Source: Spirochaetia bacterium (GTDB taxonomy: Bacteria; Spirochaetota; Spirochaetia; UBA9216). From it: 64,000 nt of DNA. Position numbers and translations under genes: made by a program. How positions within the stretch are numbered: position 1 is the stretch's first letter; each line of letters opens with the position of its first letter. The stretch covers positions 2,496,001 through 2,560,000 of the forward strand of contig OY776510.1 in the NCBI GenBank assembly GCA_963675665.1, read 5' to 3'. Positions 1 to 64,000 of this stretch are shown here, piece after piece. Under the pieces are notes generated by a model. It was not told the origin of the DNA and made no database searches. It saw only the letters and a program-made list of their open reading frames with translations.

Positions 1-657
1 GGCAGTTATGAATGTATTCATGTTCCGCTTGTCGACAATCGCGGCCACTCGCCGGTTTTTAAAGGCGCCCTCGAAGAGATGAAATTGTGGTCCGACAGGC
101 ATCCGGAGCACATACCTGTAATCGTGATAATGGAAACAAAAGACGACTGGAGGTTTCTCGACCCCGGGCTCAGGAAGTGGAGCCCCGAAGCGCTTGCCGG
201 CGTCGATAAAATAATCTCCGGGGTTCTGGGGCAAAAGCCTATAACTCCCGATACAATCCGAGGGGCTGACGGTACTGTCCGTGGTGGGCTGATTGATAAT
301 GGCTGGCCGGAGCTTGGAAAATCGCGCGGGAAGTTTATTTTTGTATTTCATGAAAACGATGCGGACTACTTTAACGGGGAATATTTCGACAGCAGCGACC
401 GCGTCAGTTTTTTTATGGCTGATCGTGATTCGCCGGAAGCTTCTTTTATTCTCAGAAACGAACCGGGATCTGCAGATATTGCCGAATTAGTCAAAGAAGG
501 TTTTATAGTGCGGACACGGGCTGATGCCGACCTTGAGTATTCGGAAGAAAGAAAACGTCTTGCAATCGCTTCAGGAGCCCAGATTGTCTCGACTGATTTT
601 CCCAAAGGGTATGCTTCAAATGAGGAGTACAGCCTGGGGTCGGACGAGCTTTTTTAG
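1..657 (+). CDS. Ca2+-dependent PI-specific phospholipase C-like phosphodiesterase (SaPLC1-like), 5' truncated by the window edge
   Basis: Frame 1 is open from base 1 (GSYECIHVPLVDNRG...EMKLWSDRHPEHIPVIVIMETK). Motifs GWPELGKSRGKFIF, GFIVRTRAD and ASGAQIVSTDFP are typical of this family. Confidence 0.75.
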   Translation, partial: GSYECIHVPLVDNRGHSPVFKGALEEMKLWSDRHPEHIPVIVIMETKDDWRFLDPGLRKWSPEALAGVDKIISGVLGQKPITPDTIRGADGTVRGGLIDNGWPELGKSRGKFIFVFHENDADYFNGEYFDSSDRVSFFMADRDSPEASFILRNEPGSADIAELVKEGFIVRTRADADLEYSEERKRLAIASGAQIVSTDFPKGYASNEEYSLGSDELF

Positions 658-903
658 ATGCAGCACAACATATTTTGTTACAGATTCCGGTCTCCCTGAT
701 ATCTTTTTTCTTGACTCATAATTAAATACCCCGTAACATTAATAATAATATTTAATATTGTGTCGGAGTTATGGCAAAAAGTTATACAAGTTCAACAGAG
801 CAAAAAGTATATTCCGGTTCCTGAGCATCCTGCTCACCAGGCCTTATACATCTAATCATTTATCAGAGCTGTGCTGCTGACATGGTTATTGAATGGGGCA
901 ATT

Positions 904-2958
904 ATGAAAAAAAATTATCTCTTTTTAACTCTTGTTTTTTATGTTTTGTCAGTTTCAATTATTTATTCTCAACAAAATAACGGCATTCAGTTTCGTTTGA
1001 CTCCGGGCGCCGTTGTGCCTGTAGGGTCCAGCAACGGCAGGTACGGGTTGGGGTTTTCGGCGGATCTTGAATGCGACTATTATATGCCTTTTGCTCCGGT
1101 AGTATTTGCGTCCGGGGGCATCGGGTTTGAACAAAGCACGAACACTATTACCGATTCGGGGCTCTTGCTATTTTCAGCAGGAGCAGGCGGCGGAGTTAAT
1201 GTCTCGCCTGTTAACAGGTTGAATTTAAGAGCTTCCGGCAGCGGGGGATATTACCTGGGTATGTATGAAAACGAGACAGGCGGCAGCGTCTTTTTCAAGG
1301 CCGGGGCAAATTTGTCTTTTAAGTTTAATCCTTCGTTTTCTCTTGGTGTCTCCGGAGCATATCGTCACTATTTTACCGGAACCGAACCTTTTTTCCAGGG
1401 GGTGCAAACCTCTCTTGAAGTAAGTATTAATCCTTCGGGTGCAAAGAAAAAATCCAGAATTGAATATATGGATATTCATTTTGAACAGGTTTTTCCGGTG
1501 TTTCATGCATATTATTCGAAACATCCGGTGGGCACGGTTGTCATAAAAAACGGTGAGAATGCTCCAATAGAGAACGTAACCGTAAGTTTTTTTGCCGAAG
1601 AATACATGGCCAACCCGACAGTTTCAGCTAATTTCGATCGTATCCCCATGAACCGGGAACAAACCATACCACTGTTCGCGCTTTTCGGGAAAAATATTCT
1701 TGAACTGACCGAAGGAACCGAAGCTTCCGCGGAGATTATCATAGAATATGTAGTCTCGGGAACGGACATTTTAACAAGCAAATCCTGTGTCCTGCCGATA
1801 GAACGGCGAAACGCCATGACCTGGGTTGACGACAACAGGGCTGCAAGTTTTGTTACTGCAAACGATCCTGCTGTTCTCCGCTTTTCAAAACCCATAGCAG
1901 CAGCTGTGCGTGAACAAAGCGCAGCCTCGCTCAATGCCAATTTCAGATATGCTTTCGCTGTTTTTCAGGGACTTTCAGAGTACGGGATGGGATATGTAGT
2001 CGATCCGGCGACGCCTTATCAGGACCTTTCCGAAAATCGTTATTCCGTCGATTTTCTTCAGTTTCCGAATGAAACTCTTACCTATCGTTCCGGCGATTGC
2101 GACGATCTTTCAATCATGTACGCGGCGCTGCTGCAGTCGATAAATATCGATACAGCCTTCGTTACCGTTCCCGGCCATATTTTTATTGCTTTTTCGCTTG
2201 ATATCCCTCCCGAAGAAGGACGGAAGATGTTTTCCAACCCCGATAATTTGATTTTCATGAATGATAATACATGGGTGCCTGTTGAAATCACAATGTTCGG
2301 GGACGATTTTATAAAGGCCTGGCATTACGCGGCGCGTGAATGGAGGGCGGATGCCCCGGAAAATGCCGGGTTTTTCCCGGTGCGCGAGGCATGGAATATA
2401 TACCGGCCTGTGGATTCGCCTTTCAATGATGCTGATATAGATTTTCCCGATACAGGCGATGTCCTTTTATCGTATGAAAAGCATCTTGAAGCCTTTATCA
2501 GAAACGATATTGAAGGCAGAAAAGAAGCCCTTGAGAAAAAAATCTCGCAGAGCAATAACAGTCCCCGTCAGGTTAATCGTCTCGGGGTCCTTTATGCGAG
2601 ATACGGGCTGATTGATGATGCGGTGGAAAATTTTCAGCTGGCCGCTGCTGAAGATTATGCCCCCGCAATTATTAACCTGGGCAATATTTTTCTTCTTAAG
2701 GAAGAATATGCGGAAGCCGCAGTTTTTTTTGAAAGAGCGGACAGGCTGTTTCCGGAAAACCCCAATGTCGTTCTCGGGCTTGCCCGCGTGAATTATGAGC
2801 TGGAAGATTACAGTGAAGTAAAAATCAGATACGAAAAGCTGGCAGAGCTCGATCCGCTGCTTGCGGAGGAATATTCCTACCTGACAACAGCTTCAGAATC
2901 AACATCACGAGCCGGATTTAACGAAGAAAGGAGGGCCCCGCTATGGTCCGAAGAATAA
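904..2958 (+). CDS. Secreted/outer-membrane protein: N-terminal beta-barrel-like region, transglutaminase-like domain, C-terminal TPRs
   Basis: Signal peptide from ATG 904 (MKKNYLFLTL...). Gly/aromatic-rich beta strands, then GDCDD...PGHIF...WVPVEIT (Cys-His-acidic triad), then TPR-like NRLGVLYARYG and INLGNIFLL. Confidence 0.7.
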   Translation: MKKNYLFLTLVFYVLSVSIIYSQQNNGIQFRLTPGAVVPVGSSNGRYGLGFSADLECDYYMPFAPVVFASGGIGFEQSTNTITDSGLLLFSAGAGGGVNVSPVNRLNLRASGSGGYYLGMYENETGGSVFFKAGANLSFKFNPSFSLGVSGAYRHYFTGTEPFFQGVQTSLEVSINPSGAKKKSRIEYMDIHFEQVFPVFHAYYSKHPVGTVVIKNGENAPIENVTVSFFAEEYMANPTVSANFDRIPMNREQTIPLFALFGKNILELTEGTEASAEIIIEYVVSGTDILTSKSCVLPIERRNAMTWVDDNRAASFVTANDPAVLRFSKPIAAAVREQSAASLNANFRYAFAVFQGLSEYGMGYVVDPATPYQDLSENRYSVDFLQFPNETLTYRSGDCDDLSIMYAALLQSINIDTAFVTVPGHIFIAFSLDIPPEEGRKMFSNPDNLIFMNDNTWVPVEITMFGDDFIKAWHYAAREWRADAPENAGFFPVREAWNIYRPVDSPFNDADIDFPDTGDVLLSYEKHLEAFIRNDIEGRKEALEKKISQSNNSPRQVNRLGVLYARYGLIDDAVENFQLAAAEDYAPAIINLGNIFLLKEEYAEAAVFFERADRLFPENPNVVLGLARVNYELEDYSEVKIRYEKLAELDPLLAEEYSYLTTASESTSRAGFNEERRAPLWSEE

Positions 2959-4946
2959 TATCAGTAATATTTCCGGTTTTATTTTCTGTCATTATTATTG
3001 TTTCCGCCTGCGATAATCCTCTGGACAGGATTATTAAGGAGGACGAACAGCGTCACCTGGATACGGTTCCTCCCGTTATAACCGAGTTTGCTCTTACGAG
3101 CGAAAACCCGGCAACAAGCCGCAATATAACCTTTACACTGGCCGGCAGCGATGATGTTTCCGGTGTTGCTGGATGGCTTGTAAATGAAACCGGGGCAGCG
3201 CCCGACGCCACAGCCGGCAGCTGGCTTACTGAGCTTCCTTCCGCTTACCAGCTGTCCGACGGCGACGGAGATAAAACCGTATATGCGTGGGCCAAAGACG
3301 GGGCGGGAAACGTAAGCGAGCCCGCATCATTTACGCTTGTGCTTTATACGGCCGGCCCGTCTACAAGCTTTTCACTAACAAGCGCTACCCCGACTGGCAA
3401 CCCGGCAATCACGTTCGATCTCAGCGGCGACGGAAACGTTACGGGATGGTATATCAGCGAAAGCTCCGACGCCCCGGACCCGGGCGGCGCCGGATGGACG
3501 GGAACAGCTCCTTCTGATTACACCTTTTCCGCTGAACAGGGCGTCCGGACACTGTACGCCTGGGCTAAAAACGCTGGAGGCATTCTGAGTGTACGGCGTT
3601 CGATTCAGGTAGAGATATATGTAGCGCCGCCGACTACGGCGATTGCCGCCGATTCGGTTATAACCGGCCATGAAAAAATAATTCTGACCTTTTCCGAAAC
3701 AATGAAGAATACAAGCGAATCCTTCGGCGGCACAATCGGCACGGCGGCAGGTTCATGGGAGACCTCCGTGCATACCGACGACCGGCTTGTGGTTTCCGCT
3801 TCCGGACTATGGATTGCCGGAGACGACATGGTCCTGATCGTAGACTGTGAAAACCAGTACGGCGTACCGATAGACACCTTCAGCATCAGCTATGATGTTT
3901 TTAACGGGACATGCGCCGATTCTTCAGCGGCTCCGGGAGGCGACGGCACGGTGAGCCTGCCTTTTGATGCTATTCAGGATGCCGTAGACGGGGCGGACAG
4001 TCTCTATGTAACGCCTGCCAACGGGATTGATACCGCCGAAGTTCGCGTCGCGGGAGGGACCTATGCGGCAGCCGGGCCTGTTGTAACAATGGCCGACGGA
4101 ATTTCGGTATTGGGACGCTGGTCCGGTGATTTCGGCACCAGAAGCGAAAGCCTGTATACAACAACGATAAGCGACACAAGAACAAGCGGCGGCGGTTATC
4201 ATAATCCTGTTGCCGCGGTACTTTCATCTGTTGTCTATAGTCAGCCGACCGAGCTTTCCCGCTTTACAATTGAGATTCCGGAAGTGACAGGAGGGGCAGA
4301 CTGCGCCGGTGCCGGAATCAGAATAGAGAATGCAGACAGCAACCTGACTCTTGCCGATATTACGGTTACAAACCAGGGTAATTCAACATATCCGGAATGG
4401 TCCTACGGTATTTTTATTGATACCTGCGCGGCAGTCTCGATTACCGGATGCTTCGTCGAACCGGATGATACTAACCAGTCCTCATTCGGACTGCTCTCGC
4501 TGGACTCAACCGCAATTATCCATGATTGTGAGATTTACAGCGGCGATGCCGGGCACAGTTCCTCCGCCAGTTCCTACGCCGTCAGGACGAATTCAAGCCT
4601 TACCGTTACCGGAAACAGCGCCGCTGATCGCGCGTTAATTTATGCCGGAACATCCACTTACAGATCATACGGGATATACAGTACTTCAACCGCTGCTCCT
4701 GTTATACAGTATGTTCTGTTTGATTCGCCGAGCGGTACGGCTTACTATCTGTACGAGAACAGCTCAACCTCAAGCCCGGCGATTTTTTCTGATAATTATT
4801 TCGGTACGCAGGCCGGAGTCTGGTACACCGACAATGATCTCGGCACCGATGTCAGGTACAATACATTCTCTTCAAATAACGTATCGATAGGCGGGGTCAC
4901 CGATAAATTGAGTTACTGGAACAACGATGGTGTAAACGCACAATAA
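2943..4946 (+). CDS. Surface lipoprotein with two Ig-like repeats and a C-terminal parallel beta-helix region
   Basis: Lipobox-like IIIVSA-C. Two ~90 aa repeats ending in KTVYAWAKDGAGN and RTLYAWAKNAGG. GDGTVSLPFDAIQDAV and VRVAGGTY open the beta-helix, followed by SYGI-type repeats. Confidence 0.7.
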   Translation: MVRRIISVIFPVLFSVIIIVSACDNPLDRIIKEDEQRHLDTVPPVITEFALTSENPATSRNITFTLAGSDDVSGVAGWLVNETGAAPDATAGSWLTELPSAYQLSDGDGDKTVYAWAKDGAGNVSEPASFTLVLYTAGPSTSFSLTSATPTGNPAITFDLSGDGNVTGWYISESSDAPDPGGAGWTGTAPSDYTFSAEQGVRTLYAWAKNAGGILSVRRSIQVEIYVAPPTTAIAADSVITGHEKIILTFSETMKNTSESFGGTIGTAAGSWETSVHTDDRLVVSASGLWIAGDDMVLIVDCENQYGVPIDTFSISYDVFNGTCADSSAAPGGDGTVSLPFDAIQDAVDGADSLYVTPANGIDTAEVRVAGGTYAAAGPVVTMADGISVLGRWSGDFGTRSESLYTTTISDTRTSGGGYHNPVAAVLSSVVYSQPTELSRFTIEIPEVTGGADCAGAGIRIENADSNLTLADITVTNQGNSTYPEWSYGIFIDTCAAVSITGCFVEPDDTNQSSFGLLSLDSTAIIHDCEIYSGDAGHSSSASSYAVRTNSSLTVTGNSAADRALIYAGTSTYRSYGIYSTSTAAPVIQYVLFDSPSGTAYYLYENSSTSSPAIFSDNYFGTQAGVWYTDNDLGTDVRYNTFSSNNVSIGGVTDKLSYWNNDGVNAQ

Positions 4947-4962
4947 TAAAAAGGGGAAGATA

Positions 4963-7900
4963 ATGAAAACAGGAGAAACATTCGACTATAAAGGAGCCTT
5001 GAAGACCCCGGGTCTATTTAATCCGGATGATACACGGGTGCCGGTGGATTTCAGCGGCAAGGTGGGGCTGCTGCTGTTTACCGACAACAGCATAGGCGAT
5101 TCATGGCAGGGCAGGCTTGATTCGATCTGGTCCGAAATGGAGACATTTCTTATAAATGAAAATATTGCGTCGGATGACGCCGATGTCAAGAACCATTTTC
5201 GTCTGACAGCTGTTGTCACAAACCACGGCGGCTCGTCTTCGATACCAATCTCGGCTGACTACGATGTGCTGCTTGATGCAGACGGGTTGGGTGATCTGTA
5301 CCGGGCGGAATTCCTGAACGCGACCGACGACTCTTTTCCGCTGAACGCTCTTGCCGGTGTCGGCAGCAGCCTGTGGGGTTTTATCATCGACAGCAACGAT
5401 ACCCTGGCCGACAAGTGGCATGACCTGGGAAATACGCAGACTGCCGGAGCCGATACTCCATCTGACCCGACTGATGATGTTTTTTCAAATGAGCCGATTT
5501 CGTTCCATCACCTTTCCCCGGCCGGATACACCGGTTTCGACAGCGCTGATTATGACAATGTTAAAGCCTATGTTCTGGAGCGTCTTAAAAACCTTTTCAG
5601 GGACCCTTATGTTATTTCAGCTGATCCCGCTATAGGCAGCGCGAATATCACCGTCGCTGATCTTTCTACCGTCAGAATCAGGTTTTCGCGTCCTCTGCTG
5701 CCGGCGGAACTCAAAGATTCCGGCAATTATTCAACCGGCGGTGGCGGCGGAACCGGGTTGCAGATCAACAGCGCGGATTACAATAATTCAGGCTTGTCTT
5801 CTGTTGATCAAATTAATGTAGGAGAAATTGAAAATGAAGTGACGCTCGGAATAACCAGGCCGGCCGGGCCTCCCCTCGACGCAGGAACAGTGCGTATTGA
5901 CCTTGATACCGCCGCATTGCTTACTCACGACACAAAAGGAATAACACCCAATATTGACACAAAGTATGCAGTAACTTTCAACGGCCCCGAAATCGTTCAT
6001 TCAGGGATCGTTCCGCCAGGGTCCAGTCCGCTGAATACACACACGTCGAATATGTACGGTAACCTCGAATTCAAGGTTCCTTTTACCGATGAGGTTTTTT
6101 CACAGCCTGTATCCTCTCCGACAGTTCCCGTAACAGGCGCGCTCACGACGGACGATGTCTCCGAGACTGTTTCAGGCGGCATAACCGGGTTTGTTTCAGC
6201 TGCGGCAGCGCCGGCAGCAAGCGGAGAGGCTGCCGCCCCAAATAAGCAGTATACGGTTACCCTGAATTCAGCTGGCTGGGGCGGCACCGGAACATTGCAG
6301 TTTACTTTGGGTACGAATTCGAATGCCGTGATTACCAACCGCTTCGGAAATGAGCTTCGCGGCGTAAAGAATTTCTCTTATACCCTGGACCTTGATCCAC
6401 CCGAGGCATCGATTCTTTATCCGTTAAACGGAGCGGTTGTGAATAACGTGACTGTAAGAGTCAGCGTAACGGGGGCCGCGGAGAAAAGGCTGATAATAAA
6501 CGGCCAGAGTACTGTTTTGGGCGGAGATTCCATAAATCTTTATGGTGTGACGGGTTACGGTTCGGTTGCTGACGGCACGACCTTTACCCTGATCTTGGAA
6601 GCGGTTGACGCGAACGGAAACAAAAAAACGGATTCAATCGAATTGACGAAAAATACCCTCACGGCGGAAGACCAGCAGCCCTACCATATTGTATATGTTG
6701 TAGACAAATCCGGAAGCATGAACTCAAACGCGACATACGGAAACCCGTCGGTAACAAAGCATAAAGCTGTCTGGGTGAGAGAAGCCCTCGACGCTGTTGT
6801 GCCTGATCTTATCGCCGAGTTTGGAACGCCCGGCGATCGCTACGGTGTGGTGCTTTATTCGAAAAATGCAATTACCGCGCTGGCGCTTACCCCGAAGCAG
6901 GATTTGGCCGTTAATCAGAATATTTTCTCCGATGCACTGGATGAAAATCCATTGAGCTCAACAACGGCGATGGGAGCAGGATTGTCAAGAGCCCTGGATT
7001 TGTTGAGTTATACCGTTCCGAACAATAACTACTTCGGCCGCCGGGCAATAGTGTTCTTTGCCGATGGCCAGCAAAACGTGCCGCCGTATGTAACCTTTAA
7101 CAGTACTGATAATCCCGACAGCCTGTCTGTCGAAACGGCAGGTACCGGCTCCGGGTGTCCTTCGAACATGGGAACAATAAATATCCCCGGAGGAGCTGAT
7201 ATCCCGGTACATACAATGGGGATCGGGTTCCAGGGCGACTGGCTGACTACGCTGGAAAATATTTCGTCGGTTTCCGGCGGCAGCGAATACTGCAGCGTTC
7301 AAATCTGGCCTGAAATAAGTGCGTCGTTAAACAGTATTCTTCCTGATCTTTTCCCGTCGTCAAGCCCGCAGATAGTAAGAAATGAATCGGAACATCTCGG
7401 CAGCAACGGCCGCGGAGAAATCCTTTTCCCGCTGAATACTACAGTATCAAAGATTGCATTTTATCTGGAATGGCCGGGGGGGAAGTCGCTTGATTTGACT
7501 CTAAAAAAAGGCAATACCAGGATTAGTTTCGACAGGATTATCAGAAAAGAAAGGTCGGTAATATGTATTGTTGAATTTCCTCATTATCAGCTTAAAACAT
7601 GGAGCGAAGGAGATTTAACTTATACCGATGAACGGGCGGAATCTCCACTTTCCCGGGTAATCAGGAAATCGAAACCGCGGTTTCGAAACAACGGCCGGTT
7701 TGTCGATCCTTCGGATATAGCATCGGCGTTTAAGTATTCGGTTCTACCCAGGGGTGATTGGTCCGTATCGGTTTTTTCGCCGGAGGATGGCGCCGCCGCG
7801 GCCGGCAGATCATATCTTCTGACTGTAATTGCCGATGAGAAAGATTATTATTATCAGCTTCAGTTGGGAGGTTTGCCGGTATTCGCGGGCAACCCCTTTG

Positions 7901-8556
7901 ATATATCGATCCTGCTGGCTAGAAAAAAAGAGCTGCCTCCTGTAGATCCGGATATACAGATCAAGGTTAAATCTCCGGCTGAGGCCCTGACCAATATAAT
8001 TTCGGGTTACAAACCTTTGCATGCGCCCGTAATCCCCGGAGACGCTGTAAGCGGCGGAACCGGAAAAATGAATGCAAAAGTGGAAAAACTGCTTTCGGAA
8101 CCGGGGTTGCTGAAAGGTTTAAAGCTTAAAGAAAGTTTTTCTCTTTCGCTGAAGCAAACCAAAGCGAACCTGATGAGCGGGGTAGTGACCGGGCTGACAA
8201 CTCAGGGGTATCATAAAGCCAGGGTGATAATAAGACATGAAGACAAAAAGAACGGGGTATACGAAAGAGTGGTCGATCGCCCCGTGAAGATTAATGTACG
8301 TCCTGATTATGATCATTCCGATATAAAAATTATAAAAGACGGGAAATACTATAATATTAATGTCCGCCCGGCAGATCAGTACGGAAATTTATTGGGACCC
8401 GGTTTCGGCGGCAGCTTTCCAAAGTACTTTCTTGGGTACAGGATTATAAATGTCAATGACCGCCTGGACGGATCATACACCCTTAAGGCTTCCAGATTTG
8501 TCAAAGATATTGAGAAACCTGATGCAGAGAAGATTTTTCGTTTATTGTTTTCATAA
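4963..8556 (+). CDS. Large VWA-domain protein with Ig-like domains and an N-terminal Cys-less thioredoxin/peroxiredoxin-like region
   Basis: MIDAS motif VVDKSGSM...TAMGAGL...FFADGQQN; Ser/Thr/Gly-rich beta domains; SD-like aggggaag upstream. Confidence 0.7.
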   Translation: MKTGETFDYKGALKTPGLFNPDDTRVPVDFSGKVGLLLFTDNSIGDSWQGRLDSIWSEMETFLINENIASDDADVKNHFRLTAVVTNHGGSSSIPISADYDVLLDADGLGDLYRAEFLNATDDSFPLNALAGVGSSLWGFIIDSNDTLADKWHDLGNTQTAGADTPSDPTDDVFSNEPISFHHLSPAGYTGFDSADYDNVKAYVLERLKNLFRDPYVISADPAIGSANITVADLSTVRIRFSRPLLPAELKDSGNYSTGGGGGTGLQINSADYNNSGLSSVDQINVGEIENEVTLGITRPAGPPLDAGTVRIDLDTAALLTHDTKGITPNIDTKYAVTFNGPEIVHSGIVPPGSSPLNTHTSNMYGNLEFKVPFTDEVFSQPVSSPTVPVTGALTTDDVSETVSGGITGFVSAAAAPAASGEAAAPNKQYTVTLNSAGWGGTGTLQFTLGTNSNAVITNRFGNELRGVKNFSYTLDLDPPEASILYPLNGAVVNNVTVRVSVTGAAEKRLIINGQSTVLGGDSINLYGVTGYGSVADGTTFTLILEAVDANGNKKTDSIELTKNTLTAEDQQPYHIVYVVDKSGSMNSNATYGNPSVTKHKAVWVREALDAVVPDLIAEFGTPGDRYGVVLYSKNAITALALTPKQDLAVNQNIFSDALDENPLSSTTAMGAGLSRALDLLSYTVPNNNYFGRRAIVFFADGQQNVPPYVTFNSTDNPDSLSVETAGTGSGCPSNMGTINIPGGADIPVHTMGIGFQGDWLTTLENISSVSGGSEYCSVQIWPEISASLNSILPDLFPSSSPQIVRNESEHLGSNGRGEILFPLNTTVSKIAFYLEWPGGKSLDLTLKKGNTRISFDRIIRKERSVICIVEFPHYQLKTWSEGDLTYTDERAESPLSRVIRKSKPRFRNNGRFVDPSDIASAFKYSVLPRGDWSVSVFSPEDGAAAAGRSYLLTVIADEKDYYYQLQLGGLPVFAGNPFDISILLARKKELPPVDPDIQIKVKSPAEALTNIISGYKPLHAPVIPGDAVSGGTGKMNAKVEKLLSEPGLLKGLKLKESFSLSLKQTKANLMSGVVTGLTTQGYHKARVIIRHEDKKNGVYERVVDRPVKINVRPDYDHSDIKIIKDGKYYNINVRPADQYGNLLGPGFGGSFPKYFLGYRIINVNDRLDGSYTLKASRFVKDIEKPDAEKIFRLLFS

Positions 8557-8607
8557 ATTTTTTGTCGACAGGATCGGCCAAAGATTGTTCTTTAAATGAA
8601 ACCCGTA

Positions 8608-8868
8608 TCAGATTCCCATATTGCTGAGGACCGTTGCAATTCGGTTGAGTATTTCGGTTGCTGAAGGATGTTCCGTTTCCAGGTGTTCAATATTTTTTTG
8701 AATTCCTGCAACAAGATCATCGTTATTCGGTTCATCCGAATCGATAGTCTGTTCCATGTTGTCGACCAGTTGCTGCAGCCTTACTGCTGTTTCAGGAGCC
8801 TCGTCCTGAAGTCTGCTGATTTCGTCTTTCAGTTCTTCAATGTTTTTTTTCAGGTTTTCTGTGTCCAT
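8608..8868 (-). CDS. DUF4404 family small helical protein
   Basis: C-terminal ETEHPSATEILNRIATVLSNMGI is typical of the family. Start placed at MDTEN (8868). Confidence 0.75.
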   Translation of the reverse strand: MDTENLKKNIEELKDEISRLQDEAPETAVRLQQLVDNMEQTIDSDEPNNDDLVAGIQKNIEHLETEHPSATEILNRIATVLSNMGI

Positions 8869-8951
8869 ACTTATAAGATAATGTAAACATCCTGATATTG
8901 CCAACTTTTTCAGATGATTTTAGCCGAGAAAGATCGCCCGGTTAAATAAAC

Positions 8952-9395
8952 TCAGTTATATGCTTCCATTATTTTTTTATCCTCTTCCATCAATGGACTG
9001 CATATTTCAGCCATATTCATTGAATCCCAGCTTGAGAGCTTTTTATGAGTATCATAATATTTAAGCGGTATGGGATGAGTACCGATTACCACAGGTATTT
9101 TATAACGGGTTTCAACGAAGTCTTTCAGTTCCTTGATATACGGGCAGGGCGGATAGCCGACAACCATACCAGTTGCGAAATGAATTACTTCGGCGCCGTT
9201 TTTAATCATTTCTTCCGGGACGTATTCAATATTTCCGCCGGGGCAGCCTCCGCAGTTTGAATAGCCGACCAGCTCAAGTGTTTCATCGTCAGGATACCTT
9301 GCGAATCCCCCGGTATGTTCTTTCATTGCCCTGAGACATTTTCCGCCGCCGCAGGTTATATAACGGCTGCAAATTATTATTCCGGCTTTTATCAT
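8952..9395 (-). CDS. CGGC domain metal-binding protein
   Basis: Motifs IIICS, CGGGKC, NCGGCPG, YPPCP and VVIGTH; SD aggag. Confidence 0.85.
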   Translation of the reverse strand: MIKAGIIICSRYITCGGGKCLRAMKEHTGGFARYPDDETLELVGYSNCGGCPGGNIEYVPEEMIKNGAEVIHFATGMVVGYPPCPYIKELKDFVETRYKIPVVIGTHPIPLKYYDTHKKLSSWDSMNMAEICSPLMEEDKKIMEAYN

Positions 9396-9540
9396 TATCT
9401 GCTCCTTTTGATGAATGTTTCCGCCATATTGTAGATCCTGTTTTCGTTTCAGTCTACTTAAAAAATAATCCGTTGTGGGTGTAAATATTATGAAATAAAA
9501 GACGGTAATAAAGCAATATATTAATTAATACCGGGTAATA

Positions 9541-9569
9541 TTGACATGTTGAATATTATGGTATAAAAT
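9541..9569 (+). promoter_or_regulatory. Sigma70-type promoter, likely giving a leaderless transcript
   Basis: TTGACA (9541)-N17-TAAAAT (9564). ATG lies 6 nt downstream with no SD. Confidence 0.6.
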
Positions 9570-9575
9570 ACTGTC

Positions 9576-11606
9576 ATGAAAGATAGCGAAAGATATTCAA
9601 CGTTTTCAGGTTTCAGGAATATAGCAACCGGAGACTTGGAGGAAATTATTGAGAGAACATATGACTTTCTCCACAATAATGAACAGCAATCCGTTCTGAT
9701 TTTTGATAATAAAACAGGAAAGCAGATTGATTTCAATTTTAACGGAACACTGCAGGAAGTTATGCAGAATAACCTGCCGCCTGAACCCAAAAAAGGGCCG
9801 GGCAGGCCCCGTCTGGGAGTAGTTAACGGCGAAATTTCTCTGTTGCCTCGTCACTGGGAATGGCTGCAGCAGCAACCCCAAAATGCTTCCGCCTCTTTGC
9901 GGAGGCTGATTGAATCGGCTGTTAAGAATACCAAACCTGAGGATGAGGAAAAGCAATGCATAGATGCCGCCGGTAAGTTTATGTGGGTGATTGCCGGAAA
10001 CCTGATTGGTTTTGAGGAAGCCTCGCGGGCGTTATACTCCCGGAAATGGATAATCTTTGATATGCTTACAGCCTCCTGGCCTGATGATGTCAGGGAGCAT
10101 CTTGCGCTGATGCTTGAAAGTGTCAGGAACCCGTTTTCCAAAAACAATATTTATCAATTGAAAACTTTGTCGCCGCTTAAAGACAGTTATGAACAGAACC
10201 TGAAAGGCCGGCAGCCCTGGGAGTTGAACGCGGTAAGTCTTGCTTCCGCGATTGCACAAGGCAAGCTGAATGCTGCAGAAGCAGTTGAATCATGTATCAG
10301 CAGAATAAATTCGGTTAACGGCAGCGTCAATGCCGTTACAACGTTGTTTGCTGATCAGGCGCTTGAGGCCGCTGCTGAAATTGATCGCAGGAGAGCAGCC
10401 GGCGAACAGGTCGGGCCGCTGGCAGGAGTCCCCTTTACGGTAAAGGAAAACCTGGACGTCGCCGGGTATCCAACTACGAACGGAATCGCCGCCATGAAGG
10501 ATGCAACAGCTGCAGCCGACTGCCCTGTTGTTAAAAGATTGCGGGCGGCGGGAGCCATTCCCGTAGGGCATACGAACATGCCGGATTTATCGCTGCGTTT
10601 TCATACAAAAAGTCAGTTATACGGAGCTACTGTTAATCCGTGGAGCAGGGCTTTGTCGCCCGGGGGTTCCAGCGGTGGAGAAGGCGTCGCCCTTGCCACT
10701 GGCATGTCGGCGCTGGGACTGGGAAATGATGCCGGCGGTTCGGTAAGAATTCCTGCGCTTTTTAACGGTATCGCCGCGCTTAAACCGGGATTCGGCCGGT
10801 TCCCATCCGACCGAAGCGCAGGCCCGAGGAATTCACCGCTTGCTTCCCAGCAAATTCCGGTAGAGGGGTTTCTGGCGCGTTCTGTTGCCGATCTTCATCT
10901 TGCCTACCAGATCGCGGCAGGCCCCGATTCCTCGGATCCGAGGGCAGTGCCTGCGCCGTTATTTTATGAAAAGCCCGGAAAGCAGATAAAGATAGCTGTT
11001 GTATCCGATCCCGGGAATTCCGGTGTCGCCGGAGAGGCGGAACGGGCTGTTGATAAAGCCGCCGAAATCCTGGCCGGGGCGGGTTATGCCGTTGAAAGGA
11101 AAGATCTGCCCTTTATTTCGGAAATAACCGACGCATACGGAAAAATGATTATGACTGAATTCTATCAGAGTCTTCCGATGCTGAAACGCCTGTTGGGGCC
11201 TGAAGGGCAGAAGTATATTGAGTTTTCAATGGAGGACAGGAAGCCGACGGACCTGGCTGGATATCTTGAACTTACGGCCATGCGCCAGGGGTTTCAGCGG
11301 GAATGGGCGCAATTTTTTGACAGTTATGCTCTTGTACTCGGCCCTGTATTTACAATGACGGCAGTTCCACCGGATTACGACATCAAAGGCTTTGAACAGT
11401 TCCGTGAAGTCACCCATGCAATGAGACTTTGCTCGGCAAGCAGTTTTATAGGGGTACCCGCCGTGACAGTTCCTGTAGGAATTGAAAATGGAATCCCGCA
11501 GGGCGTTCAGTTGATCGCGGGAATGTTCCGTGAAGACCTGTGTCTTGAGGCTGCTGCGATTGTAGAATCTGCAGCAGGCGTCTTTACTCCGATCAATCCC
11601 CGCTGA
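9576..11606 (+). CDS. DUF2239 domain fused to an amidase-signature (Ser-cisSer-Lys) amidase
   Basis: N-terminal GRPRLGVV...LLPRHWEWL...ASASLRRLIE (DUF2239). C-terminal GVPFTVKEN, SPGGSSGGEG and GNDAGGSVRIPA (amidase signature). Confidence 0.8.
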   Translation: MKDSERYSTFSGFRNIATGDLEEIIERTYDFLHNNEQQSVLIFDNKTGKQIDFNFNGTLQEVMQNNLPPEPKKGPGRPRLGVVNGEISLLPRHWEWLQQQPQNASASLRRLIESAVKNTKPEDEEKQCIDAAGKFMWVIAGNLIGFEEASRALYSRKWIIFDMLTASWPDDVREHLALMLESVRNPFSKNNIYQLKTLSPLKDSYEQNLKGRQPWELNAVSLASAIAQGKLNAAEAVESCISRINSVNGSVNAVTTLFADQALEAAAEIDRRRAAGEQVGPLAGVPFTVKENLDVAGYPTTNGIAAMKDATAAADCPVVKRLRAAGAIPVGHTNMPDLSLRFHTKSQLYGATVNPWSRALSPGGSSGGEGVALATGMSALGLGNDAGGSVRIPALFNGIAALKPGFGRFPSDRSAGPRNSPLASQQIPVEGFLARSVADLHLAYQIAAGPDSSDPRAVPAPLFYEKPGKQIKIAVVSDPGNSGVAGEAERAVDKAAEILAGAGYAVERKDLPFISEITDAYGKMIMTEFYQSLPMLKRLLGPEGQKYIEFSMEDRKPTDLAGYLELTAMRQGFQREWAQFFDSYALVLGPVFTMTAVPPDYDIKGFEQFREVTHAMRLCSASSFIGVPAVTVPVGIENGIPQGVQLIAGMFREDLCLEAAAIVESAAGVFTPINPR

Positions 11607-11665
11607 AAAGCGGGGATGTAATTAGTTATATTGAATAAAAACACAATATAACGTATTGTTTCTAT

Positions 11666-12289
11666 ATGCAGAATCACTGGTTGATCTTCATTACATCGTT
11701 TACTATCGCCTTCTCGGGTGCCATGATGCCGGGACCGTTGTTGAGCGCGACAATTTCGGAGAGTATTCGCCGCGGGCCTTCAGCCGGCCCCCTGTTTATG
11801 CTGGGGCACGGCATACTTGAGATTTTACTGATAGCTGCTCTTTTTCTTGGTCTGGCGCCTTTTCTGAATATTCCTGTTGTGTTCAGGATAATTGCTTTTG
11901 CGGGAGGAGGATTTATTCTGTTTATGGCTGCGGGAATGTTCCGAGATTTGAAAAATTTGCGTATTAATATTGAAAATGCTGCTCCTGTTAAGGGGAATAT
12001 CATTCTCCTGGGGGCAGGTTTAAGCCTTGCCAACCCGTACTGGTTAATCTGGTGGGCAACAATCGGGCTAGGCTATATTCTTTCCGCCGGAAAATCGGGA
12101 TTTCCCGGGGTTGCTGTATTCTTTGCAGGGCATATTATTGCGGATACTGCATGGTATACCTTTGTTTCATTTGGAATTGCCGGAAGTCGCAAACTAATGT
12201 CCGACAGGGTGTACCGGATTCTTATAGGTCTCTGCGCCGGTTTCCTCTCAGTCTATGCGGTTTATCTGATAATTTCAGCATTTATATAA
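11666..12289 (+). CDS. LysE-family translocator
   Basis: GAMMPGP, LGHGILE and SLANPYWLIWW; about 6 transmembrane helices. Confidence 0.85.
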   Translation: MQNHWLIFITSFTIAFSGAMMPGPLLSATISESIRRGPSAGPLFMLGHGILEILLIAALFLGLAPFLNIPVVFRIIAFAGGGFILFMAAGMFRDLKNLRINIENAAPVKGNIILLGAGLSLANPYWLIWWATIGLGYILSAGKSGFPGVAVFFAGHIIADTAWYTFVSFGIAGSRKLMSDRVYRILIGLCAGFLSVYAVYLIISAFI

Positions 12290-12360
12290 TTTCCTGAACG
12301 GTGTACGTTTCTGCGAAATATGTGTAAAATCTCTTCAGCAAACCGGACATTTAAGGGCGT

Positions 12361-13302
12361 ATGGAACAGGCGGCGGCGGGCATTCTTAAAATTATTATAT
12401 TTCTCGTTATCGGCGTATTCTTCAGGAATACGGGAATTCTTAAAGACAGGGAAATGGCCGGGATAAAGAAAATCATCCTTTATGTGGCCATTCCGGCGGT
12501 GCTTTTTCTATCGTTTTCAAGATTGAATTTTAATTTAAGTTTTATTCCGATTACAGCTGCAGTTTTCAGTATAAATTTCATTCTGTTCTGGATTGGAGTC
12601 CTTCTTTTCAAACTGACCGGGTCGAAAAACAGGCTGCTGCCGTTATTTCTGAGTACTATGAACTTCGGACTTATCGGCATACCGCTTTATGAAGCTGTAT
12701 TCGGTCTGGAATATTTACATCACTATACAGTTCTGGGCATCGGGAACGAGATTTTTGTCTGGTTTGTTTTTAATTTTATGTTCAGGTGGTTTTTAAGCCG
12801 CGGTCAGGCAGGCAAAGGAATTAATACGGGATTTATTAAATCGCCGATCGTTTGGAGTATAATTCTCGGGTGTCTGTTCAGCATTCTGAACCTTGATATA
12901 TCGCAAAGCAGCAATTTTATTATCAGGGGGATTTATACAGCTGTTGACGGAGCTTCCGGTATCACTACGCCCCTGATTCTGATTTTTATCGGCTACAATA
13001 TTTCCATCACCACCGCTTATCTGAAACGCAGCGTTATCCTTTTTTTACAGAGATTGACGGCAGCTCTGGCTGTGGGTTATCTGTTAAAATACATCGTCCT
13101 GGATAAGGTGATAGAGGGGTCCGGCTATTATGATTCCGCATTTTTTCTGTTGATAACGCTTCCCCCGATTTTTGCTTTACCGATCCTTGCCGCCGATTAT
13201 CTTGATAATGACGAAAGTGTGCTTTTAAACAACACAATAGTTATTCATGCATTAATAACAATAATAATGTTTTCATTATTTGTTTTTTTTACAGCCGTAT
13301 AA
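12361..13302 (+). CDS. AEC (auxin efflux carrier) family transporter
   Basis: YVAIPAVLFLS and NFGLIGIPL; about 10 transmembrane helices. Confidence 0.75.
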   Translation: MEQAAAGILKIIIFLVIGVFFRNTGILKDREMAGIKKIILYVAIPAVLFLSFSRLNFNLSFIPITAAVFSINFILFWIGVLLFKLTGSKNRLLPLFLSTMNFGLIGIPLYEAVFGLEYLHHYTVLGIGNEIFVWFVFNFMFRWFLSRGQAGKGINTGFIKSPIVWSIILGCLFSILNLDISQSSNFIIRGIYTAVDGASGITTPLILIFIGYNISITTAYLKRSVILFLQRLTAALAVGYLLKYIVLDKVIEGSGYYDSAFFLLITLPPIFALPILAADYLDNDESVLLNNTIVIHALITIIMFSLFVFFTAV

Positions 13303-13358
13303 AAGCTCCGCTTGAAACGGGGCCGGCTTTGTATATACTTAATTAATAGGAGTGCAGA

Positions 13359-14057
13359 ATGAAAAAGATTGTAATAATAAGTATTTTGCTGCTGCTGCTG
13401 CTGGCAGTGCCGCTTTTTTCAGAAGCTGCCGGTATGGAACTGTCTGTTTTTGTTCCCGAAAGCCTTTATCTTCACAATGAGGGAAGCGTAGCGATAACCT
13501 CAGGTTTAAGCACAAGCCTCGGAATGGGGAAATTTATTGAAATACCGATAGGTTTTGATTACTGCAAGCTTCATGGTCTGATGGTTGAGGGCGCTACCGT
13601 AAACGGTACGGCCGTCACCGCGACAAAGCCGTGGTTTATAGCTGATAATTTTCTGCCGTATGCAAAACTGCAGCTGAATCTGCCGATAGGTCCGGTGATC
13701 CTGTCAGCTTTCGGCGGCGGTGCAGTAAGCTGGAATGCCACCCTGACGCCTTTGGGCAGCTTTGCCGCGGATGATCTTGCAGCAGCCGGCGAATATGCCG
13801 GTTTTTCCCAGCTGTCCGCATCAGCCCGTTTCGGATACGGCTGGCTGGCAGGGGCTTCGTTCGGGGTAAATATCGATCCCGTTACAATCAGCATCTTTGG
13901 CGAATACCGGAGTATTACTTCTCCGCTTGAGATGACCGCAGCCTTTTCAACCGGGCCCGCAGGTGATTTGACGACCCAGAATACGGTGGATTCAACGAAC
14001 GCCTCGCTCAAAATGCGCGGTTTCGCAGCCGGTATAGGGGGAAGCTTCGCGTTTTAA
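13359..14057 (+). CDS. Putative outer-membrane beta-barrel protein
   Basis: Signal peptide, amphipathic beta strands, C-terminal GIGGSFAF ending in Phe; SD aggag. Confidence 0.55.
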   Translation: MKKIVIISILLLLLLAVPLFSEAAGMELSVFVPESLYLHNEGSVAITSGLSTSLGMGKFIEIPIGFDYCKLHGLMVEGATVNGTAVTATKPWFIADNFLPYAKLQLNLPIGPVILSAFGGGAVSWNATLTPLGSFAADDLAAAGEYAGFSQLSASARFGYGWLAGASFGVNIDPVTISIFGEYRSITSPLEMTAAFSTGPAGDLTTQNTVDSTNASLKMRGFAAGIGGSFAF

Positions 14058-14093
14058 TACCGGCTCATTTCAAAACTGCTTGTTTTGCCGGCG

Positions 14094-15188
14094 TCAGATT
14101 TCTCCTTTGGGAAGTCTCATTTTGTCGGCACTGAGGATCCGCTCAAGCATTTCGTCCGATATTGTATGGTTGAAAAAGGTCGTATAAAAGCTTCTGGTAA
14201 TCTGTTCAATGTTTACGTCCCTGAAGCGATCCGGATAAAGCAGTTTTGCAGTCCAGACAAGCGCAAGGGGCGTTTCCATTCCACCGGGGTGCCCCCAGCG
14301 TGATATACCGATGGGTATCTGGTATACCCTGTTGTTCTGAACCGCCTTCAGGCCGGCCCATTTCTCATTTGTAAGGATGTATTCATCAACATCCTCCTGG
14401 TTTGCAATAATTACATCGGCATCCCAGAGATAAATCTGCTCAAGGGACGCAAAATACTTGTTGTCATGAAACCTGAGGGGTTCTCCGACTGAAACATTGA
14501 TAGCACCTGTTAACTCTGTCCACTCGGCAGGGAGGGTCCCCGGTGCGTCGGTCCGGACTGCCTCATTGACTGAATGGTAGACCCGGATTCTGTCTTCCGT
14601 GGGGATATCAATTACCCGGGATTCAACAAAATCAATCTGGCGCTGATAATAATTATTATAAGCCTGTGCTTTTTCCTTTTTCCCGATGACGGTTCCTATC
14701 AATTCGATCGCCTTCATCTGTTCTTCGATTGTATTGTATTCTATTACGACATAAGGCAGGTTGAACCTTTCAATTTTTTCTATTTCAGCAGGCATTTGCG
14801 CAGTGTCGCCTTTCAGAAAAATGATGTCCGGGTTCGTTTTAAGCAGTTCCTCAATATTAATAACACCGTCGTCGGACGGGGTTGCGGCTTCTTTTATAAA
14901 CGGGTTGATTTCATTGAGAAGCCTGTCGCGTTTGGAGCCGTAGACAACTGAAACAATGTCTTCGCCTCGGTCCAGCATGGTTACTACATGAACGGTAAAG
15001 GCATAGATGCATGCTATACGTTCAATCCGTCCGGGAATTTCAACCTCACGGCCGAAGCAATCTGTAACTGTCACGGAGGCAGAGGTTTCGCTCTCTGTCT
15101 CCATTTCGACCGAGCCTGAAGAAAACAGAAAGGGAACAGCAAAAACAAGCAACGCTGAAGCAAGTATCAAGACGACCGGGTTTTTCAT
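14094..15188 (-). CDS. ABC transporter substrate-binding protein (Peripla_BP_2; BtuF/MolA-like)
   Basis: VTDCFGREVEIP, NIEELLKTNPDIIF, SLEQIYLWDADVII, LKAVQNNRVY and AKLLYPDRF. Confidence 0.85.
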   Translation of the reverse strand: MKNPVVLILASALLVFAVPFLFSSGSVEMETESETSASVTVTDCFGREVEIPGRIERIACIYAFTVHVVTMLDRGEDIVSVVYGSKRDRLLNEINPFIKEAATPSDDGVINIEELLKTNPDIIFLKGDTAQMPAEIEKIERFNLPYVVIEYNTIEEQMKAIELIGTVIGKKEKAQAYNNYYQRQIDFVESRVIDIPTEDRIRVYHSVNEAVRTDAPGTLPAEWTELTGAINVSVGEPLRFHDNKYFASLEQIYLWDADVIIANQEDVDEYILTNEKWAGLKAVQNNRVYQIPIGISRWGHPGGMETPLALVWTAKLLYPDRFRDVNIEQITRSFYTTFFNHTISDEMLERILSADKMRLPKGEI

Positions 15189-16012
15189 TTGTCGGTTTTC
15201 TCCTGTATTGTTTTAATGGGAATAATGCTTTTCAGCGTACTGTTTCCGATAATGTGGTTTGTCATTGCTGTTTCCACGCCGAATACTTTTTTCATGTTTT
15301 CCGGGTTGAGGACCCCGGAGGGCGTGCCGGTTTTGATTAGTCTTCCGTTATCAATGAGCCCGGCAGAAACAGGAATTCCGCTGTTTTCAAGAAAGAAAGC
15401 GATATAAGGGGAATGGGTTGTAAGAACTACGGAGCGTGTTCCTTCCTTGATTATATCAACTATCATTTCCAGCAGAAGCATTTCGTTTCTGAAATCAAGA
15501 TGGCTTGAGGGCTCATCCATCACAAGCAGCGGAGCTTCCTGAACCAGGGCACGCATTATTAATACCAGCTGGCTTTCTCCGCCGGAAATGCGTGTGTAGT
15601 CCCTGTTTTTCAGATGCGTCAGATTCATCTTGTCGATCAAATCCGATACGGTTTCTTTATCCTTCCTGTCGGGTGAATCAAAAAAACCCGTATAAGCTGT
15701 TCTTCCCATAAGCACTACATCAAAAACGGTGAACGGAAAATTTTTCTTGTGGTTCTGGGGAATATATGCAAGTCTCCGGGCTATCCGGGACGGCGGAAGA
15801 CCGGAAATATCGGCGCCGTCGATAACTATTTTTCCTGACCTTGGCTTGTTGATTCCGAGAAAACAATCAAGAAGGGTTGTTTTCCCGCTTCCGTTGGGGC
15901 CCAGCAGGCAGAAAACTTCCCCGCGGCTGATTTTCAGGGACACATCATGAAGCACGTCAGCCGATTCATACCCGAACGAGACGTTTTCAGCATTGAGAAT
16001 GGTCTTACTCAT
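15185..16012 (-). CDS. ABC transporter ATP-binding protein (FepC/BtuD-like)
   Basis: Walker A GPNGSGKTT, signature ISGGE, Walker B MDEP. Start at 16012 forms an ATGA overlap with the permease stop. Confidence 0.9.
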   Translation of the reverse strand: MSKTILNAENVSFGYESADVLHDVSLKISRGEVFCLLGPNGSGKTTLLDCFLGINKPRSGKIVIDGADISGLPPSRIARRLAYIPQNHKKNFPFTVFDVVLMGRTAYTGFFDSPDRKDKETVSDLIDKMNLTHLKNRDYTRISGGESQLVLIMRALVQEAPLLVMDEPSSHLDFRNEMLLLEMIVDIIKEGTRSVVLTTHSPYIAFFLENSGIPVSAGLIDNGRLIKTGTPSGVLNPENMKKVFGVETAMTNHIIGNSTLKSIIPIKTIQEKTDK

Positions 16013-17028
16013 GTCTGCCAGCCCCTGGCTTTTGTCTTTTTTAAAAGGTATATAAAGAACGGCGCACCGATAAAGGCTGTGAGTATTCCCAGGGGCAGTT
16101 CGCTGCCGGAGATCAGCCTCGACAAATCGTCGACCACAAGCAGAAAACAGCCGCCGAGCGAAAAGCTGAACGGAACAAGGTGCCGGTTGTTGCTGCCTGC
16201 AATCATTCTTCCCATATGAGGGACAATCAGCCCGACCCAGCCGATAACTCCGCTGACGCAGACTGCGCCGGCTGTCGCCAGGGTAGCGCATACAATTACA
16301 AATATTCTCGTTATCCTGATATCAACGCCAAGGGTTTGGGCTTCTTTTTCGCCCATTGCAAGGACGTTTATTCTGTACCGTACCGCGAACAGCCCTATAC
16401 AGCCTGCCGCCATCGGAATGCCCGCAAGCAGGATGTCCTTATAACGGGCTGAAGCAAGACTTCCCATAAGCCAGAAAACAATCGCCGGAAGCTGATCGTA
16501 AGGGTCGGCTATATATTTTAAAAACGACAGCGCAGCTGAAAAAAGAGAGCCTATGACTATGCCGCCGAGCACCAGGGTTATATTGGATGCTGTTTTATAG
16601 ATACGCCCGACAAACCAGCTGAACACAACCGCCAGCCCTCCGAAAAGAAATGAAAACGGGTACACTGATGGATTGCTTCCGAAAAGGATTATCGCAAGCG
16701 CCGCACCAAACCCGGAACCGTTGCTCACTCCAAGCATGCCTGAACTTACCAGCGGATTACGGAACAATCCCTGAAAGGCTGTTCCTGAAACAGCAAGACT
16801 TCCGCCGACCATAACAGCCAGAATTGCCCGGGGCAGGCGAATATAGTTGACAATTCCTGCGGTTCTGGCATCGATGCGGGTCCCGGTAAACGGGTTCAGC
16901 AGGGCTGAAAAAACATCCCTTACGGGAATGGGGTACCGCCCGAGACAAAGAGAAATAATAATCAGTATCAGGGGTGCGGCCGGAATCAGAAAATACAGAA
17001 GCCCGGGCCGCTTTTCCGCGAGTCTCAC
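16009..17028 (-). CDS. FecCD/BtuC-family ABC permease
   Basis: IRLPRAILA, FQGLFRNPLV, GVIGWVGLIVPH and LTAFIGAPFF. Confidence 0.9.
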   Translation of the reverse strand: MRLAEKRPGLLYFLIPAAPLILIIISLCLGRYPIPVRDVFSALLNPFTGTRIDARTAGIVNYIRLPRAILAVMVGGSLAVSGTAFQGLFRNPLVSSGMLGVSNGSGFGAALAIILFGSNPSVYPFSFLFGGLAVVFSWFVGRIYKTASNITLVLGGIVIGSLFSAALSFLKYIADPYDQLPAIVFWLMGSLASARYKDILLAGIPMAAGCIGLFAVRYRINVLAMGEKEAQTLGVDIRITRIFVIVCATLATAGAVCVSGVIGWVGLIVPHMGRMIAGSNNRHLVPFSFSLGGCFLLVVDDLSRLISGSELPLGILTAFIGAPFFIYLLKKTKARGWQT

Positions 17029-17031
17029 TGA

Positions 17032-17451
17032 TTATTCAGCTGTAGAAAAAGATACAGTTTGTTCGGAGCCGAGCAGGCTTCCGTTTTTTGCTGTCAGATC
17101 GGGAGAAATTACTATAATATACCCGGTTCCCGCGGTTAGCGGCCGAACCGGGGTCAACGTTATGGTTCGTTTATTCTCCGGCTCGATCTGATCATCCGGA
17201 AGGTATACGTCAATTTCAATCTCCAGGCCTTCGGGATTAAGCATCCTGAAACAGCCGGAGTTGTTTTCGGCTACCGCCATGTTCACAACATTGTTGCTGA
17301 ATTCAAGCACTACCGCTGTATCTACAGGTATGCCGGCAGCGCCGTCCTGAGGATTTGAAGATTTGAAAGAAAGTGCCTTGTCGCCGGCAAATACATTGCC
17401 CGTGGCTGTAAACAGAATCAGGGCAAGCAACAATGAAATTTTTCTCAGCAT
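17032..17451 (-). CDS. Secreted Ig-like (Big_5/SbsA-type) domain protein
   Basis: Signal peptide; SSNPQDGAAGIPVD, LEFSNNV and DLTAKNGSLLG...FST. Confidence 0.7.
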   Translation of the reverse strand: MLRKISLLLALILFTATGNVFAGDKALSFKSSNPQDGAAGIPVDTAVVLEFSNNVVNMAVAENNSGCFRMLNPEGLEIEIDVYLPDDQIEPENKRTITLTPVRPLTAGTGYIIVISPDLTAKNGSLLGSEQTVSFSTAE

Positions 17452-17494
17452 ATAATACTCCGGATTTTAATTATTTCGCAGGATGCGGAAATAA

Positions 17495-17607
17495 ATCTCC
17501 TTTCCTGACGGGAGGCTTTCGGGTTTCCCTTAAGCCCTTGCCGCGGCGACACCGCGGACCGACTGCAAATCATGGAATTAAATCGTTAGATTATGCAGTT
17601 CGGAGAT
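17495..17607 (-). ncRNA. Moco RNA motif (molybdenum cofactor riboswitch candidate), copy 1
   Basis: Minus strand reads AUCUCCGAAC-UGCA..UCUAAC..CAUGA..UGCAGUCG-CCGCGGUGUCGCCGCGG-AAGGGCUU-GGGAAACCC-AAGCCUCCCGU-CAGGAAAGGAGAU. P1 is AUCUCC/GGAGAU, there is a GAAA tetraloop with a receptor-like element, and the conserved CCUCCCG..GGAAAGGAG tail. Promoter TTGAAT-N17-TAAGCT sits just upstream. Confidence 0.8.
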
Positions 17608-17637
17608 GATCAAGCTTATCATAGAAATCACCGGCAT

Positions 17638-19188
17638 TCAATTGATATACAAATCTTCCCCGTCAAAATAAATGCTGTAATTTTTGTTTTTACCGGACGG
17701 GTACCGTCTGAGAAATGTTTCCGGATCAGTATTTGACAGTTCGTCAAGTATTTCCGGTTTTCGGCAAAGAACAACCTGAAAGGGTTTCCCGGGATTTTGA
17801 AAGGCCTCTTCCGCAGTTCTGCTCCATCTGATCAGGCTGTCCACAACAGGAAAAAGATGATCGAGCCCTGCCCGGTGGAATTCTCTGCGGAAGAAAACGA
17901 CAGCATCTATATTCGTATTCCCGGTATATTTTTCAAATAACTCTGATGGCGTTAAAGAAAGTGCGGCTGCAGCTGTTCCAAACCATGGGAAAGCCTGCTC
18001 CCGGTTATACAGCATGTCGACGGCGGCTGTGAGTTTTTCTGCCTTTCTCATATCGCTTCGGCTGAAGCTGTTACATTCGATTAACTGGTAGGATGGAAAA
18101 CCCTCATGATGTAATCCCAGGGTTTTTGACTTTTCCGTCAGTTCTGTGCCCGGCAGAACGGATAACGGAAAAATATCAATATTGTTCGGAGAGGTGCTTA
18201 CGGCGAAATCGAGAGATTTCATGAATGATTCATAATTGTCAAACGGCAGGCCGTATATAAGATCCAGGCCGAAGGTCAGGCCGTAACCGGACATCAGTTT
18301 GCATTTTTCGAGAAATTTATTACTGTTGAGGTTTCTGTTTATTTCGGTGAGGGCAGCATTGTTTGTTGTCTGAAGTCCTATCTGGAGCGAAACATCAAGC
18401 TCTGCAAAAAGTCCGCACAGTTTTTCGGTCATCAGCTCGGCCCTGATTTCAAATGTATAATGTGCATCGGGATAATTTTTTGCGATCAATTCAAGTACAG
18501 TTTCTGCATGTTTCCGGTTGTGATTGAATGTAGGATCAAGCACCCAGATTTTTTCTATACCGTTATTTTTGAATAACTGAAGTTCCCGCTCAATCCTTTC
18601 GTTTGTAATAGTCCTTATGGTTTTATTTCCTCTCGATTCATAGCAGAATGCACAATTATACGGGCAGCCCCTTGTGATTTCCCAAAGTACGCCGTCATAT
18701 TGACGGGAGGGTGAAATAACAGCCGGGTAGGGTGATTCACTCTCTGTAAAACCGGCGGGAGGAAAGTGTAGAACGGCGGATTTCTGCCTGGGCGGATTTA
18801 AAAGGGTTTCAGCAATAAGCTTTTCCGCTTCACCGATAACGATGAAATCAAATAAACCGGTTTCGGCAAAGCGGGAGGAATCAGCGCTGGGATGGGGTCC
18901 TCCGGTAAACAGCAGCAATCTTTTATTGCTTTTTCTCAAGCCGGCGGCAATTTTTATTATTTCGGCAGAATTCCAGGTGCAGGCGGAAAAGCCGAATGCG
19001 GAGGCGCCTGTTTTCAGCAGCTCTTCTGCTGCCTTTCCAGTGTTAATCGGAAGATAATATTCTTTCATTATTACATCAAACTCAGCGGTTCCCTGATTGT
19101 GTTTCAACGCGGTTTTAATAACGGCAGCTGCCAGCGGAAACGCCGGCGGAGTTTTTTCGACATGGATGGAAATCAGAACTATAGTCAT
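17638..19188 (-). CDS. B12-binding domain radical SAM protein
   Basis: FGFSACTWN, TGGPH and GEAE (B12-binding domain); EITRGCPYNCAFC (CxxxCxxC); DLIYGLP. Confidence 0.85.
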   Translation of the reverse strand: MTIVLISIHVEKTPPAFPLAAAVIKTALKHNQGTAEFDVIMKEYYLPINTGKAAEELLKTGASAFGFSACTWNSAEIIKIAAGLRKSNKRLLLFTGGPHPSADSSRFAETGLFDFIVIGEAEKLIAETLLNPPRQKSAVLHFPPAGFTESESPYPAVISPSRQYDGVLWEITRGCPYNCAFCYESRGNKTIRTITNERIERELQLFKNNGIEKIWVLDPTFNHNRKHAETVLELIAKNYPDAHYTFEIRAELMTEKLCGLFAELDVSLQIGLQTTNNAALTEINRNLNSNKFLEKCKLMSGYGLTFGLDLIYGLPFDNYESFMKSLDFAVSTSPNNIDIFPLSVLPGTELTEKSKTLGLHHEGFPSYQLIECNSFSRSDMRKAEKLTAAVDMLYNREQAFPWFGTAAAALSLTPSELFEKYTGNTNIDAVVFFRREFHRAGLDHLFPVVDSLIRWSRTAEEAFQNPGKPFQVVLCRKPEILDELSNTDPETFLRRYPSGKNKNYSIYFDGEDLYIN

Positions 19189-19260
19189 TTATCCGCCTGA
19201 AAGATTTATCAATAAGCTTTACAGCTTGATTAGTAAAAAAAGTATGATATATTAATTTAT

Positions 19261-19431
19261 ATGAAAAAATACTCTTTATCAATTACGATCCCGATGTTTC
19301 GGAGTCTTGAACAGGAAACGGCTCTGGATGCTCTTCTTTCGAGCAAAAGATTTTGTGCTTATACCAGAACAGTTTATATTGATCAGGCTACACATGCCAA
19401 ATTTGAAAAGTTTATTATCAGATACATCTGA
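19261..19431 (+). CDS. Small hypothetical protein (56 aa), below the ORF-track length cutoff
   Basis: MKKYSLSITIPMFRSLEQETALDALLSSKRFCAYTRTVYIDQATHAKFEKFIIRYI*. Preceded by TTGATT-N16-(TGn)TATATT, with ATG 7 nt after the -10 box. Confidence 0.45.
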   Translation: MKKYSLSITIPMFRSLEQETALDALLSSKRFCAYTRTVYIDQATHAKFEKFIIRYI

Positions 19432-19582
19432 ATCGGCCTGTTTTCCGGTACTTTTATTAGAATTTCGTTAATAAGGGTGAAATCACGAAAATGTCAAGAA
19501 AAAATTTCAGGAATAGCTTGACTTTTTTATTTATAAGTACTATTTTATCGATATAAATAATTCTTGTTAAGAGGAGTATGAA

Positions 19583-20029
19583 ATGACTCATAAAATAAAC
19601 AAAGCACAGGTAATGGAAGTCATGCTGACAAAAGAAGGAATTGACTTCCGGACAAGTGAAGGATGGAACACACTTGCGGAGCATGTTGATGTTCATAATC
19701 AGCTTCTTAATAAAAAGCTCGGCTGGAATGTATCCTGGGATGACGCACTTTTCTCATGGTATGAAAACGTATATACACCGTTAAAAAGGGTAATCAGCGC
19801 AAGAGGATTCAGAAGGACTTTTTCAGAGATGACTTCAGGCGAACTGTATCTTGCAGTTTCGGATCACTGGTATTATCTGAAAGAGAATAATAAGGATATT
19901 AACGCTGAAATTGCCGCAGGTAACTTTGCATATGTAAACCGCCGAAAACCGGTGAACCTGCTTAAAAACTTTTTCAAACCTACCGGAGACGGCAACGACA
20001 CAAAAGCCGCCGGGAAAAGAGCAGCATAA
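19583..20029 (+). CDS. Hypothetical protein resembling the DUF4032 domain
   Basis: SWDDALFSWYENVYTP...ELYLAVSDHWYYLKE; strong SD gaggag. Confidence 0.55.
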   Translation: MTHKINKAQVMEVMLTKEGIDFRTSEGWNTLAEHVDVHNQLLNKKLGWNVSWDDALFSWYENVYTPLKRVISARGFRRTFSEMTSGELYLAVSDHWYYLKENNKDINAEIAAGNFAYVNRRKPVNLLKNFFKPTGDGNDTKAAGKRAA

Positions 20030-20061
20030 TAATAAAGTTTAAGTTTACTGTCTGATATATG

Positions 20062-20093
20062 AAAGGGTTGTGCGGGATTCGTACAACCCTTTT
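20062..20093. terminator. Bidirectional intrinsic terminator
   Basis: AAAGGGTTGTGCG-GGATT-CGTACAACCCTTTT hairpin between convergent genes. Confidence 0.75.
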
Positions 20094-21614
20094 CTATTCA
20101 TCAACAAGCTGACGGCTCGCAAACTGCGGATCGCTGGTATGATTTATTCTCAGTTTTCGAAGGCCCGCTTCGTCTCCTGATGACGCAAGATGGGTCAAAT
20201 GCGCTTCACAGCCCTGCAGTTCCTTCAGCTTTTCCATCGCAGTCTGGGCGGCCGGATTTGCTGCAGCTGAAATTGCGAGTGCTATCAGTACCTCGTCTAG
20301 ATCCAGGCTGACCCGTCTGCCGTCAAGAACCTTGTCCTTAAGAAAACGTACCGAGCTTATAATGCTTTCTGGTATCAGATGAATATTGCCTGGAATTCCG
20401 GCAAGATGTTTGGCTGCATTCAGAATTAGAGCGGATGCAGCATGCATTGTTTCAGAATTGGAACTGGTTATTATTGTCCCGTCATTCAGCTGAACGGCTG
20501 CGCCGGATACTATACCGTCCCGGCCTTTTCCCCGTTTGGACCCGTCTTCCATAGCTGCCCTGGCGGCGGGAACTGTAACCCTGTCCCCGGAATGAAGTTC
20601 GAGATTGTCCATAAGCAGCTTTATTCTGTCTATGGCCTGTTTTGAGCCGGACCCCCTGATGTAATCGCATGATGCTCTGAAATATCTTCGAATGATTTCC
20701 TGCTTTGAGGCTTCACGTACGGCATTATCGTCATAGATTCCGAATCCGCAGCGGTTTACCCCCATATCGGTAGGCGACTGATAGAAGGATTTTTCCCCGG
20801 TTATCTTTTCAATTATTCGTTTCAGTACAGGAAAAGCTTCAATGTCGCGGTTATAGTTAACTGCTGTTTCTCCGTAGGCTTCGAGATGAAAGCTGTCTAT
20901 CTGATTGACATCGCCCAAATCGGCTGTTGCGGCTTCGTACGCTACATTTACGGGATGGCTCAACGGAAGATTCCATATCGGAAAGGTTTCAAGTTTTGCA
21001 TAACCGGATCGTATTCCGTTTCTGTAATCGTGATAAAACTGTGAAAGGCAGGTTGCAAGTTTACCGCTTCCGGGACCGGGGGCCGTAACAACAACTACCG
21101 GCCGGCTGGTTTCGATATATTCATTTGCACCGTAACCGTTGTCGCTGACTACAAGATCGACATCGGTAGGATACCCTTTCGTGTATTTGTGCGTGTAAAC
21201 CCTGATACCGCGACGTTCCAGAAGGTTCCGAAACTGAATGGCGCCGGGCTGATCTTCAAAACGGGTGATAACCACCCCTGCGACATTCAGATCCCAGGAT
21301 GTGTAATCATCGATCAGTTTCAAGGTGTCCGTGTCATAGGTTATTCCGAAATCAGCCCGGACTTTTTTCTTTTCGATATCTCCGGCATAAATACAGATTA
21401 TGACATCAATCTTTTCCCTGAACGCCTGAAATACCTGCATTTTGACATTCGGATCAAACCCGGGCAGGACCCGTGACGCGTGGTAATCAAATATCAGTTT
21501 TCCGCCGCATTCAAGATAAAGTTTGTTATCGAATTTCGATACTCTTTCAAGAATAGCGGACGTTTGTTCTTCAAGGTATTTATTGTTGTCGAAACCTGCC
21601 TTCAGTGTTTTCAT
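20094..21614 (-). CDS. DUF1846 (UPF0371) protein
   Basis: GFDNNKYLEEQ, KLYLECGGKL, DYHASRVLPGFDPN, APGPGSGKLATC and YQSPTDMGVN. Confidence 0.9.
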   Translation of the reverse strand: MKTLKAGFDNNKYLEEQTSAILERVSKFDNKLYLECGGKLIFDYHASRVLPGFDPNVKMQVFQAFREKIDVIICIYAGDIEKKKVRADFGITYDTDTLKLIDDYTSWDLNVAGVVITRFEDQPGAIQFRNLLERRGIRVYTHKYTKGYPTDVDLVVSDNGYGANEYIETSRPVVVVTAPGPGSGKLATCLSQFYHDYRNGIRSGYAKLETFPIWNLPLSHPVNVAYEAATADLGDVNQIDSFHLEAYGETAVNYNRDIEAFPVLKRIIEKITGEKSFYQSPTDMGVNRCGFGIYDDNAVREASKQEIIRRYFRASCDYIRGSGSKQAIDRIKLLMDNLELHSGDRVTVPAARAAMEDGSKRGKGRDGIVSGAAVQLNDGTIITSSNSETMHAASALILNAAKHLAGIPGNIHLIPESIISSVRFLKDKVLDGRRVSLDLDEVLIALAISAAANPAAQTAMEKLKELQGCEAHLTHLASSGDEAGLRKLRINHTSDPQFASRQLVDE

Positions 21615-21690
21615 GATTGTTCCTCTCCCGGCTGTTATTTATATCTCCGGTGATTTTACCATATCCGAATTGCAGTGCACAATTATTAAA

Positions 21691-22713
21691 TTAATGTTTT
21701 AAAAAATGGATTTTATCCGGCTCCGAAGGCTCCTGTCTGATACTGAGATTAAGCTGTGCGGCCAGAGCTTTCAATATAATGAAACTGAATTCCATCCGTC
21801 CTGTGCAGTTTTCCATCTCGATTTTGACCCCGTCGCATCCGAAAATAATTTTTTCAATATTTGAGTCGGTATCATGCAAGATTGACAGACTTATGCCGGG
21901 ATTTCCGGCATCAGAAAAAAGTTTGAACGATACTGTTAACAGTTCATTAACTATAAGTCCTAGCGGAATAGCAACGTCAAGATTGACAAGAGGTTTCGGA
22001 ATATCAAGATCAATATTAATCTTCTCTATTTCAAATGAATATTCCGTTGCCAGATTATGCAATATTGAATGAATCTGATCGGCTATGTCTATTTCATATA
22101 TTTGCCCGGAATAATAAAAATCCTGATGGATATCGGCCAGTATGCGTATACGATCGGCTATCTCGTTCAGTGTTTGAAGCGAATTTGGAGAGATGTACGA
22201 TTTTTGTATCTCAAGAAGCGACATAATCAGCTGCATGTTGTTCTTGACCCGGTGATGGACCTCTGAAAGAAGAATATTTCTTTCGCGCAATGATCTGATG
22301 AGTTCCTGCTCGGTTTTTTTCCGATCTGAAATATCCCTTGTTGTTCCCTGGAGCCCGATCAGTTTACCGTTCTCATCCTTTGCGATCCGGCCTGTAATTT
22401 CAACGTCTACTTCCCTTCTGTTTATATCCAGAACTTTTGTTTCAAAAGTAACTTTATTGAATGTTTTATAATACCTGATTGCTTTCATTGCGTAACCGGC
22501 AGCTTTCAGGAATTCTTTTTTTGAAAAGTGGTCCTTAAGTTTTGTGCCGATCCATTCTTCGGGTTTTGCGCCCACAATCTGTTCAATCGAAGGGCTTAGA
22601 TAAGTAAATTTCAGGTTAAGATCCATAGTCCAAATGCAGTCTATTGAATTTTCAGCAAGCAGTCTGTATTTTCTCTCACTTTCAATAAGCTTTTTGTTAT
22701 AACTTTGATCCAT
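21691..22713 (-). CDS. PAS-domain HisKA_2-type sensor histidine kinase with a degenerate ATPase domain
   Basis: PAS/PAC (YRLLAENSIDCIW...GTTRDISDRK), H-box EVHHRVKNNMQ, PLGLIVNEL; N and G boxes are degenerate. Confidence 0.7.
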   Translation of the reverse strand: MDQSYNKKLIESERKYRLLAENSIDCIWTMDLNLKFTYLSPSIEQIVGAKPEEWIGTKLKDHFSKKEFLKAAGYAMKAIRYYKTFNKVTFETKVLDINRREVDVEITGRIAKDENGKLIGLQGTTRDISDRKKTEQELIRSLRERNILLSEVHHRVKNNMQLIMSLLEIQKSYISPNSLQTLNEIADRIRILADIHQDFYYSGQIYEIDIADQIHSILHNLATEYSFEIEKINIDLDIPKPLVNLDVAIPLGLIVNELLTVSFKLFSDAGNPGISLSILHDTDSNIEKIIFGCDGVKIEMENCTGRMEFSFIILKALAAQLNLSIRQEPSEPDKIHFLKH

Positions 22714-22744
22714 AACTATAATTGTAATGTTTAAGATTTGGAAA

Positions 22745-24994
22745 TCAAGTCTTACGAGGTTTGATTCTCCAACAGCGGTGGATGGTTTTCCGTCGTTCAA
22801 AATCAGGATCAATCGTCCGGTCGCTTATTTCAGTGATATCAAGATCATTCTCGAGTTCCGGGCTCATTTTAAATTTTCTGAAATTGTTACAGAACAGCAG
22901 GAGGCCGTCCGGAGCAAGTCTGGACACGGCCAGTCTTACAAGTTCTTCATGATCTTTTTGCAGATCAAAGATTGTGCGGCTTTTTGAATTCGAAAATGTC
23001 GGCGGATCAAGATATATAAAATCCCACCGGTTAACAGCGGATTTAAGCCATGTCAGGCAGTCGTCGCGAACGAAACTGTTGCCGGTTCTGAAACCGTTAA
23101 GTTTCATATTGGCTTCGGCCCAGTCAAGGTAGGTTTTTGAAGCATCAACGGAAGTTGTGGAAAGAGCGCCCCCGTCTGCAGCGTAGGCTGTGGCGGTTCC
23201 TGTGTAACAGAAAAGATTAAGAAAGCTTTTACCTTTTGCCTCATTTCGGATTAACTTCCGAATCGGACGGCTGTCGAGAAATATCCCGGTATCAAGATAA
23301 CTCGAGGTGTCTATAAAAAACTTCAACCCGTGTTCACTGAGAATGCGCCGTCCGGATATATCCGCTGCGCTGCCGGATTTCTCATACTGGCTGCTCCCGC
23401 GCTGCTTTTTTCGTTTCTTGATTTTTACCATGTCTTCCGGAAGTTCCAACCATGCCTGGACCGCCAGTACTGCTTCCCGCAGCCGGCCGGAGGCAGCTAC
23501 GGGATCAATTGTCTTCGGCGCGGCATATTCCTGAACAACCGCCTCCGGCGGGTAGATATCGACGGCTACGGAGTATTCGGGCATGTCGGCATCATACAGC
23601 CTGTAGCATTCAATCCGTTCCGTTTTCAACCAGCTTTTCAGCCGTTTCGCATTTTTTTTAAGCCTGTTGTATATCATCTGCGCGCCGGGAGACAGTTCCT
23701 CAAAGGAAGGATATCCCCGGCCGGTGAGCGCCATACTGTCGGAATCAGTTGTCTTTTCCCCTTTCTCCCCGTTTTGTACAGAATCGTTGCTTTCTTCCGG
23801 CCGATCGCTGAAAATCCTGAAGTGGGAGAGTGTGCACCGTATGCCGCCGTTGTATACGGTATTGATCTTGTCCGCGCGCATACCTAACGAATCGGAAAGT
23901 TCGCGGTGTCCCGTAAGAAGCGCAATTTTCCATCCGCCGTATACGCGTTTGAAAATCTCGCCCATTTTCCGGTAGAACAGCAGCATATCATCGTCTTTGT
24001 TCAGCCTTTCGCCGTACGGCGGATTTACTGCAAGCAGTCCCGGATTTTCAGGCGGAAGCTGTTTAAAGAAATCGCCCCGTTCAATACTGATAATCCCTGC
24101 CGAATACAGTTCGGCGGCGGCGCTTCCCCGAATGTTTGTACGGGCTGCGGTAACGGCTTTCGGATTGTTGTCGCGTCCTGTAAATAAAGGCACAGCGCCG
24201 TTTTTGTATGCATTTTTCAGTGCCGTTATTCCGGCCGCTTTGCGTTCAGCAGCCTCGGCTGTCAGGCTGTTCCAAAGGGTTTCGCTGTGATGAAGCCATT
24301 TCTCGAAACCGAAACGTCTTCGGTTTATTGCAGGCGCAATGTCGGCTGCAATAAGAGCTGCTTCGGTGACAAGCGTGCCTGAGCCGCACATAGGATCGAG
24401 AAAAAATGATCCGGCCGGCATGTCCGCCCATCCGGCCCGTATCAAAACGGCAGCAGCAGTGTTTTCGCGTATTCCGGCCTTTACCGTCTCAAGGCGGTAT
24501 CCACGTTTGTGCAGGCCTTCGCCCGACATATCAAGCGCTATCCCCCCTCTTTTGAGGGTAACATGAAGATGGAGCCTGATGTCGGGGTTTTTTGTATCAA
24601 TGTCGGGCCTGCGGCCGGATAGATTACGCGCCCGGTCTACTATTCCGTCCTTTACGGACAGCGCGGCATAGTCGGGGGTGCAGACCTTTGTTTTGGTGAG
24701 AGTAGAGTCGACGGCAAGTGTTGAATCAGGAGCGAAATGGTTCTCCCATTCAAAACTCTCAGCTGCTTTCCGGATATCGTCGGGAGATTCAACATCAAAT
24801 GAAACCAGAGGGAAAAGGATCCTGTTTGCAATTCTTGACCACAGGCATGCACGATAAGCGGTTTCTATGCTTCCGCTGAAACCGGCGCCGCCGTGGGCTA
24901 TCTGAATATCGGTTCCGCCTATGCTTTCAAGTTCATCTTTAAGAAGTTCTTCAAGATAAAAAGGGCAGGTTGCAAAAAATGTATAACTGTTCAT
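22745..24994 (-). CDS. rlmL: Bifunctional 23S rRNA m2G2445/m7G2069 methyltransferase RlmKL
   Basis: THUMP domain, GEGLHKRGYR, DPMCGSGT, NPPYGER, YRLYDADMPEY, DTGIFLD, NLFCYTG and DPPTFSNSK. Confidence 0.92.
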   Translation of the reverse strand: MNSYTFFATCPFYLEELLKDELESIGGTDIQIAHGGAGFSGSIETAYRACLWSRIANRILFPLVSFDVESPDDIRKAAESFEWENHFAPDSTLAVDSTLTKTKVCTPDYAALSVKDGIVDRARNLSGRRPDIDTKNPDIRLHLHVTLKRGGIALDMSGEGLHKRGYRLETVKAGIRENTAAAVLIRAGWADMPAGSFFLDPMCGSGTLVTEAALIAADIAPAINRRRFGFEKWLHHSETLWNSLTAEAAERKAAGITALKNAYKNGAVPLFTGRDNNPKAVTAARTNIRGSAAAELYSAGIISIERGDFFKQLPPENPGLLAVNPPYGERLNKDDDMLLFYRKMGEIFKRVYGGWKIALLTGHRELSDSLGMRADKINTVYNGGIRCTLSHFRIFSDRPEESNDSVQNGEKGEKTTDSDSMALTGRGYPSFEELSPGAQMIYNRLKKNAKRLKSWLKTERIECYRLYDADMPEYSVAVDIYPPEAVVQEYAAPKTIDPVAASGRLREAVLAVQAWLELPEDMVKIKKRKKQRGSSQYEKSGSAADISGRRILSEHGLKFFIDTSSYLDTGIFLDSRPIRKLIRNEAKGKSFLNLFCYTGTATAYAADGGALSTTSVDASKTYLDWAEANMKLNGFRTGNSFVRDDCLTWLKSAVNRWDFIYLDPPTFSNSKSRTIFDLQKDHEELVRLAVSRLAPDGLLLFCNNFRKFKMSPELENDLDITEISDRTIDPDFERRKTIHRCWRIKPRKT

Positions 24995-25000
24995 TTCGGA

Positions 25001-25612
25001 TCACTTAAGTGTTGTGCGGATAAACGACGTCAGAACCTGGAGGGCCATTTGATTATAGCCGCCTTCCGGAATTATCAGATCCGCAAATGTTTTGGTCGGT
25101 TCGATGAATTCGATGTGCCCGGGGCGCACCACTTCCATATACTGTTTGATTACTGAATCGACTGTACGGCCGCGCTCTTCTATATCGCGTTTCATTCTGC
25201 GTATGAATCGTACGTCTGAGGGTGTGTCTACGAACAACTTCAGATCAACAAGATCGCGGACCCGTTTGTCCGAATAGATCATTATCCCTTCATAGATAAT
25301 AACTTTTCTGGGTTCCACAAGAACTGTTTTATCAGCTCTGCAGTGATGGACAAAATCATATTGAGGCATATCAACAGCTTTGCCGTTTTTTAGGAATGAA
25401 AGCTGCTCGTAAAGCAGTTCGGTATCGAACGCATCGGGATGATCGAAATTGAAGCCGGTGATATTCTGGTTATTTACGTATTTGGCTGATTTATAATAGT
25501 TGTCCTGCGGTACAAAGGCAAAATCGGGTACTATTTCTTCAATCTGGCGCACAATTGTTGTTTTTCCGGAACCGGACCCGCCGCAGATTCCTATGATATA
25601 TGTTCTATCCAT
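25001..25612 (-). CDS. udk: Uridine kinase
   Basis: IGICGGSGSGKTT, QDNYY, NFDHPDAFD, RDIEERGR and FIEPTK. Confidence 0.92.
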   Translation of the reverse strand: MDRTYIIGICGGSGSGKTTIVRQIEEIVPDFAFVPQDNYYKSAKYVNNQNITGFNFDHPDAFDTELLYEQLSFLKNGKAVDMPQYDFVHHCRADKTVLVEPRKVIIYEGIMIYSDKRVRDLVDLKLFVDTPSDVRFIRRMKRDIEERGRTVDSVIKQYMEVVRPGHIEFIEPTKTFADLIIPEGGYNQMALQVLTSFIRTTLK

Positions 25613-25674
25613 ATTCCGGATTATATGATTTTTCAAAGCAGATGTCGAGCTGACCTGATTCTGTTTAATAAATA

Positions 25675-26490
25675 TCACCTGAAGGATGAGGCGTTGCTTA
25701 TCGTTACGTGCGGATACGGTATTTCAACGCCGGCTTTTTTGAATTCCTCCAGGATATGTTTCATAATGGAATTTCTTGTTTCTACATACTGATTTTTGTC
25801 AAACCAGATTCCGAATTTCAGTTCAATTCCGGAATTCTCAAATGACTTAATCATAATAAAAGGTCCGGGTTCATCGAGACAGTAAATATTATCCGAAGCG
25901 ACTTTTTTTAATATAGTGATAATTTGATCCAAATCTGAACTGTAGGCAACGGACAGAACAAGGTCCATTCTGCGAACCGGAAACCTGGTAATGTTAATTA
26001 CATCAGTTGTAATAAGTGTTTCATTCGGAATTCGAATCAGCAGGTTGTCGTATGTTTTAAGTTTTATAGATAATAACTCAACTGAATGAACGGTTCCTGT
26101 TTTGTCTCCTACTGTTATTGAGTCTCCAATTTCAAAACTCTTTTCGGTAACCATGAAAAATCCGCTGATAATATTTCCAAGACTTTTTTGTGAAGCAACA
26201 CCCAATGCAATACCCAGAACCCCGGCGGCTCCAAGCAACGCAGTCAGGCTTATCCCCAACTCCGAGAGAACAATAATTAGAATAATCAGGAACCCGGTGT
26301 AATTGATAAGTTTGAGCATCAACATCTGGTTCTGTCTGTTTGAATGTTTGAAAAAAGTTCTGACAAGAAGAATCCTGACCAGTCGAATGATTATCATTCC
26401 GGCAATAATAAACGCAATAATCTTGAAAATCTGGTTATATGATAAATTTGTGAGAAACCCTTTTATTGTATCAAAATTCAAATTTTCCAT
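25675..26490 (-). CDS. Small-conductance mechanosensitive channel (MscS family)
   Basis: GAAGVLGIALGVASQ, FEIGDSI, IRIPNE and EIPYPH. Confidence 0.88.
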   Translation of the reverse strand: MENLNFDTIKGFLTNLSYNQIFKIIAFIIAGMIIIRLVRILLVRTFFKHSNRQNQMLMLKLINYTGFLIILIIVLSELGISLTALLGAAGVLGIALGVASQKSLGNIISGFFMVTEKSFEIGDSITVGDKTGTVHSVELLSIKLKTYDNLLIRIPNETLITTDVINITRFPVRRMDLVLSVAYSSDLDQIITILKKVASDNIYCLDEPGPFIMIKSFENSGIELKFGIWFDKNQYVETRNSIMKHILEEFKKAGVEIPYPHVTISNASSFR

Positions 26491-26493
26491 AAT

Positions 26494-27237
26494 TTATCCT
26501 GTATATAAATTTTTAATAAAATAAAAACTTCTTTTAAGGATGTTCTTATCCTTTTCTGATCTCGGCGGAGACAATAATACTGTCTCATTGCCTGAAAGAG
26601 GCGGAGTTTTTTTATATGTAATCTGACTAATCTGCTCCTGGCCGCTGAAAGTAATTATAACCGGGCTTGCGATCAGGGTGTCGCCGTCTTTATAGACTGA
26701 TAAATACGGGGCCCTGAGAATCATCTTCTCAAATTCGAGACTCTGTGATGATTTATTCGATATTGTTACGGGGCAGTAAACGCTGTAATTCTTTTCAGTG
26801 TAGTCTGAAATGCTGGAATGCATCGAGGTTTCCATGTAATACGCGAATTCTCCGTTCTCTGAGTTACCGAAAAAACTTTTGGACAGAGGATCCAGTTCCA
26901 CTTCGCAAAGGAAATTCTTATTTTGCTTCGAACCGTAAAATAATCGTATTACAAACGGTACTTCGATAAACACCTCAAGTTTTTTAGACGGCAGGATGGA
27001 TATCTTCTGTACGGGTTTCAGTATAATCGGTAAAGGGGGCAGGCCCGGTTCGATATAAATATTTTGTCCGTCTCCTGTTATGAACCTGTTTTCACACGGC
27101 TGTACTTCAGTATTACTGATTATCAACAGTTCATTTTTAATTTTACGGATTTCCAGAGACTGGTTCCGGGGCAGTTTCAGTTGAAGAGCGGCGTCGCCTG
27201 TTTCGATTTTTCCCCATGGAATTATATTTTCATCCAC
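26494..27237 (-). CDS. Hypothetical protein, possibly DUF432-like
   Basis: PGLPPLPIILKP, SKSFFG...GEFAY and CPVTISNKS; co-oriented with the MscS gene. Confidence 0.5.
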   Translation of the reverse strand: MDENIIPWGKIETGDAALQLKLPRNQSLEIRKIKNELLIISNTEVQPCENRFITGDGQNIYIEPGLPPLPIILKPVQKISILPSKKLEVFIEVPFVIRLFYGSKQNKNFLCEVELDPLSKSFFGNSENGEFAYYMETSMHSSISDYTEKNYSVYCPVTISNKSSQSLEFEKMILRAPYLSVYKDGDTLIASPVIITFSGQEQISQITYKKTPPLSGNETVLLSPPRSEKDKNILKRSFYFIKNLYTG

Positions 27238-27471
27238 TGTATAACCTCTTGAAAAATGATAACTGTAAATCCAGGGTTAATCACTAAAAACTGCGGTTGA
27301 AAACCAACGTTTTACAGATCCCCTGATATGAATTATACAAAAAAAACCTGTATGCTACCATTTAATTCTGAATTATAATATATTATATCTGAGGTAGAAA
27401 CTTCAAAACCTCCGGGTTTTGAAATTCCTTCATTTTTATAAAAATTATTATAAAGGGTGGTATTATTTAAT

Positions 27472-28530
27472 ATGACCAGATTTCTCAGTAAAAGAGGAGC
27501 TGTCTTGGATAAACGGCCCGGAGAAATGGTCTATATAGGGAAAAATCCTTCCAGAGAAACAAGGATAGATTTGATATCCTATGACGGTAAAAATCTGACG
27601 GAAAAAGAAAATATTAAAACGGATGTTCTGTTATCTTTAGAGGATAATAAATCTTCCTGGATTAATGTAGAAGGTCTTTCCGATCTGAAAGCGATGGAAG
27701 CTGTTAAAACTGCTTTTAATATAAACCCGTTGATAGCCGCTGATATAATCAATACGGGATCAAGGCCGAAATGCCTGGAAACCGGCTCTGCCGTATATGT
27801 TGTTTTAAAGATGCTTGTCTATGATGATGAAAAGGATATTATTGTTTCAGAACACTTAAGCCTGCTGATACATAAAAACATTTTAATTACTTTTCAGGAA
27901 GCCGAAGGTGATGTTTTCAGTCTGATAAGGGAAAGGCTGATTGATGCCGGAACCAGGATCAGGAATGCCGGCGTAGAGTATCTTGCATATTCGTTAATGG
28001 ACTCGGTTGTTGATAATTATTTTAGAATACTTCAGAACCTGGCCGATAGAATTGAAGAAGTTGAAGAGCTGCTGCTGGAAGACCCTGATAAAAAGGTATT
28101 AAAGCAGATTATATTTCTGAAAAAGGAATTACTGTTTCTGTCGAAAGCGGTAAAACCTGCCAGGGAAGCTGTCAAATATCTGATTGACAGCAAACCGGAA
28201 CTTGTCCGGCCCAGCCTGGAATATTTTTCAGACCTTTATTCCAATATTACCCAGGTAGTAGAAGCCATTGATCTGTATAAAGAGATAACTACCCATCAGC
28301 AGAACACATATGATACCCATATGAATCATAAGCTGAATGAAATAATGAAGTTTCTTACAATATTCTCGGTCATCTTTCTTCCTTTGACATTGATTACCGG
28401 AATCTACGGAACAAATTTTGATTTTATTCCCGAACTGCATTTTAAATACGGATACCTGTTTTTATGGGGTTTGCTGGTTTTTTGTGCAGTGTTTATGATT
28501 TTATTATTCAAGAAAAAGAAATGGCTTTAG
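27472..28530 (+). CDS. corA: CorA-family divalent cation transporter (GTN variant)
   Basis: WINVEGL, LITFQE, YSLMDSVVDNYF and LNEIMKFLTIFSVIFLPLTLITGIYGTNF..IPEL; ends FKKKKWL. Start could be GTG 27457. Confidence 0.85.
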   Translation: MTRFLSKRGAVLDKRPGEMVYIGKNPSRETRIDLISYDGKNLTEKENIKTDVLLSLEDNKSSWINVEGLSDLKAMEAVKTAFNINPLIAADIINTGSRPKCLETGSAVYVVLKMLVYDDEKDIIVSEHLSLLIHKNILITFQEAEGDVFSLIRERLIDAGTRIRNAGVEYLAYSLMDSVVDNYFRILQNLADRIEEVEELLLEDPDKKVLKQIIFLKKELLFLSKAVKPAREAVKYLIDSKPELVRPSLEYFSDLYSNITQVVEAIDLYKEITTHQQNTYDTHMNHKLNEIMKFLTIFSVIFLPLTLITGIYGTNFDFIPELHFKYGYLFLWGLLVFCAVFMILLFKKKKWL

Positions 28531-28542
28531 CAGTAATTTAGC

Positions 28543-28590
28543 TTGAAATAACAGCTTTTCACCATTATTATATTACGACCGGTCGGTCGT
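28543..28590 (+). promoter_or_regulatory. paaK promoter with an overlapping palindromic operator
   Basis: TTGAAA (28543)-N17-TATTAT (28566), followed by ACGACCG-GT-CGGTCGT (28575-28590). Confidence 0.55.
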
Positions 28591-28624
28591 TTCCTGGCCC
28601 CCGGATTTAGTGAAGGAGTAGAAG

Positions 28625-29926
28625 ATGATCTGGAATGAAAAGATAGAAACAATGCCCCAGTCAGATCTTGAAAAGAAGCAGCTTGAGAGCCTGGTGAAGC
28701 TGGCTGAAACGCTGTATACAAAAGTGGAATTCTACCGAAGGAAATTTGACAAGCTCGGTGTTAAACCCTCTGATCTTCAGAGTATGAAGGATATAGCAAA
28801 GTTGCCCTTCACGACAAAGGATGAGCTTCGTGAAACTTATCCGTATGGTCTTCTTGCAATCGATGAATCGGAAATAGTTGAGATTCATCAGTCATCAGGA
28901 ACAACAGGGACCCCTGTAGTAGACGCATATACCCGGAAAGATATTGACATCTGGTCGGAAGCCATGGCCCGCTGTCTTACCATGGCCGGCGCCGGAAAGA
29001 ATGATGTTATACAGAATGCCTACGGGTACGGCCTTTTTACAGGTGGTCTCGGCGTTCATTACGGTGCACGCGCAATAGGCGCCAATGTAATACCCATTTC
29101 GGGCGGGAATACCGAGCGGCAGCTCAAGGTTATGAAAGACTTCGGCTCCACATTTTTAACCTGTACCCCGTCCTATTCGCTTTATATTGCCGAGTTTGCC
29201 GCGGAAAGCGGAATTCCCATGAAGGACATGAAACTGAAAGCCGGTGCATTCGGCGCCGAACCGTGGACGGAAGAAATGCGCAAAGAAATGGAAGCGCAGC
29301 TTCAGCTTGATGCTTTCGACATTTACGGATTAACCGAGATTATAGGACCGGGTGTTGCAAATGAATGTGAATGCAAGGACGGGCTTCATGTTAATGAAGA
29401 CCTTTTCTACCCTGAAATAATTGATCCTGAAACAGGTGAACCGCTGCCGGACGGTGAAAAAGGCGAGCTTGTTTTTACTACGCTGACCAAGGAGGGAACT
29501 CCTATTCTGCGTTACCGGACACGCGATATAACCTATCTTACACGCGGTAAGTGCGCCTGCGGCCGAACCAGCGTAAAAATGCATAGACTTATGGGCAGAA
29601 CCGATGATATGCTTATAATACGCGGGGTAAATGTATTCCCGACCCAGATAGAGGAGATTCTGGTCCAGATGGAAGAGACACAGCCTCACTATCAGATCGT
29701 TGTCGACCGCGGACAGAAACACCTTGACGAAGTTGAGGTTTGGGTTGAGGTTAAAGACGAGTTCTTTTCGGATGAAACCAAGATGATGGAGAGCCTCAGG
29801 GCCCGGATTGATCATGAGATGAAAAGCCGGCTTGGAATTCATGCGAAAATCAAGCTTGTTGAGCCGAAATCAATTGAACGAAGCATAGGGAAGGCAAAAC
29901 GCGTTATCGACAAGCGTAATCTTTAG
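28625..29926 (+). CDS. paaK: Phenylacetate-CoA ligase
   Basis: [40 protein letters not shown] and [16 protein letters not shown]. Confidence 0.9.
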
Positions 29927-30042
29927 GAGGAATGATAAAAACACCTCCGTGTGTTTTTATCATTTTAAAGTTTGATAAGCGTCGCTCATCAAACTTCCGC
30001 TCTTTCAGCCCGCATCCTTGCGGGAATTTTTTATAGGAGGAA
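29924..30042. repeat. ~100 bp multi-hairpin intergenic element flanked by 9 bp direct repeats
   Basis: TAGGAGGAA at 29924-29932 and 30034-30042. Perfect 14 bp inverted repeat AATGATAAAAACAC/GTGTTTTTATCATT, plus two smaller hairpins. Confidence 0.5.
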
Positions 30043-30045
30043 ATA

Positions 30046-30462
30046 ATGGCGTTAAAGCAGATTTCAGTTTTTCTTGAAAATAAATCAGGTCGGCTTGCAG
30101 AGGTAAGCGGGCTTATCAGTGATGCGGGAATTAATTTCAGGGCTATAAGTATTGCCGACACCGCTGATTTCGGAATCCTCAGAATGATTGTAGATAAACC
30201 AGATGATGCGCTGAAGTTACTGGAAGATAATGGTTTTACAGCCAAGGAAAATCTTGTGCTGGGGGTTGAGGTTGAAGACCATCCGGGAGGAATGGCCGGA
30301 GTTATGAAACTGTTCGATGAAAACAAGGTCAATATTGAGTATCTTTATTCTTCGCTTGAGAGCGGAACCGAGAAAGCGGTTATCATCTTCAAGGTTGAAG
30401 ATGTAAAACGCGGAATCGAGATCCTTGAAAAATTCAAGATAAACAGAATCTCGCACTTCTAA
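30046..30462 (+). CDS. Tandem ACT domain protein
   Basis: KQISVFLENKSGRLA, ADTADFGILR, EDHPGGM and NIEYLYS; commonly found next to paaK. Confidence 0.88.
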   Translation: MALKQISVFLENKSGRLAEVSGLISDAGINFRAISIADTADFGILRMIVDKPDDALKLLEDNGFTAKENLVLGVEVEDHPGGMAGVMKLFDENKVNIEYLYSSLESGTEKAVIIFKVEDVKRGIEILEKFKINRISHF

Positions 30463-30485
30463 TATTCATATAATACAATAACTGT

Positions 30486-30520
30486 AAGGGCTGTTCAGGA
30501 TATATTGAACAGCCCTTTTT
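30486..30520 (+). terminator. Intrinsic terminator
   Basis: AAGGGCTGTTCA-N8-TGAACAGCCCTT followed by TTT. Confidence 0.8.
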
Positions 30521-30647
30521 AAATTCCTGTCTATTTATGCATTATTTTCCTTTACAAGCTTCCAATCTGATTCTATAATTTATATATCTTAGAATAAATA
30601 TATATCGATAATACATTATAGATATTGTCAGATATTTTGGAGGAGAA

Positions 30648-32342
30648 ATGACAAAGAAATACGTTATAATCGGCGGTTCGGCCGCGGGTCCGAAAACGGC
30701 CTCAAAGATCAGAAGAATGGCTCCGGAAGCTGAAATAACAATGATTCAGAAAAGTAAATATCTTTCCATGGCGTCATGCGGGTATCCTTATTTTGTAGGC
30801 GGAGTTTTTGACGATCCGAATCAGCTTATCGCTACACCAACAGGTGTTCAGCGGGATCCTACCTTCTTTATGAATGTGAAAAACATCAAGGCAATCAATT
30901 CAACCGAGGTTACATCAATTGATCGTAAGAATAAGAAGGTATTGATGACGAATCTCGACTCCGGAGAGGAATCGGAGATGCCGTACGACAAACTGTTTAT
31001 CGGAACCGGAGCAAATGCAATTGTACCGCCTTTACCGGGTAAAGACCTTGAAGGCGTTAAAACTGTTTCAAGTATGGAAGATGCAATTTATCTTAAAGAC
31101 AGATTGAAAAAGGATGACATCAAGAAAGCTGTTATTGTCGGCGGCGGGCTTATCGGAATAGAGACCTGTGAAGCTCTTGAGCTTGGCGGGGTTGATATAA
31201 CAGTTGTCGAGATGCTTGATCAGATCCTGTCCTTTCTTGACTGGGAGATGGCTAAACATGTTGAGAACTATCTAAAAAGCAAGGGAAGCAAGGTTATTAC
31301 CGGTATCGGAGTAACCGAGTTTCTGGGAAAAGACGGAAAAATCTCCGGAGTGAAACTTTCAGACGGCAGGGTTCTTGATTGTGATCTGGCTGTAGTATCA
31401 ATCGGTGTCCGACCCAATTCAAAGCTTGCTGCAGACGCCGGCCTGATTATCGGTCAGAAAGGCGGAATTGAGGTTAATACTTTCATGCAGACATCTGATC
31501 CCGATATATTTGCCGGAGGCGACTGTGTTGAGGTAACAAATCTCGTAACCCATAATAAAAATCCGTGGCCTATGGGAGATGCTGCTAATCTTCAGGGGCG
31601 TGTTGCGGCGCAGAACATGGTCCTCGGCAATAATGTTGAATATGAGGGAATGATAGGAACCGGTATATGTAAGATTTTTGATTATGTAGCGGGCTCCACA
31701 GGTCTTTCGGAAAAACAGGCGGCAAGGCTCGGCTACACCAATATTATGACTGCAATACAGGCTGCTCCCGACAAACCGGGATTCATGGGCGCAAAGCCTA
31801 TTATTATCAAGCTTGTGGCTGATAAAACTACTTGCAGATTACTCGGAATGCAGGCTGTCGGGCTGGGCGATGTTTCAAAACGTCTTGCAATAGGCGCTAT
31901 GGCCGTACATGCAAAAATGAGGGTATATGATCTTGTAAACCTTGATTTGCCCTATGCTCCACCGTTCTCACCGGCAATAGATAACTTCATTGTAGCCGCA
32001 CATGTTCTTCAGAATAAATGTCTTGGAAGAATGACCGGTATTTCATCTCTTGAAGTCAAGGCCAAACTTGATGCCGGTGAAAAACCGTTTATCCTTGATG
32101 TACGCGGCCCTGATGAATATGAAGAAATGAGGCTCGGCATCGGAGAAAAGCTTATTCCGCTGGGAGCAATCAGAAAACGTCTTGATGAACTTCCCAAAGA
32201 TAAAACTGAAGAAATTATAGTTTACTGTAAAATATCGCTCCGTGGGTATGAAGCGGCATGCTGTTTAGCGGGAGTCGGTTATAATAACGTAAAAGTTCTC
32301 GAAGGCGGTGTAATTGCCTGGCCATTTTCCAGAGAAAAATAA
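30648..32342 (+). CDS. CoA-disulfide/persulfide reductase with C-terminal rhodanese domain (CoADR-RHD/Npsr-like)
   Basis: GGSAAG, SMASCGYPY (active-site Cys), VGGGLIGIE, YAPPFSP and rhodanese VYCKISLRG. Confidence 0.85.
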   Translation: MTKKYVIIGGSAAGPKTASKIRRMAPEAEITMIQKSKYLSMASCGYPYFVGGVFDDPNQLIATPTGVQRDPTFFMNVKNIKAINSTEVTSIDRKNKKVLMTNLDSGEESEMPYDKLFIGTGANAIVPPLPGKDLEGVKTVSSMEDAIYLKDRLKKDDIKKAVIVGGGLIGIETCEALELGGVDITVVEMLDQILSFLDWEMAKHVENYLKSKGSKVITGIGVTEFLGKDGKISGVKLSDGRVLDCDLAVVSIGVRPNSKLAADAGLIIGQKGGIEVNTFMQTSDPDIFAGGDCVEVTNLVTHNKNPWPMGDAANLQGRVAAQNMVLGNNVEYEGMIGTGICKIFDYVAGSTGLSEKQAARLGYTNIMTAIQAAPDKPGFMGAKPIIIKLVADKTTCRLLGMQAVGLGDVSKRLAIGAMAVHAKMRVYDLVNLDLPYAPPFSPAIDNFIVAAHVLQNKCLGRMTGISSLEVKAKLDAGEKPFILDVRGPDEYEEMRLGIGEKLIPLGAIRKRLDELPKDKTEEIIVYCKISLRGYEAACCLAGVGYNNVKVLEGGVIAWPFSREK

Positions 32343-32361
32343 AAACTATAATATTCTTTTG

Positions 32362-32394
32362 AAACCGTCCCGAATAGCCGGGGCGGTTTTTTTT
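32362..32394 (+). terminator. Intrinsic terminator
   Basis: AAACCGTCCCG-N6-CGGGGCGG followed by T8. Confidence 0.8.
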
Positions 32395-32467
32395 GAAAGT
32401 TGTAATTTAAAAATACCTGTTATCTTAAAAAACTGCTTTTTTCGGATATTACCTGCGTAAAATGAAG

Positions 32468-32535
32468 TTGACAATATTAGTTAAAACAAATATGTTTAAC
32501 ACTGCCAAGTTAATACTTGTTAACTTGGCAGTGTT
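32468..32535 (+). promoter_or_regulatory. Promoter followed by a perfect 16 bp inverted repeat
   Basis: TTGACA (32468)-N17-TATGTT (32491), then AACACTGCCAAGTTAA-tacttg-TTAACTTGGCAGTGTT (32498-32535). Confidence 0.6.
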
Positions 32536-32572
32536 CTTTTGTGAAAAAAAATTGAAAAATACAGGAGAAAAT

Positions 32573-32999
32573 ATGAGCTTCTTGCCAATTCCTTTTCACA
32601 GTCTGATTGATATTACAATGAAAATACTGGATACGCGTGATCCCTACACTTTTATACATTCCTGGAGAGTTGCGGGCATGAGTGAAAAGATGGGACGGAT
32701 GGGGGTATCCCGAAGGATTGTGCGGCAGAGCTATACCTCTGGGGAGCAGAATTATTTCAGTTGCAGATTCTTTTGATGCAATGACAAGTTCAAGGACATA
32801 TAGAAAAGCCCGACCATATCGTGATGCGTTTAAGGAAATAAAACGCTGCAGGGGGCAACAGTTCTGTCCTGATGTTGTTGACATGTTTATTAATAATCAG
32901 AATGAAATTATTGAGGTGATAGAAGCAGCGAACCTTGAAATCGAACAGCACAGAACAGATTTTGTTATTAAGAATAAGGAGATTTCCTATGCCGAATAA
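32573..32999 (+). pseudogene. HD-GYP phosphodiesterase, internally deleted and frameshifted
   Basis: N-terminal part (SD aggag; ...ILDTRDPYTFIHSWRVAGMSE) is joined out of frame near 32685 to RWDGWGYPEGL...SRIISVADSFDAMTSSRTYR. The HD-containing middle is absent. Confidence 0.8.
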
Positions 33000-33057
33000 C
33001 AAAGCAGGATGCATTGACCGGTAAAAGTCCGTAATATAAACTATCTTAAGGAAAGAA

Positions 33058-33900
33058 ATGTCTGATAAAAAGAACGCATCGGAAGTTTATATAAAATCCC
33101 TGGAGAATGCAAACAAAATTACGGAGAATGCAATTCGGTCCGCCATAGGGGCGTTAGGGCTGTTTAACGGTTGCAATGTTCTCGATGTCCCGTGCGGTAT
33201 AGGTAATCATGCCCTGTGGATGGCTCAGGATACCCCGAACAGTAATATCATAGGAGTGGATTTTTTAGAGGAACATATCGATTATGCGCGGCGGTTAAAA
33301 ATTCAAATGGTCAATCCGGTTTCAGTAGTTTTTGAAAAGGGGGATATCAACAACCTCAATTTTAAGGATGATCTCCTTGATTTTATCTGGTGCTGTGATG
33401 GTCTGTGGCCCGGGCCGGTTGAATCAGGGTGTGTGGCTGAAACCCCTTTCGATATTCTTGAATCATTAAAACGGATAGTAAAGCCCGGCGGAACAATAGC
33501 TCTTCTGTTCTGGTCCTCACAGAAGCTTCTGCCGGGATACCCTCTGATCGAAGCCGCACTTAATGCCTGTCCGTCTTCACTTCTTCCCATGACTGAAAAT
33601 CAGCCGCCTGAACTGCATTTTATGCGAGCACCATCCTGGCTTGCAAAGGCAGGGTTTGTTAATATACGCAGCAGGACTTTCTGCGCGGACATTTGCGGTC
33701 CGCTTGATAATGAATATAAGGAAGCTCTTCACAAAATCTTTGATATGCTCTGGCGGGCAGCAGAAAGGGAGGCTGCTCCCCGGGTCAGGGCAGTATATAA
33801 ATTGCTTATTGATCCGCAGTCCGATGAATATATCCTGGCGAATCCTGATTATGCCGGTTTTATAACCTACACAATGTTCACCGGTAAGCGGCCCCTGTAG
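33058..33900 (+). CDS. Class I SAM-dependent methyltransferase
   Basis: VLDVPCGIG, IIGVD, KGDINNL and RIVKPGG. Confidence 0.85.
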   Translation: MSDKKNASEVYIKSLENANKITENAIRSAIGALGLFNGCNVLDVPCGIGNHALWMAQDTPNSNIIGVDFLEEHIDYARRLKIQMVNPVSVVFEKGDINNLNFKDDLLDFIWCCDGLWPGPVESGCVAETPFDILESLKRIVKPGGTIALLFWSSQKLLPGYPLIEAALNACPSSLLPMTENQPPELHFMRAPSWLAKAGFVNIRSRTFCADICGPLDNEYKEALHKIFDMLWRAAEREAAPRVRAVYKLLIDPQSDEYILANPDYAGFITYTMFTGKRPL

Positions 33901-34027
33901 ACGTACATATCCTTAAACATTTAAACGCATTGAAGTATTGCATTGACTCCTTCGAGGACCGGTTTTGCCGTTATAAAAATAAAAAATTATTGTAAGAATA
34001 AAGATTCCAATGTAACATAGCTTTGAT

Positions 34028-35782
34028 ATGCAGATGCGCCTGGCAATACCGGATTTAAAAATCAGATACCGAATTTATTTCATGACAGTTGTTCTGGCTG
34101 TTCTGGTTTTTTTTACTGTTATAAATTTGACATATTTTTTAAGTCTGTCCAAAGCTGTGATTTGTGCAGTCCTTGCTTTGGTTGTTGTATTTGAGATTCA
34201 ATATATTGTGCGTTTCAATAAGGTTTTTCATAATCATCATTCGGCTATTATGGGTTTTATACTATTATTAATATTGATACCTGTATTAGGCGGAGACAGC
34301 AGCAGGGGCAGAATGTGGATATTTATTCTGCCCCTTGTTATTTTTTATACACAGGATTTCAAAACAAGTCTTATTTTTCTTTCGCTATCTGTTTTTCTTG
34401 CTTTGATAACGCAGATATTATCAATATTCAATCTGATTACCTCCCAGGTTCCATACACACTTGAACAGGTGATTGTTTTTTTTCTTATTGTCCTTATTGC
34501 ATGTATTTATGAAAAGACTATCCGTAATGATGAAAAAATTATTAAAAATAATCTTTATACTGATCAACTGACAAATCTTCCAAACAGGAGAAAACTCATT
34601 TATGAGCTGCAGCATCAGATAAATTCGGAAGGCGTAATTCTGGCATTAATTAATATAGATGATTTTAAAGAGATTAATGATCTGTTTGGTGCTTCTACAG
34701 GAGATAAGGTTATAAAGCATTTAAGCAAGATAATTAAAGAAGGCAAGTTTGCAAACAAGGAGCCAAGGATCTACAGACTTCATTCCGATGAATTTGCTGT
34801 TGTTTTTAAATGTGACGAAAAAAGAAACTGTGAATTATTTATACGTAATCTGATAAATGATTTATCCGAGCCGTTTTTTATGGAAAATGATGAGATTTTA
34901 ATTACAGTTTCGATTGGTGTTTCGGACTGTACTCTTTTCCCGTTAGAGCAGGCTGATATTGCTCTGAAAAAAGCAAAAGAACGAAAAGAGCATATCGTCT
35001 TTTTTGACAAATCATTTAAAACTATTGAGAAATTCGATGAGAACAGGTTGATTCTTTTAAGGTTACGAAAAGCACTGGAAACGGATAATGTGATACCGTT
35101 TTTTCAGCCTGTATTTGATATAAAAAGTAACACAATAACAAGGTATGAATCTCTTGTGAGGCTTGTTGATTCGGGAAAGATCTATTCGCCATTATCATTT
35201 CTTGAAATTTCAAAACGCTCAAAACTCTATCATAATATTACCAGGGCAATGATTAATAAAACATTCGAAGCATTTAATGAGAGTAATTATTCTTTCTCAA
35301 TAAATATTAATTATGATGATATACTTAACAGGGAAACGGAAAGTTTGCTTATTGAAAAAATTAAAAACTTCAGTTCTCCGTCAAGAATAATGCTTGAATT
35401 GCTGGAAACAGAAAAAATTGAAGATTGCCACGAAGTCCGATCATTTATCAACCGGGTAAAAGGTTTCGGCTGTAAAATAGCTGTTGACGACTTCGGTTCA
35501 GGATATTCGAATTTTAATTATATAATTTCTCTTAATGTGGATTTTATAAAAATAGACTCATCTTTGATAAAATATATTGATAGTGATTTCAATTCACAGA
35601 TAATTACAAGAAGTATCGTAAGTTTTGCCAAAGAGATGGGTATAAAAACGATTGCAGAGTATGTGCATAACGAAAGTGTATTAAAAAAAATCCGGGAACT
35701 GGATATAGATTATGCTCAGGGATATTTTATCGGAAAACCGGCCTCAGAGCTGCAAAGGCTGCCGGCGTTTGCTGAAATTTAG
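34028..35782 (+). CDS. Membrane-anchored degenerate-GGDEF/EAL protein, likely a c-di-GMP phosphodiesterase
   Basis: N-terminal TM helices; TDQLTNLPNR; HSDEF in place of GGDEF; YESLVRL, DDFGSGYS, KIDSS, AEYV and QGYFIGKP. Confidence 0.85.
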   Translation: MQMRLAIPDLKIRYRIYFMTVVLAVLVFFTVINLTYFLSLSKAVICAVLALVVVFEIQYIVRFNKVFHNHHSAIMGFILLLILIPVLGGDSSRGRMWIFILPLVIFYTQDFKTSLIFLSLSVFLALITQILSIFNLITSQVPYTLEQVIVFFLIVLIACIYEKTIRNDEKIIKNNLYTDQLTNLPNRRKLIYELQHQINSEGVILALINIDDFKEINDLFGASTGDKVIKHLSKIIKEGKFANKEPRIYRLHSDEFAVVFKCDEKRNCELFIRNLINDLSEPFFMENDEILITVSIGVSDCTLFPLEQADIALKKAKERKEHIVFFDKSFKTIEKFDENRLILLRLRKALETDNVIPFFQPVFDIKSNTITRYESLVRLVDSGKIYSPLSFLEISKRSKLYHNITRAMINKTFEAFNESNYSFSININYDDILNRETESLLIEKIKNFSSPSRIMLELLETEKIEDCHEVRSFINRVKGFGCKIAVDDFGSGYSNFNYIISLNVDFIKIDSSLIKYIDSDFNSQIITRSIVSFAKEMGIKTIAEYVHNESVLKKIRELDIDYAQGYFIGKPASELQRLPAFAEI

Positions 35783-35810
35783 GATCAGGATGAATTTGTG
35801 AGGGTTTTTT

Positions 35811-36548
35811 ATGGAAAAAGCAAAAGTTTTTTACAATGAATTAATAAACCGGTTTGAGAAAATAATTAATGAAAATGATCTTCTTGATGAGACAATTATG
35901 ATAACCGGAAAAGTCCTGACGCCGGAAGAGGCTTTGGGTAAACCCGATCGCAGGGACTTTCCCTTACTGTCCGGAAAGGAACGTCTTATGGAAGCGGATT
36001 TCAGAGGCAGCAAAGGACAGGCTTATACGGATATGCCGGGAAACTTTACCGGGGATCTTAAAAGTATTATTGAGTTTTATCCGGAAAATAATTTTCAGCG
36101 TGCTGTACTTGTTTCCAGTATAAATGCGGTATGCAGGTATCTTGGAATTGCCGATAAAACAATTCACTGCAGGGACAATGAGCCGGAATCATGCGCTGAT
36201 GAAATAACCGGGTTTATTAAAAAGGAATTCGGAGAAGTAAAAATAGCGCTTGTGGGTTGTCAGCCCAGCATGCTTGAAAAATTGTCGTCAGTATTTCAGG
36301 TGCGTAACCTTGATCTGGATGATGATAAAATAGGCACTGAAAAGTTCGGTGTAGAGATTGAACATGGAATAGAAAAACTTGATGAAGTTCTCGGCTGGTG
36401 CGACATTATTCTTGCCACCGGAAGTACAATTGTAAACAGTACGATTGTTAGGTATCTGGATCTGAAGCCCGTATTTTTTTACGGCACTACAATCAGCGGA
36501 GCAGCAGCCCTCATGGGTTACAAACGCCTTTGCTTTTGTGCGAGTTAA
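35811..36548 (+). CDS. DUF364-like Rossmann-fold protein (putative heavy-metal chelation family)
   Basis: LTPEEALGKP.R.DFPLL.GKE, GQAYTD, KTIHCRDNEPESCA, LATGSTIVN and FYGTT. Confidence 0.7.
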   Translation: MEKAKVFYNELINRFEKIINENDLLDETIMITGKVLTPEEALGKPDRRDFPLLSGKERLMEADFRGSKGQAYTDMPGNFTGDLKSIIEFYPENNFQRAVLVSSINAVCRYLGIADKTIHCRDNEPESCADEITGFIKKEFGEVKIALVGCQPSMLEKLSSVFQVRNLDLDDDKIGTEKFGVEIEHGIEKLDEVLGWCDIILATGSTIVNSTIVRYLDLKPVFFYGTTISGAAALMGYKRLCFCAS

Positions 36549-36578
36549 TCCGGAGTTAATCCGGGTTATAAAAATTAA

Positions 36579-36608
36579 TTGACATCTGCGAATATGATGT
36601 GATAAATT
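36579..36608 (+). promoter_or_regulatory. Sigma70-type promoter for the Moco-motif operon 2
   Basis: TTGACA-N18-(TGn)TAAATT, about 12 nt upstream of the RNA motif. Confidence 0.6.
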
Positions 36609-36620
36609 ACAACCAATAGA

Positions 36621-36740
36621 TTCTCCGAACCGTTTTTCCTAAGGAATCTGTCTATGGAAATCCGGTCGCTGTTTCGGTCATAGCCCGAACAAAGGGAATT
36701 ACAGGAAACTGTAGTTCCTCCCGTATTTTGGAAAGGAGAA
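36621..36740 (+). ncRNA. Moco RNA motif (molybdenum cofactor riboswitch candidate), copy 2
   Basis: UUCUCCGAACCG..CCUAAG..UAUGG..CGGUCG-GUUUCGG..CCGAAC-AAAGGGAAUUACAG-GAAA-CUGUAGUUCCUCCCGUAUUUUGGAAAGGAGAA. It has the canonical CCUAAG/UAUGG tetraloop receptor, a GAAA tetraloop and P1 UUCUCC/GGAGAA. Confidence 0.88.
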
Positions 36741-36859
36741 AGCACTCTACTGCTGTTTTTTTAAAACTGCGGTGTCCCTCCATACTTACGGTACTCATTC
36801 GGCTAATGCTGCTGAAACAGCACGGTCTCTCTGTTGAAATCTGAAAAAGAGGAGTAAGT

Positions 36860-38860
36860 GTGAAAAAGAGAAATTTTATCCTGTTTTTAATTATCTGTTC
36901 AGTACTGTTTTTTTCAAACGGAATTTATGCATCAGGAACACGAGAGAGTGCTGAAAATGCAGCTCAGACGGAAACCAGGATGGTTACTGATATGAGGGGG
37001 CGAAGTGTCGAAGTTCCCGTGACAATTAGCCGGGCCGCGAGCGTATTTCCCTATGTAACGTTTTTGACCCTGGCATTAGGCGGCGGTGATGTCCTTGTCG
37101 GTATTGATTCTGCGTCAGCGGGTAATGAGAACCTTATTCGGACGTACCCGGAAATGAAGGACATCCCTGCTATGGGAATGTTCTTCAATGTTAATCCGGA
37201 AAGTATTCTTGAAGCTGATCCTCAGGTGGTTTTTACCGTAAACTGGGACAAGGATCCCGATAAGACACAGGATCTTCTGAATGTTCCTGTGATATGCATC
37301 GATTTAAACCTTTACAGGGAAAGCATTGAATTCCTTTCCGGTATTTTGGGAAGCGGGGCTGAATCAAGAGGAAACGAGCTTGTATCCTGGTATGAAGATA
37401 AAAAAGATTTTATAGCCGAAAGTATAAATAAAGCAGACGTGAAGGAACCTGCAAAGGTTTATATTGTAGGCGGTAAAGGAATCCACTCCACCTTCGGAAA
37501 GGAATCCACCTGGCAATATGAAATAGAAGATGCAGGCGGAGTAAATGTTGCGGCTGATGTTGCCGGCGGCGGTGCGCAGGAAGTATCAGCCGAGCAGATT
37601 ATAATCTGGAAGCCGGATGTAATTATCCTTGATTCCGCGTGTCCTGATTCAGCGGAAGATCTTCTGAATAATGATACATTCCGGGACGTCCCTGCTGTAA
37701 AGACCAAAAGAATATACCGGGCCCCCGTCGGATTTCTTGATACTTTCGGGCGTCCGCATATGGAATCGGCATTAGCCCGTTTATGGCTTGCTGACAAGCT
37801 TTATCCTGATGAGATTAATATTGATATTGTTGATGAAGCAAAAAAGTTTTATTCAAAATTTTATGGCGCCAAACTGTCGGATTCTGAAATAGATGCCATT
37901 TTAAATCCTGTAAAACAGTCTGATGAGCCTTCCAATATTACAGTTACGGATTCTATTGGAAATAAAGTCCTTATTCCTGCCGGAGATAAAAAAGTGGCAT
38001 CGCTCAGATCCGGAATCACCGAAATAATATGTGCATTAGGCGCTGTGGACTCAATAATTGCCGTGGATGAAATGACCAAAGATGGTTATATGTACGGAGA
38101 GTTCATTTCGTTGGCATATCCTCAACTGATGGAGCAGACAGCACCCTATTCGGGGCGAGATGTTAATATTGAAGAACTGTTAAGCATAGAGCCGGATCTG
38201 GTTCTTCACGGCGGTTTCGGACGTATAAGACAGGCTGATTCAATCAAAAATCAGGCGCCTGAGCTTCCGGTTGTGATAGCGCACTTTGAGACCATGGATG
38301 CCTATATGGATGATATCAGAATTGTCGGTAAATGCGTCAATGCTGAAGATCGTGCCGAAGTTTTAATAACCTATCTGCAGCAGAAGCTCGATATGATAAA
38401 GGAATTAACAAAAAAAATTCCTGAAGACAGGAAGAAGAGTGTTTTTTATGGCGGTCATGATGTCTATCATGCTTACGGCGGAAATACATTTGAACATTTT
38501 CAGATTGTAAATGCCGGCGGGGTAAACCCGGCCGAATCCCTCACAGGATGGATGCCTGAAGTATCTCCGGAGCAGCTTCTTAACTGGAATCCCGATGTGA
38601 TTATATTGCTTAACGGGGCTGATGTTGAGGCCGTTATGAACGACGACAGGATAGAAAGTATATCCGCAATCAGAAACGGAAATGTATATGCTCTTCCGCA
38701 GGCCGGATGGGATTTTTCAACGCCGCGCGCGCTTTTTTGCATTGAATGGATATTCTCAAAGCTTTATCCGGAAGAATATTCATCTTTTGATATTAACAAA
38801 CAGGCCGACGACTTTTTTATGCAGGTTTTTAATGTTTCTTATGAAGGACCCGAACTTTAA
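36860..38860 (+). CDS. ABC substrate-binding protein with two tandem Peripla_BP_2 domains
   Basis: Signal peptide; two repeats (VTDMRGRSVEVP...ADKLYPDE and VTDSIGNKVLIP...FSKLYPEE); GTG start with SD gaggag. Confidence 0.85.
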   Translation: MKKRNFILFLIICSVLFFSNGIYASGTRESAENAAQTETRMVTDMRGRSVEVPVTISRAASVFPYVTFLTLALGGGDVLVGIDSASAGNENLIRTYPEMKDIPAMGMFFNVNPESILEADPQVVFTVNWDKDPDKTQDLLNVPVICIDLNLYRESIEFLSGILGSGAESRGNELVSWYEDKKDFIAESINKADVKEPAKVYIVGGKGIHSTFGKESTWQYEIEDAGGVNVAADVAGGGAQEVSAEQIIIWKPDVIILDSACPDSAEDLLNNDTFRDVPAVKTKRIYRAPVGFLDTFGRPHMESALARLWLADKLYPDEINIDIVDEAKKFYSKFYGAKLSDSEIDAILNPVKQSDEPSNITVTDSIGNKVLIPAGDKKVASLRSGITEIICALGAVDSIIAVDEMTKDGYMYGEFISLAYPQLMEQTAPYSGRDVNIEELLSIEPDLVLHGGFGRIRQADSIKNQAPELPVVIAHFETMDAYMDDIRIVGKCVNAEDRAEVLITYLQQKLDMIKELTKKIPEDRKKSVFYGGHDVYHAYGGNTFEHFQIVNAGGVNPAESLTGWMPEVSPEQLLNWNPDVIILLNGADVEAVMNDDRIESISAIRNGNVYALPQAGWDFSTPRALFCIEWIFSKLYPEEYSSFDINKQADDFFMQVFNVSYEGPEL

Positions 38861-38865
38861 AACTG

Positions 38866-39894
38866 ATGCATAATGAGCAGAAATCTGATCGGCTGTTCAG
38901 TCTTGCAGCATTCTTTTTTGGTTTGCTGTTTGTAATTCTTTTTATTGTATCTCTGTTTTCAGGCAGATATTCCATTTCGCCCGGGTTGATGTGCCGTGTG
39001 TTGCTTTCTAAGATAATACCTCTCGATATAACATGGTCACGGACTGTGGAGACTGTAGTCTTCAATATCAGGCTTCCGAGAACCGTACTTGCCTGTCTTA
39101 TAGGAGGAAGCCTCGCTGTCTGCGGGGCTTCTTTTCAGGGCATGTTCCAGAACCCGCTGGTTAGCCCTGACATTCTCGGCGTAACATCAGGCGCAGGCTT
39201 CGGCGCAGCTTTGGCAATCCTTCTGTGGAACAAGGTCGCGCTTATACAGGCCTCGGCCTTCACGTTCGGAATACTTGCCGTTGTTGTTGCTTACCTGATC
39301 AGCCGCGTCTTTAAAACAACGCCCACACTGATGCTTGTGCTTTCCGGTATTATTGTAGGCTCTATTTTTTCAGCTCTTTTATCATTGATTAAATATGTTG
39401 CAGATCCCAACCAGAAACTGCCGGCTATAGTTTTCTGGCTGATGGGAAGTCTTGCGGGTGTTTCCAGAAAAGAACTTGTAACCGTTGCGATACCAATCCT
39501 GATTGGAACAGCCGGACTGTTCCTTGTAAGGTGGCGGATAAACATACTGTCGATGGGAGACGAGGAAGCACATTCGATGGGGATCAGAACCGGCACGCTC
39601 AAGCTGTTCATCATTATCTGCGCTACATTAACAACGGCATCCTCCGTAAGCGCCTGCGGCATAATAGGCTGGGTAGGCCTGGTTGTGCCGCATATCTGCC
39701 GGATGATTATCGGTTCGGACCATAAGCGACTTATACCGCTTTCTTTTCTGGGCGGAGGCTGTTTTCTGCTCGGCGTTGATACCATTGCAAGAACCGCCAT
39801 TTCAGCTGAAATCCCGCTGGGAATCCTGACCGCACTTATCGGGGCCCCTTTCTTTGCATTCCTGCTCAGAAAAACAGGAGGCAAACCGGGATGA
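38866..39894 (+). CDS. FecCD/BtuC-family ABC permease
   Basis: NIRLPRT, FQGMFQNPLVSPDILGV, GIIGWVGLVVPH and TALIGAPFF. Confidence 0.9.
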   Translation: MHNEQKSDRLFSLAAFFFGLLFVILFIVSLFSGRYSISPGLMCRVLLSKIIPLDITWSRTVETVVFNIRLPRTVLACLIGGSLAVCGASFQGMFQNPLVSPDILGVTSGAGFGAALAILLWNKVALIQASAFTFGILAVVVAYLISRVFKTTPTLMLVLSGIIVGSIFSALLSLIKYVADPNQKLPAIVFWLMGSLAGVSRKELVTVAIPILIGTAGLFLVRWRINILSMGDEEAHSMGIRTGTLKLFIIICATLTTASSVSACGIIGWVGLVVPHICRMIIGSDHKRLIPLSFLGGGCFLLGVDTIARTAISAEIPLGILTALIGAPFFAFLLRKTGGKPG

Positions 39895-40736
39895 ATGAAA
39901 CAGCCGTTGAATTATTTGAAGCATCATTTTCTTACGGGACCGAACCTGTTTTTTCGAATATCTCCGGAAAGATTAATCGCGGAGAGATCGTGTGTCTTCT
40001 GGGCGCAAACGGCTGTGGAAAGACAACCCTGATGAAATGTATGAACGGGCTTCTGCAGTTCGAAAGCGGAAAGGCTTTTATTCTGGGGAAAGATTTATTT
40101 TCAATGAGCGAGAGAGAACTTGCGATGAAAACAGCTTTTGTTTTCCAGGGTTATTCTCAGGTTTTTTCATATTCCGTTACCGACATTGTTCTTACCGGAA
40201 GGGGGCCCCATCTCGGCTTTTTCTCTTTTCCAGGACAAAAAGACAAACAAAAAGTTTTTTCAATTATGAAGGAAATGCATATAAGCCATCTGGCTTCACG
40301 ATATTTTCCCACCCTGAGCGGAGGAGAGCAGCAGCTTACAATGATCGCCCGGGCCCTGGCGCAGGAACCTTATGTGCTTTTTCTTGATGAGCCGGCTACA
40401 GCTCTGGATTTCGGAAATCAGCAGTACCTGTTAAGGACTGTAAAGAACCTGGCCAGGGTATACGGAATAACGATAGTAATGTCGACCCATTACCCGGACC
40501 ATGCATTGGCCGTTGCAGACAGTATCTGGGCAATAAAGGACGGCCGGATTATCAGTTCGGGACCTCCGCTTGAAGTCCTCACTGAGGAAAATATTTATAA
40601 ACTTTATAATGTGCCGGCCAGAGTGATTGAAGTGAGAGAAGAAGGAATTAATTCTCATACTGTAGTCCCCCTGGATAACAAAGCCGGCGATGAAGTAAAT
40701 TTTATTCTTGCGAACAAAGGTAAAGATAATGAGTGA
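39891..40736 (+). CDS. ABC transporter ATP-binding protein
   Basis: GANGCGKTT, LSGGEQQ, LDEP and STHYPDHA. Confidence 0.9.
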   Translation: MNETAVELFEASFSYGTEPVFSNISGKINRGEIVCLLGANGCGKTTLMKCMNGLLQFESGKAFILGKDLFSMSERELAMKTAFVFQGYSQVFSYSVTDIVLTGRGPHLGFFSFPGQKDKQKVFSIMKEMHISHLASRYFPTLSGGEQQLTMIARALAQEPYVLFLDEPATALDFGNQQYLLRTVKNLARVYGITIVMSTHYPDHALAVADSIWAIKDGRIISSGPPLEVLTEENIYKLYNVPARVIEVREEGINSHTVVPLDNKAGDEVNFILANKGKDNE

Positions 40737-42960
40737 TGTAAGGTGTAATTATTGTGAGAAGAGATGTATTTTAACTGATAAGGATTTCGGATATTGCAGG
40801 ATGTACAAGATGGAAGAAGGAAAGGTCGTCGAACGATTCCCGTTTCGTTTTTCAAGCATAGGAGATTCTTATGTAGATGGCATCCCTTTCTATCACGTAT
40901 TACCCGGAAGCAGGACCCTTGTTGTCGGCAGTTCCGGATGCAATATTGATTGCGCGTATTGCTCCAATTCCTATGTCGCGAGGGCCGATGTTGAAAAGAC
41001 ATTGCGCCTTAAATGTTCTGCTGAAGAAATAATCCGTATGGCTAAAAACGCTGAATGCAAATCAATAACCTTTCCGATTAATGAACCTGTTGTTGCTTTG
41101 CCTACTGTTCTCGGGATTGCCGAAGAAGCTTCGAAGTCAGGGCTCCCGACAGGGATTCTTACAAACGGACTTATGACTGAATCTTCTGCGGAAGCCCTGG
41201 CGCGGTCCGTAGACTTTATCAATGTAAGTATAAAGGCCGTTAACAAGGACAGTATATCGGCCCTGCTCGGCTGGTATGATCTGGAAGTTCTTGCCCGTAA
41301 TATTTCGTTGTTTAACAGGAACGCGCATGTTGAGGTCAGTACCCCGATAGTGCAGGGGATAAATGATTCGGATATACCGGCAATAGCCGGCCTTATCTCA
41401 AGTATTGACCGAAGTATTCCCTGGCATGTATTTCGTCTGCTTCCGGAGTATCGTATGGCCGAAATGGAACGTCCCAACATCCGCAAGGTAGCCAATGCGA
41501 TTGAAAATGAAAAGGAAAATCTTGATTTTATCTATTTCAGCAATTTCCTCGGATCAGTATGGGTCGATACCCTTTGCCCCGAATGCGGGAAAAAGGTTAT
41601 AGAAAGGATTAACTACGGCGGCTGCAATGCCAAATGCGTTAAGATTGAACTGGATTCGGACAGGTGTCCTGTTTGCGGCAGGAAGATCCCTGTATTTAAC
41701 AACATGTCAATTTCGGAAGAATATGATTCAGCTTTCAATATGCAGAAATCTTCCCCGGTAATGTATGACGATACAGATAAAGATATTGCTGTTATTGATG
41801 TTGTCGACTGGCAGGCTGATGTGGAGATGAGGACCGGAAATATTGTCGATATTGAAGATATTGTTAACGGGAACGGCGCGGACAGGGCTAAAAGGATTAT
41901 ATCCGAAGTTAAATCTCATCTTAAAGAAAATCAGTATCCCGGAGATTTAAACGGTTCTGCCTGTGAATGGATAACTGACAACGCACTGGCTATAAATAGA
42001 ATATATAAGCCCGAATTCATGTTTCTTAATTATTGCGATATATTTTTTAATAAAGTTTTTTCTTCAGGCGACAGTTTTACCGAAAAAAAGATTCGTAACA
42101 AAGTTTTTAATGAAGTGAACCGGTTTATTGAAAACACCGACTTTGAACCGGTAATAGCAGGGTTGGGCAATCTTATTGATATTTCCGGAGAAATAAGTAC
42201 GACCGGAACAGACGCCCATATAGAAGCTTTTGGAATGTACTGTCAGTATGCGGGACTGTTTTCTCCGTCAAACGAGGCTCTGAAACGGATAGAACCCATA
42301 CCTGGTATACGGAAAATAGTATCAAGAGAGATGTTGCGGAATTCCGGCGATGTCGCTCCGGATTTTCTTAAAAGAAGTCCTGATTATATCCTGTGTGCAA
42401 AAGAAGGATACTATTTCAGGGGACACGGAACCGCCGCCAGACCTTTTTATAAACTTCCTTCACAGGATGCAAGTATTCCTGTTTCGGGGATTAAAAGCGG
42501 CAGAGTAAAGAATATTACTGATATAGCTTCGTATATTCTTGATTCACTGGGGAAAAAGAAGACAGCGCTGATTTTTATTGAGGGCATCGGCAGGGAAGAG
42601 TTTCCGTACGATTCAATTGATATCGGATCCTCGCAGGATTGGTTCTATTATCCGCATAATAATGAAATGTACCTGTCAATACTCACGGGAGAACCCTTTA
42701 CCGCCAGGCCTTATCCTCCGGCATATCAGGCATATAAATATGACGGTTATGATTCGCCTTTTCCATATTCGGCATACTATGAGTATATTGAACCGGGTTC
42801 AATAGGAAGAAGATTCAAGGGCCGCAGCGTGTCCGTTGGCGGGAGAAGCGTCCTGACGCATGTTTCAGCCGGAACGGACATTACAATAGAATGCTTTGCC
42901 CGGGCGCTTTACAATCATGGAACAATTGCCGTAATGAACACGGAAAAGCTTGGTAATTAA
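40729..42960 (+). CDS. Radical SAM enzyme (AmmeMemoRadiSam/PflA-like) fused to a ~400 aa C-terminal domain of unknown function
   Basis: N-terminal RCNYCEKRC..GYC; GCNIDCAYCSN (CxxxCxxC); NEP; Zn ribbon CPECG..CPVCG; long C-terminal extension. Start overlaps the ATPase stop. Confidence 0.8.
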   Translation: MSDVRCNYCEKRCILTDKDFGYCRMYKMEEGKVVERFPFRFSSIGDSYVDGIPFYHVLPGSRTLVVGSSGCNIDCAYCSNSYVARADVEKTLRLKCSAEEIIRMAKNAECKSITFPINEPVVALPTVLGIAEEASKSGLPTGILTNGLMTESSAEALARSVDFINVSIKAVNKDSISALLGWYDLEVLARNISLFNRNAHVEVSTPIVQGINDSDIPAIAGLISSIDRSIPWHVFRLLPEYRMAEMERPNIRKVANAIENEKENLDFIYFSNFLGSVWVDTLCPECGKKVIERINYGGCNAKCVKIELDSDRCPVCGRKIPVFNNMSISEEYDSAFNMQKSSPVMYDDTDKDIAVIDVVDWQADVEMRTGNIVDIEDIVNGNGADRAKRIISEVKSHLKENQYPGDLNGSACEWITDNALAINRIYKPEFMFLNYCDIFFNKVFSSGDSFTEKKIRNKVFNEVNRFIENTDFEPVIAGLGNLIDISGEISTTGTDAHIEAFGMYCQYAGLFSPSNEALKRIEPIPGIRKIVSREMLRNSGDVAPDFLKRSPDYILCAKEGYYFRGHGTAARPFYKLPSQDASIPVSGIKSGRVKNITDIASYILDSLGKKKTALIFIEGIGREEFPYDSIDIGSSQDWFYYPHNNEMYLSILTGEPFTARPYPPAYQAYKYDGYDSPFPYSAYYEYIEPGSIGRRFKGRSVSVGGRSVLTHVSAGTDITIECFARALYNHGTIAVMNTEKLGN

Positions 42961-42989
42961 ATCAGGACAGGATATTCAATTTGCCATGT

Positions 42990-44096
42990 TTACCAGAGCG
43001 GGGTAAGCCTGCGGGCAAAGACATTGCGGGCCGGTTTCATATCAAGATCGCTGAAAAACAGGCCCGAATCCTTATGGTATGACGCGTCCGACTCGACCAG
43101 CTTGAAGTAATAGGCTTCTGTAACAGGAAGAGCTTCTATGGCGTCTATATAATATTCCATCCGGTCGGCCTGGTAGTCCGGAGAAGTAAGCTCAAATTCC
43201 GAATTCGGGCCCCCGAATTCCGAAACCAGCACAGATTTTTCATCCGGCAGAACGGAAAGATATTCAGGCCAGTTTTCAGGATCATCATACAAATGGATGT
43301 CTATAATATCATATCCGGCGTTCTGAAAAACATACTCTACATTCTGCTTTATCCCGTTGCTGTCGTAATCTTCTTTAATCTTATCGATTCGACTGTTGAG
43401 ATATTCTACAGTAATGCCGTTATCGAGGGTGATACCGGAAAAATCAGGGTAGGCGCCCTTTGCGGCAAAGTATTCAACAATCGGATAGGTTCTGGTAAGT
43501 CCTCCAAGAACAACTTCAGTATTCGGTGATAATGTCTGAACGGCATTATAAAGTATATTATTATAGGCTACGAATCTTTCTATGGAACTCTGATCCATGT
43601 AAACCGTTCCGTCCTGTGTGCCTGATTCCCACTCGTTTCCAAACTGGATTTTATTGATATTGTTGTACCGGGATAATAATGCTTCGATAAAGGTTTGAAG
43701 CGCCTCTTCGTTCAGAAGACAGGCGCCGTCGCTTCCGGGCGTGAGGGTTGCCCAGTCCGGACCGATGCTTGATATGGTCAGAAAAACCGATATATTGTTT
43801 TCTTCGGCCGCATTCATGCGGACATCCATGGGGTCCCAGTAAAAGTTTCCCTGCTCAGGTTCCCTGTTTCTCCAGTCTACGGCTATTCGTATTCTGTCGA
43901 TTGCCAGTTTCTTTATCTCATCAACGGTAAAGTTAATCTGTTCAAGGCTGGAAAAAGGCGGGAACGACATTCCCGCTATTATACCTGTTGCTCCGTAAAC
44001 GGAATAATTGCCTTCCAGTATTAATTCCGATTCACAGCAGGAATAAAGATGTAAAGTAATTATAAGTAAAAATATTACCCGAAACAGCCTGTTCAT
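42990..44096 (-). CDS. Glycoside hydrolase lipoprotein (clan GH-A TIM barrel)
   Basis: Lipobox-like LYS-C; DWRNREPEQGNFYW; acid/base QFGNEW; DIHLY; nucleophile VSEFGGP. Confidence 0.7.
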   Translation of the reverse strand: MNRLFRVIFLLIITLHLYSCCESELILEGNYSVYGATGIIAGMSFPPFSSLEQINFTVDEIKKLAIDRIRIAVDWRNREPEQGNFYWDPMDVRMNAAEENNISVFLTISSIGPDWATLTPGSDGACLLNEEALQTFIEALLSRYNNINKIQFGNEWESGTQDGTVYMDQSSIERFVAYNNILYNAVQTLSPNTEVVLGGLTRTYPIVEYFAAKGAYPDFSGITLDNGITVEYLNSRIDKIKEDYDSNGIKQNVEYVFQNAGYDIIDIHLYDDPENWPEYLSVLPDEKSVLVSEFGGPNSEFELTSPDYQADRMEYYIDAIEALPVTEAYYFKLVESDASYHKDSGLFFSDLDMKPARNVFARRLTPLW

Positions 44097-44290
44097 AATA
44101 TATAAAAGTACTATGTTGCTGATCAGATTTCAATCCTGGTCGGGAAATCTTTGTTTGTTGCTTTTCAGTAAGTATTCAATCTTAATCATCCGGCTGTTGA
44201 CTTTTTCAGTCAATTCAAAATTAATGGTTAAAAGCATAACACAGTACCTAATTGCTTCATTTCGTAAGTTTTAAAGGACTGGGGAGACAG

Positions 44291-45769
44291 ATGGCGAAAA
44301 CATTAATGATTCAGGGCACTTCCTCAAATGTCGGAAAGAGTTTTCTGACCGCGGCGCTCTGCCGGATTTTTTATCGGAAAGGTATAAATGTTGTCCCTTT
44401 TAAAGCGCAGAATATGGCGCTGAACTCGTTTGTTACCCCGGAAGGCGATGAAATAGGCCGCGCCCAGGCAGTACAGGCCCAGGCTGCGGGTCTTGCTCCT
44501 CATGTGGATATGAACCCTGTGCTTCTGAAGCCTGAAGCAGATGCAAAAAGCCAGGTTGTGCTTATGGGAAAGCCGTGGAAAAGCCTTCCTGCCGGAGAAT
44601 ACTATAAAGAGCGGTTTGAATTATGGAAGGCTGTTACACAATCGCTTGAGCGGCTTGATAAAAAGTACGACCTGATAATTATTGAAGGAGCGGGAAGCCC
44701 TGCGGAAATAAATCTTAAAAGATTCGAAATTGTGAATATGCGGGTTGCCCGGCATTTGCAGTCTCCGGTCCTTCTTGCCGGAGATATTGATCGCGGCGGT
44801 ATTTTTGCCCAGCTGTACGGTACCCTGGAGCTTCTTGAACCTGAAGAACGGGAACTTATAAAAGGTTTTATAATTAACAAATTCCGGGGTGATGTTAAAT
44901 TGCTTGAACCGGGAATTGATATGCTGACGGAATTGACAGGCGGTGTCCCGACTTTGGGAGTAGTTCCATATATCCGCGATATTTTTCTCGCCCAGGAAGA
45001 TTCGGTTTCCCTCGATGAACAGACGGAATATGAATCGGAAAACATCGCTGCGAATGAGGCTCTGGACATTGTCGTAGTGCGTTTGCCTCACATCTCAAAT
45101 TATGATGATTTTGATCCGCTGCAGCATGAAGACGGAGTAAATATCAGGTTTGTCGATTCTGTAAAAAAAATCGGCCGGCCCGATGCGATAATTATTCCGG
45201 GCAGTAAAACTACGATTGCAGATCTGAACTGGCTTAAAAACAACGGTCTGGCTGATATCATTACAGGATTTTCTAAAGCGGGAATCCCTGTCTGCGGAAT
45301 ATGCGGCGGCTACCAGATGCTTGGAAAATCCATAAACGATTTAAAAGGCATTGAGGGGAGGCCGGGCAGGTTTGACGGAATAGGGTTGCTGCCTGTTGAA
45401 ACGGTATTTGATCACGGCAAAGAAACAGTTGCGGGTACAGCAGAAGTCTGCTCAGACGGAAGTGAAGTCCGCGGGTATGAAATTCATATGGGCAGGACAA
45501 GCCTTTACCCTGATGCTGTGCCTCTGCTGAATAAAAAGGACGGCAGTTTTGACGGCTGTGTATTGGGAAGTGTGTGGGGAACATATTTTCACGGTATTTT
45601 TGATAATGACGAATTCAGAAGAACTTGGCTTGGAAAGATCGGATGGAATGGGTCAAACAATGTCGCTTCTTTCTTCAGCAGGCGCGAAGAAGAGCTGGAA
45701 TGTCTTGCAGACCAGTTTGAACAGGCCCTCGATATGGAGGCAATAGCCGGAATTATCGACGGGAAATAG
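44291..45769 (+). CDS. cobQ: Cobyric acid synthase
   Basis: MIQGTSSNVGKS, PFKAQNMALNS, MNPVLLKP, EGAGSPAEINL, INKFRGD, CGGYQMLG and GTYFHG. Confidence 0.93.
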   Translation: MAKTLMIQGTSSNVGKSFLTAALCRIFYRKGINVVPFKAQNMALNSFVTPEGDEIGRAQAVQAQAAGLAPHVDMNPVLLKPEADAKSQVVLMGKPWKSLPAGEYYKERFELWKAVTQSLERLDKKYDLIIIEGAGSPAEINLKRFEIVNMRVARHLQSPVLLAGDIDRGGIFAQLYGTLELLEPEERELIKGFIINKFRGDVKLLEPGIDMLTELTGGVPTLGVVPYIRDIFLAQEDSVSLDEQTEYESENIAANEALDIVVVRLPHISNYDDFDPLQHEDGVNIRFVDSVKKIGRPDAIIIPGSKTTIADLNWLKNNGLADIITGFSKAGIPVCGICGGYQMLGKSINDLKGIEGRPGRFDGIGLLPVETVFDHGKETVAGTAEVCSDGSEVRGYEIHMGRTSLYPDAVPLLNKKDGSFDGCVLGSVWGTYFHGIFDNDEFRRTWLGKIGWNGSNNVASFFSRREEELECLADQFEQALDMEAIAGIIDGK

Positions 45770-45772
45770 TCT

Positions 45773-46537
45773 CTACGCGATAATAACCTTTATCCCGGCA
45801 GCTTCAAAATCCGCTTTCTGCCGGTCAGTTATGCCGCCGTCTGTGATCAGGCAATCTATCCTGTCCATCGCACGAAGGGCTGCAAACGCAGGCCGGTTTA
45901 TCTTTGTTGAATCGACAAGCAGAAACACCTCGTCGGCCGAATCAATCATGGCCTGCTTAACCGGCAGGTCGCTGAAGCCGGGATAAGTCAGCCCGGTATC
46001 AAGTGATACCCCCGCCGCCGCGAGAAACAGCTGGTGAACATGCATATTCTGAAAAAAGACGGCCGCTTTATCGCCGGTCAGCGAAAGCGTCGGCGCCTTA
46101 AACTCGCCCCCCGTCATATGTACTTCCATCCCGGGGTTTGCCCCGAGAATCAACGCGATGTTGAGGCTGTTGGTAATAACCCTGAGTTGTTTGACTCCGG
46201 CAAGGCTGCGGGCCAGTTCGGTTACGGTGGTCCCTGAATCGAGTATGATGGAAGTATTCTCCTTTACAAAGCCGGCGGCCCTTTCGCCTATCTGTTTTTT
46301 GAGATCCATGTTTTCGGTATGTTCCAGGGACAGAGATTTAACCCTGTCGGATATGTTTTTAAGAAATGCGCCCCCGTGGTCTCTTGCAATCTCGCCGGCG
46401 GATTCAATTTTTACAAGATCCTGCCGTATCGTGGGTTCGGAAACATTAAAAAGATTGCTCAGATAGGTTACCCTTGCGCTTCCGTTTTCTCTTATAAGCT
46501 CAATAATCTTTTCGCGGCGCTGTTCAGCCAGCATCAA
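45773..46537 (-). CDS. DeoR/GlpR-family transcriptional regulator
   Basis: HTH VSEPTIRQDL..HGGA; LDSGTT; ITNSL. Confidence 0.92.
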   Translation of the reverse strand: MMLAEQRREKIIELIRENGSARVTYLSNLFNVSEPTIRQDLVKIESAGEIARDHGGAFLKNISDRVKSLSLEHTENMDLKKQIGERAAGFVKENTSIILDSGTTVTELARSLAGVKQLRVITNSLNIALILGANPGMEVHMTGGEFKAPTLSLTGDKAAVFFQNMHVHQLFLAAAGVSLDTGLTYPGFSDLPVKQAMIDSADEVFLLVDSTKINRPAFAALRAMDRIDCLITDGGITDRQKADFEAAGIKVIIA

Positions 46538-48003
46538 TCAAGTCCTTTAAGAATTTCAACCCATTGCCGGTATTTATCAACCAGGTTCGGACTGAAATTA
46601 TTTTTGGAGATTTCGTCGTCATTATATTTCAGTTTGTTCAGATTTGCAATCGAATCAAATATTTCTGATTTCAGTCCGGCCAGCAGGGCTGCTCCAAGCG
46701 CCGAGGCTTCGCGAAGGCGGCATTTGATTATCCGCGCGTTATTGAGTCCGGAAATGCTGTTCATCACAAAGCTGCTGTCGGATACGCCGCCGTCAACCTG
46801 TAATGATTTCAGAGGTTCATTCATGTCTTTCTCCATGGCGCGGAGTACATCCGTAACCTGAAATACTATTGATTCAAATGCCGCTTTTATAATATGGCTT
46901 TTTCCTGATTCAAAGGTAAGTCCGCGTATTGCAGCCTGTTCGGACATTTTCCACCATGGCGCTCCCAGTCCGCTGAATGCCGGAATCAGAACTACGCTTC
47001 CCGAACTTTCGGTGTTCTCCGCTATTATTGCTGCTTCAGCCGAATCGGCAAAAAGCCCCAGCTGATCGCGCAGCCATGTTATGGTAGAGCCGCAGCTGAC
47101 TATGATGCCTTCAAGCGCGTAAGAAACCTGATTTTCGGTACTCCAGCATATTGTTGAAACCATTGAAGTTTCAGCCGGCTCGACAAGTTCTCCGGTGTTC
47201 AGCAGAATGGATGATCCTGTTCCCATTGTCGCTTTGGCTGAGCCTTTTTCGAAGCATCGCTCGCCGAAAGCCGCGGCATGTGAGTCTCCTATCATTGCAT
47301 TTACCTGCAGGGGGCGGGGCAGCAGGCCGTTGAAATCGGTTGAGCCGAAATTCGCGCCGGACGGCAGCGCTTCGGGCATGTTCAGTTTTTCAAGCCCGAA
47401 CAGCTTCATCAGGTCTTTATCCCAGCAAAGCGATTTCAGGTTGAACAGCATTGTGCGGGATGCATTTGTATAATCGGTTTTATACGAAGCGCCCCCGGTC
47501 AGTCTGTACAGAAGCCAGCTGTCTATGGTTCCGAAAAAAGCCTTGCCGCTGTTTATTTTTTCGCGGATTTCGGGGTTTTCTTCGGCAAGTCTCACAATCT
47601 TTGTTCCCGAGAAGTACGGATCGATAAACAGACCCGTTTTTTCGCGGATGAATGATTCATGTCCTTCATCTATCAGGCGGCGGCATACGGGTATCGAACG
47701 TTTGCACTGCCATACTATCGCCGGGGCAAGAGGGGCGCCGTTTTTATCCCACAGCAGGAAGGTTTCACGCTGATTTGAGATTCCGCAACAGACAAGGTCA
47801 GCTGCGGCAGGAGTTTCCGCAATATTACCGACTGCTGCAAGAACGCTGGAATATATTTCTTCGGGATCCTGCTCAACATAACCTTCGACAGGATAATAAC
47901 TTTTCAGCGGGGCTCTTCCTTCAGCCCGGATTTCGCCTGATTCATTAAACAGAATTGCCTTGGAGCCGCTTGTGCCCTGATCGATTGCAAGAATAGTGAC
48001 CAT
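46534..48003 (-). CDS. FGGY-family carbohydrate kinase (glycerol kinase-like; candidate apulose kinase)
   Basis: AIDQGTSGSK, ISNQRET, DPYFSGTK, TDYTNASRT, PAFSGLGAPWW and VDGG. Confidence 0.85.
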   Translation of the reverse strand: MVTILAIDQGTSGSKAILFNESGEIRAEGRAPLKSYYPVEGYVEQDPEEIYSSVLAAVGNIAETPAAADLVCCGISNQRETFLLWDKNGAPLAPAIVWQCKRSIPVCRRLIDEGHESFIREKTGLFIDPYFSGTKIVRLAEENPEIREKINSGKAFFGTIDSWLLYRLTGGASYKTDYTNASRTMLFNLKSLCWDKDLMKLFGLEKLNMPEALPSGANFGSTDFNGLLPRPLQVNAMIGDSHAAAFGERCFEKGSAKATMGTGSSILLNTGELVEPAETSMVSTICWSTENQVSYALEGIIVSCGSTITWLRDQLGLFADSAEAAIIAENTESSGSVVLIPAFSGLGAPWWKMSEQAAIRGLTFESGKSHIIKAAFESIVFQVTDVLRAMEKDMNEPLKSLQVDGGVSDSSFVMNSISGLNNARIIKCRLREASALGAALLAGLKSEIFDSIANLNKLKYNDDEISKNNFSPNLVDKYRQWVEILKGLD

Positions 48004-48018
48004 TTCAAACCCTTTACA

Positions 48019-48957
48019 TTATTTCATCTTTGATAAAATTTCTTTTACCGAGCTGATTATACCATCAGAGTCAAGACCGTACATCTTTTTCAGAACCTCC
48101 CGTGGGGCTGCTTCGGCAAAATATCCTGCCGGCACGCCCCCGCGTTTAAGGCTGCAGTCAAGACGGTTGTCCAGGATTATTTCGGAAGTTAAAGCGCCGA
48201 TTCCTCCGTGAGTGCTGTGTTCTTCAAGCGTTAATGCTGCTCCTGTTTTTTGAAGCGACTTGATTATCCCCTCAGGGTTTAGCGGCCTGATTGACGGCAG
48301 ACTGATAATTTCTGCGCATACGCCTTCTTCTTCAAGGGCAACAGCCGCCCTTATTGCTTCATGTACGATTGTTCCCAGAGTAATCAGGCTGATGTCCCGG
48401 CCTTCACGTATTACGACAGCTTCTCCCGGTGTAAACCTGTAAGAAGCCTTGTGGATATTATCAGCCTTGAAACTGTCAAGCCTTATATAAACCGGCCCTT
48501 CATATGATGCAGCGTAGCGGGTTATCTGGCGGGTCTCTTCCGGATCGCACGGCGCAAAAATCTGAATGTTTCCAAATGCCAGTGCGGTTGATATATCGTC
48601 TATGCAATGATGGGTCGGCCCGAGTGAGCCGTATGCAAAGCCCGGGTTCAGACCGGCAAGTTTGACATTGGTATTTGAATAGCATACATCGGTTTTTACC
48701 TGCTCGTTTGATCGTCCCAGCAGAAATGGCGCTGCGTTAGCTGTAAACGGAATTGTTCCCCCGAGAGACATTCCGGCGGCAATGCCGATCATGTTCTGCT
48801 CGGCAATGCCCGTGTTTATGACAGAATCCGGATACTTTTCCATAAAGGGTTTAATTCTGCATGTTGATGTTGAATCGCTTACCAGGACATAAAGCCTGTC
48901 GTCATTTTCCTTTATCCTGCTTAACTCTTCTACAAAACAGTCTCTTAATTCTTCCAT
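48019..48957 (-). CDS. Transketolase, C-terminal subunit
   Basis: GIAEQNMIG, LGPTHHC, GPVYIRL and EEHS..GG. Confidence 0.88.
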   Translation of the reverse strand: MEELRDCFVEELSRIKENDDRLYVLVSDSTSTCRIKPFMEKYPDSVINTGIAEQNMIGIAAGMSLGGTIPFTANAAPFLLGRSNEQVKTDVCYSNTNVKLAGLNPGFAYGSLGPTHHCIDDISTALAFGNIQIFAPCDPEETRQITRYAASYEGPVYIRLDSFKADNIHKASYRFTPGEAVVIREGRDISLITLGTIVHEAIRAAVALEEEGVCAEIISLPSIRPLNPEGIIKSLQKTGAALTLEEHSTHGGIGALTSEIILDNRLDCSLKRGGVPAGYFAEAAPREVLKKMYGLDSDGIISSVKEILSKMK

Positions 48958-48959
48958 TT

Positions 48960-49787
48960 CTACTCAAGCTCCCTGATTGCGCTTGTAATTTCGTCTCCGA
49001 CTGGTATTTTGTGGTGCCAGGCTGCCTGGTCTTCAATAAAAGAAACGCCTTTCCCTTTTATTGTTTTTGCAATGATTACCGAGGGTCTTCCAACGGTTTT
49101 CATGGCTCCGGCAGCCGCTTTCAGAAATAATTCCGGGCTGTTACCGTTCGTTTCGATTACGTGAAAGCCGAAACTTCGGAATTTATCCGGCAGTGGTTCC
49201 AGCGCCATGATCGTTTCAGTCCGGTCGGCGAGCTGAAGGGTATTCCTGTCTATTATAACGGTAAGATTATCCAGCCTGAAATGTGCGGCGCTCATGGCGG
49301 CCTCCCAGTTTGAGCCTTCTTCCAGTTCCCCGTCGCCCAGAAGGACCCATGTCCGGTATGAAGCGTCTGTTTTTTTTGCGGCAAGAGCCATGCCGACTGC
49401 AGCCGGGAAACCGTGTCCCAGAGCGCCGGTGTTGAATTCTATGCCGGGCGTTTTCTGTCTTACCGGGTGGCCGGGCAGTTTTGCGCTACTGCCCAGATAT
49501 TCGCTTAACAATGACTTTTGAATAAAACCGGCTTCCGCAAGGGTGCAATAGTATCCGCCGACACCGTGGCCCTTGCTGAGGATAAACCTGTCCCTGCCGG
49601 GATCCTGCGGATTATTAATGTTGTAACGAAGAAGGTTGAAGTAGAGGCTTGCAAGGATATCGGTCTCGGATAAATCTGCGCCGGTATGCCCGGCGCCTGC
49701 ATTGGAATTCATCTCGATGATATTCCTTCTGATTTTTTTGGCTTTTTCTCCTGTTTCTTCAGCCGAAAGAGCAAAAGGATTTTTCAT
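48960..49787 (-). CDS. Transketolase, N-terminal (ThDP-binding) subunit
   Basis: GHTGADLS, DRFILSKGH, NTGALGHG and LGDGELEEGSNWE. Real start placed at MKNPF (49787). Confidence 0.88.
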   Translation of the reverse strand: MKNPFALSAEETGEKAKKIRRNIIEMNSNAGAGHTGADLSETDILASLYFNLLRYNINNPQDPGRDRFILSKGHGVGGYYCTLAEAGFIQKSLLSEYLGSSAKLPGHPVRQKTPGIEFNTGALGHGFPAAVGMALAAKKTDASYRTWVLLGDGELEEGSNWEAAMSAAHFRLDNLTVIIDRNTLQLADRTETIMALEPLPDKFRSFGFHVIETNGNSPELFLKAAAGAMKTVGRPSVIIAKTIKGKGVSFIEDQAAWHHKIPVGDEITSAIRELE

Positions 49788-49964
49788 GTTTACCCGCCTT
49801 TCTGATTGTATGATTTGATAATAACATCCAAACTTGCGTTTGTCAATCCAAAACGAAAATAAAACAAATAAATAGAAAGTTAAAAAAGATAAAAAACGCA
49901 ATAATAGAGCATAAACATAAATAAAAACATTGACAAACGAAATAGTCCGTGATAAAACGTAAGC
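49788..49964. promoter_or_regulatory. Divergent promoter region with repeated AAAC(G)xAA motifs (candidate DeoR operators)
   Basis: A-rich strand with several AAACGAAA/AAACGCAA/AAACGTAA/AAACATAA copies. TTGACA (49930)-N17-TAAAAC (49953) on +, and a TTGACA on the minus strand near 49841. Confidence 0.5.
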
Positions 49965-51380
49965 ATGAAAGACGGAAAAATCACATTCGGAGTAATTGTT
50001 GGGACCAGGGGGTTTTTCAACCCGGAACTTGCTGCGGAAGGACGGACACAGATTACAGCCCTGCTCGAGGAAAAGGGTTATAACCACGTTATTCTCGGCA
50101 GTTCGGAAACCCCTACCGGTGTTATTGAAGGTTATGACGACGCAAAAAAATGCGCCGCGCTGTTTCGACGCGAACGCGACGTCATAGATGGGATTCTGGT
50201 AATTTTGCCGAATTTCGGTGATGAAATAGGTGTTGTTAATACTTTAAAGGCAGCCGACCTTAATGTTCCGGTAATGGTGCAGGCGTCGAACGATGAAAAC
50301 GATAAAGTGGATGTGCTCCACCGCCGCGATGCGTTCTGCGGCAAGATCTCTGTATGCAACAACCTCTATCAGTACGACATCCCTTTTACAAATACAAGTC
50401 TGCATACATGCAATATTAACTCGGAAGAATTCGCTGCTGATCTCGACCGTTTTGCGGCGGTCTGCCGGATTGTTTCGGGCGTGAAAAAGGCCCGAATAGG
50501 GGCAATAGGAACACGACCGGCTGCTTTTCAAACGGTTCGTTTCAGTGAGAAGTTGCTGCAGGCCTCGGGGGTAACGGTTGTTCCTGTTGATATGTCGGAA
50601 ATTATTGCTGCGGCAGAAAAGCTGGCAGCCACAGATTCTGCGGTTCAGCAGAAACTTGAAGCTATTCACGGTTACGGCCGAATAGCCGTGGGAATTAACA
50701 ATGAGCAGATTGTTCGACAGGCGAAGCTTTCTGTAGTAATTGATAATTTTGTCGCAGAGAATGAGCTTGATGCTACCGCGGTACAATGCTGGGACAGCAT
50801 TCAATATAACTACGGCTGTGCCGCCTGCCTGTCCATGAGCATGATGGGTGAATCGGGACGTCCTTCAGCCTGCGAGATGGATGTTGCGGGAGCTTTATCC
50901 ATGCTGGTTCTGCGGCTGGCCTCCGGTAATTCTCCCGGGTTTCTTGACTGGAACAATAACTTCGACTATAAGGCCGAGAAATGCGTCTGTACGCATTGCA
51001 GTAATTATCCTGCAAGTTTTATGGGTTCGGATATTGAAATTGGACAGCTTGATATTCTCGGCAACACAATAGGAGCCGAGAAGTGTTTCGGGGCAATAAA
51101 GGGCAAGGTAGCTTCGGGCGATATGACCTATTTCAGGCTGTCCACCGACGATACATGGGGAACCATAAAGGCATACGGGGGAGAAGGTGAATTCACCGAT
51201 GATGCTTACGGTATGGACGGCGGAATTGCCGTCTGCCGTGTTCCCGGGCTTAACGATGTTATGAATCATATTTGTATGGAAGGATTTGAACATCATGTAG
51301 CAATGGTCAGGGGACATTGGGTCGGGATAATCGAGGAAGCCCTGGGGAAATACCTTAAGTGGGAATTCGCTCTTCTGTAA
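49965..51380 (+). CDS. L-fucose/L-arabinose isomerase-family sugar isomerase
   Basis: PNFGDE, RRDAFCGKIS, VQCW, SACEMD, CTHCSN and GFEHHV. Confidence 0.8.
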   Translation: MKDGKITFGVIVGTRGFFNPELAAEGRTQITALLEEKGYNHVILGSSETPTGVIEGYDDAKKCAALFRRERDVIDGILVILPNFGDEIGVVNTLKAADLNVPVMVQASNDENDKVDVLHRRDAFCGKISVCNNLYQYDIPFTNTSLHTCNINSEEFAADLDRFAAVCRIVSGVKKARIGAIGTRPAAFQTVRFSEKLLQASGVTVVPVDMSEIIAAAEKLAATDSAVQQKLEAIHGYGRIAVGINNEQIVRQAKLSVVIDNFVAENELDATAVQCWDSIQYNYGCAACLSMSMMGESGRPSACEMDVAGALSMLVLRLASGNSPGFLDWNNNFDYKAEKCVCTHCSNYPASFMGSDIEIGQLDILGNTIGAEKCFGAIKGKVASGDMTYFRLSTDDTWGTIKAYGGEGEFTDDAYGMDGGIAVCRVPGLNDVMNHICMEGFEHHVAMVRGHWVGIIEEALGKYLKWEFALL

Positions 51381-51403
51381 AACCGGATTGTTTTTATCGG
51401 AAT

Positions 51404-51424
51404 CGGCCGCAGTTTCTGCGGCCG
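51404..51424 (+). terminator. GC-rich hairpin after the isomerase gene
   Basis: CGGCCGCAG-TTT-CTGCGGCCG, with only a weak U-tract. Confidence 0.45.
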
Positions 51425-51560
51425 TAATTAACCACGCTTGTTCATATCGATAAGCTCTTTTGGTGCAGAATATAAAATGATCCCCATATTCAGTAACTTA
51501 TGATAAAATAGCCATCTGACATGTCATTTTGAGAATAAAGTTTATTATACAGGGGGCGGA

Positions 51561-53105
51561 ATGGAATCCCTTTTTGATGTTGTGGTCATCGGTTCGGGGC
51601 TCGGGGGGCTGAGCGCGGCTTTTGAATGCAGCAGGAAAGGTCTGAAAACTCTATTGCTTGAACAGCATAATTTACCCGGCGGGTATGCCTCAAGTTTTGT
51701 TCGCGGACGGTTTGAGTTTGAACCCTCGCTTCATGAGCTTCCCGATATGCGTTCCATCAAAGCCGCTACCGGGGTTATCCGTTACCTGTGTGATGATGCG
51801 GGACTGGACGTTTCCTTTTCTTCGATCCCCGACGCCTACAGGGTTATTCTTACCGATAAGGGAACGGACGTCAGAATGCCTTTCGGTGTTGAAAACCTTA
51901 TTGCAACAATTGCAGCTGAAGTACCCGGAAGTGAGGAGCCCGTCAGAAATTACATGACCCTGTGCCGGGAGGTCCAGGACGCTTTCAAATATCTGAATGA
52001 ACATGCAGATCATCTCAATTTTCGCGAAGTACTCAAAGAGCATGGAAACTTTATCCGTACCGGGGCTGCCACAGCGGCACAGGTTGCTGATTCACTGAAT
52101 GTCCCGGAGGCTGCAAGGGATCTGCTGCTTCCTTACTGGTGCTATCTTGGAGTTCCGGAGAACAGGGTTTCTTTTTCAATCTGGGCGGCCCTGCTTGATG
52201 CATATATATCTTCCGGTGCGGTAATTCCGAAGTTCCGTTCCCATGAGCTTTCGCAGGCGTTTATTGATAAATTCATTAGATCGGGCGGGGAATTCCGGCC
52301 CAACAGCAGGGTGGACCGGGTTATAGCAGAGAGCGGCCGGATAAAGGGTGTTGAGCTGGAAAACGGAGAGGTCATAAATACTCCCGTCGTAATAAGCAAT
52401 ACCTCGCCCACGAATGTTTTTTCAAAACTGGTATATCCGGAAAGTGAAGTCCCGCCGACGGCGTATAAAAATATTAGATCACGTAAAATGGGGTTCAGTC
52501 TGTTTGTCGTATATCTCGGGCTTGATGCGTCTCCGGAAGAACTCGGGCTTACGGATTACAGCTATTTTATTGCGCCCCATATGGATACTGAAAAACTGTA
52601 CCCAGAGGGGAAATCCCTTGATTCAACGGAGATTATGCAGGCTTCGGTTTGTCTTAATATCGGGAATCCGGGCTGTTCGCCTCCGGGGACAACCATCCTG
52701 GCCCTTACGGCGGGACAAAGGGCCGAAGCCTGGGCTGATGTTACCGCCGATTCATATCAGCAGACAAAAGAGATGGTTGCCGAAATAATGATAGACCAGT
52801 TTGAAAAGGCGGTCGGCGCAGATCTCCGTTCACATATTGAAGAAATAGAGATTGCATCGCCGCAGACCTTTGCCAGGTATACCGCGTCCCACGACGGCAT
52901 TGTATACGGGTATGAACCGGAAGTATGGGACGGAATTATCCCCAGGATTTTAAACCGGAAAGAAGAGAACTATATTGACGGGCTTCATTTCTGCGGAGGC
53001 TTTTCGTTCAGATGCCACGGATACGGTAGTTCCATCATGAGCGGAAAGGCTGCGGCAGAGGCTGTGTTTGCTGAATACGGAACGGGGAATATGAATGAAG
53101 GTTGA
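51561..53105 (+). CDS. Phytoene desaturase/retinol saturase-like FAD oxidoreductase
   Basis: DVVVIGSGLGGL, LEQHNLPGGYASSF.RG.FEFE.SLH, SLFVVYLG, ASPQTFARYT...GIVYG and GLHFCG. Confidence 0.8.
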   Translation: MESLFDVVVIGSGLGGLSAAFECSRKGLKTLLLEQHNLPGGYASSFVRGRFEFEPSLHELPDMRSIKAATGVIRYLCDDAGLDVSFSSIPDAYRVILTDKGTDVRMPFGVENLIATIAAEVPGSEEPVRNYMTLCREVQDAFKYLNEHADHLNFREVLKEHGNFIRTGAATAAQVADSLNVPEAARDLLLPYWCYLGVPENRVSFSIWAALLDAYISSGAVIPKFRSHELSQAFIDKFIRSGGEFRPNSRVDRVIAESGRIKGVELENGEVINTPVVISNTSPTNVFSKLVYPESEVPPTAYKNIRSRKMGFSLFVVYLGLDASPEELGLTDYSYFIAPHMDTEKLYPEGKSLDSTEIMQASVCLNIGNPGCSPPGTTILALTAGQRAEAWADVTADSYQQTKEMVAEIMIDQFEKAVGADLRSHIEEIEIASPQTFARYTASHDGIVYGYEPEVWDGIIPRILNRKEENYIDGLHFCGGFSFRCHGYGSSIMSGKAAAEAVFAEYGTGNMNEG

Positions 53106-54339
53106 GATTAACGGATCTTTCAGGGATATTGTTTCATTTATTGTTCATATAAAAAAGCGAAAGCGGATTTTTAAAAGGGCGAAAGCGTCGCCGGTGGCAC
53201 CGGGGCGGATGAATATGCTCGCCGAAGAGCTGCACCCCCTGTCGCAGAGGCTTATTGTAGATTCGGTTATAACTGAAACTGCCGATGCCAATACCTACAG
53301 GCTTAAAGGGGCGGGGCGGCGCCCGGCATTTTTTATTCCCGGGCAGTATATAAGTATAAGCCTGCAGATAGGCGGGTCAACTCTTGCAAGACCGTTTTCG
53401 ATTTCCTCCATGCCGCAGCAGACCATAGATGCCGGTTATTATGACATAACTGTAAAAAACAGCGACGACGAAGGATTTACCGGCCGGTGGATTATGGAAA
53501 ACTGGAAAACCGGAACCGAGGTAATGTCTTCAGGACCTGCAGGCTCCTTTACCTGGCAAAAACTGCGCGACTGCAGCTCTCTTGTGTGCATAGCCGGCGG
53601 TTCGGGAATTACTCCGTTTAAACCTATTATAAGTTCGCTGCTTTCATCCAACCGGTTTTCCCGGGTGATACTCTTTTATGGTGCCCGCAATTCAAATGAT
53701 CTTATTTTTAAAGATTTCTGGGAAGATACTGTAAAAAAACACGCCGGCAGGTTTTTCCATATTCCTGTTCTGTCTGAACCGGACAACGGCTGGCAGGGAG
53801 AGAAAGGATTTATCACAGCGGAGCTTATAACCCGGACGATAAAATCGGTACCGGGCGGGTTTACAGCCGACGAATGCAGTTACTTTATCTGCGGCCCCGA
53901 AGGGCTTCACAGTTTTATTGATAAGGAACTTTCCGGTCTTGATATCTCCGGCAAACGAATTCGCCGCGAGGAATATGCCGTTAATACCAGAAGCAGCGGC
54001 GTCGGTTCCCCGAGCGGAAAGAGAATTGTTTCCTTAACCGTCAGGCAGGGAGACAGTAATCTTGAAATAAAGGCTGATCCGGATGAAACTGTTCTTGTAG
54101 CCCTGGAAAGGGCGGGGCTGGACCCCCCGTCGCTCTGCCGGACCGGAGAATGCGGCTGGTGCCGGAGCAGGCTTGTTTCGGGAAAGATATCCGGGAACAA
54201 AAAGCCGGGACGAAGGTCTGGATTGCGAATGGCGGATGAGAAGTTCGGGTATTTTCATCCCTGCTCGGCATTTCCCGAAAGCGATCTGGTAATTGAGATC
54301 CCGCCGAATCCCGTAAAAAACTTAAGGAGTAGTTTATGA
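53095..54339 (+). CDS. Ferredoxin-NAD(P) reductase-like protein with a C-terminal [2Fe-2S] domain (PaaE/Hcr-like)
   Basis: FIPGQY, RPFSISS, IAGGSGITP, FICGP and CRTGECGWC...HPC. Confidence 0.85.
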   Translation: MKVEINGSFRDIVSFIVHIKKRKRIFKRAKASPVAPGRMNMLAEELHPLSQRLIVDSVITETADANTYRLKGAGRRPAFFIPGQYISISLQIGGSTLARPFSISSMPQQTIDAGYYDITVKNSDDEGFTGRWIMENWKTGTEVMSSGPAGSFTWQKLRDCSSLVCIAGGSGITPFKPIISSLLSSNRFSRVILFYGARNSNDLIFKDFWEDTVKKHAGRFFHIPVLSEPDNGWQGEKGFITAELITRTIKSVPGGFTADECSYFICGPEGLHSFIDKELSGLDISGKRIRREEYAVNTRSSGVGSPSGKRIVSLTVRQGDSNLEIKADPDETVLVALERAGLDPPSLCRTGECGWCRSRLVSGKISGNKKPGRRSGLRMADEKFGYFHPCSAFPESDLVIEIPPNPVKNLRSSL

Positions 54340-55196
54340 AGATTGTTGCTGATTCAGCGCTGCAGCTGGAGCAGGAAACCGTTAAAAGTCTCGGACTGAA
54401 GGTTGTCGAATATCCTATGTATCTGAACGGCGAAGATTATCCTGTTTCGATGTCGATGAGCCGCTCGGAGAAAGATGAACTCAGAATGCTTCTGAAGGAT
54501 AAAAACAACAAGATTACTACTTCCGGTCTGAGGGAACGCGATCTGAAGGAGATATATCTTTCCTGCAGGAAAGATAAGATAATCTCAATTCACCAGTCCG
54601 GCAGGGCCTCTACAGCTTCTTCGGCCATGATAAACCGGGTACTGACTGACAACCCTGAGCTGGATGTGACCTTTATCGATGCCCATCACCTTACCGCTGC
54701 CTACTCGGTTATCGTTCAGCAGGTTGCAGAGGCTGTTGCAGCCGGGATGGAGTTTGATGAACTGATGAGATATATCGAAACAATTCGTGATAATACCAGG
54801 CACCTGGGCGTCGTGTACGACCTCTTTTACCTGCACCGGACCGGGCGAATAGGTCTGGCCAAAGCCGTTATGGGGTCCGCAATGAAAATTATTGCCCTGC
54901 TTGGTTCTTCCGATGAACCCGGGGTCCTTGTATCCATAGGCAAGGTAAAAAATCATATCCAGGCGAATACTAAATTTGCGGCCCTGGTAAAAGAGGATAT
55001 GGAGAAGAAAAACGGCAAACGGGTCAGGTGTGTTATTTCAGTCATCGGACCTCATGAAAAGGAAGCGGAAGACCTTAAGAACAGGCTTGAAGAGCTGGAT
55101 TTTCCTGTTCATGCCGAGGTACACTACTCAAACCATTCAAATATGCCCCACGCGGGGCCTGATTTCTATGATCTGGGGTATACGATCCATGCCTAG
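54336..55196 (+). CDS. DegV-family fatty acid-binding protein (FakB-like)
   Basis: KIVADSA, ITTSG, LFYLHRTGRIG and PHAGP. Confidence 0.8.
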   Translation: MKIVADSALQLEQETVKSLGLKVVEYPMYLNGEDYPVSMSMSRSEKDELRMLLKDKNNKITTSGLRERDLKEIYLSCRKDKIISIHQSGRASTASSAMINRVLTDNPELDVTFIDAHHLTAAYSVIVQQVAEAVAAGMEFDELMRYIETIRDNTRHLGVVYDLFYLHRTGRIGLAKAVMGSAMKIIALLGSSDEPGVLVSIGKVKNHIQANTKFAALVKEDMEKKNGKRVRCVISVIGPHEKEAEDLKNRLEELDFPVHAEVHYSNHSNMPHAGPDFYDLGYTIHA

Positions 55197-56787
55197 TCAT
55201 GTTCTTGAATGCGGAGATTTCACAAGGGCGTTTTTCACCAGCGCCGAACATCTCAATGTCAATCTGAAAGTCCTTGACAACCTTAACGTATTCCCTGTTC
55301 CCGACGGAGATACGGGCGCCAATATGTGCGCTACCTTTATTCCGGCGGTGAAAAATCTTAAGGGCGGAAGGATCCTGTCCTGCAGGGACATCGGCGACAT
55401 CATTGTTCCGAAAATGGACAATCACAGCCGCGGTAATTCGGGATTTATAATCTCCAGGTTTTTCAAGGGATTTTTCTCATGTATGAACCAGGACTCCGCC
55501 CTGACAATGGACAGAATTCGGGACGGATTTTCCAGGGGATATTTTGAAGCGCATACCGCCCTTTTTAATCCTGTGGAAGGAACTATGATCTCGGTGATTT
55601 CTTCAATGAATGAAGCGATTACAGGCTGGAGCGGCAATTCCATAAGGGAATGTCTTGAACATGCCGTGGCTGAAGCAAGAAAAACTCTTTTCAGAACGCC
55701 TGAGATGCTTCCGGTGCTTGCCCGCGCCGGGGTCGTCGACAGCGGCGCGCTGGGATTTATATGCATTATAGAAGGTCTGCTTCTGGGGTTGAGCAGCAGG
55801 AGTCCTTTCAGGGAAATAGAATCGGAGTACAGGTTCAGCCCGGACCCCGACGCCGGTTCGGATGATGTCAGTCTGAAACCGGGGCAGTTCTGCACAGAAT
55901 TAACGATGAAGCTTGAGCATAACTTCCCTGAAAAGGAAATTCGCGAGTATCTGGTAGAGATGGGAAACTCGATAGCCCTTGTAAGGGAGAATGATTTTGT
56001 AAAACTGCATATTCATACTGATTTTCCTGATCAGCTGATTAATAAATTTGAACAGTTCGGGACCATAACGGACAGAAAAATTGATGATATATATGCCCAG
56101 ATTAAGGGGGGCAAGGGCAGCGGAGAGGCCTTCAGAGGCTGTGAAGTCCTGCCCTGTGTTCCCGGCCCGGGGTTTAAAAAAATATTCAACGATCTCGGCA
56201 TTGAGAACGTTCTTGTTTACGGTCCGTCGCTGCCGTCCGCCAGGGAGATCCTCGAAGCTGTCGATAAAGCCGGGGTTGAAGATCTGATTCTTCTTCCGAA
56301 CGACAGTAACATTCTTCCTGCATGCATGACGGCCAAAGAGAAAAGCGGCAAGCATATCTCAATCATCCCTTCGGGAGATATTGTTCAGGGGCTGACCGCC
56401 TGCTACGGGTTCAGCGAGAACGAGGAACTTGAAGTAAATACAGTTTCCATGACAGACTGCCTCGGTATGGCCGATTCGTTTTTCATGTACAAAAGCGCTG
56501 CCGATCGGAGTTTCGGCGGGATTGATATCAGAAAGGACCATTATTTTCTGGTTAAGGGAAAGGACATCCTGTCTGTGGATATCGATTACTGCCGCGCAGT
56601 CATGAACGGGCTTGAAAAAGCTGATACAGACCAGAAAGGCAACATCACCCTTTTCTACAGGGAAGCGGAAGGCGGGGCTGAGCTGGAAGAACTCAGGACG
56701 CTTATTACCGAAAAATTTCCTCACCTGGAACTGGAACTGATTTTCGGAGGGCAGAGCCGGGGAGAGTTGATTATTGCTCTTGAATAA
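55189..56787 (+). CDS. DAK2-domain fatty acid kinase subunit (FakA-like)
   Basis: LNVFPVPDGDTGANM, SRGNSG, PVEGTMISV, GVVDSGALG, FCTE, KLHIHTD and LPNDSNI. Start 55189 overlaps the DegV stop. Confidence 0.85.
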   Translation: MPSHVLECGDFTRAFFTSAEHLNVNLKVLDNLNVFPVPDGDTGANMCATFIPAVKNLKGGRILSCRDIGDIIVPKMDNHSRGNSGFIISRFFKGFFSCMNQDSALTMDRIRDGFSRGYFEAHTALFNPVEGTMISVISSMNEAITGWSGNSIRECLEHAVAEARKTLFRTPEMLPVLARAGVVDSGALGFICIIEGLLLGLSSRSPFREIESEYRFSPDPDAGSDDVSLKPGQFCTELTMKLEHNFPEKEIREYLVEMGNSIALVRENDFVKLHIHTDFPDQLINKFEQFGTITDRKIDDIYAQIKGGKGSGEAFRGCEVLPCVPGPGFKKIFNDLGIENVLVYGPSLPSAREILEAVDKAGVEDLILLPNDSNILPACMTAKEKSGKHISIIPSGDIVQGLTACYGFSENEELEVNTVSMTDCLGMADSFFMYKSAADRSFGGIDIRKDHYFLVKGKDILSVDIDYCRAVMNGLEKADTDQKGNITLFYREAEGGAELEELRTLITEKFPHLELELIFGGQSRGELIIALE

Positions 56788-56820
56788 CGGAAGCTGTTTT
56801 TAAAGAAGGAATGATAATAA

Positions 56821-57486
56821 ATGAATGTTCAATATGTTGTTGTATCAGTTATTTCGATAATTGCCGGATATCTGTCAGGATCGGTTAATTACGCCATTCC
56901 TGTTACAAGGATGGTTATCGGCAAGGATATCAGGACCATAGGCAACCACAACCCGGGGACATCCAATGTTGTCCGTGAGGTCGGTGCAGCCTGGGGCGTT
57001 TTAGTCGGGTTTCTTGACGGCATGAAGGGGCTTGTTCCCGTATTAATACTGAGGATTGTGTTTTTCAGCGGGGACAGCGGGATCGATTTTTTTATCCTTT
57101 ATCTTACGGGTTTTGCCGCGGTTATCGGACACTGCAAATCCGTGTTCCTGAAATTTAAAGGCGGCGGCGGTATCGGCACAATGCTTGGGGTATCACTGTT
57201 CTTTGTTCCGGTTGAATTCCTCTTTTCGATGTTCCTGGGAGGGCTGATCGTGCTGATCTTTTTCAGGAATGCAAAGTACCGGTTCGGCCAGAAAACGCCG
57301 ATCTTTTTTGTAACCCTTACGCCGTTTGTGACCCTGGCGTCTTCCCTGATTATGGATATACGCCTGTTCGCGCATATTTCGATAGGGGGACATAACTGGG
57401 GCACCATAGCAGGCGCCTTTGTTATGTCCCTCGGCATTCTGTCGTTTAATCTGAAATTTCTTACTTCAAAATCCGGAAAGAGGTAG
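56821..57486 (+). CDS. PlsY-family acyl-phosphate acyltransferase with atypical active-site motifs
   Basis: GYLSGSVN, DIRTIGNHNPGTSNVVR, DGMKG and GH...FKGGGGIGT. No HxxNIxR motif. Confidence 0.75.
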   Translation: MNVQYVVVSVISIIAGYLSGSVNYAIPVTRMVIGKDIRTIGNHNPGTSNVVREVGAAWGVLVGFLDGMKGLVPVLILRIVFFSGDSGIDFFILYLTGFAAVIGHCKSVFLKFKGGGGIGTMLGVSLFFVPVEFLFSMFLGGLIVLIFFRNAKYRFGQKTPIFFVTLTPFVTLASSLIMDIRLFAHISIGGHNWGTIAGAFVMSLGILSFNLKFLTSKSGKR

Positions 57487-57519
57487 ATGCGGCTGCATAA
57501 ACAGCAGCCGTTCTTCGAA

Positions 57520-57822
57520 CTAGTCTCTCCGTTTATGGCTGGCGCCTTTTGATCCTCCGCCATAGAAAATGGAGATCCCGATAATGAATCCGAAATTATA
57601 CCAGCCGCCGTTATTATAAACCTCGTATACGTTTACCTTGTCGCTGAAGATAGAGATAATAAACGTAAAAAGCGATATCAATCCGTGCCAAAGCCCGAGC
57701 AGAAATCCGGCGGGTTTATCTTCCTTAACAGACTGTTCCAGCACATTCGGTCCGGCTGCGCAGCCTATGAGCACTATTGCCGCAGTAATTAAAATGAATA
57801 ACAGAAGTTTCTTTTTGTTCAT
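57520..57822 (-). CDS. Small membrane lipoprotein, conserved hypothetical
   Basis: Lipobox LIG-C; AGFLLGLWHG and YEVYNNGGWYNFGF. Confidence 0.65.
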   Translation of the reverse strand: MNKKKLLLFILITAAIVLIGCAAGPNVLEQSVKEDKPAGFLLGLWHGLISLFTFIISIFSDKVNVYEVYNNGGWYNFGFIIGISIFYGGGSKGASHKRRD

Positions 57823-57906
57823 ACAATTCCCCTTGAATCAGAATTTAATAAGTAATCAAGTCTCTATTAAACACCTCATACTATTAAAAGTGTTACCTTA
57901 ATATTT

Positions 57907-59331
57907 TTAAAGTTCTGTTTCTTCGGGATACCAGATACTGGTTTTATGTTTGAATGACCTTTTGCCTGCATATTTAAGGAAAAATAATCCGGTAAAAAGC
58001 AGGTAAGCAACATTTATCAGAACCGCTATCCAGAACCATTTGAAATCACCGGTGGTGTAGGTATGAAGAGGTAAATTCATGGTAAGAACATACGGCATGG
58101 CAAAAACAAACGTAATGGCTGATGCATAGGTATAGTCGGTGGCAACGGGAGTTTCAAAATCCGGGTCAACAACACGAAGAAGAGCAAGACCTGTAGATAA
58201 TGTTCCGGTTGAAACCCCGAACACCAGCAGGGTCCTTAAAAACCTGTGATCTGAAAAAATTCTTGATGAGTACCAGAGAGTTGTAAATGCAACGACAACT
58301 GCTCCGATAACCGCAGTTATAATAATCGGCGCCCAGTAATTCATTATAACGACTATTGAAATTGCCGCAATTGCACTGGCCACCATTACGTCTACAAAAA
58401 TACCGGTAAGTCTGTTCATGGTCATATTGTCAACAATATATTGCTTGTCTGTGGCTTTCAGTATTTGACGCAGCAGCAGTCCCGCAAGCGCGGCGAATAT
58501 AAAACTGAGGCCCCAGAATGTATCCGCCAGCCTTTCGCCGGTCGGTCCGAGAAACGAGAGAAGATAGTCCAGTCCTTTCAGCGTAAGGAATGCGGCAAAA
58601 TAACCCAGCAGAACAAGGGCCAGGTTCAGGGTCAGGGTGTCGATCGCTTCAGTTTCAGTAGTAAGAAATGAACCCGGTTTGAGTTTGGCTCCTTTCGGAT
58701 GTATTCCCGGGCGCAGGTCCTTATCCTTTAAAAAACTTACCTGCTCTTCGGGTATCCAGTTCTTTTTAAGGCCGATATTGATCATTAGAATACCGCCGAA
58801 ACTGCACAATATGAATCCCAGTGCGGCAAATGTCAGTCCTATGCTCCCGGCGCCTTCTACACCGAATGCTTTCCAGCTTTCTCCTATCGAATATGCCTGG
58901 CCCGGGCCCTGGGCGAACCCCAAAGGAAGCAGGTAGCCGAAGCTGTGAAATAAATCGGGCTTGATGGTTTTTATAAATACAAAGGTCAGGATAAGTCCAA
59001 TAAAACCCTGCACGCCGAACTGGAACAGTACGGAGAGCGAGGTGCCGAATATTCTGCCTTTTCCCGGTTTTTTTCGCGGCAGGGCTTTCAACGACAATGC
59101 GACGAACGAAAGGCTCAGCAGGTGATACGCCATTTCGCCCAGATCTACCGTCGACAGCCCGATATGCGGAAATACAAAATTATATAACGGCAGCAGCATA
59201 AAGCCTGCAAGCAGCGAATTCGGTATCAGGTATCTTTGAAAAAAGTTAACTTTTGTTCTGATAATAGTGGCAAGAAGAAGAGCCGCGGATATAATTCCGA
59301 GATTTATAAACACTGACCATTGATAACTCAT
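57907..59331 (-). CDS. Sodium:glutamate symporter (GltS/ESS family)-like transporter
   Basis: FQRYLIPNSLLAG, GFAQGPGQA and FGVSTGT..TGLALLRVVDP; many TM helices. Confidence 0.75.
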   Translation of the reverse strand: MSYQWSVFINLGIISAALLLATIIRTKVNFFQRYLIPNSLLAGFMLLPLYNFVFPHIGLSTVDLGEMAYHLLSLSFVALSLKALPRKKPGKGRIFGTSLSVLFQFGVQGFIGLILTFVFIKTIKPDLFHSFGYLLPLGFAQGPGQAYSIGESWKAFGVEGAGSIGLTFAALGFILCSFGGILMINIGLKKNWIPEEQVSFLKDKDLRPGIHPKGAKLKPGSFLTTETEAIDTLTLNLALVLLGYFAAFLTLKGLDYLLSFLGPTGERLADTFWGLSFIFAALAGLLLRQILKATDKQYIVDNMTMNRLTGIFVDVMVASAIAAISIVVIMNYWAPIIITAVIGAVVVAFTTLWYSSRIFSDHRFLRTLLVFGVSTGTLSTGLALLRVVDPDFETPVATDYTYASAITFVFAMPYVLTMNLPLHTYTTGDFKWFWIAVLINVAYLLFTGLFFLKYAGKRSFKHKTSIWYPEETEL

Positions 59332-59433
59332 GTAAAACCTCATTTATAGTTTGCGCTGTATATGAAAAATCTATTATAATTATTGATGGGATTTAAGAAT
59401 ATTGCAACAAGGAATTCACTACAGGAGTATCGT

Positions 59434-60657
59434 ATGGCGAAAAAAAAACGCATCGGCAAAATAAATCCTATTTTTGAGGCAATACTCAGAAAGATATTAA
59501 AGCAGCTTTTTAAAAACCTGTTCAGGGTAAGACTGGATCTTCCAAACGAAGTAAATACGCTTAAACCGCCATTTATTCTTTTACCGAATCATCAGGGTTT
59601 CTGGGATCCTTTTCTGGTTGGAGTATACCTCAGGGATCCTGTTTACTATATAACTTCGGATGCCGTGTTCAGATCGAGGTTTCTGGACTTTCTGCTGAAG
59701 TTCCTCGGGGCAATACCGAAAACGAAATCACAGTCGGATCTTGATGCTCTCAAGCATATATTTGATATGAAAGACCAGGGCCGTAATATAGGAATTTTTG
59801 CTGAGGGGCAGCGTAACTGGTCGGGTTCAACACTTCCTCTTATTAAATCAACTTCGAAACTCATCCGGATGCTCAGACTTCCGGTAGTAACAGCAGTGAT
59901 AAAGGGAGGCTTTTTCAGTCATCCCAGGTGGGGCACTTCCATACGGACCGGCGGTCTGCTGATAGAGTACAGGCTGTTGTTCGGCGGACATGAAGTCGGC
60001 AGTATGAAGGTTTCTGAAATCCATGATAAACTGACCGGGGCCCTTTCTTTTGATGAGGTTGAATATCAGAAAAAGCAGAAGATTGAATATAAAGGAAACA
60101 GGTTTGCTGAGAATATCGAGCAGTTTTTATTTACATGTCCGGAATGCGGCTCGATGGACGGTCTTTATTCACATTCAAACAGTTTTAAATGTCTGAACTG
60201 CGGCAAGGAGTGGAAGATTGACAGTTATCAGACTATATCTGCTTCAGACGGAAACACAATGTTTGATAATATTCGTGACTGGGATGAATGGCAGCGAAAA
60301 AAACTTCATGAAAGAATAGATCATTTATTCGGCACCGGGGAAGTTATTTTCGATGACGGCGGACTCCGGATTAATACCGGTTATAAAAGCCGAAGGCTGA
60401 AAAGATTTATAAGCGGCTCCATGAAACTTACTTCGCTGGATCTGTCTATTTGCGACAAACACGGGAAGGAAGTGTTGAAAATTCCAGTCAGGGAAATAAA
60501 CGGAATAAATGTTCAGAACAGGGAAATTCTCGATTTATATTATAACAGCGTGCTGTATGCAGTTCGTGATCCGCGAAGGCGTTTCAGCTCATATAAATGG
60601 TGGAGAGCTGTTGATTATCTTCAGCGCGAAAAACTGGGACTGAATCTGCCGGACTGA
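59434..60657 (+). CDS. 1-acyl-glycerol-3-phosphate acyltransferase (PlsC-like) with a C-terminal Zn-ribbon extension
   Basis: PNHQGFWDP (HxxxxD), IFAEGQR and CPECG...CLNCG; SD aggag before ATG 59434. Confidence 0.8.
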   Translation: MAKKKRIGKINPIFEAILRKILKQLFKNLFRVRLDLPNEVNTLKPPFILLPNHQGFWDPFLVGVYLRDPVYYITSDAVFRSRFLDFLLKFLGAIPKTKSQSDLDALKHIFDMKDQGRNIGIFAEGQRNWSGSTLPLIKSTSKLIRMLRLPVVTAVIKGGFFSHPRWGTSIRTGGLLIEYRLLFGGHEVGSMKVSEIHDKLTGALSFDEVEYQKKQKIEYKGNRFAENIEQFLFTCPECGSMDGLYSHSNSFKCLNCGKEWKIDSYQTISASDGNTMFDNIRDWDEWQRKKLHERIDHLFGTGEVIFDDGGLRINTGYKSRRLKRFISGSMKLTSLDLSICDKHGKEVLKIPVREINGINVQNREILDLYYNSVLYAVRDPRRRFSSYKWWRAVDYLQREKLGLNLPD

Positions 60658-60665
60658 TCGGTTTT

Positions 60666-61628
60666 TTACAGCGGCTGTAATGTTTCGGGATCTATTCCAC
60701 GGCCGGCAAGGTAATATTTCCATGTTCTCGCAAGCTCCCGGTCAAAAAGGGAATAGGAAAAACCAAGCAGCCGGGCAACCGCCGAACCGTTATAAAGCAG
60801 ACTCCGATCAGGCGGAAACGGCAGCGGGATTTGCCTTCTGAAAAGCTCCTCAACTGAGATTTTTTTAACGTCAGGAGTCCGTCCAGTTGCAGTAGCAAGC
60901 GATTCAATGAACCATTCATAATTTATCTGTTCGGGAGCTGCAAGATTAAAACATTTGCCCGCGGTTTCAGCCTGTTCCAGACATTTCAGAATCAGGGTTG
61001 CAGCATCCCACACAGAAACAAAGCTGTAACGGTGCTCCTTGCAGTTGCTTATGCTGTAATCCGGAATGGTGATTTCTTCTCCGGCGATGATTTTATCAAA
61101 GAAATAACTTTCCCGTGGTGCATAATTAAATTTACCGAATATAATTGCCGGCCTGAGTATTGTCCAGTCTGTGGATGTTTCAGCACACCTGCTTACAAGT
61201 TCGCTTTCGGTTTGTCTTTTATTCCATACATAATTGCCGTAATCCATGCCGGGCGGTAATGGCGAGGCAAGAAGCGGCTCTTCTTCGCTGAGGGGCGAAT
61301 CCGGCTCCTGTTCGTTGTAAACGGATGCGGTGCTTATAAAAATATATCTGCCGATCGCAGAATGATTCAGGACTTTCAGCATCAGTCTTATATCGGAAGC
61401 CTGATATGCGCAAAAATCAACGACAGCGTCCCATTCTGCAGGCTTGAGCACGGTTAAAAGGGAAGTCTCATCCTGCCTGTCGCATACTATTTCTTTGACT
61501 GAAGGGTTCCTGAACGGGATTTTTCCGCGGTTTAGAATTGATATCTCCCATTCTGCATTTTTCAGCAGGGTTTCTACAAAAACCCTGCCGAAGAAATAGC
61601 TTCCGCCTATTATAAGTATTTTCTTCAT
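60666..61628 (-). CDS. NAD-dependent epimerase/dehydratase-family (atypical SDR) protein
   Basis: LIIGGSYFFG, NRG, FISTASVY, YVWNK and ILRP. Confidence 0.8.
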   Translation of the reverse strand: MKKILIIGGSYFFGRVFVETLLKNAEWEISILNRGKIPFRNPSVKEIVCDRQDETSLLTVLKPAEWDAVVDFCAYQASDIRLMLKVLNHSAIGRYIFISTASVYNEQEPDSPLSEEEPLLASPLPPGMDYGNYVWNKRQTESELVSRCAETSTDWTILRPAIIFGKFNYAPRESYFFDKIIAGEEITIPDYSISNCKEHRYSFVSVWDAATLILKCLEQAETAGKCFNLAAPEQINYEWFIESLATATGRTPDVKKISVEELFRRQIPLPFPPDRSLLYNGSAVARLLGFSYSLFDRELARTWKYYLAGRGIDPETLQPL

Positions 61629-61740
61629 TTCTCTACTTTACGTTCCAAATGTACGAATAATCAAGGATTTTTTTAAATAGATATCCTGAGTTTATTCATT
61701 TGATGATGAAAACATTTCCTGATTTTTATATGATACAGTT

Positions 61741-62244
61741 ATGAAAAAGCTTGATTTTCTTGATAATGGAATAGCGCAGATTGCGTTTGTTGTTAAAGAT
61801 CTCGACGAGACGGTCAGAAATTACCATGAATATTTCGGAATCGGGCCGTGGCATTTCTATACATATGAAAAACCCCTTGTAAAGGAAATGACAAGGAACG
61901 GCAAACCGACAGACTATCGAATGCGCGTTGCTCTTTCTTATTTCGGTCCGACCAGGATCGAACTGATACAACAGCTTGAAGGCGATACAGTTTATGAGGA
62001 TTTTATCAGAAAGCACGGATTCGGAGTACAGCACCTCGGGGTTCTGGTAGATGACATGGAGGCTGCAATCAGGAAAGCGGAAGATGCCGGCTTTCCGATG
62101 ATTATGGATGGATCAGGTTTTGGTCCTGACGGAGACGGGCACTACGCTTATCTTGATACCGAAGAGCTTTTGGGAACAACTCTGGAACTTATACAAAGGC
62201 CCAAAGGGCGAAAGATTCCCGAGAAAATATATCCTCCGGAATAG
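61741..62244 (+). CDS. VOC/glyoxalase-family protein (methylmalonyl-CoA epimerase-like)
   Basis: QIAFVVKDLD, IELIQ, GVQHLG and YAYLDT..LELI. Confidence 0.8.
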   Translation: MKKLDFLDNGIAQIAFVVKDLDETVRNYHEYFGIGPWHFYTYEKPLVKEMTRNGKPTDYRMRVALSYFGPTRIELIQQLEGDTVYEDFIRKHGFGVQHLGVLVDDMEAAIRKAEDAGFPMIMDGSGFGPDGDGHYAYLDTEELLGTTLELIQRPKGRKIPEKIYPPE

Positions 62245-62340
62245 AATTTGAGCTTGGGGAAATGATATGCACCTGGTATCGTTCAACCCGGTATCGTTTT
62301 AAAATTGTCAGTACCGGTGATTTTGTGATAGAATTGAGTC

Positions 62341-62550
62341 ATGAAACTTGTTGAATTGAAAGAGTTTAAAACTCGTGCTGAAGCCGAACTTGTTTTTGAT
62401 CTGCTTAAATCAAACGGGTTTAATGCTGTTTTGCAGTCCGATGATCTTGCCGGATTGAATCCAAGTCTGGGCCTTGTCAATGGATACCAGCTAATGGTTA
62501 AAGAAGACCAGGTGTCAGAGATCAAGGCCTTTTTATCAGCTTCCAAATGA
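62341..62550 (+). CDS. DUF2007-like small putative signal-transducing protein
   Basis: EAELVFDLLKSNGF..LQSDD..LMVKEDQ. Confidence 0.6.
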   Translation: MKLVELKEFKTRAEAELVFDLLKSNGFNAVLQSDDLAGLNPSLGLVNGYQLMVKEDQVSEIKAFLSASK

Positions 62551-62636
62551 AAAAAATAAATAAAACTGAATAAAAACCACTATACAATTTGCTTTTTAAT
62601 ATTCACATAATTAAACTTCAATATAGGGGGCAGATT

Positions 62637-64000
62637 ATGAAGAATATTAACCTTAAATTGAAGCTTGTTCTCGTTGGTGTAATTGTTCTGCTGATTCCTC
62701 TTGGAGCTCTCGGTATTATCTCTATAGTACAGTCAAGACAGGCTTTAAATGAATTAATGCAGGAGCAGCTTACAAAGAGAACAGAAGAAATCTCGGATTC
62801 AATTTATAATGTGTTAAGCAAAGAAAAAAGTTTTGTTAAAAATCTGACCATTACCCATGAAGCCGAAACGGCTTTCTCGGAAGAGGCTGTTTCCGGTAAC
62901 CTTCAGGATTCCGTACGTTTTGCTGATCTGACAAGAATGTTAACAAAAATCAGCAACACTGAAGGGCTTGGAGAAGTCTACCAGGTATTATTGGTTGCCG
63001 ATGCCGACGGAATAGTAAAAGCGGCATCCTCTCCGGATTTCATTGATGTTGATTTATCAGCCAGGGAGTATCTTCAGAAAGCTTTGCAGGGTAAAACAAA
63101 TATCGGCCAGGCAGCCCTGAACACAGTTACCAATGAACCGTTTATTCCTGTTGCCGCACCGATTTACAATGAATACGGCACAGTCGTTGGTGCTGCAGCA
63201 ACAATTATGCAGCTTGATTTTCTATGGGAGCTTATCAAGGATTCTACCATCGGTGATACCGGTTATGCGTATGTAACCGATGCCAACGGTCTTTTTATAG
63301 CTCACCCCGATTCAACAACCCTGTTTGAAACTGAGCTGAAAAATCTGGTCGGGATGGAGGAAATTTCCCGAAGATTTATGGCCAGGGAATCAGGTTATGA
63401 GGGATATGTCTACAAGGGAGAGGCAAAGACGGCAGGTTTTGCAATTGTTGATGAAGCAAACTGGGGAGTATTTCTTACTCTTCCCGACAGTGAATATCTG
63501 CAGGCGGCCAATGCAATCAGGAATATTCTGATTATTGTGGCTGTTGTATCGTTTGTAATTGCTTTTATTGTATTCTTCTTTTTCGCCACATCTATTACCA
63601 ATCCGATTAAGAAAATTGTAGTTTTCGCGAATGACATATCCGAAGGCCGACTCTATACCAGGGTTGATATCGACCAGAGGGATGAAATAGGACAGCTTGC
63701 CATATCTCTTAAGCAGATGCAGGTGAAGCTTACTGAAGTTGTAGGCGGCGTCATGGTTGCTTCGGAACAGGTGTCCAGCGGCAGCGACCAGCTTGCACAG
63801 AGTTCACAACAGCTTTCGGAAGGCGCAACTGAGCAGGCCGCCAATGCTGAAGAAGTTTCTTCATCGGTTGAACAGATGGGGGCAAATATTGAGCAGAATA
63901 CCGACAATGCTGCAAAAACTGAAGAAATGGCCTCGCAGGCTGCTGTTGATATTGAAAACGGCGGTGCTGCCGTAATGGATGCGGTAGCGGCAATGAACGA
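62637..64000 (+). CDS. Methyl-accepting chemotaxis protein (dCache sensor, HAMP), 3' truncated by the window edge
   Basis: Missing from the ORF track because there is no stop inside the window. MKNINLKLKLVLVGVIVLL TM1, IGDTGYAYVTD...IAHPD, TM2, HAMP RDEIGQLA and SQQLSEGATEQAANAEEVSSSVEQM. Confidence 0.88.
   Translation, partial: MKNINLKLKLVLVGVIVLLIPLGALGIISIVQSRQALNELMQEQLTKRTEEISDSIYNVLSKEKSFVKNLTITHEAETAFSEEAVSGNLQDSVRFADLTRMLTKISNTEGLGEVYQVLLVADADGIVKAASSPDFIDVDLSAREYLQKALQGKTNIGQAALNTVTNEPFIPVAAPIYNEYGTVVGAAATIMQLDFLWELIKDSTIGDTGYAYVTDANGLFIAHPDSTTLFETELKNLVGMEEISRRFMARESGYEGYVYKGEAKTAGFAIVDEANWGVFLTLPDSEYLQAANAIRNILIIVAVVSFVIAFIVFFFFATSITNPIKKIVVFANDISEGRLYTRVDIDQRDEIGQLAISLKQMQVKLTEVVGGVMVASEQVSSGSDQLAQSSQQLSEGATEQAANAEEVSSSVEQMGANIEQNTDNAAKTEEMASQAAVDIENGGAAVMDAVAAMN

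Follow-up and report, generated by a model that had tools for sequence, protein, structure and literature searches.

A Moco riboswitch-led operon of a Spirochaetia bacterium combines a MolBC-like importer with a radical SAM fusion enzyme of an unnamed family

To our knowledge, uptake by Mod, Tup, Wtp or MolBC, followed by MoeA insertion, is taken to be the entire route of molybdenum (Mo) and tungsten (W) from the environment to the cofactor. Molybdate is described, in the portion of the source used here, as the sole Mo source known to be bioavailable (PMC11484787). Among the described importers, MolBC-A of Haemophilus influenzae (HI1470/HI1471/HI1472, molybdate/tungstate) resembles the locus analyzed here in being a type II importer of the FecCD type and in its link to Mo and W. 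The Moco riboswitch regulons, which according to the same kind of partial source include the mod, tup and wtp transporters, moa and the Moco/Tuco enzymes (PMC2408646), employ the RNA family that is also found in this locus. In that family, the P3 stem marks the Moco-sensing class, and the RNAs that lack P3 are of the Tuco (tungsten) type (Regulski et al. 2008, PMC2408646).

The operon lies in the window, i.e., the whole 64,000-nucleotide stretch of DNA that was analyzed. The list of open reading frames and their translations show four tightly coupled genes on the + strand, 3' of the riboswitch. A convergent gene ends at 42990, and the end of the operon is therefore placed at 42960. A DUF364 gene is located just upstream. 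The original prediction of a four-gene operon encoding a binding protein, a FecCD permease, an ATPase and a radical SAM protein agrees with the reading frames and with the Pfam matches. The features are as follows.

36579..36608, + strand: promoter-like site (TTGACA, 18-nt spacer, TAAATT, with TG) that stops 3 nt short of the aptamer and agrees with the consensus at 10 of 12 positions
36611..36754, + strand: Moco riboswitch aptamer RF01055, P3-containing class (cmscan, 76.5 bits, E 9.7e-17)
36755..36859, + strand: expression platform and leader, in which CCCUCC is able to base-pair with the GAGG of the ribosome-binding region that precedes the GTG start
36860..38860, + strand: gene for an exported two-domain substrate-binding protein (666 aa, GTG start; two Peripla_BP_2 stretches in Pfam)
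38866..39894, + strand: gene for a FecCD-type, MolB-like permease (342 aa), after a 5-nt gap
39891..40736, + strand: gene for a MolC-like ABC ATPase (281 aa; Pfam ABC_tran), overlapping the permease gene by 4 nt
40708..42960, + strand: radical SAM/tail fusion gene, TTG-start form (750 aa)
from 40729, + strand: the same fusion gene, ATG-start form (743 aa in the database copy), overlapping the ATPase gene by 8 nt
40729..41724, + strand: radical SAM domain of the fusion protein, PflA/AmmeMemoRadiSam-like, with 12 invariant cysteines
41725..42960, + strand: tail domain of the fusion protein (411 aa), an unnamed family with a predicted partial alkaline-phosphatase/phosphodiesterase-like fold

The Moco motif that had been recognized from the letters alone is confirmed by the covariance model: the match scores 76.5 bits against the Rfam gathering score of 36 and spans model positions 1-135 of 135, so that it is not truncated. 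The start given in the original prediction, 36621, falls within this match (36611-36754). A P3 hairpin is aligned, and the window riboswitch is thus of the molybdenum type. The number of promoter-like sites in the region (14) is no higher than in shuffled sequences (13.2), and therefore it is position alone that favors the site at 36579..36608. The CCCUCC/GAGG pairing is present in the minimum-free-energy fold, with a z-score of -1.44 that is not significant, and sequestration of the ribosome-binding site might be the switch mechanism.

The binding protein consists of a signal peptide followed by an N-domain (residues ~37-349) and a C-domain (~359-666), both of the Peripla_BP_2 family (Pfam, two stretches, E 5.9e-54) and both matching MolA (3psa/3psh; E 6e-24 and 2e-20). 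The C-domain is 63% identical to that of an Anaerolineaceae binding protein. The residues by which MolA holds its ligand are given as K221, R264, Y301 and Y114 (bioRxiv 10.64898/2026.10.15.759412, in the part of the text used here). At these positions of the HMMER alignments, the N-domain has S, A, R and W and the C-domain has T, G, F and F, so that neither domain shares any of the four residues; the mapping was made at ~25% identity and with an inferred numbering offset of 21, which is consistent with all four residue types. Plain molybdate binding in the manner of MolA is therefore unsupported for either domain. The permease is a FecCD protein (Pfam, 302 bits, E 5.6e-90) whose best solved relative is HI1471 (MolB), with 248.6 bits vs 173 for HmuU and 134 for BtuC. 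The ATPase (ABC_tran, E 3.7e-29) has HI1470 (MolC) as its best solved relative (139.5 bits vs 122.3 for the next one). Thus, as judged by sequence similarity, this permease-ATPase pair is clearly nearest to MolBC, a small-oxyanion importer.

The N-terminal part of the fusion protein matches Pfam Radical_SAM with 52.9 bits (cut-off 29.5) over residues 75-229 only. In the alignment of 13 radical SAM domains, the CX3CX2C motif (C71/C75/C78) is invariant in all 13, as are four additional cysteines on its N-terminal and five on its C-terminal side, so that the extra cysteines noticed originally are a conserved feature. The best-scoring named model is AmmeMemoRadiSam, TIGR04337, with 136.4 bits, below the cut-off of 220, and a stand-alone radical SAM orthologue likewise remains below it with 163.6 bits. 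The domain shares 43% identity with a stand-alone radical SAM protein encoded beside a tail homologue in an Alkaliphilus MAG. MoaA identity is rejected (TIGR02666, 31.5 bits vs the cut-off of 284), and the true moaA (370 bits) is located elsewhere in the genome.

The tail (residues 340-750) has no match in Pfam, and its family has no sequence match in Pfam, NCBIfam or the PDB. The family comprises 112 representative clusters at E<=1e-3 among 1.84 billion proteins. In seven long members, the tail is preceded by a Radical_SAM domain at the N-terminus (the database copy of the window protein and all six others tested), and most other members are stand-alone proteins of ~380 aa. The three peptide strings quoted in the original prediction occur in the translation and map to conserved blocks of this family. 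The structure model of the tail (pLDDT 92.3, pTM 0.92) was compared with 48,161 chains using VIA-align, and the best 8 matches all belong to the alkaline phosphatase superfamily (Z 9.4-7.1, ~200-225 residues), with an alignment that is restricted to the C-terminal half of these enzymes and a Foldseek TM of ~0.3. The best Foldseek match is phosphonoacetate hydrolase (E 1e-3), and in a protein-atlas search with language-model features, 29 of the 30 matches are PF01663 clusters. At the sequence level, the PF01663 profile matches 0 of 32 tail-family members at E<=0.1, and the tail-family profile finds no Phosphodiest chain of the alkaline phosphatase superfamily in the PDB at E<=10. The likeness to alkaline phosphatases and nucleotide pyrophosphatases that had been suspected from short segments thus appears to hold, in part, at the level of the predicted fold. 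Residues D74, D220, E286, H379 and D385, candidate ligands of a bimetal site, are conserved in the family, and most of them lie at strand ends or beside them; the alignment shows no conserved Thr/Ser where the nucleophile would be expected, and T84 is not conserved. No description of the tail family or of the system was found in the literature searched, which, together with the lack of database matches, bears out the original view of an undescribed system.

The two domains of the fusion protein are predicted to form a complex that scores 0.85 (best control, 0.00). Of 157 solved complexes, 116 attain this mark, compared with 2 of 215 mismatched pairs. At least 95% of the contacts are shared between the runs, and the partner pLDDT is at least 86. 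In the predicted interface, tail residues 391-401, which include the near-invariant N397 and G399 next to E389/C390, and the loop 232-240 would pack against radical SAM residues 60-86, a segment that flanks the cluster motif C71/C75/C78.

The association between the two domains and with the RNA extends well beyond the window. The radical SAM gene is fused to the tail gene or located immediately upstream of it in 19 of the 27 loci examined (one of the 19, L028, being counted from the layout of reading frames only); in the other 8, the tail gene has no adjacent radical SAM gene. Moco-class riboswitches are found upstream in 15 of the 27 loci, from Spirochaetota, Chloroflexota and Bacillota, so that the link of the system to Moco RNA holds in three phyla. 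On the same strand upstream, RF01055 is detected in 8 of the 11 loci from genomes, in 5 of the 12 from metagenomes and in both copies in the host genome itself. P3 is absent from all 7 riboswitch alignments from loci of other organisms. Two relatives from the same phylum carry the cassette and have no Rfam match within 20 kb. Apart from RF01055, the Rfam elements in the related loci are limited to a T-box and SAM riboswitches, each of which lies downstream of the tail gene. B12 riboswitches, the kind of control that was named in the original prediction as counting against it, were not detected in the 25 related loci scanned, and no homologous operon examined is located behind one; none of the outcomes listed there as refuting was encountered. 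The neighbors of the radical SAM/tail pair include ModABC-like, MOT1 and FecCD importers; given that ModABC-type and MOT1-type transporters are among them, the substrate of the pair need not be a cargo specific to FecCD importers.

The host genome contains 11 Moco riboswitches, which precede Tup, Mod, AOR and five FecCD importers. Three of these RNAs contain P3, namely those of ModABC and of two window operons only; the other eight, including those of Tup, AOR and a paralogous cassette, lack it. This split fits the Moco/Tuco rule as given by Regulski et al. 2008 (PMC2408646). The paralogous cassette encodes a full-length fusion protein (31% identity over 750 aa) directly behind a P3-less Moco RNA and is followed by Peripla_BP_2 and FecCD genes. 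The genome further encodes complete de novo Moco biosynthesis and 16 AOR-family genes. Since ModABC and TupABC are already placed behind riboswitches in this genome, there is no obvious need for another plain oxyanion importer.

On balance, these observations are best compatible with a Moco-repressed operon for Mo acquisition, in which a MolBC-like importer is combined with a cytoplasmic two-domain enzyme that would help to provide usable Mo/W or the cofactor. At low Moco levels, no ligand would occupy the P3-containing aptamer, and the four genes would be expressed. The lipoprotein-like binding protein with its two MolA-related domains would pass its ligand, presumably molybdate or a closely related Mo species, to the type II ABC importer. 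The enzyme, in which a PflA/AmmeMemoRadiSam-like radical SAM module with two extra cysteine clusters is predicted to dock on a domain with a putative metal site and a phosphodiesterase-like fold, could then perform a further step by which more usable Mo/W, or more of the cofactor, becomes available. The window operon would be the Mo-regulated copy of a mobile cassette that is under P3-less, tungsten-cofactor-type control in other organisms and in the host's own paralogue.

A bolder interpretation, which appears rather doubtful, is that the cassette represents an unrecognized anaerobe route for Mo/W. Here, the MolBC-type importer would bring in the metal in a form other than the oxyanion (such as a chelate, a thio-species or a pterin complex derived from the cofactor), and a cytoplasmic radical SAM enzyme docked on the phosphodiesterase-fold metalloprotein would release the metal or recycle the cofactor without oxygen, with separate W-sensing and Mo-sensing riboswitch versions.

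Import of a pterin or an Mo complex for salvage, as envisaged in the original prediction, is possible. A comparable anaerobic release of metal, from heme, is performed by ChuW, which is encoded in heme-importer operons. In an elaborated version, which seems unlikely, Moco/Tuco, a dinucleotide form, molybdopterin or a breakdown product would be taken up from other cells, and the enzyme would recycle it or strip the metal anaerobically. The loss of the MolA oxyanion ligands from both binding domains and the resemblance of the tail fold to nucleotide pyrophosphatases/phosphodiesterases are in line with this scenario. So are the orthologous binding proteins from Anaerolineae (C-domain identity 62-63%), which contain an N-terminal sulfite-oxidase-like Oxidored_molyb stretch (30.9 and 28.1 bits vs the cut-off of 24), a fold of the kind that binds pterins in PruR (PMC11194511, as given in the part of the paper used); but these matches are partial and no single stretch passes alone. 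The permease, moreover, is nearest to MolB, a small-substrate importer, rather than to BtuC or heme permeases, the host has the complete pathway for making Moco de novo, ModABC-type and MOT1 transporters, too, are found beside the enzyme pair, and the existence of distinct copies under Mo-type and W-type control speaks against a pterin cargo that is free of metal.

It is improbable that the radical SAM/tail enzyme makes or tailors an exported Mo/W chelator that is recovered in the loaded form by the type II importer. FecCD importers typically carry chelates, and in two near-identical Bacillota loci a Moco RNA is followed, in this order, by the radical SAM gene, the tail gene, a MatE efflux pump and a ModA-like binding protein (gene order partly from the layout of reading frames), but there is no exporter in the window operon or in most of the loci, two genes are few for a chelator pathway, and the permease is nearest to MolB. 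DUF364, for which participation in the chelation of heavy metals has been proposed and which is linked to tungstate/molybdate transport genes (PMC2954201, in the portion used here), is encoded upstream in the window and, together with FmdE, within a related cassette (L023), but the DUF364 proteins of the two loci, and likewise their methyltransferases, are barely related.

There is similarly little chance that the radical SAM domain is a maturase that modifies the phosphatase-fold domain and thereby generates an active enzyme or an Mo/W-binding protein. Anaerobic sulfatase-maturating enzymes act in this way on sulfatases, and activases on glycyl radical enzymes. The PflA-like character of the radical SAM domain, the predicted placement of conserved tail residues against the region flanking the cluster motif, and the operons that contain one radical SAM gene and two tail paralogues are compatible with such a relationship. 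However, stable fusion in at least 7 representative clusters and in two host genes is not what is usually seen between a catalytic maturase and its client, the tail-family alignment contains neither the sulfatase CxPxR nor a glycyl-radical motif, 2 of the 32 members have Ser in place of C390, and the glycyl-radical enzyme activase model TIGR02494 scores 50.5 bits against its cut-off of 174.35.

An ordinary iron-siderophore, heme or corrinoid importer with an incidental riboswitch match, the ligands mostly served by Peripla_BP_2 and FecCD proteins and those of the best NCBIfam permease models (BtuC and FhuB, every score under its cut-off), is already disfavored to the point of being highly improbable, given the riboswitch E-value of ~1e-16, RF01055 upstream of homologous cassettes in three phyla, MolB, MolC and MolA as the best solved relatives, and the 0 of 25 related loci with a B12 riboswitch.

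Under the preferred reading, a Moco-repressed Mo acquisition operon, the cassette adds a conserved, riboswitch-regulated enzyme pair from no named family to the path from Mo/W to the cofactor, in organisms that rely heavily on tungsten enzymes, as the AOR-family genes of the host illustrate. This family probably marks an undescribed step in the way anaerobes obtain Mo/W, and the pair is a defined target for the missing Mo/W-handling step under anoxic conditions. The Mo-type and W-type cassettes in one genome provide a natural pair for comparing the metal selectivity of riboswitch and protein, and the findings give an annotation handle for proteins that are now labeled only 'radical SAM protein' or 'hypothetical protein'.

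Compared with MolBC-A, whose MolB, MolC and MolA are among the closest solved relatives of the window permease, ATPase and both binding domains, the window system has two tandem binding domains that lack the four ligand residues of MolA, is under riboswitch control, and includes the gene for a radical SAM enzyme with a predicted phosphodiesterase-like domain that MolBC-A does not have. The radical SAM domain matches AmmeMemoRadiSam (TIGR04337) over the whole length, including the N- and C-terminal cysteine motifs, but its partner is a protein with a predicted phosphodiesterase-like fold, with no AMMECR1 or Memo here; among the PflA-type activases, the PFL activase is its sole solved sequence relative. 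The modeled tail partly resembles, in its fold, the PF01663 branch (PDB 1ei6, 3t02, 5ege; nucleotide pyrophosphatase/phosphodiesterase and phosphonoacetate hydrolase) but differs from these enzymes in lacking a sequence-profile match, in being cytoplasmic and in being coupled to a radical SAM domain. Finally, in contrast to the regulons in the excerpts of PMC2408646 used here, which contain no mention of radical SAM, the window RNA controls a FecCD-type importer together with an unnamed enzyme family; the P3 split of these regulons is mirrored in the host, where the RNA of ModABC contains P3 and those of Tup and AOR lack it.

As the original prediction had it, a Moco RNA motif stands directly ahead of four tightly coupled genes, and the domain composition proposed for them agrees with the Pfam search results. 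The operon (window positions 36611-42960, + strand) comprises the following features.

36611-36754, + strand: Moco RNA (RF01055), match to the whole model with 76.5 bits (gathering score 36), E 9.7e-17
+ strand: two-domain binding protein, 666 aa, with two Peripla_BP_2 stretches (Pfam)
+ strand: permease, FecCD (Pfam)
+ strand: ATPase, ABC ATPase (Pfam)
+ strand: fusion protein, 750 aa, with Radical_SAM on residues 75-229 (Pfam)

A promoter-like site ends 3 nt 5' of the RNA match. The first and second genes are 5 nt apart, the second and third overlap by 4 nt, and the third and fourth overlap by 8 nt, the last figure being reckoned from the ATG at 40729, which is the start used in the database copy of the fusion protein. 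The operon is closed by a convergent gene at 42990. Upstream, a gene of the DUF364 family ("putative heavy-metal chelation"; 35811-36548, + strand) ends 63 nt 5' of the riboswitch and is therefore outside its control. This gene and the upstream methyltransferase gene were considered as conserved cassette members; however, they match their counterparts in a related cassette (locus L023) only with E 1e-4 and 5e-4, respectively, and, being barely related to them, are not counted as parts of the cassette. In L023, the cassette begins with genes for a better DUF4213/DUF364 protein and for FmdE.

The C-terminal 411 residues of the fusion protein, hereinafter the tail, have no Pfam match. Besides the protein encoded in the window, a word-based search with the tail retrieves a single relative, and the family size was taken from an exhaustive HMMER search of 1.84 billion proteins, which yields 112 representative clusters at E<=1e-3, 87 at 1e-10 and 47 at 1e-30; source organisms were assigned only for those of the 112 clusters with fetched loci. 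Most members stand alone and are about 380 aa long, and a Radical_SAM domain is present at the N-terminus of seven long members (P0002 according to the precomputed Pfam annotation, and all 6 of the others tested). The 32 aligned members show no meaningful match to Pfam or NCBIfam, and the family profile produces only chance-level PurE matches among PDB sequences (E 0.17 or worse). An AlphaFold model built from the 32-row alignment has a pLDDT of 92.3 and a pTM of 0.92; the model depends on alignment depth, a two-sequence alignment giving a pLDDT of 34. A Foldseek search with this model identifies phosphonoacetate hydrolase and ENPP enzymes as the best matches (E 1e-3, TM about 0.3). In an independent fold search, the top 8 of 48,161 chains all belong to the alkaline-phosphatase superfamily (Z 9.4 to 7.1), and the alignments place about 200-225 residues on the C-terminal half of these enzymes; in a protein-language-model search, PF01663 clusters rank directly after the family's own cluster. 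Thus, the previously suggested phosphatase/pyrophosphatase likeness of the tail is supported by partial similarity at the level of fold but not at the level of sequence. The conserved residues (D74, W82, D220, E286, Y309, R374, H379, D385, E389 and C390 in tail numbering) include acidic and histidine residues, most of which lie at or beside strand ends in the model, suggesting a putative metal site. PF01663 itself has one partial match (33.5 bits) in the host genome.

The radical SAM domain is most similar to the model of the AmmeMemoRadiSam radical SAM family, with 136 bits (cut-off 220), and matches PFL-type activases more weakly. It is not MoaA (31.5 bits, cut-off 284), and a true moaA is encoded elsewhere in the genome. 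The CX3CX2C motif is invariant in 13 aligned domains, together with 4 N-terminal and 5 C-terminal cysteines, a pattern that leaves room for two possible further metal sites. An Alkaliphilus MAG encodes, beside a stand-alone tail homolog, a stand-alone radical SAM protein that shares 43% identity and all cysteine motifs with the window domain. The 307 aa radical SAM protein of a third riboswitch/FecCD operon of the host genome (L012) is unrelated to the fusion and is BioB/HmdB-like, with scores under the cut-offs.

The host genome encodes a full-length paralog of the fusion with 31% identity. The analysis covered 27 loci (2 in the host genome, 2 in other Spirochaetota, 11 in species genomes and 12 in metagenomes), and the radical SAM gene is fused to, or located immediately 5' of, the tail gene in 19 of these 27, one of which (L028) is counted from its ORF layout alone, whereas in 8 the tail gene has no adjacent radical SAM gene; given near-duplicates such as L027/L028, L034/L035, L029/L038 and L041/L042/L044, the set represents closer to ten independent lineages. 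The predicted complex of the two domains scores 0.85, compared to 0.00 for the best control; of 157 solved complexes, 116 attain this mark, as do 2 of 215 mismatched pairs. At least 95% of the contacts agree between runs, with a partner pLDDT of at least 86. In the predicted interface, tail loop 232-240 and strand-turn 391-401 would face residues of the radical SAM domain on either side of the cluster motif. Gene arrangement and modeling together indicate that the two halves most probably work together. Some Bacillota operons combine two tail paralogs with one radical SAM gene (L029:3294-4553 and L029:6829-8013; also L033 and L038), a binding protein and a permease being encoded between the paralogs.

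An RF01055 match is located upstream on the same strand at both host genome copies, at 8 of the 11 loci from species genomes and at 5 of the 12 metagenome loci (several metagenome contigs being too short to include the upstream region); none was found at the two other Spirochaetota loci. At three metagenome loci with equal riboswitch scores, the tail gene alone directly follows the riboswitch, among unrelated neighbors. The associated transporters vary: FecCD importers are present in 12 of the 27 loci, a Dethiobacter MAG has a ModABC-like set, and two near-identical Bacillota loci contain a divergently transcribed MOT1-family gene and, downstream, genes for MatE and a ModA-like protein. In an Alkaliphilus MAG (L025), two almost identical P3-less Moco RNAs (2959-3085 and 6509-6635) lie 3.5 kb apart, the first preceding a FecCD importer and the second preceding the radical SAM gene, the tail gene and a second FecCD importer. 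Operons from Anaerolineae are collinear with that of the window (RNA, binding protein, permease, ATPase, radical SAM, tail), with identities of 62-63% in the C-domain of the binding protein, 64% in the permease, 46% in the ATPase, 48% in the radical SAM protein and 38.5% in the tail. Because identity is so high between phyla, the comparison suggests probable horizontal transfer. Where the window binding protein has a MolA-like Peripla_BP_2 N-domain, the Anaerolineae proteins (L024:68-1060 and L034:3377-5161) instead have an Oxidored_molyb-like (sulfite-oxidase-fold) stretch; these matches are partial (30.9 and 28.1 bits, cut-off 24).

The 5.15 Mb host genome contains 11 RF01055 matches, which precede the following genes (L010, L014 and L015 are host genome loci; the last four lines detail one of the five FecCD-type importers, with its RNA, in the window).

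TupABC-like genes, downstream of a P3-less Moco RNA
ModABC-like genes, downstream of a P3-containing Moco RNA
Ferredoxin and AOR genes, downstream of a P3-less Moco RNA
Five FecCD-type importers, downstream of Moco RNAs
L010, genes to 4528: adenylosuccinate-lyase-like gene, IMP dehydrogenase and adenylosuccinate synthetase, with a P3-less Moco RNA at L010:95-216
L014:8640-10037, - strand: NAD-type aldehyde dehydrogenase, behind a P3-less Moco RNA at L014:10040-10172 (-)
L015:5138-10222, - strand: SBP_bac_8 protein, 476 aa Oxidored_molyb-like protein (38 bits for this stretch) and 668 aa double permease, led by a P3-less Moco RNA
17481-17617, - strand: second Moco riboswitch of the window, P3-containing, 58.3 bits
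16009-17028, - strand: FecCD permease behind the RNA at 17481-17617
15185-16291, - strand: ATPase behind the same RNA
14094-15188, - strand: single-domain Peripla_BP_2 protein behind the same RNA

The L010 RNA may tie the supply of purine, the GTP precursor, to cofactor status, and the L014 aldehyde dehydrogenase could be a cofactor-independent backup for tungsten AORs that is expressed when the cofactor is scarce. The L015 genes encode a further, unassigned transporter under riboswitch control. No radical SAM gene belongs to the second window operon (14094-17617, - strand). Just upstream of its RNA, positions 17638-19188 encode a B12-binding radical SAM protein. The TD-2 sRNA family of Treponema has two matches, one in the window (29927-30025, - strand, 50.1 bits) and one at L011:10016-10114 (+ strand, 63.6 bits), where the match overlaps, in antisense orientation, the 3' end of the AOR operon's Moco RNA.

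The P3 stem is present in only 3 of the 11 RNAs, namely the ModABC leader and both window copies; the 8 P3-less RNAs include the leaders of TupABC, the AOR operon and three FecCD importers. The leader of the paralogous fusion cassette is P3-less as well, and P3 is absent from all 7 printed riboswitch alignments from cassettes of other organisms. In Regulski et al. 2008 (PMC2408646), P3-containing RNAs are proposed to sense Moco and P3-less RNAs the tungsten cofactor. Under this rule, the cassette family would therefore be mainly tungsten-linked and the window copy molybdenum-regulated.

The nearest solved structure for the permease is by far HI1471, which is MolB of the molybdate/tungstate importer from Haemophilus, with 248.6 bits, compared to 173 bits for HmuU and 134 bits for BtuC; that for the ATPase is HI1470 (MolC). 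An unrelated importer of iron or B12 is accordingly very improbable. The N-domain of the binding protein falls in the group that contains MolA (HI1472; 3psa, 3psh) with E 6e-24, and the C-domain, searched alone, in the same group with E 2e-20. The MolA ligand-pocket residues named in the preprint bioRxiv 10.64898/2026.10.15.759412, K221, R264, Y301 and Y114, align to S/A/R/W in the N-domain and to T/G/F/F in the C-domain (taking residue number and chain index to differ by 21, an inferred offset that suits all four residue types). With these residues replaced in both domains, the machinery is MolBC-like but the pockets are not those of MolA.

These observations are best compatible with a Moco-repressed Mo acquisition operon, in which a MolBC-like importer would be paired with a cytoplasmic radical SAM/phosphodiesterase-fold enzyme from a mobile Mo/W cassette. 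Salvage of the cofactor or of a pterin appears unlikely as an alternative; it draws on the pockets altered relative to MolA, the phosphodiesterase fold of the tail and the sulfite-oxidase-like domain of the orthologous binding proteins, given that PruR, according to PMC11194511, has a sulfite-oxidase-like fold able to bind pterins. The genome encodes Moco biosynthesis genes (moaA, moaC, moaE, two moeA and one gene of the MogA/MoaB type), 16 AOR-family genes and one DMSO-reductase-family gene; since such a heavy cofactor user makes its own pterin, the limiting input is more likely to be the metal than the cofactor. A metallophore system, hinted at by one lineage's MatE gene and by DUF364, which is proposed in PMC2954201 to function in chelating heavy metals, seems improbable, and we similarly give little credence to the radical SAM protein and the tail being a maturase-client pair.

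Riboswitch-controlled Mo/W transport and a type II molybdate importer are already known. A search of one open-access library, covering the Moco riboswitch in combination with FecCD or with radical SAM, DUF364/FmdE with tungsten, and molybdophores, tungstophores or Moco uptake, turned up no description of the enzyme pair, nor of the fusion, the two-domain binding protein or paired Mo-type/W-type cassettes. With its 11 Moco-class riboswitches and 16 AOR-family genes, this genome has an unusually large tungsten/molybdenum regulon. Compared to MolBC-A of Haemophilus, the permease, ATPase and binding domains of the window importer resemble MolB, MolC and MolA, respectively, but the binding pockets appear, from the alignment, to differ at all four ligand-pocket residues of MolA, and the system is not classed here as a MolBC-A ortholog.

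Follow-up and report, generated by a model that had tools for sequence, protein, structure and literature searches.

Five genes lie on the same (+) strand at 51561–57486 of the window, the 64,000-nucleotide stretch of spirochaete DNA that was analysed. From the list of open reading frames and profile searches they encode, in order, a flavoprotein (CrtIl), a reductase (Red), a DegV/FakB protein (FakB*), FakA (FakA*) and a PlsY-like protein (PlsY*). The features are as follows.

51368..51560, + strand: intergenic region ahead of CrtIl, with a putative promoter and a putative ribosome-binding site; also the left edge of the block that the same-genus genome G154 lacks
51561..53105, + strand: CrtIl, 514 aa; FAD flavoprotein of CrtI/phytoene-desaturase fold; proposed to be the catalytic subunit, with a lipophilic C=C bond as its target
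53095..54339, + strand: Red, 414 aa; NAD(P)H-FAD-[2Fe-2S] reductase; proposed electron donor to CrtIl
54336..55196, + strand: DegV*/FakB (FakB*), 286 aa; fatty-acid-binding subunit of fatty acid kinase, a divergent family member
55189..56787, + strand: FakA*, 532 aa; three-domain catalytic subunit of fatty acid kinase
56821..57486, + strand: PlsY*, 221 aa; 7-TM acyl-phosphate acyltransferase of the PlsY fold, its acceptor pocket remodelled
57487..57537, + strand: right end of the 6.17-kb block absent in G154 (blastn); homology resumes at 57538

An earlier note on this DNA had described a five-gene operon here, and its reading frames, overlaps and gap are all confirmed. Successive genes overlap stop to start by 11 nt (53095–53105), 4 nt (54336–54339) and 8 nt (55189–55196), and 33 nt (56788–56820) separate FakA* from PlsY*. 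The longest reading frame of the FakA* gene begins at a GTG at 55030; the ATG at 55189 was adopted because relatives (L041, L042 and L052) align from its residue 1. A GGGGG stretch 6 nt ahead of the CrtIl ATG is a putative ribosome-binding site. There is a weak promoter-like site at 51521–51548, with the promoter scan as a whole at chance level; the promoter and terminator pattern scans gave counts at the level of shuffled sequence (11 vs 8.0 ± 2.9 and 10 vs 7.5 ± 3.3) and are uninformative. Upstream of the operon lie genes for glycerol kinase, a split transketolase and a fucose-isomerase-like protein; on the downstream side come an unknown gene of 478 aa and one for a PF01553 acyltransferase. 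No carotenoid gene occurs within about 5 kb, as the earlier note had said, and its family assignments hold in Pfam and TIGR profile searches of all five proteins.

CrtIl matches Pfam Amino_oxidase over its full length as well as DAO. Its best family models are those of carotenoid isomerase and crtI_fam: the match to TIGR02734 (crtI_fam) is full-length but sub-threshold (115.6 bits, cut-off 238.1), and TIGR02730 gives 116.3 bits against a cut-off of 586.9. The GxGxxG motif (G11, G13, G15, G16) is invariant, and the AF2 model (pLDDT 78) finds 4REP (E 4.4e-27, TM 0.76/0.79) and 4DGK as its best PDB matches. The CrtIl sequence has no feature marking a fatty-acid pocket. Red combines an FNR-like module (Pfam FAD_binding_6 and NAD_binding_1) with a C-terminal plant-type ferredoxin domain (Fer2), and a conserved segment of about 50 aa extends its N terminus. 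It has conserved RPFS, GGSGITPF and CGP motifs, and the cysteine pattern C348-x4-C353-x2-C356-x33-C390 is invariant in 16 sequences. This FNR-[2Fe-2S] architecture is known for passing electrons from NAD(P)H to an acceptor.

The two proteins are constantly found together. Red adjoins CrtIl in 79 of 83 full-length CrtIl rows, the other four being cut by a contig end, so that among the 83 no CrtIl with enough contig lacks an adjoining Red. Furthermore, of 21 longer proteins found, 20 (counted as protein clusters) join Red and CrtIl in one chain of 904–951 aa carrying FAD_binding_6, NAD_binding_1, Fer2 and Amino_oxidase; in the two checked against Pfam, Red is N-terminal and CrtIl C-terminal. BLASTP of one fusion against Red gives 37% identity over 409 residues, N-terminal extension included, and the fusions that are named come from Syntrophales, Smithellaceae and Deltaproteobacteria MAGs. 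Constant adjacency and natural fusion bear out the proposal that the reductase is the partner of the flavoenzyme, and by this comparison CrtIl and Red are predicted to form one two-part enzyme.

FakB* scores 129.5 bits against Pfam DegV (cut-off 27) and 137.5 against TIGR00762 (cut-off 99.7). It is a divergent member of the family, the DegV of genome G120 reaching 285.7 bits against DegV. In pairwise HMMER alignments with solved FakB/DegV chains the T/S, S, R and H positions are kept; the same positions bind carboxylate in S. suis FakB2, as described in an excerpt from PMC10848957. FakA* contains Pfam Dak2, FakA-like_M and FakA-like_C and falls under the cut-off of TIGR03599 (384.6, cut-off 396.1). 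Its residues 18–523 align to S. suis FakA (7w7h_A) with the PVPDGDTG(A/T)NM motif intact. Thus both the kinase Mg/ATP motif and the predicted carboxylate-binding positions of the Fak pair are preserved.

PlsY* is less conventional. Pfam G3P_acyltransf gives 108.4 bits, covering profile positions 2–141 of 164 only, TIGR00023 gives 93.1 against a cut-off of 137.2, and hhalign aligns only residues 9–139 to canonical PlsYs of the class. The structural model nevertheless resembles Aquifex aeolicus PlsY (5XJ5–5XJ9), with a predicted 7-TM fold matching 5xj5 over 189/199 residues (Z 20.7, rmsd 2.5 Å). The equivalents of H92, G102, G103, G105, N37 and R45 of the Aquifex acyl-phosphate site are kept in 17 of 17 PlsY* sequences, and T41 is Ser in 14. 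By contrast, the glycerol-3-phosphate (G3P) clamp is altered, with K104 replaced by Gly in all 17 and S35 by Asn in 14 of the 17. S142, H177 and N180 of the Aquifex enzyme fall within the C-terminal 80 residues, a part that is unaligned at profile level in PlsY*; in a MAFFT alignment an invariant PlsY* Asn falls under H177. PlsY* also has an insertion of roughly 15 residues and a new conserved motif, PLFAHISIGGH. Among the residues missing from PlsY* are ones nearly indispensable for G3P use by Aquifex PlsY, according to an excerpt from PMC5700162 (Nat Commun 2017). Incorporation into phospholipid is therefore not secured. As judged from the alignments and the model, PlsY* keeps the fold and the acyl-phosphate site and has altered G3P-binding residues, in agreement with the earlier description of the PlsY as atypical.

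The complete five-gene order occurs in nine genomes of a 301-genome sample of the class (G134, G041, G257, G223, G287, G053, G138, G292 and G232, the PlsY of G257 being cut by a contig end), with CrtIl 46–85% identical to that of the window. Fragments fitting the order are present on cut contigs in five others (G013, G060, G265, G243 and G259). Nine of 80 metagenome loci hold the complete set (L091, L092, L095, L097, L099, L102, L105, L108 and L133) and four are cut yet fit it (L096, L101, L103 and L106); some rows are near-copies, the CrtIl of L044 and L091 being identical and those of L046 and L092 nearly so. The flanking genes differ in each genome examined (32 flank ORFs, 11 loci). The junctions are tight or overlapping in the relatives too. 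The same five genes recurring in the same order between different flanks indicates an arrangement beyond chance. In addition, blastn of the window against contig C109 of the same-genus genome G154 reveals an empty site: the contig matches window 50319–51367 and, about 150 bp later, 57538–57758, so that the whole block 51368–57537 is a single indel. G154 (81% complete) carries a Fak-clade CrtIl split in two reading frames, with a Red and with no DegV, FakA or PlsY within 5 kb.

In the CrtIl tree of 83 rows (drawn open) all 18 Fak-linked rows fall inside one 25-row clade (SH-aLRT 91). Fak-linked CrtIl sequences are thus essentially one clade, within which the oxidoreductase pair is no rare companion of fakAB-plsY. 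Most CrtIl/Red pairs in nature are Fak-unlinked (45 Red-only rows vs 18 Fak-linked), and the Fak link is a derived feature of one CrtIl/Red sub-clade. A single residue, Y75, tells Fak-linked CrtIl apart from unlinked CrtIl, so the link says little about CrtIl specificity. It might be argued that the halves are functionally independent, CrtIl/Red performing unrelated redox chemistry and DegV-FakA-PlsY* plain fatty-acid salvage under a common promoter, since each half also occurs apart: CrtIl/Red alone in the 45 rows, and PlsY*-like proteins with FakA and DegV and no CrtIl/Red in G120 and G003. This seems quite unlikely given that the joint order is retained in at least 8 families of the class, between flanks that change and even where CrtIl identity falls to 46%, that the Fak-linked CrtIl rows are essentially one clade, that the junctions are tight or overlapping here and in relatives, and that the block is gained or lost whole. 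The synteny and the single indel support the view of the five genes as a conserved, dedicated unit. The earlier interpretation is thus supported in part: it stands as regards the dedicated unit, the Red partner and the atypical PlsY, with the qualification that the Fak link is not general to CrtIl/Red pairs. A literature search found no paper on this five-gene operon and, among the matches listed, none joining fatty acid kinase with phytoene desaturase.

The genome contains a single DegV, a single FakA and a single PlsY (its sole PF02660 match), all in the operon. Canonical plsY or fakAB genes elsewhere in the genome, a possibility raised in the earlier note, were not found, nor was plsX; the operon here therefore does not duplicate a housekeeping set. 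The only PF02504 match is a fused glycine-reductase component C, hence no PlsX in this genome, and PlsX was not found in G134 or G287 either. Without PlsX, acyl-phosphate cannot exchange with acyl-ACP. The operon could then be taken for the housekeeping entry into phospholipid, PlsY being the main G3P acyltransferase with the redox pair alongside, as it holds the only PlsY, FakA and DegV and neither PlsX nor a PlsB of E. coli size was found in the genome (all six PF01553 ORFs are ≤425 aa). This is very improbable. FASII is present (FabF 612.7, FabH 398.1 and FabZ 128.9 bits), and its acyl-ACP cannot supply PlsY without PlsX. PF02660 is found in none of five same-genus genomes (completeness 100, 96, 96, 81 and 81%), 226 of 301 class genomes have no PlsY* match at E ≤ 0.001, G154 has the empty site, and the G3P clamp has lost K104 in all PlsY* sequences and S35 in most. 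A canonical FakA/PlsY set does exist alongside the operon's own in G287 and on contig L103. The operon is an accessory, dedicated module, not a housekeeping one.

The neighbours of Fak-unlinked pairs give hints towards fatty acids in a minority of pairs. FadR-like GntR regulators lie beside several, with FadR_C above cut-off in L161, L162, L170 and L157, and a CrtIl/Red paralogue in the window's own genome (L054) has a FadR_C-type neighbour also above cut-off; four of the FadR-like cases are close relatives of one another in the CrtIl tree, and GntR/FCD regulators bind many ligands. Elsewhere the adjacent genes encode an acyl-CoA dehydrogenase and NMO (L115), an enoyl-CoA hydratase and a DAG-kinase-like protein (L125), an AMP-ligase (L163) or a FadH-like OYE/Pyr_redox_2 protein (L055). 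The Syntrophales, Smithellaceae and Deltaproteobacteria origin of the named fusions is a further hint of this kind. Flanks were scanned at 24 unlinked metagenome loci (44 of 93 listed flank ORFs), and lipid-related neighbours occur at only 7 of these loci; the others show cation-efflux, Ldh_2, AFOR, glycyl-radical, radical-SAM or unknown genes.

Characterised CrtI-family enzymes act mostly on isoprenoids, which speaks against an ordinary fatty acid as substrate. In one alternative the same module handles a lipophilic carboxylic acid of isoprenoid or other type (e.g., phytol- or carotenoid-derived), which CrtIl/Red would saturate and the Fak and PlsY* proteins activate and esterify. The carotenoid-desaturase fold and best models of CrtIl, the divergence of FakB*, homologues about 49% identical that bear Asgard-archaeal MAG names and a UbiA prenyltransferase gene preceding the FakA-DegV-PlsY*-like cluster of G120 are in its favour. 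We consider it unlikely: the UbiA gene concerns one locus, which lacks CrtIl/Red, the operon neither contains nor adjoins an isoprenoid or carotenoid gene at 11 loci or in the window, the informative neighbours of unlinked pairs are fatty-acid/acyl-CoA genes and FadR-like regulators, and FakB* retains the carboxylate-binding positions of fatty-acid FakBs. Also unlikely is the reverse order of events, in which the Fak and PlsY* proteins would esterify first and CrtIl/Red would then modify the acyl chain of a membrane lipid. UfaD, a CrtI-like desaturase that takes part in making furan fatty acids, works on chains bound in phospholipid, and CrtI-type enzymes are peripheral membrane proteins that draw substrate from the bilayer. 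Moreover, the predominance of pairs without Fak genes implies that CrtIl/Red can receive its substrate without FakB. Against this order, CrtIl and Red come first in the operon, and unlinked pairs beside a free-acid-activating AMP-ligase (L163) or FadR-like regulators fit free acids or acyl-CoAs.

The reading we favour, with a little less than even confidence, is that C=C bonds of exogenous fatty acids are reduced or isomerised in a reaction driven by NAD(P)H, and that the acids are then phosphorylated and esterified to an uncertain acceptor. Red would take electrons from NAD(P)H via FAD and [2Fe-2S] and hand them to the FAD of CrtIl, whose reduced flavin would saturate a C=C bond of the acyl chain. 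As to the direction of electron flow, NAD(P)H reduces an isolated C=C bond in an exergonic reaction, and the reverse reaction is not exergonic. RetSat, of the same family as CrtI, saturates a C=C bond. Alternatively, CrtIl may isomerise the bond without net redox change in the manner of CRTISO, a carotenoid isomerase of that family, which needs reduced FAD for its non-redox isomerisation. The dedicated FakB* would then bind the fatty acid for phosphorylation by FakA*, and PlsY* would move the acyl group from the acyl-phosphate onto a membrane-proximal acceptor; as the G3P clamp is altered, this acceptor may be some other alcohol, or G3P in a different binding mode. The module would thus be accessory, horizontally portable and directed at exogenous long-chain (unsaturated) fatty acids.

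CrtIl shares with the carotenoid desaturases CrtI and CrtD (4DGK, 4REP) the fold and the N-terminal FAD-binding motif, and their family HMMs align end to end. It differs in scores far under the family cut-offs, in 18% identity to both 4REP and 4DGK, in the lack of carotenoid context and in its obligate FNR-[2Fe-2S] partner, sometimes fused. To our knowledge no characterised CrtI-family enzyme has such a partner. UfaD and the delta-24 sterol desaturase of Sterolibacterium are, by description, precedents for the CrtI fold acting on fatty-acyl or sterol side chains. The Sterolibacterium enzyme is a CrtI-like flavoenzyme on a non-carotenoid lipid chain, according to an excerpt from PMC11061730. 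As described, both are desaturases, unlike the reduction or isomerisation proposed for CrtIl. For neither do we know of a link to Fak or of a reductase partner of the NAD(P)H-[2Fe-2S] kind. Red has its three domains in the order of PaaE and the four Cys ligands of oxygenase reductases (PaaE, BenC, phthalate-dioxygenase-reductase type). However, it is paired with a flavoprotein and not with an oxygenase, in a genome that is anaerobe-like, it scores 134.9 against the PaaE model (cut-off 420.8), and its conserved N-terminal segment is extra. With the FakA/FakB-PlsX-PlsY route by which Firmicutes (S. aureus, streptococci, E. faecalis) use exogenous fatty acids, the operon shares the full Fak domain sets, the Mg/ATP motif, the carboxylate positions and a PlsY-fold enzyme encoded after FakB* and FakA*. 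The equivalog models are missed here (NF038249, 51.5 vs 350; NF038248, 232.6 vs 975; TIGR00023, as above), the host is a spirochaete, and PlsX is absent from this genome, G134 and G287. Finally, the genes of FakB*, FakA* and PlsY* are here predicted to share an operon with a flavoenzyme pair.

An ORF reading of the window recovers all five genes of the operon (51561-57486) with the boundaries that an earlier note on this DNA had assigned to them:

51561-53105, forward strand: CrtIl, a CrtI-family flavoprotein
53095-54339, forward strand: Red, an FAD/NAD(P)H/[2Fe-2S] reductase
54336-55196, forward strand: the operon's version of DegV (FakB)
55189-56787, forward strand: the operon's version of FakA
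56821-57486, forward strand: the operon's version of PlsY

The first four genes overlap by 11, 4 and 8 nt, and 33 nt separate the fourth from the PlsY gene. The longest frame of the fourth gene opens at a GTG at 55030; the in-frame ATG at 55189 is preferred, since the FakA proteins of relatives align from its first residue. Scans for promoter and terminator patterns found nothing beyond shuffled sequence, and Rfam gave no match over 51300-58000 at E ≤ 0.1. We tentatively read the operon as a portable module by which unsaturated fatty acids from outside are conditioned, then activated and esterified, a reading that falls somewhat short of probable. CrtIl/Red would saturate or isomerise the incoming acids, a private Fak system (the operon FakB and FakA) would then activate them, and the operon PlsY would esterify the activated acids to glycerol 3-phosphate (G3P) or another acceptor.

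The five-gene unit recurs across the class, for which a sample of 301 genomes was searched; 24 have a CrtIl match at E ≤ 1e-60. The synteny comparison suggested by the earlier note, made around CrtIl matches of at least 46% identity, bears the unit out, with the same five-gene order found in G134, G041, G257, G223, G287, G053, G138, G292 and G232. Contig ends cut the operon in G013, G060 and G265, where the missing Red-DegV-FakA-PlsY or FakA-PlsY pieces lie on other short contigs, and like pieces occur on short contigs in G243 and G259. A metagenome scan of 80 loci yields nine complete five-gene sets and four that are cut but consistent, some of these being near-copies of the genome loci. The flanks of the operon differ from genome to genome and are unrelated. 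In G154, a genome of the same genus, blastn finds the fucose-isomerase-like gene (homology to window position 51367), then about 150 bp, then homology to window 57538-57758, so that the whole of window 51368-57537 forms a single block indel. Neither direct nor inverted repeats bound this 6.17-kb block, around which just short, chance-like families were seen.

Sugar-metabolism genes lie upstream of the operon, and downstream stand a gene without a known family and then a PF01553 acyltransferase (Pfam). Three features of these surroundings were recorded on their own account:

48019-50087, reverse strand: two genes for the N- and C-terminal halves of a split transketolase, lying between a glycerol kinase and the fucose-isomerase-like gene
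57538-57758: a stretch just past the operon with 78-80% nucleotide identity in three same-genus genomes
57907-59343, reverse strand: a 478-aa protein without a Pfam or NCBIfam match

The transketolase genes are absent at the same place in G154 and constitute a second indel beside the operon. Neither Pfam, for the ORFs across the conserved stretch (57520-57822, reverse; 57638-57901, forward), nor Rfam gave a match there. The 478-aa protein is 80-86% identical in same-genus genomes, where it adjoins the PF01553 acyltransferase, and has a 52%-identical paralogue in the window's own genome (G000:C1:1033077-1034495). Its gene and that of the 424-aa acyltransferase were considered as module members and rejected, since they are kept as neighbours in same-genus genomes lacking the operon and are absent from the other operon loci, except that G265 has an acyltransferase of 31% identity some 2.5 kb away from its operon.

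A tree of 83 CrtIl rows places the 18 Fak-linked ones, in which CrtIl/Red stand next to DegV-FakA-PlsY, in one 25-row clade (SH-aLRT 91, drawn open). Its remaining members are five rows cut by contig ends and two that are Red-only, namely L149_1, on a long branch, and the G154 copy. This clade is nested among Red-only clades, and the Fak link is therefore derived. The G154 locus (L051, contig C434; genome 81% complete) holds a CrtIl of the Fak clade whose gene is broken into two frames (6343-7841), and a Red (5135-6313), with no DegV, FakA or PlsY following within 5 kb and no PF02660 match in the genome; the split gene and its Red are either a decaying remnant or an assembly error. The Fak half also has relatives of its own, as distant homologues of the operon PlsY (33-54% identity) are found either singly or clustered with FakA and DegV, with no CrtIl/Red present. 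The two halves can thus each be found apart as well as in the recurring five-gene order. Mere co-regulation of the two is distinctly unlikely. In G287 and on contig L103, canonical FakA and PlsY adjoin the operon's own set, accompanied on L103 by a canonical DegV, and the operon copies of Fak and PlsY are here specialised paralogues.

For the proposed module, the first step would fall to CrtIl. The glycines of its N-terminal, FAD-binding GxGxxG motif (G11, G13, G15, G16) do not vary among 12 orthologues, and across the 83 rows their conservation is 95% or higher. The protein scores below the cut-offs of both TIGR02734 (crtI_fam; 115.6 against 238.1 bits, protein 7-507 on profile 1-493 of 504) and TIGR02730 (carotenoid isomerase/RetSat-like; 116.3 against 586.9 bits). 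Its structural model (pLDDT 78, pTM 0.79) has the CrtI-type three-domain fold and matches 4REP best (E 4.4e-27, TM 0.76/0.79), then 4DGK (E 1.2e-21), then amine oxidases. A protein atlas look-up returned only generic CrtI-family cluster names. Comparison of the 83 rows finds a single residue that tells Fak-linked from unlinked CrtIl. An Fe-S site in CrtIl was considered and dropped, as unlinked paralogues do not conserve C135, C194, C364 and C478, the cysteines that never vary within the Fak clade.

Red has the FNR-type build of PaaE and phthalate dioxygenase reductase: it comprises FAD_binding_6 (56-154), NAD_binding_1 (166-275) and a C-terminal, plant-type Fer2 domain (320-394; all Pfam) and contains the cofactor motifs RPFS and GGSGITPF. 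The cysteines of its Cx4Cx2C...C motif (C348, C353, C356, C390) are invariant in 16 sequences. All 24 models listed for it score below cut-off, the best being PaaE (TIGR02160) at 134.9 against 420.8. To judge from gene context and protein fusions, CrtIl and Red are a single enzyme. Red is adjacent in 79 of the 83 full-length CrtIl rows and the other four are cut by a contig end, so that none with room lacks it; such pairs still occur where CrtIl identity has fallen to about 31%. Among 21 longer proteins recovered at E ≤ 1e-30, 20 (904-951 aa) carry FAD_binding_6, NAD_binding_1, Fer2 and amine-oxidase/DAO domains. In the two that were scanned for order, Red makes up the N-terminal part, with CrtIl joined straight on to its ferredoxin domain. 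In the one compared by BLASTP (P0274), the Red part is 37% identical to the window's Red, its unusual N-terminal extension included. These natural single-chain fusions (P0271-P0290, 904-951 aa) come, where named, from Syntrophales, Smithellaceae, Syntrophaceae and 'Deltaproteobacteria' MAGs. Electrons would pass from NAD(P)H through the flavin to the C=C bond, a direction to which thermodynamics and the established function of reductases of this build both point.

The neighbours of unlinked pairs bear on the substrate. The flank scan covered 44 of 93 flank ORFs and 24 of 45 Red-only metagenome loci, plus the class loci. FadR-like GntR/FCD regulators with FadR_C over cut-off accompany the pairs at L161, L162, L170 and L157 and the paralogous pair of the window's own genome (L054), and GntR/FCD alone is found at L059. 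Other pairs have an acyl-CoA dehydrogenase and NMO nearby (L115), an enoyl-CoA hydratase and a DAG-kinase-like gene (L125), an AMP-ligase (L163) or a FadH-like OYE/Pyr_redox_2 protein (L055). Most scanned loci have uninformative neighbours, among them CDF cation efflux (7 loci), Ldh_2, AFOR, glycyl-radical enzymes, radical SAM and DUF1848. The lean of CrtIl/Red towards fatty acids is therefore real but modest. An isoprenoid or other lipophilic acid as substrate is unlikely; the earlier note had seen no carotenoid genes nearby, and none of that pathway turned up in the window flanks or in 11 orthologous loci. Two of the unlinked pairs were noted for themselves. The second pair of the window's own genome (G000:C1:357577-360317; L054:7569-10351) is 46% and 39% identical to the operon's, with its regulator adjoining and divergently transcribed and TRAP-transporter genes near. 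A distant pair (31% and 34% identity; L060:8599-13085, G279:C1) has DUF5692 proteins on both sides, an arrangement seen in small, complete family f34 genomes of about 2.8-2.9 Mb.

Activation of a fatty acid would be the task of the operon DegV and FakA. The former exceeds the cut-offs of PF02645 (129.5 against 27) and TIGR00762 (137.5 against 99.7) and falls below that of FakB1 (NF038249; 51.5 against 350 bits). In S. suis FakB2 the carboxylate is bound by T61, S93, R170 and H264 (PMC10848957). Pairwise HMMER comparison with 3fys, 6dke, 1pzx and 4x9x puts TS, S (SIHQS), R (TGR) and H (PHAG) at these positions; by alignment alone and at low identities, the operon DegV thus appears divergent with its carboxylate-binding positions kept. 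The operon FakA has all three expected domains over their cut-offs (Dak2 108.8, FakA-like_M 60.8, FakA-like_C 128.9 bits) and aligns over residues 18-523 to S. suis FakA (7w7h_A). Its PVPDGDTGANM aligns with PVPDGDTGTNM of 7w7h_A and 8vip_A; the Mg/ATP-binding aspartates of the S. suis enzyme are given as D37 and D39 in PMC10848957. It narrowly misses TIGR03599 (YloV; 384.6 against 396.1) and scores 232.6 against 975 with NF038248.

The operon PlsY is, as the earlier note had it, atypical. It passes PF02660 (108.4 bits, cut-off 24.1) and misses TIGR00023 (93.1, cut-off 137.2). Its model superposes on Aquifex PlsY (5xj5) with Z 20.7 and an rmsd of 2.5 Å over 189 of 199 residues, although confidence is low in its C-terminal half (pLDDT 42-73). 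Residue roles and mutant activities are those given for Aquifex PlsY in PMC5700162, and residues are numbered accordingly. The equivalents of N37, N42, R45, H92, G102, G103 and G105 are present in all 17 operon-linked proteins, and T41 is replaced by Ser in 14 of them and by Ala in 3; the T41S mutant of the Aquifex enzyme retains 45% of its activity (PMC5700162). The predicted acyl-phosphate 'phosphate hole' and carbonyl binders (H92, the G102-G105 loop, T41) are therewith retained. The G3P phosphate clamp (S35, R45, K104, N180) appears altered: R45 is kept in 17/17, K104 is Gly in 17/17 and S35 is Asn in 14 (Ser in 3), positions at which K104A leaves 7% and S35A 5% of Aquifex activity (PMC5700162). 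In canonical PlsYs of the class the motifs GSGN, GGKG and HR(K/S)N are intact. Profile-profile alignment with them ends at residue 139, and N180 has no placeable equivalent. At the H177 site, which with S142 contacts the glycerol 2-OH, MAFFT puts an invariant Asn in 23/23 rows of the operon type and His in three canonical rows, in a region unreliable in both alignment and model. The operon type also has an insertion of about 15 residues and a conserved PLFAHISIGGH motif. With fold and acyl-phosphate site kept and the G3P clamp changed, the protein is filed as a putative acyl-phosphate acyltransferase with the PlsY fold rather than as a proven G3P acyltransferase. Its family is small, 31 representatives at E ≤ 1e-30 against 7,337 PlsY-like ones at E ≤ 1e-10 among 1.84 billion proteins. 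A different order of events, in which the chain would be modified after esterification, has a low probability.

Several PlsY variants were met besides. The cluster L068:2721-6785 (G120:C122) joins a UbiA prenyltransferase, FakA, DegV and a protein 54% identical to the operon PlsY, with Arg in the place of K104, and has no CrtIl/Red. P0138 is of the operon type with a 217-aa N-terminal extension without a Pfam match, and P0161 (516 aa) combines a PlsY with a lipid-A-acyltransferase-like domain in one chain. Two otherwise canonical-looking PlsYs (L189:494-1144, G257:C53; L192:730-1392, G063:C1) have SVRKR(L/V)K in place of HR(K/S)N, the His177/Asn180 motif, and may be another acceptor-site variant.

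The window's genome is a single contig of 5.15 Mb, with a 'Spirochaetales bacterium' MAG as nearest named relative. Canonical plsY or fakAB genes elsewhere in it, a possibility raised by the earlier note, were not found by profile searches or tblastn: the operon contains the genome's only PF02660, DegV and FakA matches. A PF02504 search of the genome found no PlsX. The sole match was rejected as such and is a fused component C of glycine/sarcosine/betaine reductase (beta 550.3, alpha 391.3 bits). This 783-aa protein (G000:C1:1926916-1929267; L004:190-2541), which could be mistaken for PlsX, is followed downstream by a ferredoxin-like protein and an aldehyde:ferredoxin oxidoreductase. FabF, FabH and FabZ of FASII are present, as are six PF01553 acyltransferases, none of them PlsB-sized. 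PF02504 searches found no PlsX in G001, G134 and G287 and gave weak matches only in G091 and G184, in 858-876-aa frames resembling Grd protein. These searches, those of the same genus and those of the class lead to the conclusion that the genus is not dependent on PlsX/PlsY and that the operon is accessory. That it serves as a housekeeping entry to phospholipid synthesis is very improbable, given that 226 of the 301 class genomes have no match to its PlsY, that G154 has an empty site, that PF02660 is found in 0/5 same-genus genomes (completeness 100, 96, 96, 81 and 81%), and that K104 and mostly S35 are lost. G287 (L045; 99% complete) has a canonical PlsY and FakA beside the operon and no PF02504 match, so that even its canonical PlsY would need feeding by Fak alone.

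The conditioning module can be put in a bolder form, fairly unlikely as a whole. CrtIl/Red would represent a new class of fatty-acid C=C reductase, driven by NAD(P)H and independent of oxygen; this 'biohydrogenase' of anaerobes would have two subunits in spirochaetes and one fused chain in syntrophic Deltaproteobacteria. In a spirochaete sub-clade, private FakB/FakA would channel its product to a PlsY variant acylating a non-G3P acceptor, giving a lipid outside the canonical pathway. [quoted passage not shown] An expressible and concrete candidate for such hydrogenation is a CrtI-fold enzyme whose NAD(P)H-[2Fe-2S] donor is fused to it or encoded next door. We know of no clear electron donors for RetSat and CRTISO, and CrtIl/Red would provide the first defined one for a reductive CrtI-family enzyme. 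The Fak part of the operon takes fatty acid kinase biology to spirochaetes without PlsX, and the operon PlsY, a small natural sub-family with a rebuilt G3P clamp, is useful for work on acceptor specificity in the PlsY drug-target family. A literature search that left most subscription journals outside its reach found nothing linking Fak to a CrtI-family enzyme, on Fak in spirochaetes, or on a CrtI-family enzyme with an FNR-[2Fe-2S] partner. Within the literature searched there is no description of the reductive CrtI-type enzyme in its fused or two-component form, of its joining with Fak in one operon or of the PlsY variant, while each part is of a known kind.
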